Shown here one piece after another: positions 1-64,000 of a DNA stretch of 64,000 bases. The translations under genes were made by a program, and so were the position numbers. The first letter of the stretch is position 1, and every line of letters starts with the position of its first letter. This DNA is from Macrostomum lignano. Its lineage: Eukaryota. Location of the stretch: NCBI GenBank assembly GCA_002269645.1, contig NIVC01003197.1:1-64000 (forward strand). The letters run 5' to 3'. The notes beneath the pieces were generated by a model. The model did not search any database, had not been told where the DNA came from, and saw only the letters and a program-made list of their open reading frames with translations.

Positions 1-3000
1 GAAATCTGTTCGAGTTGAGTCTGTAGGTTAGGTGGACCAGCTACTGAGAGCCAAGCCTCAAAACAGACTGAGAGAGCTGCTTCAGTTGTGTCTGTAGGTT
101 ATGTGGACCACCTAAGAGCCAGAGCCTCAAACAGACAGAGAAATCTGTTCGAGTTGTGTCTGTAGGTTAGGTGGACCAGCTACTCCACAGCACTTCTAGG
201 CGACAATCTGAGCCAGGAATCTCCGAGAGCCTCTCTTACACATCCAGATGTTCTGCCTTGATGCTGGACTAGCTCACTTTCTAGGAATCTGTTCTGATTG
301 CATTCTAACAAACTGAAGCATTCTCGGCACTAAACTTTCTCGGCGCTCTGAGATCCAGAGCCTCAGACAGACAGAGAAATCTGATCGAGTTGTGTCTGTA
401 GGTTAGGTGGACCAGCTACTCCACAGCACTTCTAGGCGACAATCTGAGCCAGGAATCTCCGAGAGCCTCTCTTTACACATCCAGATGTTCTGCCTTGATG
501 CTGGACTAGCTCACTTTCTAGGAATCTGTTCTGATTGCATTCTAACAAACTGAAGCATTCTCGGCACTAAACTTTCTCGGCGGCTCTGAGAGCCAGAGCC
601 TTAAACAGACAGAGAAATCTGTTCGAGTTGTGTCTGTAGGTTAGGTGGACCAGCTACTGAGAGCCAAAGCCTCAAACAGACTGAGAGAGCTGTTTCAGTT
701 GTGTCTGTAGGTTATGTGGACCACCTAAGAGCAGAGCCTCAAACAGACAGAGAAATCTGTTCGAGTTGTGTCTGTAGGTTAGGTGAGACCAGCTATTCTA
801 CAGCACTTCTAGGCGATAATCTGAGCCAGGAATCTCCGAGAGCCTCTCGTTACACATCCAGATGTTCTGCCTTGATGCTGGACTAGCTCACTTTCTAGGA
901 AATCTGTTCTGATTGCATTCTAACAAACTGAAGCATTCTCGGCACTAAACTTTCTCGGCGGCTCTGAGATCAGAGCCTCAGACAGACAGAGAAATCTGTT
1001 CGAGTTGAGTCTGTAGGTTAGGTGGACCAGCTATTCTACAGCACTTCTAGCGATAATCTGAGCCAGGAATCTCCGAGAGCTCTCTTTACAATCCAGATGT
1101 TCTGCCTTGATGCTGGACTAGCTCACTTTCTAGGAATCTGTTCTGATTACATTCTAACAAACTGAAGCATTCTCGGCACTAAACTTTCTCGGCGGCTCTG
1201 AGAGCCAGAGCCTTAAACAGACAGAGAAATCTGTTCGAGTTGTGTCTGTAGGTTAGGTGGACCAGCTACTGAGAGCCAAAGCCTCAAACAGACTGAGAGA
1301 GCTGCTTCAGTTGTGTCTGTAGGTTATGTGGACCACCTAAGAGCCAGAGCCTCAAACAGACAGAGAATCTGTTCGAGTTGTGTCTGTAGGTTAGGTGGAC
1401 CAGCTATTCTACGCACTTCTAGGCGATAATCTGAGCCAGGAATCTCCGAGAGCCTCTCGTTACACATTCTCAGATGTTCTGCCTTGATGCTGGACTAGCT
1501 CACTTTCTAGAATCTGTTCTGATTGCATTCTAACAAACTGAAGCATTCTCGGCACTAAACTTTCTCGGCGGCTCTGAGATCCAGAGCCTCAGACAGAAAG
1601 AGAAATCTGATCGAGTTGTGTCTGTAGGTTAGGTGGACCAGCTATTCTACAGCACTTCTAGGCGATAATCTGAGCCAGGAATCTCCGAGAGCCTCTCGTT
1701 ACACATCAGATGTTCTGCCTTGATGCTGGACTAGCTCACTTTCTAGGAATCTGTTCTGATTGCATTCTAACAAACTGAAGCATTCTCGGCACTAAACTTT
1801 CTCGGCGGCTCTGAGAGCCAGAGCCTCAAACAGACAGAGAAATCTGTTCGAGTTGTGTCTGTAGGTTAGGTGGACAGCTATTCTACAGCACTTCTAGGCG
1901 ATAATCTGAGCCAGGAATCTCGAGAGCCTCTCGTTACACATCCAGATGTTCTGCCTTGATGCTGGACTAGCTCACTTTCTAGAATCTGTTCTGATTGCAT
2001 TCTAACAAACTGAAGCATTCTCGGCACTAAACTTTCTCGGCGGCTCTGAGATCCAGAGCCTCAGACAGACAGAGAAATCTGTTCGAGTTGAGTCTGTAGG
2101 TTAGGTGGACCAGCTATTCTACAGCACTTCTAGGCGATAATCTGAGCCAGGAATCTCCGAGAGCTCTCTTTACACATCCAGATGTTCTGCCTTGATGCTG
2201 GACTAGCTCACTTTCTAGGAATCTGTTCTGATTACATTCTAACAAACTGAAGCATTCTCGGCACTAAACTTTCTCGCGGCTCTGAGAGCCAGAGCCTTAA
2301 ACAGACAGAGAAATCTGTTCGAGTTGTGTCTGTAGGTTAGGTGGACCAGCTACTGAGAGCCAAAGCCTCAAACAGACTGAGAGAGCTGCTTCAGTTGTGT
2401 CTGTAGGTTATGTGGACCACCTAAGAGCCAGAGCCTCAACAGACAGAGAAAATCTGTTCGAGTTGTGTCTGTAGGTTAGGTGGAACCAGCTATTCTACAG
2501 CACTTCTAGGCGACAATCTGAGCCAGGAATCTCCGAGAGCTCTCGTTACACATCCAGATGTTCTGCCTTGATGCTGGACTAGCTCACTTTCTAGGAATCT
2601 GTTCTGATTGCATTCTAACAAACTGAAGCATTCTCGGCACTAAACTTTCTCGGCGGCTCTGAGATCCAGAGCCTCAGACAGACAGAGAAATCTGATCGAG
2701 TTGTGTCTGTAGGTTAGGTGGACCAGCTATTCTACAGCACTTCTAGGCGATAATCTGAGCCAGGAATCTCCGAGAGCCTCTCGTTACACATCCAGATGTT
2801 CTGCCTTGATGCTGGACTAGCTCACTTTCTAGGAATCTGTTCTGATTGCATTCTAACAAACTGAATGAAGCATTCTCGGCACTAAACTTTCTCGGCGGCT
2901 CTGAGAGCCAGAGCCTCAAACAGACAGAGAAATCTGTTCGAGTTGTGTCTGTAGGTTAGGTGGACCAGCTATTCTACAGCACTTCTAGGCGATAATCTGA

Positions 3001-6000
3001 GCAGCAGGAATCTCCGAGAGCCTCTCGTTACACATCCAGATGTTCTGCCTTGATGCTGGACTAGCTCACTTTCTAGGAATCTGTTCTGATTGCATTCTAA
3101 CAAACTGAAGCATTCTCGGCACTAAACTTTCTCGGCGGCTCTGAGATTAAGAGCCTCAGACAGACAGAGAAATCTGTTCGAGTTGAGTCTGTAGGTTAGG
3201 TGGACCAGCTACTCCACAGCACTTCTAGGCGATAATCTGAGCCAGGAGTCTCCGAGAGACTTTCGTTACACATCCAGATGTTCTGCCTTGATGCTGGACT
3301 AGCTCACTTTCTAGGAATCTGTTCTGATTACATTCTAACAAACTGAAGCATTCTCGGCACTAAACTTTCTCGGCGGCTCTGAGAGCCAGAGCCTTAAACA
3401 GACAGAGAAATCTGTTCGAGTTGTGTCTGTAGGTTAGGTGGACCAGCTACTGAGAGCCAAAGCCTCAAACAGACTGAGAGAGCTGCTTCAGTTGTGTCTG
3501 TAGGTTATGTGGACCACTAAGAGCCAGAGCCTCAAACAGACAGAGAAATCTGTTCGAGTTGTGTCTGTAGGTTAGGTGGACCAGCTACTCCACAGCACTT
3601 CTAGGCGACAATCTGAGCCAGGAATCTCGAGAGCCTCTCTTTACACATCCAGATGTTCTGCCTTGATGCTGGACTAGCTCCTTTCTAGGAATCTGTTCTG
3701 ATTGCATTCTAACAAACTGAAGCATTCTCGGCACTAAACTTTCTCGGCGGCTCTGAGATCCAGAGCCTCAGACAGACAGAGAAATCTGATCGAGTTGTGT
3801 CTGTAGGTTAGGTGGACCAGCTACTCCACAGCACTTCTAGGCGACAATCTGAGCCAGGAATCTCCGAGAGCCTCTCTTTACACATCCAGATGTTCTGCCT
3901 TGATGCTGGACTAGCTCACTTTCTAGGAATCTGTTCTGATTGCATTCTAACAAACTGAAGCATTCTCGGCACTAAACTTTCTCGGCGGCTCTGAGAGCCA
4001 GAGCCTTAAACAGACAGAGAAATCTGTTCGAGTTGTGTCTGTAGGTTAGGTGGACCAGCTACTGAGAGCCAAAGCCTCAACAGACTGAGAAGCTGTTTCA
4101 GTTGTGTCTGTAGGTTATGTGGACCACCTAGAGCCAGAGCCTCAAACAGACAGAGAATCTGTTCGAGTTGTGTCTGTAGGTTAGGTAGACCAGCTATTCT
4201 ACAGCACTTCTAGGCGATAATCTGAGCCAGAATCTCCGAGAGCCTCTCGTTACACATCCAGATGTTCTGCCTTGATGCTGGACTAGCTCACTTTCTAGGA
4301 ATCTTTCTGATTGCATTCTAACAAACTGAAGCATTCTCGGCACTAAACTTTCTCGGCGGCTCTGAGATCCAGAGCCTCAGACAGACAGAGAAATCTGTTC
4401 GAGTTGAGTCTGTAGGTTAGGTGGACCAGCTATTCTACAGCACTTCTAGGCGACAATCTGAGCCAGGAATCTCCGAGAGCCTCTCTTTACACATCCAGAT
4501 GTTCTGCCTTGATGCTGGACTAGCTCACTTTCTAGGAATCTGTTCTGATTACATTCTAACAAACTGAAGCATTCTCGGCACTAAACTTTCTCGGCGGCTC
4601 TGAGAGCCAGAGCCTTAAACAGACAGAGAAATCTGTTCGAGTTGTGTCTGTAGGTTAGGTGGACAGCTACTGAGAGCCAAAGCCTCAAACAGACTGAGAG
4701 AGCTGCTTCAGTTGTGTCTGTAGGTTATGTGGACCACCTAAGAGCCAGAGCCTCAAACAGACAGAGAAATCTGTTCGAGTTGTGTCTGTAGGTTAGGTGG
4801 ACCAGCTATTCTACAGCACTTCTAGGCGATAATCTGAGCCAGGAATCTCGAGAGCCTCTCGTTACACATCCAGATGTTCTGCCTTGATGCTGGACTAGCT
4901 CACTTTCTAGGAATCTGTTCTGATTGCATTCTAACAAACTGAAGCATTCTCGGCACTAAACTTTCTCGGCGGCTCTGAGATCCAGAGCCTCAGACAGACA
5001 GAGAAATCTGTTCGAGTTTGTGTCTGTAGGTTAGGTGGACCAGCTATTCTACAGCACTTCTAGGCGATAATCTGAGCCAGGAATCTCCGAGAGCCTCTCG
5101 TTACACATCCAGATGTTCTGCCTTGATGCTGGACTAGCTCACTTTCTAGGAATCTGTTCTGATTGCTTCTAACAAACTGAAGCATTCTCGGCACTAAACT
5201 TTCTCGGCGGCTCTGAGAGCCAGACCTCAAAACAGACAGAGAAATCTGTTCGAGTTGTGTCTGTAGGTTAGGTGGACCAGCTATTCTACAGCACTTCTAG
5301 GCGATAATCTGAGCCAGGAATCTCGAGAGCCTCTCGTTACACATCCAGATGTTCTGCCTTGATGCTGGACTAGCTCACTTTCTAGGAATCTGTTCTGATT
5401 GCATTCTAACAAACTGAAGCATTCTCGGCACTAAACTTTCTCGGCGGCTCTGAGATTAAGAGCCTCAGACAGACAGAGAAATCTGTTCGAGTTGAGTCTG
5501 TAGGTTAGGTGGACCAGCTACTCCACAGCACTTCTAGGCGATAATCTGAGCCAGGAGTCTCCGAGAGACTTTCGTTACACATCCAGATGTTCTGCCTTGA
5601 TGCTGGACTAGCTCACTTTCTAGGAATCTGTTCTGATTACATTCTAACAAACTGAAGCATTCTCGGCACTAAACTTTCTCGGCGGCTCTGAGAGCCAGAG
5701 CCTTAAACAGACAGAGAAATCTGTTCGAGTTGAGTCTGTAGGTTAGGTGGACCAGCTACTCCACAGCACTTCTAGGCGATAATCTGAGCCAGGAATCTCC
5801 GAGAGCCTCTCGTTACACATCCAGATGTTCTGCCTTGATGCTGGACTAGCTCACTTTCTAGGAATCTGTCTTTGCATTCTAACAAACTGAAGCATTCTCG
5901 GCACTAAACTTTCTCGGCGGCTCTGAGAGCCAGAGCCTTAAACAGACAGAGAAATCTGTTCGAGTTGTGTCTGTAGGTTAGGTGGACCAGCTACTGAGAG

Positions 6001-9000
6001 CCAAAGCCTCAAACAGACTGAGAGAGCTGCTTCAGTTGTGTCTGTAGGTTATGTGGACCACCTAAGAGCCAGAGCCTCAAACAGACAGAGAAATCTGTTC
6101 GAGTTGTGTCTGTAGGTTAGGTGGACCAGCTATTCTACAGCACTTCTAGGCGATAATCTGAGCCAGGAATCTCCGAGAGCCTCTCGTTACACATCCAGAT
6201 GTTCTGCCTTGATGCTGGACTAGCTCACTTTCTAGGAATCTGTTCTTATTGCATTCTAACAAACTGAAGCATTCTCGGCACTAAACTTTCTCGGCGGCTC
6301 TGAGATCCAGAGCCTCAGACAGACAGAGAAATCTAATCGAGTTGTGTCTGTAGGTTAGGTGGACCAGCTACTCCACAGCACTTCTAGGCGACAATCTGAG
6401 CCAGGAATCTCCGAGAGCCTCTCTTTACACATCCAGATGTTCTGCCTTGATGCTGGACTAGCTCACTTTCTAGGAATCTGTTCTGATTGCATTCTAACAA
6501 ACTGAAGCATTCTCGGCACTAAACTTTCTCGGCGGCTCTGAGAGCCAGAGCCTTAAACAGACAGAGAAATCTGTTCGAGTTGTGTCTGTAGGTTAGGTGG
6601 ACCAGCTACTGAGAGCCAAAGCCTCAAACAGACTGAGAGAGCTGCTTCAGTTGTGTCTGTAGGTTATGTGGACCACCTAAGAGCCAGAGCCTCAAACAGA
6701 CAGAGAAATCTGTTCGAGTTGTGTCTGTAGGTTAGGTGGACCAGCTACTCCACAGCACTTCTAGGCGACAATCTGAGCCAGGAATCTCCGAGAGCCTCTC
6801 TTTACACATCCAGATGTTCTGCCTTGATGCTGGACTAGCTCACTTTCTAGGAATCTGTTTCTGATTGCATTCTAACAAACTGAAGCATTCTCGGCACTAA
6901 ACTTTCTCGGCGGCTCTGAGAGCCAGAGCCTTAAACAGACAGAGAAATCTGTTCGAGTTGTGTCTGTAGGTTAGGTGGACCAGCTACTGAGAGCCAAAGC
7001 CTCAAACAGACTGAGAGAGCTGCTTCAGTTGTGTCTGTAGGTTATGTGGACCACCTAAGAGCCAGAGCCTCAAACAGACAGAGAAATCTGTTCGAGTTGT
7101 GTCTGTAGGTTAGGTGGACCAGCTATTCTACAGCACTTCTAGGCGATAATCTGAGCCAGGAATCTCCGAGAGCCTCTCGTTACACATCCAGATGTTCTGC
7201 CTTGATGCTGGACTAGCTCACTTTCTAGGAATCTGTTCTGATTGCATTCTAACAAACTGAAGCATTCTCGGCACTAAACTTTCTCGGCGGCTCTGAGATC
7301 CAGAGCCTCAGACAGACAGAGAAATCTGATCGAGTTGTGTCTGTAGGTTAGGTGGACCAGCTACTCCACAGCACTTCTAGGCGACAATCTGAGCCAGGAA
7401 TCTCCGAGAGCCTCTCTTTACACATCCAGATGTTCTGCCTTGATGCTGGACTAGCTCACTTTCTAGGAATCTGTTCTGATTGCATTCTAACAAACTGAAG
7501 CATTCTCGCACTAAACTTTCTCGGCGGCTCTGAGAGCCAGAGCCTTAAACAGACAGAGAAATCTGTTCGAGTTGTGTCTGTAGGTTAGGTGGACCAGCTA
7601 CTGAGAGCCAAAGCCTCAAACAGACTGAGAGAGGCGTTCAGTTGTGTCTGTAGGTTATGTGGACCACCTAAGAGCCAGAGCCTCAAACAGACAGAGAAAT
7701 CTGTTCGAGTTGTGTCTGTAGGTTAGGTGGACCAGCTATTCTACAGCACTTCTAGGCGATAATCTGAGCAGGAATCTCCGAGAGCCTCTCGTTACACATC
7801 CAGATGTTCTGCCTTGATGCTGGACTAGCTCACTTTCTAGGAATCTGTTTCTGATTGCATTCTAACAAACTGAAGCATTCTCGGCACTAAACTTTCTCGG
7901 CGGCTCTGAGATCCAGAGCCTCAGACAGACAGAGAAATCTGATCGAGTTGTGTCTGTAGGTTAGGTGGACCAGCTACTCCACAGCACTTCTAGGCGACAA
8001 TCTGAGCCAGGAATCTCCGAGAGCCTCTCTTTACACATCCAGATGTTCTGCCTTGATGCTGGACTAGCTCACTTTCTAAGAATCTGTTCTGATTGCATTC
8101 TAACAAACTGAAGCATTCTCGGCACTAAACTTTCTCGGCGGCTCTGAGAGCCAGAGCCTTAAACAGACAGAGAAATCTGTTCGAGTTGTGTCTGTAGGTT
8201 AGGTGGACCAGCTACTGAGAGCCAAAGCCTCAACAGACTGAGAGAGCTGCTTCAGTTGTGTCTGTAGGTTATGTGGACCACCTAAGAGCCAGAGCCTCAA
8301 ACAGACAGAGAAATCTGTTCGAGTTGTGTCTGTAGGTTAGGTGGACCAGCTACTCCACAGCACTTCTAGGCGATAATCTGAGCCAGGAATCTCCGAGAGC
8401 CTCTCGTTACACATCCAGATGTTCTGCCTTGATGCTGGACTAGCTCACTTTCTAGGAATCTGTTCTGATTGCATTCTAACAAACTGAAGCATTCTCGGCA
8501 CTAAACTTTCTCGGCGGCTCTGAGATCCAGAGCCTCAGACAGACAGAGAAATCTGTTCGAGTTGAGTCTGTAGGTTAGGTGGACCAGCTACTCCACAGCA
8601 CTTCTAGGCGATAATCTGAGCCAGGAGTCTCCGAGAGACTTTCGTTACACATCCAGATGTTCTGCCTTGATGCTGGACTAGCTCACTTTCTAGGAATCTG
8701 TTCTGATTACATTCTAACAAACTGAAGCATTCTCGGCACTAAACTTTCTCGGCGGCTCTGAGAGCCAGAGCCTTAAACAGACAGAGAAATCTGTTCGAGT
8801 TGTGTCTGTAGGTTAGGTGGACCAGCTACTGAGAGCCAAAGCCTCAAACAGACTGAGAGAGCTGCTTCAGTTGTGTCTGTAGGTTATGTGGACCACCTAA
8901 GAGCCAGAGCCTCAAACAGACAGAGAAATCTGTTCGAGTTGTGTCTGTAGGTTAGGTGGACCAGCTATTCTACAGCACTTCTAGGCGATAATCTGAGCCA

Positions 9001-12000
9001 GGAATCTCCGAGAGCCTCTCGTTACACATCCAGATGTTCTGCCTTGATGCTGGACTAGCTCACTTTCTAGGAATCTGTTCTGATTGCATTCTAACAAACT
9101 GAAGCATTCTCGGCACTAAACTTTCTCGGCGGCTCTGAGATCCAGAGCCTCAGACAGACAGAGAAATCTGTTCGAGTTGTGTCTGTAGGTTAGGTGGACC
9201 AGCTACTCCACAGCACTTCTAGGCGATAATCTGAGCCAGGAGTCTCCGAGAGACTTTCGTTACACATCCAGATGTTCTGCCTTGATGCTGGACTAGCTCA
9301 CTTTCTAGGAATCTGTTCTGATTACATTCTAACAAACTGAAGCATTCTCGGCACTAAACTTTCTCGGCGGCTCTGAGAGCCAGAGCCTCAAACAGACAGA
9401 GAAATCTGTTCGAGTTGAGTCTGTAGGTTAGGTGGACCAGCTATTCTACAGCACTTCTAGGCGATAATCTGAGCCAGGAATCTCCAAGAGCCTCTCGTTA
9501 CACATCCAGATGTTCTGCCTTGATGCTGGACTAGCTCACTTTCTAGGAATCTGTTCTGATTGCATTCTAACAAACTGAAGCATTTTCTGCACTAAACTTT
9601 CTCGGCGGCTCTGAGAGCCAGAGCCTTAAACAGACAGAGAAATCTGTTCGAGTTGTGTCTGTAGGTTAGGTGGACCAGCTACTGAGAGCCAAAGCCTCAA
9701 ACAGACTGAGAGAGCTGCTTCAGTTGTGTCTGTAGGTTATGTGGACCACCTAAGAGCCAGAGCCTCAAACAGACAGAGAAATCTGTTCGAGTTGTGTCTG
9801 TAGGTTAGGTGGACCAGCTATTCTACAGCACTTCTAGGCGATAATCTGAGCCAGGAATCTCCGAGAGCCTCTCGTTACACATCCAGATGTTCTGCCTTGA
9901 TGCTGGACTAGCTCACTTTCTAGGAATCTGTTCTGATTGCATTCTAACAAACTGAAGCATTCTCGGCACTAAACTTTCTCGGCGGCTCTGAGATCCAGAG
10001 CCTCAGACAGACAGAGAAATCTGATCGAGTTGTGTCTGTAGGTTAGGTGGACCAGCTACTCCACAGCACTTCTAGGCGACAATCTGAGCCAGGAATCTCC
10101 GAGAGCCTCTCTTTACACATCCAGATGTTCTGCCTTGATGCTGGACTAGCTCACTTTCTAGAATCTGTTCTGATTGCATTCTAACAAACTGAAGCATTCT
10201 CGGCACTAAACTTTCTCGGCGGCTCTGAGAGCCAGAGCCTTAAACAGACAGAGAAATCTGTTCGAGTTGTGTCTGTAGGTTAGGTGGACCAGCTACTGAG
10301 AGCCAAAGCCTCAAACAGACTGAGAGAGGCGTTCAGTTGTGTCTGTAGGTTATGTGGACCACCTAAGAGCCAGAGCCTCAAACAGACAGAGAAATCTGTT
10401 CGAGTTGTGTCTGTAGGTTAGGTGGACCAGCTATTCTACAGCACTTCTAGGCGATAATCTGAGCCAGGAATCTCCGAGAGCTCTCGTTACACATCCAGAT
10501 GTTCTGCCTTGATGCTGGACTAGCTCACTTTCTAGGAATCTGTTCTGATTGCATTCTAACAAACTGAAGCATTCTCGGCACTAAACTTTCTCGGCGGCTC
10601 TGAGATCCAGAGCCTCAGACAGACAGAGAAATCTGATCGAGTTGTGTCTGTAGGTTAGGTGGACCAGCTACTCCACAGCACTTCTAGGCGACAATCTGAG
10701 CCAGGAATCTCCGAGAGCCTCTCTTTACACATCCAGATGTTCTGCCTTGATGCTGGACTAGCTCACTTTCTAGGAATCTGTTCTGATTGCATTCTAACAA
10801 ACTGAAGCATTCTCGCACTAAACTTTCTCGGCGGCTCTGAGAGCCAGAGCCTTAAACAGACAGAGAAATCTGTTCGAGTTGTGTCTGTAGGTTAGGTGGA
10901 CCAGCTACTGAGAGCCAAAGCCTCAAACAGACTGAGAGAGCTGCTTCAGTTGTGTCTGTAGATTATGTGGACCACCTAAGAGCCAGAGCCTCAAACAGAC
11001 AGAGAAATCTGTTCGAGTTGTGTCTGTAGGTTAGGTGGACCAGCTATTCTACAGCACTTCTAGGCGATAATCTGAGCCAGGAATCTCCGAGAGCCTCTCG
11101 TTACACATCCAGATGTTCTGCCTTGATGCTGGACTAGCTCACTTTCTAGGAATCTGTTCTGATTGCATTCTAACAAACTGAAGCATTCTCGGCACTAAAC
11201 TTTCTCGGCGGCTCTGAGATCCAGAGCCTCAGACAGACAGAGAAATCTGTTCGAGTTGAGTCTGTAGGTTAGGTGGACCAGCTACTCCACAGCACTTCTA
11301 GGCGATAATCTGAGCCAGGAGTCTCCGAGAGACTTTCGTTACACATCCAGATGTTCTGCCTTGATGCTGGACTAGCTCACTTTCTAGGAATCTGTTCTGA
11401 TTACATTCTAACAAACTGAAGCATTCTCGGCACTAAACTTTCTCGGCGGCTCTGAGAGCCAGAGCCTTAAACAGACAGAGAAATCTGTTCGAGTTGTGTC
11501 TGTAGGTTAGGTGGACCAGCTACTGAGAGCCAAAGCCTCAAACAGACTGAGAGAGCTGCTTCAGTTGTGTCTGTAGGTTATGTGGACCACCTAAGAGCCA
11601 GAGCCTCAAACAGACAGAGAAATCTGTTCGAGTTGTGTCTGTAGGTTAGGTGGACCAGCTTTTCTACAGCACTTCTAGGCGATAATCTGAGCCAGGAATC
11701 TCCGAGAGCCTCTCGTTACACATCCAGATGTTCTGCCTTGATGCTGGACTAGCTCACTTTCTAGGAATCTGTTCTGATTGCATTCTAACAAACTGAAGCA
11801 TTCTCGGCACTAAACTTTCTCGGCGGCTCTGAGATCCAGAGCCTCAGACAGACAGAGAAATCTGTTCGAGTTGAGTCTGTAGGTTAGGTGGACCAGCTAC
11901 TCCACAGCACTTCTAGGCGATAATCTGAGCCAGGAGTCTCCGAGAGACTTTCGTTACACATCCAGATGTTCTGCCTTGATGCTGGACTAGCTCACTTTCT

Positions 12001-15000
12001 AGGAATCTGTTCTGATTACATTCTAACAAACTGAAGCATTCTCGGCACTAAACTTTCTCGGCGGCTCTGAGAGCCAGAGCCTTAAACAGACAGAGAAATC
12101 TGTTCGAGTTGTGTCTGTAGGTTAGGTGGACCAGCTACTGAGAGCCAAAGCCTCAAACAGACTGAGAGAGCTGCTTCAGTTGTGTCTGTAGGTTATGTGG
12201 ACCACCTAAGAGCCAGAGCCTCAAACAGACAGAGAAATCTGTTCGAGTTGTGTCTGTAGGTTAGGTGGACCAGCTATTCTACAGCACTTCTAGGCGATAA
12301 TCTGAGCCAGGAATCTCCGAGAGCCTCTCGTTACACATCCAGATGTTCTGCCTTGATGCTGGACTAGCTCACTTTCTAGGAATCTGTTCTGATTGCATTC
12401 TAACAAACTGAAGCATTCTCGGCACTAAACTTTCTCGGCGGCTCTGAGATCCAGAGCCTCAGACAGACAGAGAAATCTGTTCGAGTTGTGTCTGTAGGTT
12501 AGGTGGACCAGCTACTCCACAGCACTTCTAGGCGATAATCTGAGCCAGGAGTCTCCGAGAGACTTTCGTTACACATCCAGATGTTCTGCCTTGATGCTGG
12601 ACTAGCTCACTTTCTAGGAATCTGTTCTGATTACATTCTAACAAACTGAAGCATTCTCGGCACTAAACTTTCTCGGCGGCTCTGAGATCCAGAGCCTCAG
12701 ACAGACAGAGAAATCTGTTCGAGTTGAGTCTGTAGGTTAGGTGGACCAGCTACTCCACAGCACTTCTAGGCGATAATCTGAGCCAGGAGTCTCCGAGAGA
12801 CTTTCGTTACACATCCAGATGTTCTGCCTTGATGCTGGACTAGCTCACTTTCTAGGAATCTGTTCTGATTACATTCTAACAAACTGAAGCATTCTCGGCA
12901 CTAAACTTTCTCGGCGGCTCTGAGAGCCAGAGCCTTAAACAGACAGAGAAATCTGTTCGAGTTGTGTCTGTAGGTTAGGTGGACCAGCTACTGAGAGCCA
13001 AAGCCTCAAACAGACTGAGAGAGCTGCTTCAGTTGTGTCTGTAGGTTATGTGGACCACCTAAGAGCCAGAGCCTCAAACAGACAGAGAAATCTGTTCGAG
13101 TTGTGTCTGTAGGTTAGGTGGACCAGCTATTCTACAGCACTTCTAGGCGATAATCTGAGCCAGGAATCTCCGAGAGCCTCTCGTTACACATCCAGATGTT
13201 CTGCCTTGATGCTGGACTAGCTCACTTTCTAGGAATCTGTTCTGATTGCATTCTAACAAACTGAAGCATTCTCGGCACTAAACTTTCTCGGCGGCTCTGA
13301 GATCCAGAGCCTCAGACAGACAGAGAAATCTGTTCGAGTTGTGTCTGTAGGTTAGGTGGACCAGCTACTCCACAGCACTTCTAGGCGATAATCTGAGCCA
13401 GGAGTCTCCGAGAGACTTTCGTTACACATCCAGATGTTCTGCCTTGATGCTGGACTAGCTCACTTTCTAGGAATCTGTTCTGATTACATTCTAACAAACT
13501 GAAGCATTCTCGGCACTAAACTTTCTCGGCGGCTCTGAGAGCCAGAGCCTCAAACAGACAGAGAAATCTGTTCGAGTTGAGTCTGTAGGTTAGGTGGACC
13601 AGCTATTCTACAGCACTTCTAGGCGATAATCTGAGCCAGGAATCTCCAAGAGCCTCTCGTTACACATCCAGATGTTCTGCCTTGATGCTGGACTAGCTCA
13701 CTTTCTAGGAATCTGTTCTGATTGCATTCTAACAAACTGAAGCATTTTCTGCACTAAACTTTCTCGGCGGCTCTGAGAGCCAGAGCCTTAAACAGACAGA
13801 GAAATCTGTTCGAGTTGTGTCTGTAGGTTAGGTGGACCAGCTACTGAGAGCCAAAGCCTCAAACAGACTGAGAGAGCTGCTTCAGTTGTGTCTGTAGGTT
13901 ATGTGGACCACCTAAGAGCCAGAGCCTCAAACAGACAGAGAAATCTGTTCGAGTTGTGTCTGTAGGTTAGGTGGACCAGCTATTCTACAGCACTTCTAGG
14001 CGATAATCTGAGCCAGGAATCTCCGAGAGCCTCTCGTTACACATCCAGATGTTCTGCCTTGATGCTGGACTAGCTCACTTTCTAGGAATCTGTTCTGATT
14101 GCATTCTAACAAACTGAAGCATTCTCGGCACTAAACTTTCTCGGCGGCTCTGAGATCCAGAGCCTCAGACAGACAGAGAAATCTGATCGAGTTGTGTCTG
14201 TAGGTTAGGTGGACCAGCTACTCCACAGCACTTCTAGGCGACAATCTGAGCCAGGAATCTCCGAGAGCCTCTCTTTACACATCCAGATGTTCTGCCTTGA
14301 TGCTGGACTAGCTCACTTTCTAGGAATCTGTTCTGATTGCATTCTAACAAACTGAAGCATTCTCGGCACTAAACTTTCTCGGCGGCTCTGAGAGCCAGAG
14401 CCTTAAACAGACAGAGAAATCTGTTCGAGTTGTGTCTGTAGGTTAGGTGGACCAGCTACTGAGAGCCAAAGCCTCAAACAGACTGAGAGAGGCGTTCAGT
14501 TGTGTCTGTAGGTTATGTGGACCACCTAAGAGCCAGAGCCTCAAACAGACAGAGAAATCTGTTCGAGTTGTGTCTGTAGGTTAGGTGGACCAGCTATTCT
14601 ACAGCACTTCTAGGCGATAATCTGAGCCAGGAATCTCCGAGAGCCTCTCGTTACACATCCAGATGTTCTGCCTTGATGCTGGACTAGCTCACTTTCTAGG
14701 AATCTGTTCTGATTGCATTCTAACAAACTGAAGCATTCTCGGCACTAAACTTTCTCGGCGGCTCTGAGATCCAGAGCCTCAGACAGACAGAGAAATCTGA
14801 TCGAGTTGTGTCTGTAGGTTAGGTGGACCAGCTACTCCACAGCACTTCTAGGCGACAATCTGAGCCAGGAATCTCCGAGAGCCTCTCTTTACACATCCAG
14901 ATGTTCTGCCTTGATGCTGGACTAGCTCACTTTCTAGGAATCTGTTCTGATTGCATTCTAACAAACTGAAGCATTCTCGGCACTAAACTTTCTCGGCGGC

Positions 15001-17608
15001 TCTGAGAGCCAGAGCCTTAAACAGACAGAGAAATCTGTTCGAGTTGTGTCTGTAGGTTAGGTGGACCAGCTACTGAGAGCCAAAGCCTCAAACAGACTGA
15101 GAGAGCTGCTTCAGTTGTGTCTGTAGGTTATGTGGACCACCTAAGAGCCAGAGCCTCAAACAGACAGAGAAATCTGTTCGAGTTGTGTCTGTAGGTTAGG
15201 TGGACCAGCTATTCTACAGCACTTCTAGGCGATAATCTGAGCCAGGAATCTCCGAGAGCCTCTCGTTACACATCCAGATGTTCTGCCTTGATGCTGGACT
15301 AGCTCACTTTCTAGGAATCTGTTCTGATTGCATTCTAACAAACTGAAGCATTCTCGGCACTAAACTTTCTCGGCGGCTCTGAGATCCAGAGCCTCAGACA
15401 GACAGAGAAATCTGTTCGAGTTGAGTCTGTAGGTTAGGTGGACCAGCTACTCCACAGCACTTCTAGGCGATAATCTGAGCCAGGAGTCTCCGAGAGACTT
15501 TCGTTACACATCCAGATGTTCTGCCTTGATGCTGGACTAGCTCACTTTCTAGGAATCTGTTCTGATTACATTCTAACAAACTGAAGCATTCTCGGCACTA
15601 AACTTTCTCGGCGGCTCTGAGAGCCAGAGCCTTAAACAGACAGAGAAATCTGTTCGAGTTGTGTCTGTAGGTTAGGTGGACCAGCTACTGAGAGCCAAAG
15701 CCTCAAACAGACTGAGAGAGCTGCTTCAGTTGTGTCTGTAGGTTATGTGGACCACCTAAGAGCCAGAGCCTCAAACAGACAGAGAAATCTGTTCGAGTTG
15801 TGTCTGTAGGTTAGGTGGACCAGCTTTTCTACAGCACTTCTAGGCGATAATCTGAGCCAGGAATCTCCGAGAGCCTCTCGTTACACATCCAGATGTTCTG
15901 CCTTGATGCTGGACTAGCTCACTTTCTAGGAATCTGTTCTGATTGCATTCTAACAAACTGAAGCATTCTCGGCACTAAACTTTCTCGGCGGCTCTGAGAT
16001 CCAGAGCCTCAGACAGACAGAGAAATCTGTTCGAGTTGAGTCTGTAGGTTAGGTGGACCAGCTACTCCACAGCACTTCTAGGCGATAATCTGAGCCAGGA
16101 GTCTCCGAGAGACTTTCGTTACACATCCAGATGTTCTGCCTTGATGCTGGACTAGCTCACTTTCTAGGAATCTGTTCTGATTACATTCTAACAAACTGAA
16201 GCATTCTCGGCACTAAACTTTCTCGGCGGCTCTGAGAGCCAGAGCCTTAAACAGACAGAGAAATCTGTTCGAGTTGTGTCTGTAGGTTAGGTGGACCAGC
16301 TACTGAGAGCCAAAGCCTCAAACAGACTGAGAGAGCTGCTTCAGTTGTGTCTGTAGGTTATGTGGACCACCTAAGAGCCAGAGCCTCAAACAGACAGAGA
16401 AATCTGTTCGAGTTGTGTCTGTAGGTTAGGTGGACCAGCTATTCTACAGCACTTCTAGGCGATAATCTGAGCCAGGAATCTCCGAGAGCCTCTCGTTACA
16501 CATCCAGATGTTCTGCCTTGATGCTGGACTAGCTCACTTTCTAGGAATCTGTTCTGATTGCATTCTAACAAACTGAAGCATTCTCGGCACTAAACTTTCT
16601 CGGCGGCTCTGAGATCCAGAGCCTCAGACAGACAGAGAAATCTGTTCGAGTTGTGTCTGTAGGTTAGGTGGACCAGCTACTCCACAGCACTTCTAGGCGA
16701 TAATCTGAGCCAGGAGTCTCCGAGAGACTTTCGTTACACATCCAGATGTTCTGCCTTGATGCTGGACTAGCTCACTTTCTAGGAATCTGTTCTGATTACA
16801 TTCTAACAAACTGAAGCATTCTCGGCACTAAACTTTCTCGGCGGCTCTGAGAGCCAGAGCCTCAAACAGACAGAGAAATCTGTTCGAGTTGAGTCTGTAG
16901 GTTAGGTGGACCAGCTATTCTACAGCACTTCTAGGCGATAATCTGAGCCAGGAATCTCCAAGAGCCTCTCGTTACACATCCAGATGTTCTGCCTTGATGC
17001 TGGACTAGCTCACTTTCTAGGAATCTGTTCTGATTGCATTCTAACAAACTGAAGCATTTTCTGCACTAAACTTTCTCGGCGGCTCTCAGAGCCAGAGCCT
17101 AAACAGACAGAGAAATCTGTTCGAGTTGTGTCTGTAGGTTAGGTGGACCACCTTCTGAGAGACAAAGCCTCAAACAGACTGAGAGAGCTGCTTCAGTTGT
17201 GTCTGTAGGTTATGTGGACCACCTAAGAGCCAGAGCCTCAAACAGACAGAGAAATCTGTTCGAGTTGTGTCTGTAGGTTAGGTGGACCAGCTATTCTACA
17301 GCACTTCTAGGCGATAATCTGAGCCAGGAATCTCCGAGAGCCTCTCGTTACACATCCAGATGTTCTGCCTTGATGCTGGACTAGCTTACTTTCTAGGAAT
17401 CTGTTCTGATTGCATTCTAACAAACTGAACCATTCTCGGCACTAAACTTTCTCGGCGGCTCTGAGATCCAGAGCCTGAAACAGACAGAAATCTGTTCGAG
17501 TTGTGTCTGTAGGTTAGGTGGACCACCTTCTGAGAGCCAAAGCCTCAAACAGACTGAGAGAGCTGATTCAGTTGTGTCTGTAGGTTAGGTGGACCAGCTT
17601 CTCTACAG
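1..17608. repeat. Large satellite array, 238 bp monomer with 71 and 68 bp sub-monomers, ~615 bp higher-order unit; probably intronic in TMEM62
   Basis: Monomer starts at 6065, 6303, 6541, 6612, 6680 (238+238+71+68=615). Core GTCTGTAGGTTAGGTGGACCAGCTA recurs throughout. Array runs off the left edge of the window. Confidence 0.97.
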
Positions 17609-17610
17609 CA

Positions 17611-17758
17611 ATTGAGTTGCAGGCCTTGCTGCTAGCTACTTTGAGATCATCAAACGAAACTCACTTTTCTGGACTCGGTGTCGACGGATCTGCGAGCAGA
17701 CTGATGATTTTCACCAGGCGATGCGGCTTCTTCGATTTCGCAGTGGCTTTTTGCGACG
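17611..17758 (+). CDS. Possible internal coding exon of TMEM62
   Basis: Candidate acceptor TTCTCTACAG (to 17610; TTGCAG to 17622 is an alternative), open frame IELQALLLAT...FDFAVAFCD, donor G|GTATTT in phase 1, compatible with the exon at 19462. Protein similarity to TMEM62 is not convincing by eye. Confidence 0.3.
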
Positions 17759-17929
17759 GTATTTTTTTAGTTTTTATTTTAGGCTTGGCGTCCTTTTTTG
17801 CGGGTCATCATATCTTGATTGTAGATTACAGTTTTTGGCACAATAAATTTATATATGGATGAAACTTGGAGTAAGGATTAACATTAGACCTATTAAGTAT
17901 AAAAAACCGTTCTAATCTATACAATTGCA

Positions 17930-19400
17930 ATCCTTTAGAGTTGTATAGTATGGATTATAAGTACTTTCTTTTAAACTGTCTGTGTCTGGTCTCACTACGC
18001 CATGGTTTACGTGGACCACCCGCTTAGACATTATATATCCCTCTCTCCACTGTCTTACCTTCAGAACGCTTGTGGGTTTCCTATTGGCTGCGGTCGGTCC
18101 CATTGTTGGGGTGGATCTATCCTCCTAAGTGTTAACCAGCCAATTATAGAAAGGGAGGTCTGTCTGTCTGTCTGTTCCAACCCTATACTCCTGCACATGT
18201 GTTTACGTGGACCAAACAGACAGTGAGTGTTAGGCTGACTGTTAATGCGTTCTTAGTTTTACTGGGACCGCAATCAAGTCGACCTTTTGCTAGAGAGTCA
18301 GAGACCCGATCGCTAGCTAAAAGGCCCTTCTTAATTGCGTCCTCTTGATCAAATCTTTTGCATGTACATATGAATTGTCCTTTTCAATTAGGTAAATTGC
18401 ATCTTCAACTTTGCACTTGAAAGGCTGCAGCTTTGGATCTTCTTCTTCCAAAATTGGAGGAGGATAGAACAGGATATCCCATAGTGTTTAGGATAGAATT
18501 GGCAAGCACTTAATTCATGAAGTTGCTATTTTCTTCTTGTGTAATGGTAGAGCCTCAGAAATTCGCATTTACACAGTGTGGCTATCAAGGACCACTGGGA
18601 GTTCTTGAGAAGTCATTGAAGAATACTATTTAGGCTTCACTTAAATATCTTTTTTGTCTCGGAGTCTTTATCGTTTGATCTGGTTAGCGAATTGGATTTC
18701 TTTACGTTGGTGTCTTACTCTGTGAGTCTGTGCTCAGAGTACGATACCGGAATTGCTGGAACTGAGCTAATTAAATGGAGTTTAAAGTTTACTGTATCAA
18801 ATTCATTTCGCATACGAGGTTTCAGAATTTTTAATTAACCTGCGTACCTACTTGAATGTCAAAGAACTGAACGCATATTGTTTTAAAGCCAGTAGCGGTC
18901 ATAATATGATGCCAACATACCCCTTTGTTCGTAAGGTAATGATCTGTAAAAAATTCAGTTTTGCATTGAATCTATGCTTAATAACTGCTATACACAAACA
19001 GACACAAACAGACACAAACAGACACAAACAGACACAAACAGACGATTTTCGAAAAATTTTCTAAAATTTTTCGGTTTACGTGGACCAGACTCGCTCGGTT
19101 TAGGTAGACCAGGCTGGAGGTCCAGCTAAACTGAAATGCAAATAACTTTGGAAAAAACCATGCTAGACATTCCAAAATTGCTTAAGCCTTTCTTGACCCG
19201 CCTGACATTAATGTGAGATCCTCATCAACGTCTTAACCCCACCAGAGACAAAATTATTTGGTGGTCCACCTAAGTGGTCTACCTACACCGGGTGGTCCAG
19301 CTAACGAGGCTACTGAACTTCCAAAAAGTCCACGTAAACACACAGACAGTAGAACAGACAGCTGACTAGCTGGCATTTTCTAGTACAGATAGAAAATCTT
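17930..19400. mobile_element. Cluster of short Helentron/HINE-like (DINE-like) relics sharing TTTACGTGGAC and ACAG-type microsatellites
   Basis: TTTACGTGGAC at ~18006, ~18203, ~19075 (+) and ~19327 (-), (GTCT)n/(ACAG)n tracts, 10 bp ACACAAACAG repeat at 18991-19042, and a TTTTCTAGTACAGAT end at ~19376. Family assignment is by resemblance only. Confidence 0.35.
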
Positions 19401-19461
19401 ATCCGATAACAGTATTTAAATGTCCCGTGACCAGCCGAACCCCGCGTGTTCGCCTCTGCAG

Positions 19462-20208
19462 ACTCGCTGGTGCAGTCAATGTGCAGCTGGTTTCATCCGG
19501 AAATCACCCGAGGCCTGTACAGATTTGTGCTCAGCGACGGCCTGTTCTATCCGTGGATTGTCTATTTTCTCTACATGGGATGCGGTGAGTCTGGGGTCCC
19601 GGGGCACAGCGGATTAAAGAATCGGATAGCAATGCCTGAGACTTCATTCAGTAGAAATGCTGTCTTTAGGACATTGCCTACTACTAATAGTATGAGTGGA
19701 ATGTCCAGTCCACACTGGTTCCCTGACCGGGAGTCCGGCTTGCCTTCATTTGCGCCCCGTTGCCAACCCGCCAGGCCCGCTGATGATGGGCTACTTCGTG
19801 GACGACAGCTTCGGCGTGATGTTCCTCAGCGGGCTCTACATTGGCGGCACCTGGCTGCCGGAGAGCCTGATCTACGTCAGCGAGTTCATCCAGCTGTGCG
19901 CCTTCCACCTGCCGCTGCTGGCCCTGCTCTGCTACCGGCTCGGCAGGCAGGTTGACAGGGCGCCCCCTGCCATGGCAACCCGTTGTCAGCGGTTGGCGTG
20001 CATCCTTCTTGACAGTCGCTTTTGGATTTACCCGCTGCTGGCTTGGCAGCTGTGGCTGTCCGTCAACTTCTTGCTGGCCACCTACGACCTGACGGTGTTC
20101 CTGCTGAGCCCCTGCCGCCTGTGGCAGGTCGGCTTTGGCTGGTACCTGCACAGGACCGTCTGCCGCAATGAGGCTGCCATGCTGGCCCTTAGCGGCTCGC
20201 AGCACTGA
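19462..20208 (+). CDS. TMEM62: Transmembrane protein 62-like, last two coding exons (19462-19584, 19775-20208)
   Basis: CTGCAG|AC acceptor, G|GTGAGT donor, CCAG|GC acceptor. Spliced peptide ...LFYPWIVYFLYMGCGPLMMGYFVDDSFGVMFLSGLYIGGTWLPESLIYV...QLCAFHLPLLALL...WQLWLSVNFLLATYDLTVFLLSPCRLW matches the recalled TMEM62 C-terminal membrane region (LYTVLGPWFFGEIIDGKFG...QLAFFNIPL...YATYGTLAFLFSPLRTW). Upstream exons are outside the window or unresolved. Confidence 0.8.
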
Positions 20209-20290
20209 GCGGCTCTGCTGCAAACTGCTGAGATCTTGTATGTAGATTATAGACTGGCCCCAATTTAGTTGATAGCCAGACCGGCCTCTT

Positions 20291-21095
20291 AAACAGACAC
20301 CTTGACAGGCATTAAAACAGACACCTTGACAGGCATTAAAACAGACACCTTGACAGGCATTAAAACAGACACCTTGACAGGCACTAAAACAGACACCTTG
20401 ACAGGCATTAGAACAGACACCTTGACAGGCATTAGAATAGACACCTTGACAGGCATTAGAACAGACACCTTGACAGGCATTAAAACAGACACCTTGACAG
20501 GCATTAGAACAGACACCTTGACAGGCATTAGAACAGACACCTTGACAGGCATTAAAACAGACACCTTGACAGGCATTAGAACAGACACCTTGACAGGCAT
20601 TAGAACAGACACCTTGACAGGCATTAGAACAGACACCTTGACAGGCATTAGAACAGACACCTTGACAGGCATTAAAACAGACACCTTGACAGGCATTAGA
20701 ACAGACACCTTGACAGGCATTAGAACAGACACCTTGACAGGCACTAAAACAGACACCTTGACAGGCATTAGAACAGACACCTTGACAGGCATTAGAACAG
20801 ACACCTTGACAGGCATTAAAACAGACACCTTGACAGGCATTAGAACAGACACCTTGACAGGCATTAGAACAGACACCTTGACAGGCACTAAAACAGACAC
20901 CTTGACAGGCATTAGAACAGACACCTTGACAGGCATTAAAACAGACACCTTGACAGGCATTAGAACAGACACCTTGACAGGCATTAGAACAGACACCTTG
21001 ACAGGCACTAAAACAGACACCTTGACAGGCATTAAAACAGACACCTTGACAGGCATTAAACAGGCACCTTGACAGGCATTAAAACAGACAGTTTG
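20291..21095. repeat. 24 bp minisatellite (ACAGACACCTTGACAGGCATTARA), ~33 copies
   Basis: Exact 24 bp periodicity. It generates the stop-free repeat ORFs 20302-21072 and 20289-21209. Confidence 0.97.
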
Positions 21096-22007
21096 GCAGG
21101 CATTAAAGCTCCCAAACTTAATGGGTGTACACGCTAAAATGGGCAGTAGCTGTCTGAAATTGTAGAGGCCTCTGTGCTGTACTATTTTATTTGTCCCAGC
21201 TTTACTCATGCTGCGTGTACTTTTAGCGCTTTAATTAATTTGTTATCGATAGCTGGCTATTTTGTAGCAGTTTATTCCAGGCTTCTTAATACAAACTGAA
21301 TAAATATTAATATATGTTTACTTTTGTGTAGTGACCTGTTATCCAAAGCTTGAAATGCTAATTATTATCCCGATTATTTCAACCCATAATTCACTTTTTT
21401 CATCGCAATCCATCGATTCTACGGCCGAGGCTTGAATTGATTTTTCCTTCCAGACTCTTGCCTGGCAATTAATTTATGTCTGCAATATTTTTAAAGTACA
21501 TAGAATTGGGTAGGATGCCAATAAGTTTTCATCTGCACTTTTTCTATTAGAACTTCTGCATGTCTTTATGGCTTTGTTGTTTCTTTTTAAAATTAACGGA
21601 ACAAGACTGCCAAACCTGAATGCCAGTTCCGATACAATAAGCCTGTAACCCTGTCGCCATATTGCTGCCCATTTGCCACCTTACAAAGTTGATGGTGTGA
21701 AATTTCAAGCTCATGAAGTTTCGCTTTAGTAAAAGTAACAAAAAATTTCCACGACTTGAAGCAATTGCTGTCTTCGCAGATGTGAAATTTCGAGCTTGTA
21801 AAGTGAATTTTGTGAAATCCACCGTTGGATTTTGTCGGTCTGGGCCATAGACTAAGCTGGTAGAAACCTGCCCCTCGGCCTCCGGAGTAAACTCCGTATA
21901 TAAAAAATTCGGTACATGTATATGTGGATTGATGTTACAAGTGCACTATGGGTATTTATAAAATTCCACAGGATAATGGCTCCAACAAAGCTTGATTTTG
22001 AATGAAA

Positions 22008-22013
22008 TTTATT
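22008..22013 (-). terminator. Candidate polyadenylation signal of METTL16
   Basis: AATAAA on the minus strand ~140 nt after the METTL16 stop. Confidence 0.5.
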
Positions 22014-22030
22014 TGAGTTTACAAGCAAAC

Positions 22031-22128
22031 CAGCTGCAAATAGATGAACACAGAAATACTCTAGCTAAATGCGCTCCAGCTGCAAATAGATGAACACAGA
22101 AATACTCTAGCTAAATGCGCTCCAGCTG
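22031..22128. repeat. 46 bp tandem duplication in METTL16 3' UTR
   Basis: CCAGCTGCAAATAGATGAACACAGAAATACTCTAGCTAAATGCGCT at 22031 and 22077, plus a partial third copy. Confidence 0.9.
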
Positions 22129-22149
22129 CACAACACAGCTAACTGAAGG

Positions 22150-24433
22150 TCATTCCTTGGCTGCCTCCTCCGCACTGACCGAAGCCGCCTTCGCCTTCTG
22201 ATGCTCGTCCTCGGCTTGCTCCTCGTCAGAGGGTGCCGCAGCGGCGTACAGATTCTTCAGGCACAGCAGCAGCTGGTGCATGAGCTCCCTGCCGGAGCCA
22301 TCCAACCAGCTCAGCTGCATCTCGATGACGCCGCTGTCGTTATAATCCAGCGCCAGATTCGCCACCAGCACCGGCGGCTCTTTCGGCTGAGTCGCCTGCT
22401 TGGACGGGCTGGATGAGGCCGTCAGCTTGCGCGGGCTGCGCTGACGACGCGGCTGCGGGGGTCCTCGGCCGGCATTGGCGGCGGCGGCTTCCAGCCGGGG
22501 ACGCTTCTCTGCAGGCGGCGAGCAGCCCTCTGTGTCTTTCTCGCTAAATTTGCTGTCACTTTCGCTCTTGATGACATCGTGACCTTTAACGTTGTCTTGA
22601 CCTTTATTGTCACTATGACCTTCAGCGACGTCATGATCTTTTGAGTCACTTTGACCGTCAGCAGAGTCATGACCTTTATTGTCTTTTTGACCTTTAGCGA
22701 CGTCGCAATCTTTATCACCCTGACCTCCGATGACGTCATCGGAAAGTCGGCTAACTCCCTGGCCCCTGATGCTGTCGCTTTCACTCAGCTCACTTTCCTG
22801 GCTTCGATTAGCGGCGTCGCCCTTGTCGGCGCCTGCTGCCGGATGCCGGCGCCGATGCCGCTGGCGGGTCCAGGTGACCTCCTTGGCCGACAGGCGCAAC
22901 CGGCGGCCCGCGGCGCCCTGCTTGTTCAGCTGGTCCCAGCAGTCGATGCGCAGTCGCCGCTTGAGAACCCGCTTGCACCAGGCGAACACGGAGTCCAGGC
23001 TGTAGTCCGGGCTGGGCTGGCCGGCCTCGCCAGCTGGCCGCTGCGGCAGCTGCATCGTCAGCGGCGGCCGGGACTGCAGCTTGCGCCGCTTGAACTCCGA
23101 CATTGGAAAACTGACGCCAGACTGGAAAGTCCAGCCAATGCCCCAGCGCATGACGCGGCCCTGGCAGAACTCGTAGGTGCCGTAGCTGGCAACGCCGAGC
23201 CGCTCCAGCAGGCGCTTCAGCGGCTTCAGGGACGGCTTGCGGCCCAGCATGGAGGTGAAGACGCGGCAGCGGTCGCGGTGTCGGCTTGACTCCTGCGCGA
23301 TGCGGCTCACGAACATCACCTCGCCGCCTGAGGAGAAACTCTCGACGCTGGCTGCCGTGCTGGCAGACATTGGAGGGTGCCGGCTGTCCGATCTGCAGAG
23401 GGGGGGGGATGTGCTCTCTGCTGGTGTTGAGCTATGAGAATCCATCACTTGATTTGAGCAGGCTCTGAGCACCCCTCACCTGGTGTTAAGCAGGCCCTCA
23501 GCACCCCTCACCTGGTGTTAAGCAGGCCCTCAGCACCCCTCACCTGGTGTTAAGCAGGCCCTCAGCACCCCTCACCTGGTGTTAAGCAGGCCCTGAGCAC
23601 CCCTCACCTGGTGTTAAGCAGGCCCTGAGCACCCCTCACCTGGTGTTAAGCAGGCCCTGAGCACCCCTCACCTGGTGTTAAGCAGGCCCTGAGCACCCCT
23701 CACCTGGTGTTAAGCAGGCCCTGAGCCTCGGCCGCATCCGCAAAGAACGGTGGGTTGCACATGCAGAAGTCGAACTGCTCCTGCGGCTCCGCCAGACTCA
23801 ATGGAAACTCGAGCGGCCCGGCGTCCGCCGGCGCCAACGCCACCCTGACGCGATCCTGCAGGCCGTTGCGGGCGACATTCTCCTCAGCATAGGCTGCGTT
23901 TCTCTTGTCCACTTCAGTGGCTACAAACCGCCAGCTGGGGTGGCAGCGGACCACCAGAAGCGGGTAGATGCAGCAGCTGCCAGTGCCGATGTCGATGCCG
24001 CGAAGAGTGCTGCTGGAGGCTGCGTGTGTGAACAGGGAGACGCATTTTACTCGGGATTTCCGCTTCTCTTGACAACTAAAGCCTTCAATTTTTCATTTTG
24101 AGACTCATCTTAAACAAACCTCGACTCACCCTCGGGAGCGGAGCAATCAACGCCCAGGATGTCCTCCAGCCAGTGCAGGTAGTTCAGCCGCAGCGGCAGC
24201 GTCGGGATCAGGCGGTCCAGCGGCAGCTCCACGCGCAGCTGGAAGTCGCGCTCTAGCAGGGCTCGGGTGAGAGCGGCCAGCTGGTGGGGCAGCTTGAAGT
24301 TGACCACAACTCGGCCGCGATCGTCCAGCTGGCAGGCGGCCGCAAAGCTGGGGTTGTCGCGGGCCAGCTGGGCAAAGTCCGGCTTCTCCCGGCGGTAGCG
24401 ATTGCGATGGTGCATGAAGCGGTTCATGGACAT
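22150..24433 (-). CDS. METTL16: U6 snRNA/MAT2A m6A methyltransferase METTL16; exons 24433-24130, 24019-23704, 23392-22150 (~620 aa)
   Basis: All junctions are GT-AG and in phase. Motifs MHHRNRY..KPDF, RLIPTLPLRLNYLHWLEDIL, GIDIGTGSCCIYPLL, ATEVD, catalytic FDFCMCNPPFF, GGEVMFV, EFCQGRVMRWGIGW, and C-terminal VCR/KA1-like segments (TWTRQRHRRR; EMQLSWLDGSGRELMHQL). Confidence 0.96.
23467..23725. repeat. 32 bp minisatellite spanning the METTL16 exon 2/intron 2 junction, 8 copies
   Basis: Minus-strand unit CTCAGGGCCTGCTTAACACCAG|GTGAGGGGTG = 22 exonic + 10 intronic nt. Confidence 0.97.
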
Positions 24434-24464
24434 GGCTGCGGGCTGGGCGGCTTGAGACTGGAGC

Positions 24465-27400
24465 TGGGTCTTTATCCAGCGTGATTCTGAGTTTTTACCC
24501 AACCAATTATCCAAGCCTGATTCTCGGTCTTTATCCAGCCTGATTCTGGGTCTTTATCCAGTCTGATTCTGGGTCTTTATCCAGCCTGATTCTGGGTCTT
24601 TACCCAACCAATTATCCAAGCCTGATTCTGGGTCTTTATCCAGCCTGATTCTGGGTCTTTATCCAGTCTGATTCTGGGTCTTTATCCCAGCCTGATTCTG
24701 GGTCTTTATCCAGCCTGATTCTGGGTCTTTATCCAGTCTGATTCTGGGTCTTTATCCAAGCCTGATTCTGGGTCTTTATCCAGCCTGATTCTGGGTCTTT
24801 ATCCAGCCTGATTCTGGGTCTTTATCCCAGCCTGATTCTGGGTCTTTATCCAACCTGATTCTGGGTTTTTATCCAACCAATTATCCAAGCCTGATTCTGG
24901 GTCTTTATCCGACTTAATTCTGGGTCTTTATCCAACCTGATTCTGGGTCTTTATCCAGCCTGATTCTGGGTTTTTATCCAACCAATTATCCAAGCCTGAT
25001 TCTGGGTCTTTATCCCAGCCTGATTCTGGGTCTTTATCCCAGCCTGATTCTGGGTCTTTATCCAGCCTGATTCTGAGTTTTTACCCAACCAATTATCCAA
25101 GCCTGATTCTGGGTCTTTATCCAGCCTGATTCTGGGTCTTTATCCAGTCTGATTCTGGGTCTTTATCCCAGCCTGATTCTGGGTCTTTATCCAGCCTGAT
25201 TCTGAGTTTTTACCCAACCAATTATCCAAGCCTGATTCTGGGTCTTTATCCAGCCTGATTCTGGGTCTTTATCCAGTCTGATTCTGGGTCTTTATCCCAG
25301 CCTGATTCTGGGTCTTTATCCAGCCTGATTCTGAGTTTTTACCCAACCAATTATCCAAGCCTGATTCTGGGTCTTTATCCCAGCCTGATTCTGGGTCTTT
25401 ATCCAGCCTGATTCTGGGTCTTTATCCAACCTGATTCTGGGTCTTTATCCCAGCCTGATTCTGGGTCTTTATCCAACCTGATTCTGGGTTTTTATCCAAC
25501 CAATTATCCAAGCCTGATTCTGGGTCTTTATCCGACTTAATTCTGGGTCTTTATCCAACCTGATTCTGGGTCTTTATCCCAGCCTGATTCTGGGTTTTTA
25601 TCCAACCAATTATCCAAGCCTGATTCTGGGTCTTTATCCCAGCCTGATTCTGGGTCTTTATCCAACCTGATTCTGGGTTTTTACCCAACCAATTATCCAA
25701 GCCTGATTCTGGGTCTTTATCCAGCCTGATTCTGGGTCTTTATCCAGTCTGATTCTGGGTCTTTATCCCAGCCTGATTCTGGGTCTTTATCCAACCTGAT
25801 TCTGGGTTTTTATCCAACCAATTATCCAAGTCTGATTCTGGGTCTCTATCCGACTTAATTCTGGGTCTTTATCCCAGCCTGATTCTGGGTCTTTATCCAA
25901 CCTGATTCTGGGTTTTTACCCAACCAATTATCCAAGCCTGATTCTGGGTCTTTATCCAGCCTGATTCTGGGTCTTTATCCAGTCTGATTCTGGGTCTTTA
26001 TCCCAGCCTGATTCTGGGTCTTTATCCAACCTGATTCTGGGTTTTTATCCAACCAATTATCCAAGCCTGATTCTGGGTCTCTATCCGACTTAATTCTGGG
26101 TCTTTATCCCAGCCTGATTCTGGGTCTTTATCCCAGCCTGATTCTGGGTCTTTACCCAGCCTGATTCTGGGTCTTTATCCAGCCTGTTTCTGGGTCTTTA
26201 TCCAGCCTGATTCTGGGTCTTTATCCCAGCCTGATTCTGGGTCTTTATCCAACCTGATTCTGGGTTTTTATCCAACCAATTATCCAAGCCTGATTCTGGG
26301 TCTCTATCCGACTTAATTCTGGGTCTTTATCCCAGCCTGATTCTGGGTCTTTATCCCAGCCTGATTCTGGGTCTTTACCCAGCCTGATTCTGGGTCTTTA
26401 TCCAGCCTGTTTCTGGGTCTTTATCCCAGCCTGATTCTGGGTCTTTATCCAATCTGATTCTGGGTTTTTACCCAACCAATTATCCAAGCCTGATTCTGGG
26501 TCTCTATCCGACTTAATTCTGGGTCTTTATCCCAGCCTGATTCTGGGTCTTTATCCCAGCCTGATTCTGGGTCTTTATCCCAGCCTGATTCTGGGTCTTT
26601 ACCCAGCCTGATTCTGGGTCTTTATCCCAGCCTGATTCTGGGTTTTTACCCAACCAATTATCCAAGCCTGATTCTGGGTCTTTATCCAGCCTGATTCTGG
26701 GTCTTTATCCCAGCCTGATTCTGGGTCTTTATCCCAGCCTGATTCTGGGTTTTTACCCAACCAATTATCCAAGCCTGATTCTGGGTCTTTATCCAGCCTG
26801 ATTCTGGGTCTTTATCCAACCTGATTCTGGGTTTTTATCCAACCAATTATCCAAGCCTGATTCTGGGTCTCTATCCGACTTAATTCTGGGTCTTTATCCC
26901 AGCCTGATTCTGGGTCTTTATCCAACCTGATTCTGGGTCTTTACCCAGCCTGATTCTGGGTCTTTATCCAGCCTGTTTCTGGGTCTTTATCCAGCCTGAT
27001 TCTGGGTCTTTATCCCAGCCTGATTCTGGGTCTTTATTCAACCTGATTCTGGGTTTTTATCCAACCAATTATCCAAGCCTGATTCTGGGTCTCTATCCGA
27101 CTTAATTCTGGGTCTTTATCCCAGCCTGATTCTGGATCTTTATCCAAGCCTGATTCTGGGTCTTTACCCAGCCTGATTCTGGGTCTTTATCCAGCCTGTT
27201 TCTGGTCCTTATCCAGCCTGATTCTGGGTCTTTATCCAGCCTGATTCTGGGTCTTTATCCAGCCTGATTCTGGGTCTTTATCCCAGCCTGATTCTGGGTC
27301 TTTATCCAATCTGATTCTGGTTTTTACCCAACCAATTATCCAAGCCTGATTCTGGGTCTCTATCCGACTTAATTCTGGGTCTTTATCCCAGCCTGATTCT

Positions 27401-30400
27401 GGGTCTTTATCCCAGCCTGATTCTGGGTCTTTATCCCAGCCTGATTCTGGTTCTTTATCCAGCCTGATTCTGAGTTTTTACCCAACCAATTATCCAAGCC
27501 TGATTCTGGGTCTTTACCCAGCCTGATTCTGGGTCTTTATCCAGTCTGATTCTGGGTCTTTATCCCAGCCTGATTCTGGGTCTTTATCCAGCCTGATTCT
27601 GAGTTTTTACCCAACCAATTATCCAAGCCTGATTCTGGGTCTTTATCCAGCCTGATTCTGGGTCTTTATCCAGTCTGATTCTGGGTCTTTATCCCAGCCT
27701 GATTCTGGGTCTTTATCCAGCCTGATTCTGAGTTTTTACCCAACCAATTATACAAGCCTGATTCTGGGTCTTTATCCAGCCTGATTCTGGGTCTTTATCC
27801 AGTCTGATTCTGGGTCTTTATCCAGCCTGATTCTGGGTCTTTACCCAACCAATTATCCAAGCCTGATTCTGGGTCTTTATCCAGCCTGATTCTGGGTCTT
27901 TATCCAGTCTGATTCTGGGTCTTTATCCCAGCCTGATTCTGGGTCTTTATCCAGCCTGATTCTGAGTTTTTACCCAACCAATTATCCAAGCCTGATTCTG
28001 GGTCTTTATCCAGCCTGATTCTGGGTCTTTATCCAGCCTGATTCTGGGTCTTTATCCCAGCCTGATTCTGGGTCTTTATCCAACCTGATTCTGGGTTTTT
28101 ATCCAACCAATTATCCAAGCCTGATTCTGGGTCTTTATCCGACTAAATTCTGGGTCTTTATCCAACCTGATTCTGGGTCTTTATCCCAGCCTGATTCTGG
28201 GTTTTTATCCAACCAATTATCCAAGCCTGATTCTGGGTCTTTATCCCAGCCTGATTCTGGGTCTTTATCCCAGCCTGATTCTGGGTCTTTATCCAGCCTG
28301 ATTCTGAGTTTTTACCCAACCAATTATCCAAGCCTGATTCTGGGTCTTTATCCAGCCTGATTCTGGGTCTTTATCCAGTCTGATTCTGGGTCTTTATCCC
28401 AGCCTGATTCTGGTCTTTATCCAGCCTGATTCTGAGTTTTTACCCAACCAATTATCCAAGCCTGATTCTGGGTCTTTATCCAGCCTGATTCTGGGTCTTT
28501 ATCCAGTCTGATTCTGGGTCTTTATCCCAGCCTGATTCTGGGTCTTTATCCAGCCTGATTCTGAGTTTTTACCCAACCAATTATCCAAGCCTGATTCTGG
28601 GTCTTTATCCCAGCCTGATTCTGGGTCTTTATCCAGCCTGATTCTGGGTCTTTATCCAACCTGATTCTGGGTCTTTATCCCAGCCTGATTCTGGGTCTTT
28701 ATCCAGCCTGATTCTGAGTTTTTACCCAACCAATTATCCAAGCCTGATTCTGGGTCTTTATCCCAGCCTGATTCTGGGTCTTTATCCAACCTGATTCTGG
28801 GTTTTTATCCAACCAATTATCCAAGCCTGATTCTGGGTCTTTATCCGACTTAATTCTGGGTCTTTATCCAACCTGATTCTGGGTCTTTATCCCAGCCTGA
28901 TTCTGGGTTTTTATCCAACCAATTATCCAAGCCTGATTCTGGGTCTTTATCCCAGCCTGATTCTGGGTCTTTATCCAACCTGATTCTGGGTTTTTACCCA
29001 ACCAATTATCCAAGCCTGATTCTGGGTCTTTATCCAGCCTGATTCTGGGTCTTTATCCAGTCTGATTCTGGGTCTTTATCCCAGCCTGATTCTGGGTCTT
29101 TATCCAACCTGATTCTGGGTTTTTATCCAACCAATTATCCAAGCCTGATTCTGGGTCTCTATCCGACTTAATTCTGGGTCTTTATCCCAGCCTGATTCTG
29201 GGTCTTTATCCAACCTGATTCTGGGTTTTTACCCAACCAATTATCCAAGCCTGATTCTGGGTCTTTATCCAGCCTGATTCTGGGTCTTTATCCAGTCTGA
29301 TTCTGGGTCTTTATCCCAGCCTGATTCTGGGTCTTTATCCAACCTGATTCTGGGTTTTTATCCAACCAATTATCCAAGCCTGATTCTGGGTCTCTATCCG
29401 ACTTAATTCTGGGTCTTTATCCCAGCCTGATTCTGGGTCTTTACCCAGCCTGATTCTGGGTCTTTATCCAGCCTGTTTCTAGGTCTTTATCCAGCCTGAT
29501 TCTGGGTCTTTATCCCAGCCTGATTCTGGGTCTTTAACCAACCTGATTCTGGGTTTTTATCCAACCAATTATCCAAGCCTGATTCTGGGTCTCTATCCGA
29601 CTTAATTCTGGGTCTTTATCCCAGCCTGATTCTGGGTCTTTATCCCAGCCTGATTCTGGGTCTTTACCCAGCCTGATTCTGGGTCTTTATCCAGCCTGTT
29701 TCTGGGTCTTTATCCCAGCCTGATTCTGGGTCTTTATCCAACCTGATTCTGGGTTTTTATCCAACCAATTATCCAAGCCTGATTCTGGGTCTCTATCCGA
29801 CTTAATTCTGGGTCTTTATCCCAGCCTGATTCTGGGTCTTTATCCAACCTGATTCTGGGTTTTTACCCAACCAATTATCCAAGCCTGATTCTGGGTCTTT
29901 ATCCAGCCTGATTCTGGGTCTTTATCCAGTCTGATTCTGGGTCTTTATCCCAGCCTGATTCTGGGTCTTTATCCAACCTGATTCTGGGTTTTTATCCAAC
30001 CAATTATCCAAGCCTGATTCTGGGTCTCTATCCGACTTAATTCTGGGTCTTTATCCCAGCCTGATTCTGGGTCTTTATCCCAGCCTGATTCTGGGTCTTT
30101 ACCCAGCCTGATTCTGGGTCTTTATCCAGCCTGTTTCTGGGTCTTTATCCAGCCTGATTCTGGGTCTTTATCCCAGCCTGATTCTGGTCTTTATCCAACC
30201 TGATTCTGGGTTTTTATCCAACCAATTATCCAAGCCTGATTCTGGGTCTCTATCCGACTTAATTCTGGGTCTTTATCCCAGCCTGATTCTGGGTCTTTAT
30301 CCCAGCCTGATTCTGGGTCTTTACCCAGCCTGATTCTGGGTCTTTATCCAGCCTGTTTCTGGGTCTTTATCCCAGCCTGATTCTGGGTCTTTATCCAATC

Positions 30401-33400
30401 TGATTCTGGGTTTTTACCCAACCAATTATCCAAGCCTGATTCTGGGTCTCTATCCGACTTAATTCTGGGTCTTTATCCCAGCCTGATTCTGGGTCTTTAT
30501 CCCAGCCTGATTCTGGGTCTTTATCCCAGCCTGATTCTGGGTCTTTACCCAGCCTGATTCTGGGTCTTTATCCCAGCCTGATTCTGGGTTTTTACCCAAC
30601 CAATTATCCAAGCCTGATTCTGGGTCTTTATCCAGCCTGATTCTGGGTCTTTATCCCAGCCTGATTCTGGGTCTTTATCCCAGCCTGATTCTGGGTTTTT
30701 ACCCAACCAATTATCCAAGCCTGATTCTGGTCTTTATCCAGCCTGATTCTGGGTCTTTATCCAACCTGATTCTGGGTTTTTATCCAACCAATTATCCAAG
30801 CCTGATTCTGGGTCTCTATCCGACTTAATTCTGGGTCTTTATCCCAGCCTGATTCTGGGTCTTTATCCAACCTGATTCTGGGTCTTTACCCAGCCTGATT
30901 CTGGGTCTTTATCCAGCCTGTTTCTGGGTCTTTATCCAGCCTGATTCTGGGTCTTTATCCCAGCCTGATTCTGGGTCTTTATTCAACCTGATTCTGGGTT
31001 TTTATCCAACCAATTATCCAAGCCTGATTCTGGGTCTCTATCCGACTTAATTCTGGGTCTTTATCCCAGCCTGATTCTGGATCTTTATCCAAGCCTGATT
31101 CTGGGTCTTTACCCAGCCTGATTCTGGGTCTTTATCCAGCCTGTTTCTGGGTCCTTATCCAGCCTGATTCTGGGTCTTTATCCAGCCTGATTCTGGGTCT
31201 TTATCCAGCCTGATTCTGGGTCTTTATCCCAGCCTGATTCTGGGTCTTTATCCAATCTGATTCTGGGTTTTTACCCAACCAATTATCCAAGCCTGATTCT
31301 GGGTCTCTATCCGACTTAATTCTGGGTCTTTATCCCAGCCTGATTCTGGGTCTTTATCCCAGCCTGATTCTGGGTCTTTATCCCAGCCTGATTCTGGTTC
31401 TTTATCCAGCCTGATTCTGAGTTTTTACCCAACCAATTATCCAAGCCTGATTCTGGGTCTTTATCCAGCCTGATTCTGGGTCTTTATCCAGTCTGATTCT
31501 GGGTCTTTATCCCAGCCTGATTCTGGGTCTTTATCCAGCCTGATTCTGAGTTTTTTTCCAACCAATTATCCAAGCCTGATTCTGGGTCTTTATCCAGCCT
31601 GATTCTGGGTCTTTATCCAGTCTGATTCTGGGTCTTTATCCCAGCCTGATTCTGGGTCTTTATCCAGCCTGATTCTGAGTTTTTACCCAACCAATTATCC
31701 AAGCCTGATTCTGGGTCTTTATCCAGCCTGATTCTGGGTTTTTATCCAGTCTGATTCTGGGTCTTTATCCCAGCCTGATTCTGGGTCTTTATCCAACCTG
31801 ATTCTGGGTTTTTATCCAACCAATTATCCAAGCCTGATTCTGGGTCTTTATCCGACTTAATTCTGGGTCTTTATCCAACCTGATTCTGGGTCTTTATCCC
31901 AGCCTGATTCTGGGTTTTTATCCAACCAATTATCCAAGCCTGATTCTGGGTCTTTATCCGACTTAATTCTGGGTCTTTATCCAACCTGATTCTGGGTTTT
32001 TACCCAACCAATTATCCAAGCCTGATTCTGGGTCTTTATCCAGCCTGATTCTGGGTCTTTATCCAGTCTGATTCTGGGTCTTTATCCCAGCCTGATTCTG
32101 GGTCTTTATCCAACATGATTCTGGGTTTTTATCCAACCAATTATCCAAGCCTGATTCTGGGTCTCTATCCGACTTAATTCTGGGTCTTTATCCCAGCCTG
32201 ATTCTGGATCTTTATCCAACCTGATTCTGGGTTTTTACCCAACCAATTATCCAAACCTGATTCTGGGTCTTTATCCAGCCTGATTCTGGGTCTTTATCCA
32301 GTCTGATTCTGGGTCTTTATCCCAGCCTGATTCTGGGTCTTTATCCAACCTGATTCTGGGTTTTTATCCAACCAATTATCCAAGCCTGATTCTGGGTCTC
32401 TATCCGACTTAATTCTGGGTCTTTATCCCAGCCTGATTCTGGGTCTTTATCCCAGCCTGATTCTGGGTCTTTACCCAGCCTGATTCTGGGTCTTTATCCA
32501 GCCTGTTTCTGGGTCTTTATCCAGCCTGATTCTGGGTCTTTATCCCAGCCTGATTCTGGGTCTTTATCCAACCTGATTCTGGGTTTTTATCCAACCAATT
32601 ATCCAAGCCTGATTCTGGGTCTCTATCCGACTTAATTCTGGGTCTTTATCCCAGCCTGATTCTGGGTCTTTATCCAGCCTGATTCTGGGTCTTTATCCCA
32701 GCCTGATTCTGGGTCTTTACCCAGCCTGATTCTGGGTCTTTATCCAGCCTGTTTCTGGTCCTTATCCAGCCTGATTCTGGGTCTTTATCCAGCCTGATTC
32801 TGGGTCTTTATCCAGCCTGATTCTGGGTCTTTATCCAACCTGATTCTGGGTCTTTATCCAATCTGATTCTGGGTTTTTACCCAACCAATTATCCAAGCCT
32901 GATTCTGGGTCTCTATCCGACTTAATTCTGGGTCTTTATCCCAGCCTGATTCTGGGTCTTTATCCCAGCCTGATTCTGGGTCTGTATCCCAGCCTGATTC
33001 TGGGTCTTTACCCAGCCTGATTCTGGTCTTTATCCAGCCTGTTTCTGGGTCTTTATCCAGCCTGATTCTGGGTCTTTATCCCAGCCTGATTCTGGGTCTT
33101 TATCCAACCTGATTCTGGGTTTTTACCCAACCAATTATCCAAGCCTGATTCTGGGTCTTTATCCGACTTAATTCTGGGTCTTTATCCCAGCCTGATTCTG
33201 GGTCTTTATCCCAGCCTGATTCTGGGTCTTTATCCCAGCCTGATTCTGGGTCTTTATCCCAGCCTGTTTCTGGGTCTTTATCCCAGCCTGATTCTGGGTC
33301 TTTATCCAACCTGATTCTGGGTTTTTACCCAACCAATTATCCAAGCCTGATTCTGGGTCTTTATCCAGCCTGATTCTGGGTCTTTATCCAGTCTGATTCT

Positions 33401-36006
33401 GGGTCTTTATCCCAGCCTGATTCTGGGTCTTTATCCAACCTGATTCTGGGTTTTTATCCAACCAATTATCCAAGCCTGATTCTGGGTCTCTATCCGACTT
33501 AATTCTGGGTCTTTATCCCAGCCTGATTCTGGGTCTTTATCCCAGCCTGATTCTGGGTCTTTACCCAGCCTGATTCTGGGTCTTTATCCAGCCTGTTTCT
33601 GGGTCTTTTTCCAGCCTGATTCTGGGTCTTTATCCCAGCCTGATTCTGGGTCTTTATCCAACCTGATTCTGGGTTTTTATCCAACCAATTATCCAAGCCT
33701 GATTCTGGGTCTCTATCCGACTTAATTCTGGGTCTTTATCCCAGCCTGATTCTGGGTCTTTATCCCAGCCTGATTCTGGGTCTTTATCCCAGCCTGATTC
33801 TGGGTCTTTACCCAGCCTGATTCTGGGTCTTTATCCAGCCTGTTTCTGGGTCCTTATCCAGCCTGATTCTGGGTCTTTATCCAGCCTGATTCTGGGTCTT
33901 TATCCAGCCTGATTCTGGGTCTTTATCCAACCTGATTCTGGGTCTTTATCCAATCTGATTCTGGGTTTTTACCCAACCAATTATCCAAGCCTGATTCTGG
34001 GTCTCTATCCGACTTAATTCTGGGTCTTTATCCCAGCCTGATTCTGGGTCTTTATCCCAGCCTGATTCTGGGTCTGTATCCCAGCCTGATTCTGGTTCTT
34101 TACCCAGCCTGATTCTGGGTCTTTATCCAGCCTGTTTCTGGGTCTTTATCCAGCCTGATTCTGGGTCTTTATCCCAGCCTGATTCTGGGTCTTTATCCAA
34201 CCTGATTCTGGGTTTTTACCCAACCAATTATCCAAGCCTGATTCTGGGTCTTTATCCGACTTAATTCTGGGTCTTTATCCCAGCCTGATTCTGGGTCTTT
34301 ATCCCAGCCTGATTCTGGGTCTTTATCCCAGCCTGATTCTGGGTCTTTATCCCAGCCTGTTTCTGGGTCTTTATCCCAGCCTGATTCTGGGTCTTTATCC
34401 AACCTGATTCTGGGTTTTTATCCAACCAATTATCCAAGCCTGATTCTGGGTCTTTATCGAGCCTGATTCTGGGTCTTTATCCAGTCTGATTCTGGGTCTT
34501 TATCCCAGCCTGATTCTGGGTCTTTATCCAACCTGATTCTGGGTTTTTATCCAACCAATTATCCAAGCCTGATTCTGGGTCTCTATCCGACTTAATTCTG
34601 GGTCTTTATCCCAGCCTGATTCTGGGTCTTTATCCCAGCCTGATTCTGGGTCTTTACCCAGCCTGATTCTGGGTCTTTATCCAGCCTGTTTCTGGGTCTT
34701 TATCCAGCCTGATTCTGGGTCTTTATCCCAGCCTGATTCTGGGTCTTTATCCAACCTGATTCTGGGTTTTTATCCAACCAATTATCCAAGCCTGATTCTG
34801 GGTCTCTATCCGACTTAATTCTGGGTCTTTATCCCAGCCTGATTCTGGGTCTTTATCCCAGCCTGATTCTGGGTCTTTATCCCAGCCTGATTCTGGGTCT
34901 TTACCCAGCCTGATTCTGGGTCTTTATCCAGCCTGTTTCTGGGTCCTTATCCAGCCTGATTCTGGGTCTTTATCCAGCCTGATTCTGGGTCTTTATCCCA
35001 GCCTGATTCTGGGTCTTTATCCAACCTGATTCTGGGTCTTTATCCAATCTGATTCTGGGTTTTTACCCAACCAATTATCCAAGCCTGATTCTGGGTCTCT
35101 ATCCGACTTAATTCTGGGTCTTTATCCCAGCCTGATTCTGGGTCTTTATCCCAGCCTGATTCTGGGTCTTTACCCAGCCTGATTCTGGGTCTTTATCCAG
35201 CCTGTTTCTGGGTCTTTATCCAGCCTGATTCTGGGTCTTTATCCCAGCCTGATTCTGGGTCTTTATCCAACCTGATTCTGGGTTTTTACCCAACCAATTA
35301 TCCAAGCCTGATTCTGGGTCTCTATCCGACTTAATTCTGGGTCTTTATCCCAGCCTGATTCTGGGTCTTTATCCCAGCCTGATTCTGGGTCTTTATCCCA
35401 GCCTGATTCTGGGTCTTTATCCCAGCCTGTTTCTGGGTCTTTATCCCAGCCTGATTCTGGGTCTTTATCCAACCTGATTCTGGGTCTTTATCCCAGCCTG
35501 ATTCTGGGTCTTTATCCAGCAGATTCTGGGTCTTTATCCCAGCCTGATTCTGGGTCTTTACCCAGCCTGATTCTGGGTCTTTATCCAACCTAATTCTGGG
35601 TCCTTATCCAGCCTGATTCTGGGTCTTTATCCAGCCTGATTCTGGGTCTTTATCCAGCCTGATTCTGGGTCTTTATCCCAGCCTGATTCTGGGTCTTTAT
35701 CCAATCTGATTCTGGGTTTTTACCCAACCAATTATCCAAGCCTGATTCTGGGTCTCTATCCGACTTAATTCTGGGTCTTTATCCCAGCCTGATTCTGGGT
35801 CTTTATCCCAGCCTGATTCTGGGTCTTTATCCCAGCCTGATTCTGGGTCTTTATCCCAGCCTGTTTCTGGGTCTTTATCCCAGCCTGATTCTGGGTCTTT
35901 ATCCCAGCCTGATTCTGGGTCTTTATCCCAGCCTGATTCTGGGTCTTTATCTCAGCCTGATTCTGGGTCTTTATCCCAGCCTGTTTCTGGGTCTTTATCC
36001 AATCTG
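24465..36006. repeat. 11.5 kb satellite of 23-24 bp units (CAGCCTGATTCTGGGTCTTTATC[C]) with longer variant units
   Basis: Continuous periodicity, with marker variants CCAACCAATTATCCAAG, CCGACTTAATTC and GCCTGTTTC. Lies between the XYLB 3' end and the METTL16 start. Confidence 0.97.
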
Positions 36007-36190
36007 AAGCTTAATCTCTATCTAACAAGAAGCTCTCCAATTTGATTATTTGAATCTGGGCCTCGATCCTACTTAAAGATTAGTTTCTATTTTATTCCCA
36101 ACATAAAGCTTAGCGCCTTTCTGTAACTGAAAATCAAATAAAAAATGTGGACTCTCATCACAGAAATTTATAATCAGTTCACATGCACCA

Positions 36191-36196
36191 TTTATT
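36191..36196 (-). terminator. Candidate polyadenylation signal of XYLB
   Basis: AATAAA on the minus strand ~150 nt after the XYLB stop. A second copy lies at ~36090. Confidence 0.5.
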
Positions 36197-36343
36197 GGAA
36201 AATCAGTCTAAACAAGAAAATCATCCCTAAAATCAAATAGAATTATTTACATAATTATAATGAAAGTCATGGTCCGTAGGGAAACGCTACCAGAACTTCC
36301 TATAACTAGCATTGCCAAAACTAAAATCAGCCTCTCAGCCGCA

Positions 36344-39300
36344 TCAAGCGGAGCCACCAAGTCGAGCGGCCTGCAGCTCAGCCGCCCTCGCCAGCAGGCC
36401 CGGAAATCGATCGCGCATCGACCGGTAAGCCGGCGCCGCTTTTGGCCTGGGTTCGAACGTCCTGGACTCGACTCCGGCGCCGCTGTCGGGCGGCAGAGAG
36501 GCGAGAAAATCGGCGCTTGGGCCGGCGAGAGCGCTGGCGCCAAGTAGAGCGGCGCCGAGGACAGCCGAGTTGCCCAGGCCGGGCTGGACAATCACCGGAG
36601 TAGCCAGGGCGTCAGCCAGCACCTGCGGAGCAGCTGGAGCTGTTGCAGCTGCCGACTCAACTACCGACTCAACTACTCATTCAGCCGCAGCATCTACTTT
36701 GAATTCATCTACCGAATATACTACCTATCTAGCTACCAGATTAACTACCGATCTAGCTACCACATCAACTACCGATTTATCTACCAGATCAACTACCGAT
36801 CTAGCTACCACATCAACTACCGATTTATCTACCAGATCAACTACCGATCTAGCTACCACATCAACTACCGATTTATCTACCAGATCAACTACCGATCTAG
36901 CTACCTCTATTTAACAACTGATACATCAGCAGCAACAGTGTATATTAACTAAATCAGCTTAGCTACTAAGCGCCGTCCCAAAGCCTGACCAACAGCAGCT
37001 CACCTGAGCCACCCGCGGATTGGCCGAGGCTCCCCCAGTGGCCAGCACCCTGGCGCCCGGCTCCCCGGGCCGGAAGCCGAGGCTCTCAGCAAACAGCCGC
37101 AGCGACATGGCGTGGCTCTCCAGACAGGCTCGAGCCTCGGCGGCCGGACCTTCGACAAAGTCAGCGCCGTCTGGCAGCGGCTCTCCGTCGGCGCCGAACC
37201 GGTAGCGACCCAGCGCGCCCTCCGGCACAATCTCCGGCGAGTCGAAGTACAGCCCGACGAGCCCGCCATTGCCGGGAGGCCGCGAGTCCAGCAGCCGGTC
37301 AAACTCGGCCCAGGAGCCGCCAGCGAACCGGTCCCTGATGGCCTCGCGGGTCAGCGCGCCGTTCTTAAGGCTGGTTGGGTTGGGGATTCGGCACTGAGCA
37401 AGGTCCTGGGCTCGAGCTCCAGTCAGCTGCTCACTAAGCCAGAGGACTCACACTGCAGCCAGCTGCTCAGCTAGCGGACTCACACTGCAGCCAGCTGCTC
37501 AGCTAGCGGACTCACACTGCAGTCAGCTGCTCAGCTAGCGGACTCACACTGCATGCAGCCAGTTGCTCAACTAGCGGACTCACACTGCAGCCAGCTGCTC
37601 AGCTAGCGGACTCACACTGCATGCAGCCAGCTGCTCAGCTAGCGGACTCACACTGCAGCCAGTTGCTCAGCTAGCGGACTCACACTGCAGCCAGCTGCTC
37701 AGCTAGCGGACTCACACTGCAGCCAGCTGCTCAGCTAGCGGACTCACACTGCAGCCAGTTGCTCAGCTAGCGGACTCACACAACAATAGGCATGCAGGAC
37801 TCGGTGTCCACAGCGCAGGCCATGACCACGCAGCCCAGGCTTGGCAGGGCGGCCCCGGCGGGCAGGCAGCGGCAGGTTGACCTCAGCAGGGCGCAGCTGG
37901 AGCTGCCCAGAGTGACGGCGAGGCAGCCCGGCTGCAGCCGCAGTCCGGCCAGCGTGGCCGGGTTGTCGCCGGTGAAGGCGGCCACGCGGCAGTCGGGCGA
38001 GAATCCCCACCGAGCAGAGAGGTAGGCCGACACCCGGCCGAGGATCGTGCGGCCAGGGACGATCGGGCCGAGGAGGCTCTGCGGGCGGGGAGATGAGGGA
38101 CTGAGGCTGGAGCCAGCTTATGTACAAGGTGGGGCAGGGGTCACTTGGAATCAGTCAGGCTCGGGAGTAGACTGTGAGGTCACTAGGGAGTAGACTGTGG
38201 GGTCACTAGGGAGTAGACTGTGGGGTCACTAGGGAGTAGACTGTGGGGTCACTAGGGAGTAGACTGTGGGGTCACTAGGGAGTAGACTGTGAGGTCACTA
38301 GGGAGTAGACTGTGGGGTCACTAGGGAGTAGACTGTGAGGTCACTAGGGAGTAGACTGTGGGGTCACTAGGGAGTAGACTGTGGGGTCACTAGGGAGTAG
38401 ACTGTGGGGTCACTAGGGAGTAGACTGTGGGTCACTAGGGAGTAGACTGTGGGGTCACTAGGAAGTAGACTGTGGGTCACTAGGGAGTAGACTGTGGGGT
38501 CACTAGGGAGTAGACTGTGGGGTCACTAGGGAGTAGACTGTGGGTCACTAGGGAGTAGACTGTGGGGTCACTAGGGAGTAGACTGTGGGGTCACTAGGGA
38601 GTAGACTGTGGGGTCACTAGGGAGTAGACTGTGGGTCACTAGGGAGTAGACTGTGGGGTCACTAGGAAGTAGACTGTGGGTCACTAGGGAGTAGACTGTG
38701 GGGTCACTAGGGAGTAGACTGTGGGGTCACTAGGAAGTAGACTGTGGGTCACTAGGGAGTAGACTGTGGGGTCACTAGGGAGCAGACTGTGGGTCACTAG
38801 GGAGTAGACTGTGGGGTCACTAGGGAGTAGACTGTGGGGTCACTAGGGAGTAGACTGTGGGTCACTAGGGAGTAGACTGTGGGGTCACTAGGGAGTAGAC
38901 TGTGGGTCACTAGGGAGTAGACTGCAGAGTATATTACGATTCAGTAGAGTAATTTTTTAAGTGGCGACAGATGAGAAGCGGACAAGCAGGACTCAATGCT
39001 CAACGGTCTGCACCTCCAGTCCGGGCTGCACGAACTCGCACAGACGGGGCACCCAGGCTCTCTCGGCCAGCGACATCAGATTCATGCCGGACCCGTCGGC
39101 CTCGTCGATGCTGGCGTAGTCGCCGAGGAATAGCGAGGCAGCAAAACTGCTGACCAGGGAGACTCGCTCGGTGTCGGCCAGAGTGCCGGCGAGGCGCTGC
39201 TTCATCAACTGGGCCGCCGTGTAGCGGTGGAAGGCGCGGGCGCCGGTCAGGGCGGCCAGGGCCTGCGGGGTGCGGTGCGGCGAGTAGGGAGGAATCTGCT

Positions 39301-42300
39301 GGCGGCCCAAGCTGAGGGTCTGGGAGGCTGTCTGAGGGTCTGGGAGGCTGGCTGAGGGTCTGGGAGGGGGTCTAGGAGGCTTTCTGAGGGTGTAGGAGGC
39401 TGGTTGAGGGTCTGGGAGGCTGGCTGAGGGTCTGGGAGGGGGTCTGGGAGGCTTTCTGAGGGTGTGGGAGGCTGTCTGAGGGTCTGGGAGGCTGGCTGAG
39501 GGTCTGGGAGGGGGTCTAGGAGGCTTTCTGAGGGTGTGGGAGGCTGGTTGAGGGTCTGGGAGGCTGGCTGAGGGTCTGGGAGGCTGGCTGAGGGTCTGGG
39601 AGGCTGGCTGAGGGTCTAGGAGGCTGGCTGAGGGTCTAGGAGGCTGGCTGAGGGTCTGAGAGGCTGTCTGAAGGTTTGGGAGGCTGGTTGAGGGTCTGGG
39701 AGGCTGGCTGAGGGTCTAGGAGGCTGGCTGAGGGTCTGGGAGGCTGGCTGAAGGTTTGGGAGGCTGGTTGAGGGTCTGGGAGGCTGGCTGAGGGTCTAGG
39801 AGGCTGGCTGAGGGTCTGGGAGGCTGGCTGAAGGTTTGGGAGGCTGGTTGAGGGTCTGGGAGGCTGGCTGAGGGTCCAGGAGGCTGTCTGAGGGTCTTGG
39901 AGGCTGGCTGAAGGTTTGGAAGGCTGGCAGCCAAGACTGAGGGTCTGGGAGGCTGGCGGCCCAGCAGCTAAGGATTCAATACCGCAGGTTCGCAGCAACC
40001 AAGAGTTCAATCAAGACGAACCTCCGGGCCGCCAGCAAAGGCCTCGAGCTGGGCGCACTGCTCGCCGGTGCTGGAGTCCATCCACACTGGCGAGTCGGCG
40101 GTGCTGAAGCAGGCGGCCAGCTGCTCGGCCATGGGCAGCTCCGGCTTCAGCTGGCGAAGCGTGTCGCGCGCTCTGGTGCGCCAGTAGACGCTGCCGTGCT
40201 GCTGCCCGGAGCCGCAGATGACGGCGGCCTGGCTGAATTCAACGCCGCGGGCCTTCAGCTGGGCGAGCAGGCGGTCCAGCGCCTCCACCCACATCAGCGT
40301 CGGGGAGGTGATGGTGGCACCATCTGGGTGGACGCGCACGCCGCCTTTGGTTCTGCGAGCAGTTTTTTGAGACGATTCTGACTGCTTTTAGAAGAACAGT
40401 CTAGCAACCACACAGCAACCAGGTGCGAATCCTACTCACTTGTAATGCGGAAGAGCTTCATCGAATTTTAGGAATTCTTCAAAAAAGATTTCCCCAGTAG
40501 TCAGGCCAACTCCAATGGCTTTTACCTGTTAGTTTTTGAAATATGCTTTGAAGACATTTCTGATTGGGAAGATTCAAATACTTAAAGCTATGTCATACTA
40601 TTTTTGACACAATGGCATTAGCATTTTAAACTAAAATCTAATAAGTATCTAGTCAAGTTATAACTGGAGCATACTAATTAGGTTTTTAATTTGTCCCACT
40701 TGTATTTTGTTCCTATATTGTTTTATACACCAAAAACATTGGCATAAATTAGCATTCCAAAATGTGTCAACTTTGAAGGAAGACATTTCTAACATATATG
40801 CAACCTTCTGGCACCTAGATTGCTACTGGTCTTGTTAATTTATATTTATTATTAAAATATATTAAATGATCTTCAGTGTATGATCATTATCGTACAATAC
40901 AATATGCCTAAAAGAGCTCAGACATACTCAGACTTATTCTTATTATTGTTGGTCTATTTAAAGCTTTAGAACCTATTAAGCAAAAACCTATGATATTCTA
41001 AGTTCAACTGAATGGTATGATTTGCCATTGACAATATGCCAATGCCAATAATAGCTAGCTAACTAATACTGTAGCTTAGTTGTTAATACCTAAGACCAGA
41101 GCAAGATATACCAGCTCAATGTTAGACTCATTGACTATGATAGCAAGTCAACCTATCTAATAGAAAATCCTTAATTATCTCCTATTTATCTTTAGATTAC
41201 TATAACTTACTTATTGATTATTATCTTTGATAGGCCTATTTTAGGCCTATAGACCTAATTTCTGCTTTTTGCTAAGAAATTCTACTAATAATTTCTGCTT
41301 ATTGCTTCCCTTTCCTTCTATAAAGACCAAATCATACTTTGCTTTATTTAATTACTGAGTATAATAAAAAAATAATAGGCCTAGGTTGGGGTCCTAGATA
41401 GCTAAAAAGTCAAAGGAAATAACTTGTTTAGGAAAGGGCTTCATTTATGTATATTTATATTGATTCACCTACATGTATTTTTTATCATAGGGCCTATTAC
41501 AATTAATTTATATATATATATAAATTTTAGCCACAGCCCTAATTTTTTATATGTTTAGCAATACCTACCAACATACATGCGCAACTGCTGGCCGAGCTGG
41601 CCGATCCGGCCACCATAAATCGTGGCTGACCAGGGGTAAGTCGCAAAATTGAGTTGACCAAAAACAGAAAAACACAAGAACCAAGAAAGAAAGGCAACAG
41701 GAAAGCGAAAAAAGAGTGGTTCAAGGAAAAATGGTGAAGCAAAAGAAAAACAAGTCGCATAAGAAGCAAACTAAGTCGCAAAAAGGATCAGGTAAGTCGC
41801 AACAGGAGCAACTAAGTCGCAAAAAGGATCAGGTAAGTCGCAATAGGAGCAACTAAGTTGCAAAAAGGATCAGGTAAGTCGCAATAGGAGCAACTAAGTC
41901 GCAAAAAGGATCAGGTAAGTTGCAACAGGAGCAACTAAGTCGCAAAAAGGATCAGGTAAGTCGCAATAGGAGCAACTAAGTCGCAAAAAGGATCAGGTAA
42001 GTCGCAATAGGAGCAACTAAGTCGCAAAAAGGATCAGGTAAGTCGCAAAAGGAGCAAACTAAGTCGCAAAAAGGATCAGGTAAGTCGCATAAGAAGCAAA
42101 CTAAGTCGCATTTTTGGTCAAAACTAAGTCGCACGGCCAGCGTAATTTCAGAGGTTGCGCATATATGCCTACCAATCCTATTTATTTAGAAAAATTGATT
42201 TGTTGGTTAAATAATTATTTGTCTTTTGAGGAAAAGTATCTAGCTTTGTTTTTTTGTTCAATTGTTGGCTAGGAGCCAAAAAAGAAAGTCTTTTATTGCA

Positions 42301-44677
42301 TAAACCTTTAAAACAATTTTTAATAGCCTAAAAAAAGATTGCTTTTATTTAAAATGTCTTGGCTTTGGTATAAATAGTTAGGGCTTATTTATGATAGAAA
42401 ATATTTATATAGGCCTAATATACTTATTCATATAGAAAATATGCAAGTTTGATTGTAGGCTTTAAAAATAGAGGGGAGAGAGGCGAGAGACTAAACAACC
42501 TATGTATGTAGGCCTAGTATAGGCTTATACTTTTTATATTAGGGCCTTAATATTAAGGCCTTAAAATATAAAGTTTTATTAATATTATTTATATAATATA
42601 GGTAGGCGCCTATAGGCCTATTTATAGTTATTCATTATTTATGTAATTTATATTCTCAATTTTAGGACAAAAAAATTCTAAATAAATTCATTATATAGGT
42701 GTAGCAAAATATTTTAAGCAATTAGCAAATAGGCCAACTATTAATAGGGCCTATATTAATCTGGTTCCTGGACACTTCGTCATCTTACAACTCTGTCATC
42801 TTGATGACGAAGTGACCACGGATTTTGGACGTTTTGTCATATCAAAAAATAGTTAGTAAATCTAGATGACAAAGTGACCAAATTCTGAGGACACTTTGTC
42901 ATCCCAAGATTTTGCAAGGCTGTAAGTTGTTATTCGATTGTTATATTGTTAAAAATTGTTATATTTCAGTTTATATATATTATTCAGTTTATATTGTTTA
43001 AATTGTTAAAACATAATCAACACTTCAAAAATGAAATGATGATAAGGCCTGGCCAACAGCATAGTATATGGTTGCTGCTTAATTTTAAGCTTTTTCGTAG
43101 ACAAAAAGTAACTGAAAGTTTGATTCGAAAAAAATTCTGGAAACTTTTGGTTCACCCTAATAGGTTCAAACTTGCCAAGCTCTAATAATTATTTTTGCTT
43201 ACCTTGTTAAAGCCCTAATATTGGCATTATCACTTCTACAACCAAAGGGGAGGCAACAAAAGTATGTGGCCATGCATGTGTAGTTACGTAATGGATTTCT
43301 CTTTAAGGACTTAACCAACCCTTGAATCACAACCCCATACAGTCTGAGCTAGAGTGATGTTATGTAATGGATTTCTCCTTGCTCCACTTGCTGGCAGGGA
43401 CTTAACCAACCTTTCACAGGCATCAGTCTGCAGAGCTATAGAGCGTTTTCACCCCCTAAATATGCTAAGCCGTACCGCGTACATGTATTTATGTCTATGA
43501 GTGCAACGTGCCAATTCTCCAACCAACTAACCACAGTGGCGGATCTAAGCTGAGGGGTGCAAGTGCAGAGATGGTCAATTTACCCCTCAAGAAGTGGCCA
43601 GGCTGGCACCGGCAACTAAAGCAGCGGGCGGAGCACACCCAGCTGACTCTATATCCGCTGATGGAGTTGCTACTGGGCTAAATATTGAGCTGGCGAACTC
43701 TCCATTTGCAGCTTCCTGCTTTAGCTGCTCTCGCCTGGGTCACATCCCTTGGTTCGGCGGTCAAGTGCAAGGCCATCAGTGAGTATATATTTAATGTATG
43801 TAAGTTCTTCCTTGATTTTAAAAATCAGCTATGGAATTATTCTATTTGGACAAAATCACATTTGCATTTCATGTGTAACTTCAACATTTTACTTAGCTAC
43901 ATTTACCTAAGAAAAATTTAGCTACATTTAGCTACACTTAAAATACTAGCTAGTACTATTAATTCTGCAGTAATTTAAATGTGTAGGTCTTAATGCTATT
44001 CTCTTTGTGCTTTGTGAACTTTGTGATCTTTGTGCCTACATGTATAGCTACAAATTATGTTACTATATTACTCTTTGTGGGTCATAACTCCGCCATTGTC
44101 TGGTCTTAAGCCCAGAATGTGAAAGGAGGAGGGTGACTATATCTATATGTAGATCGATACATATACATGTATAATGTCTTATCTTAATCTTTATACATGT
44201 AGTTGCATGTACGAGTATACGTATGTTACATATATAGCAAAGTTTTTCATACAAAAAGTGGATGACGAAGTGTCCCGGGAGTAGATGACAAAGTGTCCAG
44301 GGAATAGATGACAAAGTGTCCACATTAGTAATGTGGATGACGAAGTGGTAAGATGATGAAGTGTCCAAAAATATGAGTGGATGATGAAGTGGTAAGATGA
44401 CGAAGTGTCCAGGAACCTATTAATCTATGCTTTGAATAGGGCCTAGGCTCTAGTCTAAGCCTGACATATTCTCAGGCTTAAACATATTTCATCACAATTA
44501 GGTAGCCAATGGGTTTGAATATTGTATTTGTTGATAAGTACCCTAGCTAACAATAACATCACCAATAAAACTGTCAAAACAAAACTGTCAAAAGGATCAG
44601 CAAAAAATATAAATCATTCAAAATATCCTGACCTGCTGAGTCGAAAAGTCCCAGCCTAAAGCAAATCTTTCATTCAT
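36344..44677 (-). CDS. XYLB: Xylulose kinase (FGGY family); exons 44677-44633, 40525-40440, 40352-40022, 39262-39014, 38078-37780, 37370-37004, 36622-36344 (~551 aa)
   Basis: All junctions are GT-AG and in phase, total 1656 nt. Motifs LGWDFSTQQVK, FDEALPHY, SPTLMWVEALD, GSGQQHGSVYW, PVWMDSST, LTGARAFHRYT, ERVSLVSSFAASLFLG, DGSGMNL, FTGDNPATLAG, KNGALTRE, LATGGASAN, QVLAD, matching eukaryotic XYLB. The exon 4 donor (GAG|GTGCAG) is weak but gives colinear alignment. Confidence 0.95.
36715..36912. repeat. 24 bp (48 bp dimer) minisatellite in XYLB intron 6
   Basis: Alternating ACTACCGATCTAGCTACCACATCA / ACTACCGATTTATCTACCAGATCA. Confidence 0.9.
37445..37780. repeat. 32 bp minisatellite starting at the XYLB intron 5 donor, 11 copies of GTGAGT
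   Basis: Plus-strand ACTCAC at 37446, 37478, 37510, 37542, 37578, 37610, 37646, 37678, 37710, 37742, 37774 (authentic donor). Confidence 0.95.
38162..38925. repeat. 23 bp minisatellite in XYLB intron 4
   Basis: GGGAGTAGACTGTGGGGTCACTA, ~33 copies, some 22 bp. Confidence 0.96.
39309..39952. repeat. 20 bp minisatellite in XYLB intron 3
   Basis: GGCTGAGGGTCTGGGAGGCT, ~32 copies, strongly G-skewed on +. Confidence 0.96.
41572..42167. mobile_element. MITE with CAT...ATG termini and 8 bp TSD (P-like or hAT-like) containing a 41 bp internal tandem array
   Basis: Termini CATACATGCGCAAC / GTTGCGCATATATG. TSD CCTACCAA at 41564-41571 and 42168-42175. Internal AAGTCGCAAAAAGGATCAGGT-AAGTCGCAATAGGAGCAACT repeats at 41770-42132. 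Confidence 0.75.
42763..44417. mobile_element. Non-autonomous Mutator-like (MULE) element in XYLB intron 1
   Basis: Perfect TIR of at least 24 bp, GGTTCCTGGACACTTCGTCATCTT. 9 bp TSD TATTAATCT at 42754-42762 and 44418-44426. Subterminal GATGAC(G/A)AAGTG repeats at both ends. Confidence 0.85.
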
Positions 44678-45003
44678 TCAATCTGCCTAAAAGCACAAGC
44701 TTGCTTACTAACAACTTCGAATTTCGAATTTCGAATAAATCAGTCACTGAGTCAGTCAGTTTCTGTAAAAAGATTGGTATTACAAGACAGACTTTTAAGC
44801 TTTATTACTTCATTCTTAAATTCAATTTTTTAACCAGCACTAGGCCTATAGACAGACAGAAAGTAGTGACAGTGAAGTACTTACTGGGCGTGGGAACAAA
44901 GTAGACTGCAAACCACACACCACGTAACACCAACACACAGCGTCACAACAACATCAACACAACACGTGATCGTGAAACTTTGCATTTCAAACCTTTCTTA
45001 GAA

Positions 45004-45420
45004 AGAGATTTAGTATATGGACTAGCTAAAATTAGAGCTGGCTGCCAGCAGCCAGAATAATTTTTTATTGCCCCCCTTTAAGTGGGGCCGAGTGAGTTTT
45101 CTTATCAGTTGGCTCTGGCGCAATCAATTAAAATTGACTGTGAAGTTTCTCGCTGATAAAATTTGCATTGAAAAAGGCCATTTAAAACAGTTTTTCGAAT
45201 ATTTAATCCCTTAAGCATTGAAGCAGATACAAGAAATTTTAACCATACAATCCCAGGCTGATTACAAATCTTTTGGCGAAAACGCGATCAAAATCGGTGA
45301 AGAATTGCAATCTCTAGAGCGTTATGGACAAGCATACAAACAAACCTTAGAGATTTAGTATATTTAGATGGACAAGCAAGCAAGCATACAAATATTAGAG
45401 ATTTAGTATATTTAGAAGGC
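45004..45420. mobile_element. Helentron-associated HINE/Lep1-like short element
   Basis: ACTAGCT start, hairpin CTGGCTG-CCAG-CAGCCAG, ACAAACAAAC/GCAAGCAAGC microsatellite, repeated AGAGATTTAGTATAT ends (~45004, 45349, 45397). Classification is by resemblance. Confidence 0.4.
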
Positions 45421-45766
45421 AATTTTTAGTTAACGAAAAAGGCCTGGCTAGCTAGTGGTTTTGACAGACAGCTGTAGTCAAAAGGTTACAAGACTCATAA
45501 TTTCCATCCAGCCCCAAAATCTACAGTTTTTCACAATTTGTACAGACGAAAACAGTAGCACAACCTTTTTATTAATACTTAATGTGTTACCTCAGCACAT
45601 TTAAACAAAGCTCAGGGGGTGGTGATTCAATATATACAGTTGCACACTTGCCCCAGCCGCTAACTACATGTAGTCTTCGGCGATTTGCTGTGTGGGTGCA
45701 TTACGAAGGCGATGACACGACAAACAGAACGTCCCGTGGTCTTTTCGTATTGCCCTTGTTTTGCAT

Positions 45767-47724
45767 CAGGGACTACTCAATTCTCGGGACGGGAAACGGC
45801 CAAATCATGCAGAAAAAAGATGGAGGCCGATTTTCTCTGTTCTCTGCTGATCTTATGTTTTATCGCAAGATCTTCAGCTTTTCACTATGTACACAAAATT
45901 TATCCCTCTTCAACTTCCTGTAGCCTGTTTCTACTCAAATAATTTCGGATAAATGCTAGGAGACATTTTATACAGTACCCCTTTAATACACAAACTCGAT
46001 GCTTGATAAGCCAAGTGCATCTGTTGTAGAAGTCTATGGGAAACATTGAAGCAAGAAGTGAAAGCTTGTATTATGTGATGGCCTATAAGGTAAGGACTGA
46101 TACCATTTTAGCATTAGCGAGAAAACCAAAAGTCCGTCGCGTTTTGTCTGCCGAAAGAAATTTTAAACCGGACGAGTTGGAAGAATTTCGTAAAATCGAC
46201 AGTTTGCCAGGCTGGAGCGAGCTCGTTTCTGCACTCAAATCATCAGATATCGTTGCTCAACATTCGCTGTTTGTATCGTTATGCAATGAAGAAGTTTATT
46301 TGTTTGGTTTGGATTCGAGCGGAGAACTAAAGATCAAGATTTTTATTTCGTCCAACTTTGCAACTCGTGCTTTTCACTATCATTCGCCGGTTCCGCTGAG
46401 AGATCTGCTAGGATTCCAGCCTACATTGAAGTATTTTTCACAACTCGATGCCATTATCGTTCGATGCATGAATTTTCAACTGTCTGTTCAGCATGAGTTG
46501 AAAGCGATGTCGTCGTCATTTCTTCAAGTGTTGGAATTAGAAAATACTGTCATCACGAATCCATCGATACAGTTTTTAATTTCACAACTACAGCTAATTT
46601 CTACAAGTCCAGTGAGTCGTCGGTACGACATTGCCACACTAAGGCAGTCGGCTCTTATCTATTTAATCAGCAGTTCGGCTTACTCTCAACTTCGCACTCT
46701 GTTGCCACTGCCACATCAAAGAACTCTCCGTATAAATTTGGCCGGTCTTGGAGAGATTGGAACTGCAGCCGATTCTGATGAAACTATTCGAACAGTTTTT
46801 TCTGCACTTCGCGGCACCCAGCTGAACTGCGTTTTACTATTTGACGAGATGTACGTGCAGCCATCTGTCAGATTTAGATGTAAACATCTGTTTGGACAAG
46901 CGGAGGACGACTCGGCGAAAATTGCTCGGACAATTCTGGCGATAATGTTGAAGCCGCTAATGGGTGGAAAACCATTCATATTGCGCCTTATACAAATTTT
47001 TCTACTCACAGCCGAATTTCTCAAACAGCAACAGCAAAGGAAGGAATTCCCGCTGACGCAGAAGCAGCACGAAATGAACCATGCGAATTTACGGAGCTTG
47101 TTTCCCGTGGAAAGCTAGCGCATCCACCAGAATGGCTTTTCCAATTCTCGCGCCTTTGTTATGCTAGCTTCACATCATATTCACCAAGCTGTGCAACCCG
47201 TGTGCAACAGATATTCAATGCTATCGCCGAATATTTCTTTCCAGACAAGGACATTCATACAACTTCGGTGACTCGTCGCCTATCAAACTGCTTTTTCAAA
47301 GGACTTGTGCGAAACTGCAAAACTGCAGAACAAACACCAGACGCAAGTGATCGTAAAATCACAAAGCTACGCAGTTCATCTCGTTTATAAGCGCGATTGA
47401 TACCGACTTACCATCACATAATACAAGCTTTCACTTCTTGCTTCAATGTTTCCCATAGACTTCTACAACAGATGCACTTGGCTTATCAAGCATCGAGTTT
47501 GTGTATTAAAGGGGTACTGTATAAAATGTCTCCTAGCATTTATCCGAAATTATTTGAGTAGAAACAGGCTACAGGAAGTTGAAGAGGGATAAATTTGTGT
47601 ACATAGTGAAAAGCTGATGCTCTTGCGATAAAACATAAGATCAGCAGAGAACAGAGAAAATCGGCCTCCATCTTTTTTCTGCATGATTTGGCCGTTTCCC
47701 GTCCCGAGAATTGAGTAGTCCCTG
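45767..47724 (+). mobile_element. P-superfamily (Galileo-like, long TIR) DNA transposon, internally deleted
   Basis: ~315 bp TIRs (45767-46081, 47411-47724) beginning CAGGGACTACTC. 8 bp TSD TTTTGCAT at 45759-45766 and 47725-47732. Contains a transposase ORF. Confidence 0.9.
46036..47118 (+). pseudogene. Truncated P-element/THAP9-type transposase ORF (360 aa)
   Basis: LIYLISSSAYSQLRTLLPLPHQRTL and CVLLFDEMYVQP...ILAIMLKPL match the P transposase core. No THAP zinc finger is visible, the ATG lies within the TIR, and the ORF ends before the later catalytic residues. Confidence 0.8.
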
Positions 47725-49496
47725 TTTTGCATGCCATTTTATGCAGTTGCAGAGATATGCATGCAAAAGATATGCATACAGAGATAAAGATATGCAAATA
47801 AAAGAGATATGTATACATGTACATGTATACACAGGGGTGTCGCCACCGGGGGACATGTCCCTCTCAATAAAAGCATGGGCCGGGGACCATGCCAATTCTT
47901 TGTCCCGCCCCCCCCCCCACCTAACCAATTGTGACCGGTTATAGAAATCTATAATTTTGCAAATCGAACGACAAAATATATACATGTATATAGCGCCTGA
48001 GTACCAAAATGATCGTGCCTGCGACGATGGCGACGGCCCCGTATACATACTGTTACGTGCTACACATGTACGTGTCGCCTCAGGAAGAAGGCTTTCGAAA
48101 ATAAAGATAAATCTAGCTACTCGTGCGCTTCTTCCATGCAGATGAGCAGTAAAGTAGCATGCTTTTGATGGGTTCGGCCTTTTTAAGCCTATAGCTTCGG
48201 GCCTCAGAACTCAGAAATGATCGAATCACTTAGAACTCTGGCCTTCTCACTTCTGTCAGATGGTCAGCCCCATGGTAGCATGATTGTGGGCGAGCAGCAA
48301 GGTCCTATAGCTAGGAGAAGACAGCGAGAGACAAGCAGGGAGAATTTGAAAGGTAGAGATTAGCTAATCCGCAGATTAACTAACCCGCTGCCACCAGTCC
48401 GTGCGCCCCGGCTCACCAAACCGGAGCTATCGAAATCGGACTTCCGACTAGAGGGGCACTGCACTTACCTGCCCCTAGTGTCTTTTAGCTGTCTATCTCG
48501 AAGTCATAGCCGAATAAAAGGGACGCTGCTGGGACTAAGATCTCATTGGCCATGCAGGGACAGAGAGGACTTTTGCAGGGGGTTCTTGCGCTGGCGAGCC
48601 TTCATACACTACTAAATGTACTATTTCATTACCAAATTCCCAGAAGTACATGTATAAGTACACGTAACTGCACGCTTTTGGCGCTAAATGTGTTAACACG
48701 TCGACAAATAGCGATGATGTAGATGTATTGTTACTTTTGGAGACCTTCAGACTAATATTTATCTCGTTTTAGCCGCTTAGCTGCCTGAGACCGCGCGAAG
48801 CGCCAGTCTGGCACTTATAATTCGCATGCTTATCATGATTTCTTAGATCGACTGATTGACTGGGAACTGTGCCGCTTCCGGTCCACCGTGACCTCTGCCT
48901 CTAGATTTAGCCGCTCATCTCAGCTGGCATTGCGAAAAAGAAAGAAAACGCTAAGTCTTTAACTTCCAGATTTAACTTTCTCACTTAATCCGCAATCCTA
49001 AACACTTTAGATTGAGTTAGAGCGAATGGCTACTTTTAATATTAACTGACACTTCTGCCTCGAGATTGGCACACAAAAGCAAGTAAGCAAAAGTGCAAAT
49101 CCTATCAGACTACCTAGGAAGTGGTCAGTCAGACAAAGGGTGCACCCAGTTAAGCAGGTCAAGAGAGCCTCTCACCAAACCAATCGGAGGATCTATCTGC
49201 CGGTAGCCAAGGAATCCACAGAGACCGAAGCGCTCAGATGGGATGCTGATGCTGATCTTGACTGACGATCGCCGCCGCTACTCTTCACTTGCCGATGGTC
49301 GGTGCTGCTTTTGGTTCGCGGCCGGGAAAGACTGGTGACGTCTCCCGAGGGAAAACTTAGCTGCTGAAGCCGAAGCTGCCGGGGGAAGGGGGACCAGATG
49401 CCGAAGGGGCAGCCGGAACAAGACACTAGCAAGTCCGGAAACACCCGAAGGGTCGGGAACGCAAAATGTTACTCGAGCGCGGGTCGAGTTGCCGTC

Positions 49497-49628
49497 TTTT
49501 ATAGCTCTCACGCGGCCGATTTGTTATAACGCACGCCGAATTTTCCGATTGGCTGAGAGCTTTTGTTAAAATAGGCGCCGAATTTTTTGATTGGTCGAGC
49601 CGGGGGCAGTCAGGTCGACTCTGATTGG
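49497..49628 (-). promoter_or_regulatory. Pol II promoter-like cassette: three CCAAT boxes plus TATAAAA
   Basis: Minus strand AGCCAATCA (49628-49624 core), GACCAATCA (49594-49590 core), AGCCAATCG (49552-49548 core), then TATAAAA at 49503-49497. No adjacent ORF. Confidence 0.45.
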
Positions 49629-51924
49629 CTGAGCTCAAGACCCCAAAACCCACCCCATCAGGTGGCCTTCAGACCCCAGGGAAGTTGACAGGTGCGGTCA
49701 TAAATCATAAGCAAAACATAATAAAAGTCACTTGTCTAGACATCCTGGCGCCAAAAGTGACATCAAAACGCCCATAAATCAAAGGAGAAAGCAACAGAGC
49801 GAGTGGGGAGAAAGCTGGAAAGACCTCTTTGACCCAGACAGGCTGGAGCCAAAAGTGACAGCTAGACGGCCATAAATCACTGAAAACAGTAAAAAATTCA
49901 CAAATCTGGGGGTCAGAACGAGGTTGAAAACGTTCCTCCCAGACTTAGTGTCGCCTGTCTAGACTGTTGGAGGTCAATCCATCTCAAACCCAGACAGTCT
50001 GACCTTCAAAGGTGCATAAACAATCCAAAATTAGAATCCTACGAGAAGTACATTGAGTTTCTAACATAACTAATAGTACTGGCATAAATTAGCATAGAAC
50101 TTAGCCTAGATGAGAGAATGGAGAGAAATTCCTAAGCTAGCCTACTGACAGTAGGGGAAAAGCGCATCGAAGCAAAATGTGCGGTTCTAAGATTGAAAAA
50201 GTTGCGTCCTCATCACTTTGATTCGGAATCTGGATTGCAAAGCCAAGTCAATTTATAGCTACTGAACATTGTACATGTACATATATAGGCCTACCTTGAA
50301 GTGTATAGCCCAGTCCTTCTTTGACTTAGCCATTAATTGGAGTTAGGCGTTTATAATCTCGAAATTTCACATCTTCGAAATACAGAATCTTCTACAAGCT
50401 CTAAAATTCACATGCCCTGTAATTTCAAAAGCTTAAAGTGAATTGAAGTTGGTAAATAATCAATAAACTTTTCTACGATTATACATGCATGCATGTACAT
50501 GTTTATGAGGCTTCAAGCTTGTGAAATCGACCAAAAATTTTAGTTTTCTATGATGTGATGAATTTTTGTTTTGAGCTAATTGGAGTTTACTAGCGGTCTT
50601 CGATCAACGTTTTGAAATTTCGAGCTTGTAAAATTAAGCGACCCATCAATCATCCACGTACAGTACTACTCGTATGCCAACTGGCTATCAATGATCAAGT
50701 CGAATGGTTCATGCAACGCTTGCTGATTCCCAGATCCCAGGTCCCAGATCCCTCACACTGAGTGAGGCGCAGGTGGCTGTCAAATCCGCTCATAAACAAT
50801 GATTTATGACCCCAAAAGTAGCGAAGACCGCGCCTATGTTATTATGACTACAGGTATGGAGAAATCATATAGCTACAAAGATCCTACTGGTATGAATTCT
50901 AGGAAAATTACATAGAAATGAGAAAAATGCCCATAGCCTGCTGTTAGTAGGCTAACAAATTTGGAACCCATTTGCGAGCGTGAAATTTGAAAAAAATGCG
51001 TCCTCATCAATTCGTAGAAGTATTTGCTACTTTTTATATCTTATGGGAGTGGAGACTTATAAAATACGGATCGGGTCAGATTCAGGATCCGAGATCCGTA
51101 TAAGATAAGCAATTAATTGATTATAACAAATCAGCAATGATTAGGCGTCAGAACGGGGGGTGGGGGCGAGCCATGGCTCATGGGGGTACCAGCCCCCCGC
51201 CCCCAATTTTGAAAAGTTCCGACGCCTATGCCCAGTGCCAATCCTTCAAAAAGGTGCTCGAGTGACTCTGCGTCACTGTACCTCTGCAGCTTATACATAC
51301 ATGTGTACGGTGCTGCAAGATTGCAACTGCTGTTTTCATGAGGTTGCCTCCAAGGACTGCTGTATACATGTAGCAAATGCATACATGTAGCTGCTGATGT
51401 CTGAGGCAATGTGTGGCAGCAGCAAATATGCAAAATTGCTCTCTATTGTCAGTCTTTCACAGCATAGCAGTGTCAACTGGGGCTGAAGCTTTACAAGTAT
51501 TTACTACTCACATGTAACTGTTAAGTTTTGAACTTATCCGGTGCGAGGGAGTGTCACAAATTGCATTTATTATAGTCTCTTCTTATTGAGACACGTACCC
51601 TACATGTTTCATTTTTTCAGATAAAAGAATTCAAAAGTTGAAGAAATTGCCTTATTACATTGTGCTTTACATGTACATGTACATTTACAGCAGTACATGC
51701 ACATATGTAACGGGACTTAAGCTACAATTGTCCCATAATATGGTATACACGCACTTTACACGGTACATTGTATCAGATGCTTTTTTCGATAGTTCCTGCA
51801 TATAAATTTATCAACTAAAATGTACGCGTGTATGGCTAGCTATTCATTTTCTTGGGGTGTTTTTTGCTGTCCATCATTTTCAGTATGTTCCTATCGACAA
51901 GAGCTCGAGTAGTCAGTTGAGTAA

Positions 51925-54900
51925 TTATTTTCCGTCGCGAAGAACCTCAGGCGAGCACGAGGTCACCAGCCGCCGCTTGCCGAGCGGGATCAGGTGGCGA
52001 TAGTTGTCCACCATCTGCTGCTCCCGGTCGCCGGTCGGCGAAGCGTGGCCGCAGGACAGACTGCGAAGTTGGGCGAACTGCGGAGGAATTCGGAGTTGAG
52101 TGTCGGTTTGTTTGCGTTATCTAATTACATATCTTACTACGAAGTAAAGTAAAATCAGGGACTACTTAAACTAGGGACTGGAAACTGGCCAAATCATGCA
52201 AAAAATTGTTGGAGGCTGGTTTTTTCTAGCCCTCTCTAGAACTTATTATTGAACGTAGAAAGCTAGTTTTTCGCCATCCTGTACAGAATTTATCCCTCTA
52301 CAAGATACACAACTTACTTTTTATCAAGCTTCATTTTGAGAGTAGCAGTGAGCTCTTTTGTACAGGACCCCTCTTTTCACAGTGTTTTATAGAGAGAATG
52401 CCTTATAAAAATCTGCAGTCAGACGGCTTGTTGTCTATGCTATAAAACGCATCACTATACATGTAGCACTTGTTTATCAATTGAGCATGCAACGAAGGCT
52501 TGGCTTTAGTCTGTCTGATGACTGATAGAGCCTGATGCATGTATAAGAATGAAGAGCTTAGCTAAAGGCGAAAGAAACTCTAGCAAGCCAACTTTTTTCA
52601 AGCCAAGTTCACGAGACCCCGTCAGGTGGAACATCAACGCTGAGCTACCCGGACCGGATGTAGCGAGGCTGCGGCAGCTGCTAGAGTACAAAGAGAACTT
52701 GTTCGCCAAGCACGAGTTCGACCTGGGCACGACGGAGCTGCTGCAGCACCAGGTCGAACTGGAAACGGGAACGCGGCCGCACCGGCAAATCCAAGCAGCG
52801 CCGTCTGCCTCGGTCTGTGTGAGACCAGGTGGATAATAAGATCGTACAGATGCTGGACAGCAGCATCATCGAGCCGTCGTCGTCGCCATGGGCAAGCAAC
52901 CTGCTGGTGGTCCGTAAGAAGAACGGCAAAATGCACGGACTGTCGGCAGCTGAATACCTGTACGGTCAAGGACGCGTACCCGCTGCCGCAGGGGGGGGGC
53001 GTAGCCCAGCGGTAGCTCAGCTGCTCTGGTGTGCCAGCGACCCAGGCTCGATTCCAAGTGCAGTCACATTAATTTGGGGCTGAATTGGAATCTCGGCTTA
53101 GATCTGCTCGTGCAATTAACGGCCTTGAGAGCCAACCCCCCAAGGCGCAGTGAAGTGTACATGCCTAACGATAAAATATAGTTAGGGCCACTGTACACTC
53201 CTGTGTGAGTGTGTGCCTGCGTACGTATCCGCGCGCTTGTATGCCTTGCTCAGGGGAGTCGGCGGAATGGGCAGTAATGCCTCTCGCCGGTTGTGTGCCT
53301 ATGTCGCTTAAAGTGCGCCAGGGTGCACACAACCCCCCTGCCTCTAATAAAAAAAATACAAACCCGCTGCCGCACATTCAGCAAGCATGAATGCTCTGGT
53401 CGGGTGCTTCTGGTTCTCCACCATCGACCCATGGCTACCACCAGGTGGAGGTGGCGGAAGAGGACCTGCCTTCTATTCAACCCGCGGCTTGATGCAGTTC
53501 CGTAAGACGGGCTTTGGAATTTGCAATGCCCCAGCGACGTTGCAGCGGCTGATGGAGCTGGTGATGTCCGGTCTGTCCTGGGACCCTTGCTGACTTACAT
53601 CGACGACATCATCGTCTTCAGCAGGACCTTCGACGAGCATCTAGTGAGGCTTGAGCTTGAGCGCGTTTTTCAACGGCTGCGAGATGCGGGTCTCAAACTG
53701 CACAAGGCGAAGAGCGTGTTCGGCCATCGCCAGGTGCTGTACCTGGGACACCTGATCAGCGACCAGGGTTGCACCGGACCCCAGCAAGTTTGAGGTCATT
53801 CGCAGCATCCCTAGTCGAAAGTTGGTCGAAGAGGTGAAGTGGTTCCTCGGCATGCTGCTACCGCCGATTCATTGAAGGGTTCAGCCAGACGGCGAGAGTC
53901 CTGCACGATGCGTGAAATCGAGAGACTTCGCATATGGACCGGCGACTGAGAGCAAGCTCACAGTAAAGGAAAATTGACCGCAATAAGCAGGCGCAGGGAG
54001 TTCTGATTCCTCCGAATTCCTGGAGTTGGTTTCCAGGGAAAGCTGGCATACCGGCCTGAGTACATATTTGTGAAATTTTAAATGCCTATATGTCCACAAA
54101 ATATATCTAGCAATACGTACGTACAGTCACCGACTAAATGAACCGAGTGTGGCTCGGTTTCAGAGTAATTGCAGAGCAACTGTAATGACAAGGAAGATTT
54201 TATTTTTTATTCAGTTATTCAAGGCTACAAGCTTAACTGAATAGCGATGATGCTTGTGCAGAAACCCTAGACATTTCAATAAGACGTTTGCTATGTTAAA
54301 TTCCCTAGAGAAAAGGGAGATCCTGTGCAAGAAAGCTCACCGCTCCTCTCAAAATGAAGCTTGACAAAAAGTAAGTTATGCATCTTGTAGAGGGATAAAT
54401 TCTGTACAGGATGGCGAAAAAACAGCTTTCTACGTTTAATAATAAGTTCTAGGGAGCGCTAGAAAAAACCAGCCTCCAACTATTTTCTGCATGATTTGGC
54501 CAGTTTCCCATCCCTAGTTTAAGTAGTCCCTGTGTAAAATATGAAGTACATCACACACCGTATTTTCTATGCGTGCGCCTTTTGCATTTTGTACATGTAT
54601 CACAGCAATATCAGCGTTTTGCGTGACCTCTCTCTTGTATGACCTCCAACTGCTTTTATGACCTCCATCTTTCTTTGCATATCTGTGTTTTGCATATCTT
54701 CCTGCTTTTGTGCCTTCTGCCTTTTTCGGAGTCGTTCCGCGTCTACATGTATCTTTGCATAAACCTGCTTTTGTAATTTGCATACAATTTTATAATCTTT
54801 TGTGCGTATTTCGCAAACATACGAATACGAATACCTTAACGTTCCTCAAGTATATCACATTTGTCCACCGACAAGCGAGTTGATGTGTGTCGAAATTTAG

Positions 54901-57667
54901 ATGACAAGCGGTGCAAAGTTATCGTTTGTATTTGACGGTAGAATCAGGAATCTTGAGCGCATGGCTCTAGGCGGGGTCTTGAGAGGAAGAAGGGCTGAAA
55001 CCGAGAGGGGAGCTCTGCGAAAGAAAGAGTGTACTGCCATAGACTAACTAAACAATAACAGAACGAAAGTTGAGCGAAGCTTAAGTCACATAATATACAA
55101 CATAGACAGAAAAACAATAATGCACTGAAGCTATTAGGCTGAGCTCTAATGCACAACACGAGTCATCAAGGATAACTGAATAAGAATTGGCCTAGCCAAT
55201 GCTGGACCAGTCGGCGTGATCGTAGCTACGCTCGTAATTAGACTCAACGCAAACACAGTTCGTGATGCTAAGCGGTTTTCAAGTACATGTAAGAAGTTTA
55301 AAGTAGACATCGTTGTGCGGCTGGGTCAACTTACAAGACCATACAATGGTCCGATGGTCGAAGTGGATGCAGATCATTCAATGTTAGACTGAGACGCTAA
55401 AATCTACATGATATCCTCAAATTGTTACTTGAGAACGACAAAACTCTGAGAGATCCTGTGTGATCCTGTCAGTTTCTACGCGAACTATGGGTTCAATTCT
55501 AGAGTTTTGAGTTGAGAAGAGATCCTTATTTGGATGGACCATTGGATCTGAACGCTGTTGCAATGTCTCGGCGTTTCTAGTCGACTGCATGGTCAGGCAA
55601 GTTATCGATTGGTCCGGATCTTTACCTCAGGCGATCGAGCTACAATCTCTTCATGTTTTCAAGCTGCGAAACAGCTACATGTAATTAAGTTTGCTCACCT
55701 GTTCGGCACTCATGGTGATTGGCTCCCGAAACACGGTCCACTGCACGGACTCAAAGCACGGCGGCGTGGTCAGCGAGCCCTCGTACGAAAAAATCTCGGT
55801 CAGATTGGCCGGCAGGAAGTTCGCCAGGTTGATTGGCTCAGCGAGCGGTACTTTCGAGCCAGGAGCCCGGATCTTGTCGAAGTGCTGCAGCACCCGAGCC
55901 ATTGCCGGGTGCTCCGCTCCTATCTGTGGCCGCAGGGATTTGAGTTTAGTGTGAGTTGGCTACTATAGTATCAATCAAATGCGGGATTTGACGCCACCAT
56001 AAATAGAAATGGGTTTCCAATGCAAGCAGCTAGTCATTGCAGTTAAACAGTAAAATACACGTGTACTGCGTATAGACGAAGACAAACGATTCCTTACTTT
56101 TGGGAAGGCACTATACGTTTAAGCTAAACAGGCTTGACGCAACATGCCAACCCAAAACTATCAAGCGTATGCTAACAGAGGCGTACATAGGGGCGTAATT
56201 TTGGTGTCAGATGTACATATTTAGCGCCCGAGGCGAGGTCTTCTAATACCTATTTTTTAACCGATAGACCAGCGTGAAGTACGCGGCCCGCAATGCCTAC
56301 GGTATATCTGCAATCTGCTCTTACATCTACGAAAACTCCCAAAACGGCGAGTCCATCCTTGATGGCGGCAGCCTCCTGGAAGCTGGAAAACTTGCCAGCG
56401 TTCCAGTGCACCAGGTGCAGCTCCGCTGGGAACAACCGACCGTTGAGCGCGTGCTCGCTGCCCCAGGAGTCTCCGGAGCCCCAGTGCATGTGGAACTGGG
56501 CAAACTGGTAGCGGCACAGAAGAGGTCCGCCTTCCACGGCTGAGTGCGGGTTTGAGCGGAAGGATTCATGGTTGATTCAGTTATTTGGATACTGCTATTC
56601 TCCGATCACAGTGGTGTCTCCCCCGGACTCCCCCGAGTGTTTGCAGCTCGGCTCCTTAGTTCGTATTACAAGCGCAAACATGTTATGCAATGCAGACAGA
56701 AAGACTTGAGAGTTCTTATTAAGCTCTCGATTAAAAGACTCTGTAAACTATATTTAAAGTATATAGCACAGTACCACTGACTCAGAGCCTTCTGAAGCTG
56801 AAGCTCATTCATCAAACCTGCTCAAAGATTCAATACTCACTGGCCAAATCGCCGCTCCCGCTGGCCACCTGGAAGCTGTGGCCGGTGTTGCTCAGCTGAC
56901 AGTCGGGCAGGTCCTGGTAGGCGCACCTCAGCGGCGGATTGTTGAGCTTAGCCGAGAACACCGCCTGCCCGAAATCCAGGTTCACTGGCGACTGAAACGC
57001 CCCCGCGGCCTTTGGAAAGAACCGGGACCAGGTGTGCGGTCCTGCGTTGCGCAAGTGCAAATTCAAAGGATTTGAAATTCAACCAAGGACTTAGAATTTT
57101 TTAAAGTCGTTTGCGGCACCGAAAATTTCAAATAAAACGGAATTAATTTTTATAGATTCAACATGTGGGTTTTTTTGCGGGGCACCATTTTTAACAGGGG
57201 TGCACCATGAGTCATTCTTTCCAGCTGTCTGCAGTGGTAGTAATGAAAATGAGACGTAGGATATGCATGAACATGTTAGATCGACGCAAAATGAGTTTGT
57301 GTTCTTGTAATCGGAACAATTTCTGTTTTGTTCTGTTGAACACCAAAACATCTGTTCTCCAAAATTACTGGAGAATGTCCGTTTCAAAACTCGATATTGA
57401 CTGAGATTCCTACTGAAAACCCATCCGACCTTACATGTACGTCGTCGAAACGTGCTAATAACTTTCTATCAGAGTCTTGTCGTCCGAGCGATCAGAAGTG
57501 CAACTCATTTAGTCTTCTTTCACATACAGGTACTATATCTATATGTACATTATACTCTCGCACGTCTCAGGCAGCCATGGGACACCCCGGTGCGCATAGC
57601 CCAACTTTAGCTTCTCACCATTTTCATTGTCGTATCCCCAGCTCGGTTGCTTCTTGCCGCGCTGCAT
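51925..57667 (-). CDS. Cytosolic alpha-carbonic anhydrase; exons 57667-57619, 57041-56841, 56539-56325, 55923-55699, 52077-51925 (~280 aa)
   Basis: All junctions are GT-AG and in phase, total 843 nt. Motifs SWGYDNENGPHTW, QSPVNL, NTGHSF (His64 equivalent), QFHMHWG, GSEH, AELHLVHWN (zinc His triad), DGLAVLG, YEGSLTTPPCFESVQW, MVDNYR. No signal peptide. Paralog not assignable. Confidence 0.94.
52550..53960 (+). pseudogene. Ty3/Gypsy pol fragment (RT through start of RNase H), frameshifted
   Basis: Peptides LFAKHEFDLGTT, IIEPSSSPWASNLLVVRKKNG, KDAYPLP, FGICNAPATLQRLME, TYIDDIIVFSRTFDEHL, YLGHLIS, YRRFIEGFS spread over several frames. No LTRs seen. Confidence 0.9.
52991..53361 (+). mobile_element. 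tRNA-derived SINE inserted into the Gypsy RT
   Basis: 13 bp TSD ACCCGCTGCCGCA (52978-52990, 53362-53374), G-run 5' end, A-box-like GTAGCCCAGCGGTAG, B-box-like GGCTCGATTCC, A-rich tail AATAAAAAAAATACAA. Confidence 0.85.
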
Positions 57668-59770
57668 GTTTTAAAAATTATCCTCGGCCGACTTGATCGA
57701 CTTATAGCTCTCCGGATCTCTGCTGCTGCCAAGAGTTTTTTTATGAAATTTGATATTTGGAGGAGCAGTTTTTTCTTTTTAACTGAAAAACCTGCCTAAT
57801 TCAAAAGATCAAGAAGATTTTACGCAGTTGCAAAGAGGCCAATGAAACTGAAAGCTGGTGATAAGCAGGTGTGTTGAGATTGACAATCTCTTAGCAATAG
57901 CTATTCGTATACTCGTACAGCTCAACTGAGTAGCGCGTCTCTCTCGAGTAGCTTGCTAAGATCTACATGGTGGACGACTTATGGCAGCGGAATCAATTGA
58001 TAACGCGCTCCTGCAGTGCAGTCGACTAAAGGTATCTGCAGACCCCCGCGTGACAGTTTTGGCAAAGATAACGACCACCCGAATATTGTGCAGAATCATT
58101 TCACATTTGCGCATGCATGCACACTGTTTTCATACAGTATAAGTGACTTTTTAGCATCGCTGCATGATTGCTTTTGTTTCAAAGACACAATTTTTTAACT
58201 GAAACAAACGGTAGGCCATCTAGATCGTACTGTGTACCAAAGCTGTCCCAAAACAGAGGCAGTAATCGATGTAATTTAATGTAATTTGAATCAACTGAAT
58301 GAGTAAATAAAAATGTTACAGTTCTATCACTTTTTTACTTGTTTCAAAATGTTAATCTCTTCAAAAGTTATGGCTAAAATATAACAGGAGGTGGGGAGAG
58401 TTATAATAAATAAAGTCTGTTACAGCACCGCCATCGCCATCTACTGATGGCGATTCATCACTACACCTGTAATTCCTTCACTTTATCATCAGCCATTGTT
58501 ACTGGAGAGGTTGGATGATCATCACGGTTGGGCTGTGTCATGCAGTATCATCTGTACGTCCAATGATGAAGCGCACCTCAAGCCGGCGATATATGCATAC
58601 AAGACAGTCATAGAAGAGATCAGAGATTTCATACAGCTACATGGCTACCGTAACAACATTTATTAATTGCTTCCTCGCTTCCCCAGTTCTACTGCAGTAG
58701 AGAATATAACTGACGTTGAATATTTGGAAGAAACACCACCAAGTATATTTTGAGCAACTGAAAAAGAAAATGAAAACATTCCCCAGTAGATTTGCCTCTA
58801 TTAGAGTCGATTTGCTCAGCGCGATTTCTTTCGGCAACTGCGATCGGTTTTTATTAGTTGTTCCTGTCTGGACCATATCGGTGCTTACGTTTCCATTCTC
58901 TCTTCTTTTTTTCTTTTCTTTTATACATGCTTCTGTTTTTCCATAGCTCCTTCTGCTCATTTTGCATTCCTCGTTGCAAAAGATCAAGTCTATAGTCAAA
59001 CTCGCGGGTTTGAAAAACTATATAACCCCTTAACCCCCAGATGTTATATTTTTAATTTTTATAGTCGATCATAACTTTCGAATATAAATAAACATCATAT
59101 TTTAAACGGTGCGATGATCGAAGTAAGTTACATTAAATTCTGATTCCAGAGTTCTGAGTCGATACATTGATTTTCCCGCTATAAAATGCAAGGCCACATA
59201 TGGAAGAGACAACAAGCCGTCTCGGATGTACATGCATGTAATGAATATTCAGGAACGATAGCGATGGGCTTTCCAAGCTTGGTAGAATAAGTCTAAGACA
59301 AACATTAAAATTTTCAGTACAGATGATACAATAAAAAGATATAGCATATCTCTTAGCAAATGTCAGAGGCCCGTGGGTCTGAATCAGCTGAATAAAAGGA
59401 CAAGGCCGGGGACTAGCAAAAATTATTTAGTCTTCTTAACTCGTCCTTTTCCGGAATATTAACAAATTGGCAGCTTCAGTAGCTATGGCTCCGATTGCGA
59501 GGACGAATCCAGTAATGATCTACTTACGAAGAAGTCATTGAATTTGCAGTCAGGCCTTATATATAAAGCTTTTTCTACAATGCCGCAGTCGCAGCGCCGG
59601 ATTGGACAACATATGCATTGATATTTATGTCTAGGTTTTACTTACATTTTTTATAGAAATAAAAATTTAATTTATATATAAAGAAAGTTCACCATACATT
59701 TTATAACTTCCTAAAAAGTACTAACTACTTGTTAACACCGATGCAGTCTTTAACGTTGACTGTTACCTTA

Positions 59771-60154
59771 GGGTCTCCCTAAAACACGCCCCGCGCCGCC
59801 CCGAACCGTTACACATTATAACAAATTTGGCTATAACTGAAAACATTTAAAAGTTAGTTAGTTCTCTGTTAAGCTTCAAGTTTGTATCGAATTTAGTTTT
59901 TTCACTATGAAATATACAATTCGGTAAATAATAAGCGATATTAATAGTAATATTAGTAAAATAATAATTATAAAATTTTTTAAAATAGAAACGAGAAAAT
60001 GAAAAATAATGCTATTATTTAGAATAATGATTGAATTTATTTATTCCATTACTCTTACAACAAATACTTTTCTCTGCAATCAAATACTGCATTGACAAAA
60101 AATGTTATAATGTGTAGCGGTCGGGGCGGTGCGGGGCGTGTTTTAGGGAGACCC
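59771..60154. mobile_element. Mutator-like MITE (384 bp)
   Basis: ~55 bp TIR GGGTCTCCCTAAAACACGCCCCGC..., 9 bp TSD GTTACCTTA at 59762-59770 and 60155-60163, AT-rich interior. Confidence 0.88.
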
Positions 60155-63100
60155 GTTACCTTACTTTTAAACGTCATAGCAAGGCATGACGGTATCTTGG
60201 AATGGCGTCGCGGATGATTGAGTTTGAGAGTGAGATGTATACTTATTCTGAAAGATTCAGAACAGAACTCTTATATCTAAAGCTGAATAGATCGATCGAC
60301 CGGTAGACCGGGTTTAACGCGTATCTCCTCATAGACGGCTGCCAACTCAAATGCAAAACTTATATATATATATTTACTTTATATAATAACATTATGCCTA
60401 ACATCATATCTCAATAGCATATCAACATCTTACATCATGCTTGCTTTAATGCATATCATTTTTAAAAATAAATGTTGAGATTTTAAATTCAATGTCTTGT
60501 CGTCTTCAGGCATAAAGTTTTTAAAATTTTCTGGCCTTACTACTGTATAGATTTTTTGGCATAAGCTTTTGTTCTATTCTTCTGTAACACTTCTTCTAAC
60601 ACTTCTATCAAAAAGTTCTGCAAGTGACCTCACAACTCAGTGTTGTGAGGTTAAGTAAACATAACTTAGGCCTATCCAACAATGTGTGACCATCTGGGGC
60701 TAGGTTTTTTTAGCAAACATTAAGCATTAAATATTTCAATACTAGATATTGATATTTTGCTACAAGATAGTTCAATATAATTATGAGTATAAAGTTAGGC
60801 CCTAATTGCTATTGTCTTTATAGCATATCACACAAGAAAAATTTTTTGAAATTTTAAAGTTTTTGATTTTTCACAATTTTATATTTATATTTTCATTTGA
60901 TAATTTAGGCCCTATTTTGACTTCAAATTTGTGTAAATAGCAACATATCAGAATTCTTATCTATAATAAAACACACTAACAAATGTATATCTCAGAATAA
61001 TATATAGGCCTAATATAAGACTAACATGGCATAGGTCTAGTTCCCAGTGAGCTCCGCGAAACCCACAAACCCAAGGACACGCGCGAAGCGCGTGTCCTTG
61101 GGTTTGTGGGGTGAGCGGAGCGAACGCGCGAGGCACAAAGTGCCGAGCATGAGGAACAAACAGCCAGCCAATGCGCGAAGCGCATTGGGTGGTCTGGCTT
61201 GTGACGAATATAATAATATGAGACGTGTGCATCGAAAAAATGACAAGAAAAATCTCACAAAAACTGCTGTAACTTCAAAACTACAAGTGCGAATTTCACA
61301 AGTGAGGTGTCATTTTAAAGAGAAGAATCTGATCTATTTAACGAGTATAGTTTTGTATGGATTCACTGCGGAGAAAAGGAACAGGCTTCAGTTGAAATGT
61401 TTGTCTTAAGATTATGTCTTTACAAAAGTGCATTTCCTCATGCACATTAAAACTCGAGCTAAAAATGTTCGAGGGTTATAGGTGCGCCTTACTAAGATGC
61501 ATAACATTATTGGGTTGTTTTTTTCAATTGTATCAAAAAGTTGGCACTTTGGTTGCAAAAAATGCAAAAATTGAAAATGTACTTTTACAGTTTTTTGCAT
61601 TTTTTTCTATACTGCTAATAGTTAAGCATACATACTATGCACCAATTGATGCGCAATTCAAAGATACACAAGTGTGGAAGTTTTCAATTCTTAGACATTT
61701 GAAATCAGAAAGTTATCGACGAAAGACTAAAAATCATGATCTCAAACTGATTTGAGGAAAAGTGCTCATTATAATTTTTGGAATATGGAAGAAACAATTC
61801 AACGCCGTCATCTAATTCCAAACTAACTGTACTTTAAGGTACTGCGATGATTTTTTTATTGAAAGAGCGAAACCTGTTTAAATATTTGAAAAAATGGGAA
61901 AAAAGTACCTTTTTTCATAGAAATACACTCTTTTGACTGCTTAATCCAATTTCCAACAACAAAATAGTTGCTTTCCTGCTGGTGCAAACCGTTATTAGGG
62001 TGAATTTTCAAAATTGCATACTGTGCCAAAAGTAAACTGAAGCTTAATATTTATAAACATTAGAAACGGGACCACTAATGGGTATTTTACTTTGGTTACT
62101 TACTATGGACTAAACTGGCACTGGCAGAGACAGATTTGAGAGAAACTAATTGCTCCATTGTATTTGTATTTGGCTCCAGCGTTACAAATTACAATAGCTA
62201 TTTCGGGGTCTAACCGGCTAAGTTATCAAAAAAGCTAGATACCAATCACCAGTTTCATCATCAGCTATACCTACCACGATTTTATAGTCGCATGCAACAG
62301 TAATACCCTCCTTTAAAAGTTTTCAATATCTAAAATGATGTGTTAAATTTTATAAAATTTCATAAACAGTGAAATTTTAGCTGTTTACGTGCTGGTGGTT
62401 TGAACGTAGCTACTTTGTGCGAAAATACACTGTCATTAATACCGTACCTATTATTGTATTTATTGTATTGAAAGTTGATGTGTAAATTGTACTTTTCTAT
62501 TTTTTTGTCATTCGTTATCGCACTCGGGCCGGCCTGCCTGCCTTGTGGGGTGTGGTGGCCTTGGCCACTTTCTCCCCCTTCTGCTAGGATCCAAAGCAAG
62601 CTTTCAAGTGTACATTTAATATTATCGATCGATTATTTAAAACAAGCCTCTAGTGGCTGGTGTTGAGAGTGAGTGGCCTTGAGTGTACGCGAAAGCAAGA
62701 GGAAGCCCATGGGCGGACTATATGAACCTTCCTTTAGTGGAAAGTTGGGCCTTGTGCATTGGATAGTGTACGCTACACAAGACAGAAGGTAAAGAGAAAG
62801 AGAACGACAGGCTAGCCAATAGCGATAGCATGTGCTTCTTTCTCTCCAGTCCACTATGGTAGGGGGGGGGGTGTCAGACGGCCCAACTCTAACCCCCATA
62901 CCCAAAACAGCGTACATGTAGAATAAGAAGGGATTGGGTCCAGATAAGTCTTCCCAAATGTACATGTATGTACAAAGACAAACACAGACAGAAAAATGGC
63001 TCTAAAAACCATTGTTATTGTTACACTGTGTGTCTATTTTTATTAACTTGACTTTGACTTGTCTTTACTCTAGCATGGTCAAGGATAATTACTGTTACTT

Positions 63101-64000
63101 CATACCTAATTTACAATTAATTGCATAAGATTAAGAAGGAATAATACAATCGAGGTCGAACCCATGATCACTTGACCCACCCACCCATGATCACTTCTGA
63201 TTCTGACCTACATGTATCTACTATATCCTGCCAGTTTCTCCAGTTTTATGGGTCTTGGTGTCGGTGATTCGAGCAATTCCATTACATTTTATCGGTGCAG
63301 TGCGTCTATTAATGCTTAGCTACTTGTATATGTGTTGCAGAACTTATGCTCGTAGTTTCCCTTCTAGGGATGTTGACCCCGGGAGTGCTCCCCGGGGAGC
63401 TTGTCGGGGAATACTCTCCGGGGAATTTAACCGGGGACCCTGGGGAGAAAAAATATGAAAAAATGCATTTGTAACTTAATTTTTGCCATTAAAATAAGAA
63501 ACTGATTCACAGAAAGCTGATTGAAACTCTGTCTATGCTCTTTTACCGCATAATTGCTTATTTCAATGCATTACATGTATTTGAAACACAACACACGTTT
63601 GATTGTTTTTTCACTAATAAGTCATTCAATCAAGCAAATTGCACGTAGAAAAGAAACCCGTCAGGAAAAAGAAGCCTTACTGACTAGTGACTGCTGTGTT
63701 GGTCTGCGTTGACGGCTTGACGCAGGCGCAGCGCTGCGTCATGCGTCAGGCACTGACGCATAGGGGGGTGTCATACATATACTCCCTATTAGACAAGGAC
63801 AAAATGGTGATTTACATATATATGCAAGAAATAAAATTCCGATTATAAAAACAGTCTCATTCATTAATTATCCTCTCACGAGCGTAGCTGTTTAGCATGC
63901 ATTCCAACAAATGCACTTTTCCGATAAAGGTGCGCGCACGATTTCGTGATGCCACATTGTCAAATACAGTTTAAAAAAACATTGTTTAAAATTTTTACCC

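What the first reader, a model, noticed from the sequence alone, without database searches (positions are those of the whole stretch)
24433..36344. METTL16 has no visible promoter: candidate XYLB->METTL16 trans-spliced operon with an 11.5 kb satellite spacer
Seen: XYLB and METTL16 are on the same strand. Between the XYLB poly(A) signal (36191) and the METTL16 ATG (24433) there is under 200 bp of unique DNA, then 11.5 kb of satellite, then ~31 nt of leader. On the minus strand the satellite ends exactly at ...AAAGACCCAG|CTCCAG, an acceptor-like AG with no convincing upstream donor. XYLB likewise has TTTTAGGCAG only 5 nt before its ATG. Established: flatworms use spliced-leader trans-splicing and polycistronic transcription. 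Inference: a dicistronic unit whose intercistronic region expanded into a satellite, with the terminal repeat unit providing the trans-splice acceptor.
Basis: partly seen in the sequence, partly recalled or inferred. Interest (0 to 1): 0.7.

Follow-up and report, generated by a model that had tools for sequence, protein, structure and literature searches.

The report
Flatworm operon with satellite-filled spacer
In the flatworm Macrostomum lignano, the xylulokinase and METTL16 genes sit head-to-tail with an 11.5 kb tandem repeat between them, and this is most likely a stretched copy of a two-gene trans-spliced operon of a kind already described for this species.

Summary
The window is Macrostomum lignano contig NIVC01003197.1, positions 1-64000, from the Mlig_3_7 assembly.

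On the minus strand, XYLB ends at 36344, with AATAAA signals at 36196-36191 and 36096-36091. About 190 nt of unique DNA follow. Then comes an 11,537-nt array of 23/24-nt units (36000-24464), a 30-nt leader, and the METTL16 ATG at 24433.

Two other assembly copies have the same XYLB, satellite, METTL16 order with identical array junctions. Their arrays are only about 1.0 kb and 1.3 kb, the latter with a 3-kb transposon inside it.

In the 1-kb copy, the GenBank annotation names the genes Mlig012716g1 and g2. I read this as two genes cut from one RNA-seq-assembled transcriptional unit.

In the window, the annotated METTL16 5' end (24442) follows GCCCAG, 9 nt before the ATG.

A 2021 paper already reports that repeats inflate operon spacers in this species.

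The operon reading is therefore well supported for the gene pair. Co-transcription across this copy's 11.5 kb is unproven, because no reads were available. This is an extreme member of a known kind, of modest interest.

The parts
36344..44677 (-). XYLB (xylulokinase) coding region. It has 7 exons: 44677-44633, 40525-40440, 40352-40022, 39262-39014, 38078-37780, 37370-37004 and 36622-36344. It encodes 551 aa. GenBank BOX15_Mlig027496g1 (partial) covers it from exon 2 onwards.
   Evidence: Exons were found by exact matching to PAA52691.1/P0260 plus exon 1, then refined at splice sites. The cluster representative carries FGGY_N and FGGY_C domains.
44678..44692 (-). Acceptor-like sequence just upstream of the XYLB ATG: TTTTAG|GCAG|ATTGA. 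TTTTAG is conserved in all three copies. GGCAG is GGCTG in L001.
36191..36196 (-). First AATAAA poly(A) signal of XYLB, conserved in all three copies.
36091..36096 (-). Second AATAAA, about 90 nt before the satellite, also conserved.
36001..36190 (-). Unique part of the XYLB-METTL16 spacer, about 190 nt. It has no GT[AG]AG donor. Its last ~60 nt already resemble degenerate satellite units.
24464..36000 (-). Minisatellite of 11,537 nt. The unit on the transcribed strand is AAAGACCCAGAATCAGGCTGG(G)AT, 23 or 24 nt, organised in higher-order blocks of about 106-129 nt around an irregular unit, GGCTTGGATAATTGGTTGGGTAAA, which occurs 71 times. The same array is 968 nt in L001, where the irregular unit occurs once, and about 1.3 kb in L003.
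24434..24463 (-). Unique 30-nt leader, CTCCAG|TCTCAAG|CCGCCCAG|CCCGCAG|CC, followed by the ATG. It contains four AGs; two more lie in the last repeat unit. The annotated 5' end of Mlig031447g1 is 24442, right after GCCCAG| (AG at 24444-24443). CTCCAG| (24463-24458) matches the published trans-splice motif [T/C]TNCAG.
22150..24433 (-). METTL16 coding region. It has 3 exons: 24433-24130, 24019-23704 and 23392-22150. It encodes 620 aa and corresponds to GenBank BOX15_Mlig031447g1 (PAA52690.1).
23457..23726 (-). A 32-nt minisatellite in METTL16 intron 2. Its unit contains the exon-2 end and the 5' splice site (CAG|GTGAGG). There are 8 donor copies here, 36 in L001 and 12 in L003.

Best explanation
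XYLB and METTL16 form a two-gene spliced-leader operon of Macrostomum lignano.

**Proposed mechanism.** RNA polymerase II starts upstream of XYLB. The sequence shared by all three copies extends only about 330 nt upstream of the XYLB ATG. XYLB mRNA is cleaved and polyadenylated after one of the two AATAAA signals. The polymerase continues through the spacer. METTL16 mRNA is then matured by adding the 35-nt spliced leader at an AG in the short unique leader. The most likely site is GCCCAG| at 24444-24443, 9 nt before the ATG, which puts the leader's terminal AUG in frame.

**Origin of the spacer.** The intercistronic region was originally about 200 nt of unique sequence plus a roughly 1-kb private minisatellite. 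In this copy the minisatellite grew about ten-fold, by amplification of a ~106-129-nt block built around one irregular unit.

**Shown here.** The gene models, the array and its junctions, the three-copy comparison, the annotation names and the annotated 5' end.

**Inferred.** Spliced-leader addition at 24442, read-through of the array, and the direction of the size change.
For: 1. **Organism and biology.** The window is M. lignano. [quoted passage not shown] The authors state that repeats contribute substantially to operon intergenic distances. After subtracting repeats, distances between trans-spliced genes peak near 100 bp, and they use a 1-kb cut-off. Here the spacer minus the array is about 210 nt.
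2. **Annotation of the paralogous copy.** L001 has XYLB = BOX15_Mlig012716g1 and METTL16 = Mlig012716g2, with consecutive accessions PAA77431/2. Prefixes are assigned to RNA-seq-assembled transcriptional units. These units are then cut into genes at mapped trans-splice and poly(A) sites.
3. **Conserved arrangement.** All three copies keep the synteny and both array junctions.
4. **Annotated 5' end.** The window's METTL16 CDS is 5'-partial and starts at 24442, directly after an AG. That AG and its context are identical in all three copies.
5. **No alternative signals.** There is no canonical donor in the unique spacer. There is no RNA gene, tRNA or SL sequence in the window. The transcribed strand of the array has 0 matches to the YTNCAG trans-splice motif and only 2 AATAAA in 11.5 kb.
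6. **Ancestral irregular unit.** The irregular unit amplified 71 times here occurs once in L001's array, in a near-identical form (1 mismatch).
Against: - I could not examine any SL-containing read, poly(A) read, TSS map or long RNA read. The trans-splice site is inferred from where a partial CDS begins. Four of the twelve in-frame start positions in this AG-rich leader follow an AG, so that agreement alone is weak.
- In this copy the annotation has two separate units, Mlig027496 and Mlig031447. Nothing shows RNA crossing the 11.5 kb.
- The shared prefix in L001 could reflect StringTie merging neighbours through multi-mapped repeat reads.
- Its g2 protein starts at an internal Met (MCNPPFF). 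The underlying transcript model is therefore unspliced or odd.
- The array's transcribed strand carries 62 GGTAAA donor-like sites and 870 CAGs, which could disturb processing.
- After cleavage at the XYLB poly(A) site, 11.5 kb gives exonuclease-driven termination a long time to act. This last point rests on general knowledge.
Confidence: 0.6

Rival explanations
1. METTL16 has its own transcription start inside the satellite or in the ~190-nt unique spacer. It is an independently transcribed, SL-trans-spliced gene whose outron is repeat sequence, or the pair is a 'hybrid operon' with an internal promoter.
For: About 60% of trans-spliced M. lignano genes are not in operons. The window annotation has two separate units. 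A very long spacer makes read-through harder, which is general knowledge. L003 tolerates a 3-kb transposon inside the array.
Against: All three copies keep the same tight XYLB 3' end, array and leader arrangement. In the 1-kb copy, one unit prefix covers both genes. Nothing promoter-like can be recognised, and no promoter model for this species is available in these tools.
Confidence: 0.22
2. This particular copy is a poorly expressed or silent recent duplicate. Its transcript models come from reads of the other copies, so the 11.5-kb array has no functional consequence.
For: Its exons are 99.4-99.7% identical to L003 and 97.6-99.1% identical to L001, so reads multi-map. Homology to the other copies stops at about 19338 and about 45021/45575. 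The segment sits next to a 17.6-kb 238-nt satellite at the contig end. The assembly is known to hold duplicated chromosome material.
Against: The METTL16 reading frame here is fully intact at 620 aa, whereas L003's copy has a 1-nt deletion. The XYLB frame is intact as well.
Confidence: 0.12
3. METTL16 uses a conventional capped start within the last repeat units or the leader, with a very short 5' UTR and no trans-splicing.
For: The older ML2-based UniProt model A0A1I8HY98 (P0001) starts at 24469, which is 27 nt upstream of the Mlig_3_7 start. Some transcript or prediction evidence therefore reaches into the last repeat unit.
Against: Both model starts follow an AG. About 45% of genes conserved with human are trans-spliced in this species. 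The Mlig_3_7 model is flagged 5'-partial, which is what I would expect once the SL has been trimmed.
Confidence: 0.04
4. A non-coding first exon of METTL16 lies just upstream of the satellite (36000-36190), and the whole array is an 11.5-kb cis-spliced intron.
For: Introns at this locus are often filled with private minisatellites.
Against: No GT[AG]AG donor exists in 36340-36000. The only GT-AGG-like site, seen in L001 and L003, is absent from the window. This region is the XYLB 3' UTR and poly(A) region.
Confidence: 0.02

Closest known systems
Macrostomum lignano SL operons with repeat-inflated intergenic regions (Ustyantsev & Berezikov 2021, PMC8629364; transcriptional units of Wudarski et al. 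2017, PMC5730564)
   Same: The species and the single 35-nt SL are the same. The genes are adjacent on one strand. The repeat-subtracted spacer is about 210 nt, which falls in the published ~100-bp mode and below the 1-kb cut-off. The paralogous copy is already annotated as g1 and g2 of one unit.
   Different: The spacer is a single private minisatellite of 11.5 kb, far above the usual distances. In this copy the published annotation splits the pair into two units. The paper says this tends to happen in repeat-rich operon spacers.
Caenorhabditis elegans SL2-type operons and 'hybrid' operons with internal promoters (Blumenthal; cited)
   Same: The upstream gene is polyadenylated, a spacer follows, and the downstream gene is capped by trans-splicing. 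An internal promoter in a long spacer is the known alternative.
   Different: C. elegans spacers are about 100 nt and use a dedicated SL2. M. lignano has one SL, and here the spacer is 100 times longer and repetitive.
Operons of parasitic flatworms (Schistosoma mansoni and others; PMC12582326)
   Same: They use SL resolution of polycistrons, with intercistronic distances of median 99 bp and mean 233 bp. Chimeric gene models there imply spacers of up to several kb.
   Different: I saw no satellite-filled spacer described there. The XYLB-METTL16 pairing is not seen in the one outgroup I checked, Lingula, where the two genes lie on different scaffolds with other neighbours.

Membership tests
M. 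lignano SL operon (operational definition of Ustyantsev & Berezikov 2021) | Adjacent genes in the same orientation with no opposite-strand gene between them | tested here: met
   XYLB (36344-44677) and METTL16 (22150-24433) are both on the minus strand. Only the tandem array and about 220 nt of unique DNA lie between them. L001 and L003 have the same order.
M. lignano SL operon (operational definition of Ustyantsev & Berezikov 2021) | Repeat-subtracted intergenic distance below 1 kb | tested here: met
   From AATAAA at 36191 to the AG at 24443 is 11,748 nt. Subtracting the 11,537-nt array leaves about 210 nt. The criterion is given.
M. lignano SL operon (operational definition of Ustyantsev & Berezikov 2021) | The downstream gene carries the spliced leader (SL-containing reads at its 5' end) | tested here: inconclusive
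   No reads were accessible. Indirect evidence: the GenBank CDS of Mlig031447g1 is 5'-partial and begins at 24442, right after GCCCAG|. The Mlig_3_7 pipeline sets 5' ends at mapped SL sites where such data exist.
Polycistronic transcription unit (any SL operon) | One precursor RNA spans both genes | tested here: inconclusive
   For the paralogous copy L001, the two unrelated genes share the unit prefix Mlig012716 as g1 and g2. For the window copy, the two genes have different prefixes, Mlig027496 and Mlig031447. No RNA data were available here.
Polycistronic transcription unit (any SL operon) | No promoter between the genes | not testable with these tools
   This needs RAMPAGE/CAGE data or reporter constructs. 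The only promoter scan offered is a bacterial sigma-70 consensus.
C. elegans-type SL2 operon | A specialised downstream spliced leader and a ~100-nt U-rich spacer | tested here: not met
   M. lignano has a single SL. The spacer here is 11.7 kb, and its transcribed strand is 38% A, 27% G and only 16% T.
METTL16 / Methyltransf_10 family | Methyltransf_10 domain with the NPPF catalytic motif | tested here: met
   Pfam PF05971 at E=2.2e-74 over residues 4-297. The sequence contains CNPPFF. The best non-Macrostomum hits are animal METTL16 proteins.
Xylulokinase (FGGY family) | FGGY_N and FGGY_C domains, with closest relatives being animal xylulose kinases | tested here: met
   The cluster representative P0138 and all top hits carry PF00370 and PF02782. 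Identity to animal xylulokinases is 44-47% over more than 95% of the length.

The most novel reading that the evidence does not exclude
RNA polymerase II really does read through all 11.5 kb of satellite after XYLB 3'-end formation, and METTL16 of this copy is still matured by the spliced leader. That would be by far the longest intercistronic region I know of for a metazoan operon, and one made entirely of satellite. The three copies (1.0, 1.3+3 and 11.5 kb) would then be a natural series for asking how spacer length and repeat content affect expression of a downstream operon gene, and how termination is prevented.
Probability: 0.35. Interest if true: 0.5.

Novelty: new member of a known kind. 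Interest (0 to 1): 0.3.

Why it matters
Operon spacers in animals are normally about 100 nt, and how polymerase escapes termination after the upstream poly(A) site is still debated. M. lignano was already reported to have repeat-swollen operon spacers. This locus offers a concrete, extreme case, with two shorter sister copies in the same genome as built-in controls. It is also in an animal where transgenesis works. If the long copy is co-transcribed, it constrains models of termination and trans-splice site choice. If it is not, it shows how minisatellite growth can break an operon. As it stands it is an illustrative example, not a new principle.

Tried and rejected
1. **Transcript evidence from the protein collections.**
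   - A search with the METTL16 N-terminus found no Macrostomum fragments.
   - Exact look-ups of P0001 and of the exon-1 ORF found nothing.
   - The spliced 620-aa model was not accepted for look-up.
   - I therefore could not examine any SL-bearing transcript.
2. **Supplementary tables.** Files from Wudarski 2017, Grudniewska 2016 and Grudniewska 2018 held no entry for METTL16, XYLB or the four Mlig identifiers. No paper text mentions those identifiers.
3. **A cis-spliced upstream exon.** Rejected, because there is no GT[AG]AG donor in 36340-36000.
4. **An RNA gene or SL gene in the spacer or window.** Rejected by Rfam, ARAGORN and an SL pattern search, none of which found a match.
This is not conserved, because L001 and L003 have a 2-nt insertion. 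I do not use it as evidence.
6. **The YTNCAG motif scan over the whole window.** Uninformative: 421 matches against 398 expected. The only point I use is its absence from the array.
7. **The array as an assembly artefact of identical blocks.** Rejected. Self-alignment shows heterogeneous units at 85-90% identity, and the best long-range period of 3,945 nt reaches only 89.5%. Uncorrected long-read errors in the array cannot be excluded.
8. **Ancient synteny.** Not supported. In Lingula, XYLB and METTL16 are on different scaffolds.


Full report
**What the window is**

The METTL16 model I built from the minus strand has exons 24433-24130, 24019-23704 and 23392-22150 and encodes 620 aa. It carries a full Methyltransf_10 domain at E=2e-74. 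It matches a Macrostomum lignano UniRef entry exactly, except where that entry is mis-spliced.

The 90% cluster of that entry also holds two GenBank proteins of the Mlig_3_7 assembly. Fetching their contigs showed that locus L002 (NIVC01003197.1, 12150-34442, reversed) is 100% identical to window 34442-12150. The window is therefore positions 1-64000 of that contig.

**The observation**

Every coordinate statement checks out.

- XYLB has 7 exons: 44677-44633, 40525-40440, 40352-40022, 39262-39014, 38078-37780, 37370-37004 and 36622-36344.
- Its stop codon is followed by AATAAA at 36196-36191 and again at 36096-36091.
- About 190 nt of unique DNA follow.
- An 11,537-nt array then runs from 36000 to 24464. 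Tandem Repeats Finder gives periods of 23, 24, 47 and 129 nt and a score of 11,397.
- The commonest units on the transcribed strand are AAAGACCCAGAATCAGGCTGGGAT (115 copies) and AAAGACCCAGAATCAGGCTGGAT (54 copies).
- The array ends at ...GACCCAG|CTCCAG. Thirty nt later comes the METTL16 ATG.
- No GT[AG]AG donor lies between the XYLB stop and the array.
- No Rfam family, tRNA or spliced-leader sequence is present anywhere in the window.

**What is already published for this species**

Ustyantsev & Berezikov 2021 (PMC8629364) give the single 35-nt spliced leader, which ends in AUG.

- They estimate that 30% of genes are trans-spliced and 15% lie in operons.
- The top motif at trans-splice acceptors is [T/C]TNCAG, present in 44% of sites.
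[quoted passage not shown] After subtracting repeats, distances between trans-spliced genes peak near 100 bp. They use 1 kb as the operon threshold.

Wudarski et al. 2017 (PMC5730564) describe how assembled transcriptional units receive a name prefix. The TBONE pipeline then cuts them into genes at experimentally mapped trans-splice and poly(A) sites. They also report that simple and tandem repeats make up 15% of the genome.

**Evidence from the other copies**

The assembly holds three copies of the locus.

| Copy | Contig | Spacer between XYLB and METTL16 |
|---|---|---|
| Window | NIVC01003197.1 | 11,537-nt array |
| L001 | NIVC01000741.1 | 968-nt array |
| L003 | NIVC01000180.1 | 4,353 nt: about 1.3 kb of array plus a 3.0-kb insertion |

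- All three have XYLB, the same satellite, then METTL16. Both junctions of the array are identical, with GATTAAGCTTCAGATT|GGATAAAGACCC... at the 5' end and ...GACCCAG|CTCCAG at the 3' end.
- The L003 insertion has 109-nt and 86-nt inverted terminal repeats and a 679-aa ORF.
- Exon identity to the window is 99.4-99.7% for L003 and 97.6-99.1% for L001.
- The irregular unit GGCTTGGATAATTGGTTGGGTAAA occurs 71 times in the window's array. It occurs once, in near-identical form, in L001, and not at all in L003.

The simplest reading is an ancestral array of about 1 kb that grew about ten-fold in this copy, by amplification of a block around that unit. The alternative, a long ancestral array that shrank twice, is not excluded.

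**The annotation**

In L001 the two genes are BOX15_Mlig012716g1 (XYLB, PAA77431.1) and BOX15_Mlig012716g2 (METTL16, PAA77432.1). Two unrelated genes can share a unit prefix only if an assembled transcript, or the representative of a 95% cluster, contains both. That step is my inference from the naming rules.

In the window, XYLB is Mlig027496g1 and METTL16 is Mlig031447g1. The unit is split here, as the 2021 paper says tends to happen across repeat-rich operon spacers.

The window's METTL16 CDS is flagged partial and begins with PAA before MSMNRF, at 24442. The frame is open upstream to about 24517. A 5'-partial ORF must therefore start within 0-2 nt of the transcript's 5' end, and 24442 is the first base after GCCCAG|. 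This is what a trimmed spliced-leader junction would look like, but it is indirect. The leader holds six AGs in 40 nt, and four of the twelve in-frame positions follow one.

**Which acceptor**

- CTCCAG| fits the published motif exactly. ACCCAG| and GCCCAG| do not, but the motif is present at under half of real sites.
- L001 and L003 carry CTCCAGAG, a 2-nt insertion. The spacing and frame of the first two AGs relative to the ATG are therefore not conserved. GCCCAG|CCCGCAGCC-ATG is identical in all three copies.
- With the junction at 24442, the leader's terminal AUG is in frame and would add Met-Pro-Ala-Ala. This is an inference.
- I therefore favour the AG at 24444-24443. Minor sites upstream are possible. 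The older ML2-based model (P0001) starts at 24469, also right after an AG.
Only TTTTAG|, 9 nt before the ATG, is conserved. I found no evidence on whether XYLB is itself trans-spliced.

**Features of the array relevant to read-through**

On the transcribed strand the array has no YTNCAG match and two AATAAA. It also has 870 CAG and 62 GGTAAA, which is donor-like and lies in the irregular unit. Base composition is 38% A and 16% T.

The absence of the acceptor motif and the scarcity of poly(A) signals are compatible with an outron or spacer. The donor-like sites are a possible complication. They are nearly absent from the 1-kb arrays: 1 in L001 and 5 in L003's whole spacer.

**Assessment**

- **Gene pair as a family.** The operon reading is well supported, by the shared transcriptional unit in L001, the conserved tight architecture, the ~210-nt repeat-subtracted spacer and the AG-abutting partial 5' end. 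I put it at about 0.75.
- **This copy.** Whether polymerase crosses 11.5 kb of satellite is open. I put it at roughly even odds and give 0.6 to the overall statement.
- **Main rivals.** An internal start in the array or spacer, and low or no expression of this duplicate.
- **The duplicate's context.** The duplicated segment is bounded. Homology to the other copies ends at about 19338 and about 45021/45575. On one side it abuts a 17.6-kb 238-nt satellite at the contig end.
- **Outgroup.** XYLB and METTL16 are not neighbours in Lingula, so the pairing is not an old lophotrochozoan linkage.

**Novelty**

The general phenomenon is published, and the paralogous copy is already annotated as one unit. 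What is added here:

- This contig's two separately annotated genes are recognised as the same operon with a ten-fold expanded spacer.
- The three copies form a length series.
- The likely acceptor is placed more precisely.

This is an extreme member of a known kind, of modest interest.

Noticed in passing
window 23457-23726 (METTL16 intron 2) and 37437-37781 (XYLB intron 5); L001 10037-11290: Two introns carry 32-nt minisatellites whose unit begins at the 5' splice site, so the donor consensus is repeated in tandem. The units are GTGAGGGGTGCTCAGGGCCTGCTTAACACCAG (8, 36 and 12 donor copies in window, L001 and L003) and GTGAGTCCGCTAGCTGAGCAGCTGGCTGCAGT (10, 2 and 3 copies). Using any donor but the first would shift the frame. 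How the right one is chosen, and why arrays start at donors, is unexplained.
   Followed up: partly
window 36720-36905, 38163-38924, 39311-39928, 41752-42110: Every XYLB intron except the 87-nt intron 2 holds its own private minisatellite with a 20-48-nt unit, and copy numbers differ between the three assembly copies. In introns 3, 4 and 6 the array starts 90-95 nt after the donor. Several units contain pyrimidine-rich ...CAG stretches.
   Followed up: partly
window 1-17600: A 17.6-kb satellite with a ~238-nt unit, containing 68-71-nt sub-repeats, runs from the first base of the contig. It is unrelated to the 23-nt array.
   Followed up: no
window ~19338-20208 (+ strand); L001 13828-22574; L003 23108-24483: In L001 and L003 a TMEM62-like metallophosphoesterase gene converges on METTL16. 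In the window, homology to those copies stops at about 19338, and only a 185-aa 3' fragment is annotated (19461-20208). This copy of the locus is therefore a bounded segmental duplicate with a truncated neighbour.
   Followed up: partly
L003 15140-18181: A 3.0-kb element with inverted terminal repeats of 109 and 86 nt and a 679-aa ORF (no Pfam family above threshold) sits inside the spacer array of the third copy. In that copy METTL16 has a 1-nt deletion in a C-run of exon 1 and no annotated CDS. This could be a pseudogene or a long-read error.
   Followed up: partly
window 20292-21105 and 22030-22130: A 24-nt repeat (34 copies) and a 46-nt repeat (2.2 copies) lie in or just after the METTL16 3' UTR. 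The 46-nt repeat starts about 20 nt after the stop codon.
   Followed up: no
window 55678-57078 (- strand); 52500-53800 (+ strand); 46030-47115 (+ strand): Upstream of XYLB there are exons of a carbonic anhydrase gene (Pfam Carb_anhydrase, E=2e-26) on the minus strand. There are also frameshifted reverse-transcriptase fragments (RVT_1) on the plus strand and a 362-aa ORF with no family hit. The ~11 kb between the carbonic anhydrase gene and XYLB is not shared with the other copies beyond 45575.
   Followed up: partly
L001 10001 (start of PAA77432.1): The GenBank protein for the L001 METTL16 (Mlig012716g2) starts at an internal Met (MCNPPFF), although exons 1 and 2 are intact in the DNA. The underlying transcript model probably retains intron 1, which would fit a precursor-like transcriptional unit.
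   Followed up: no
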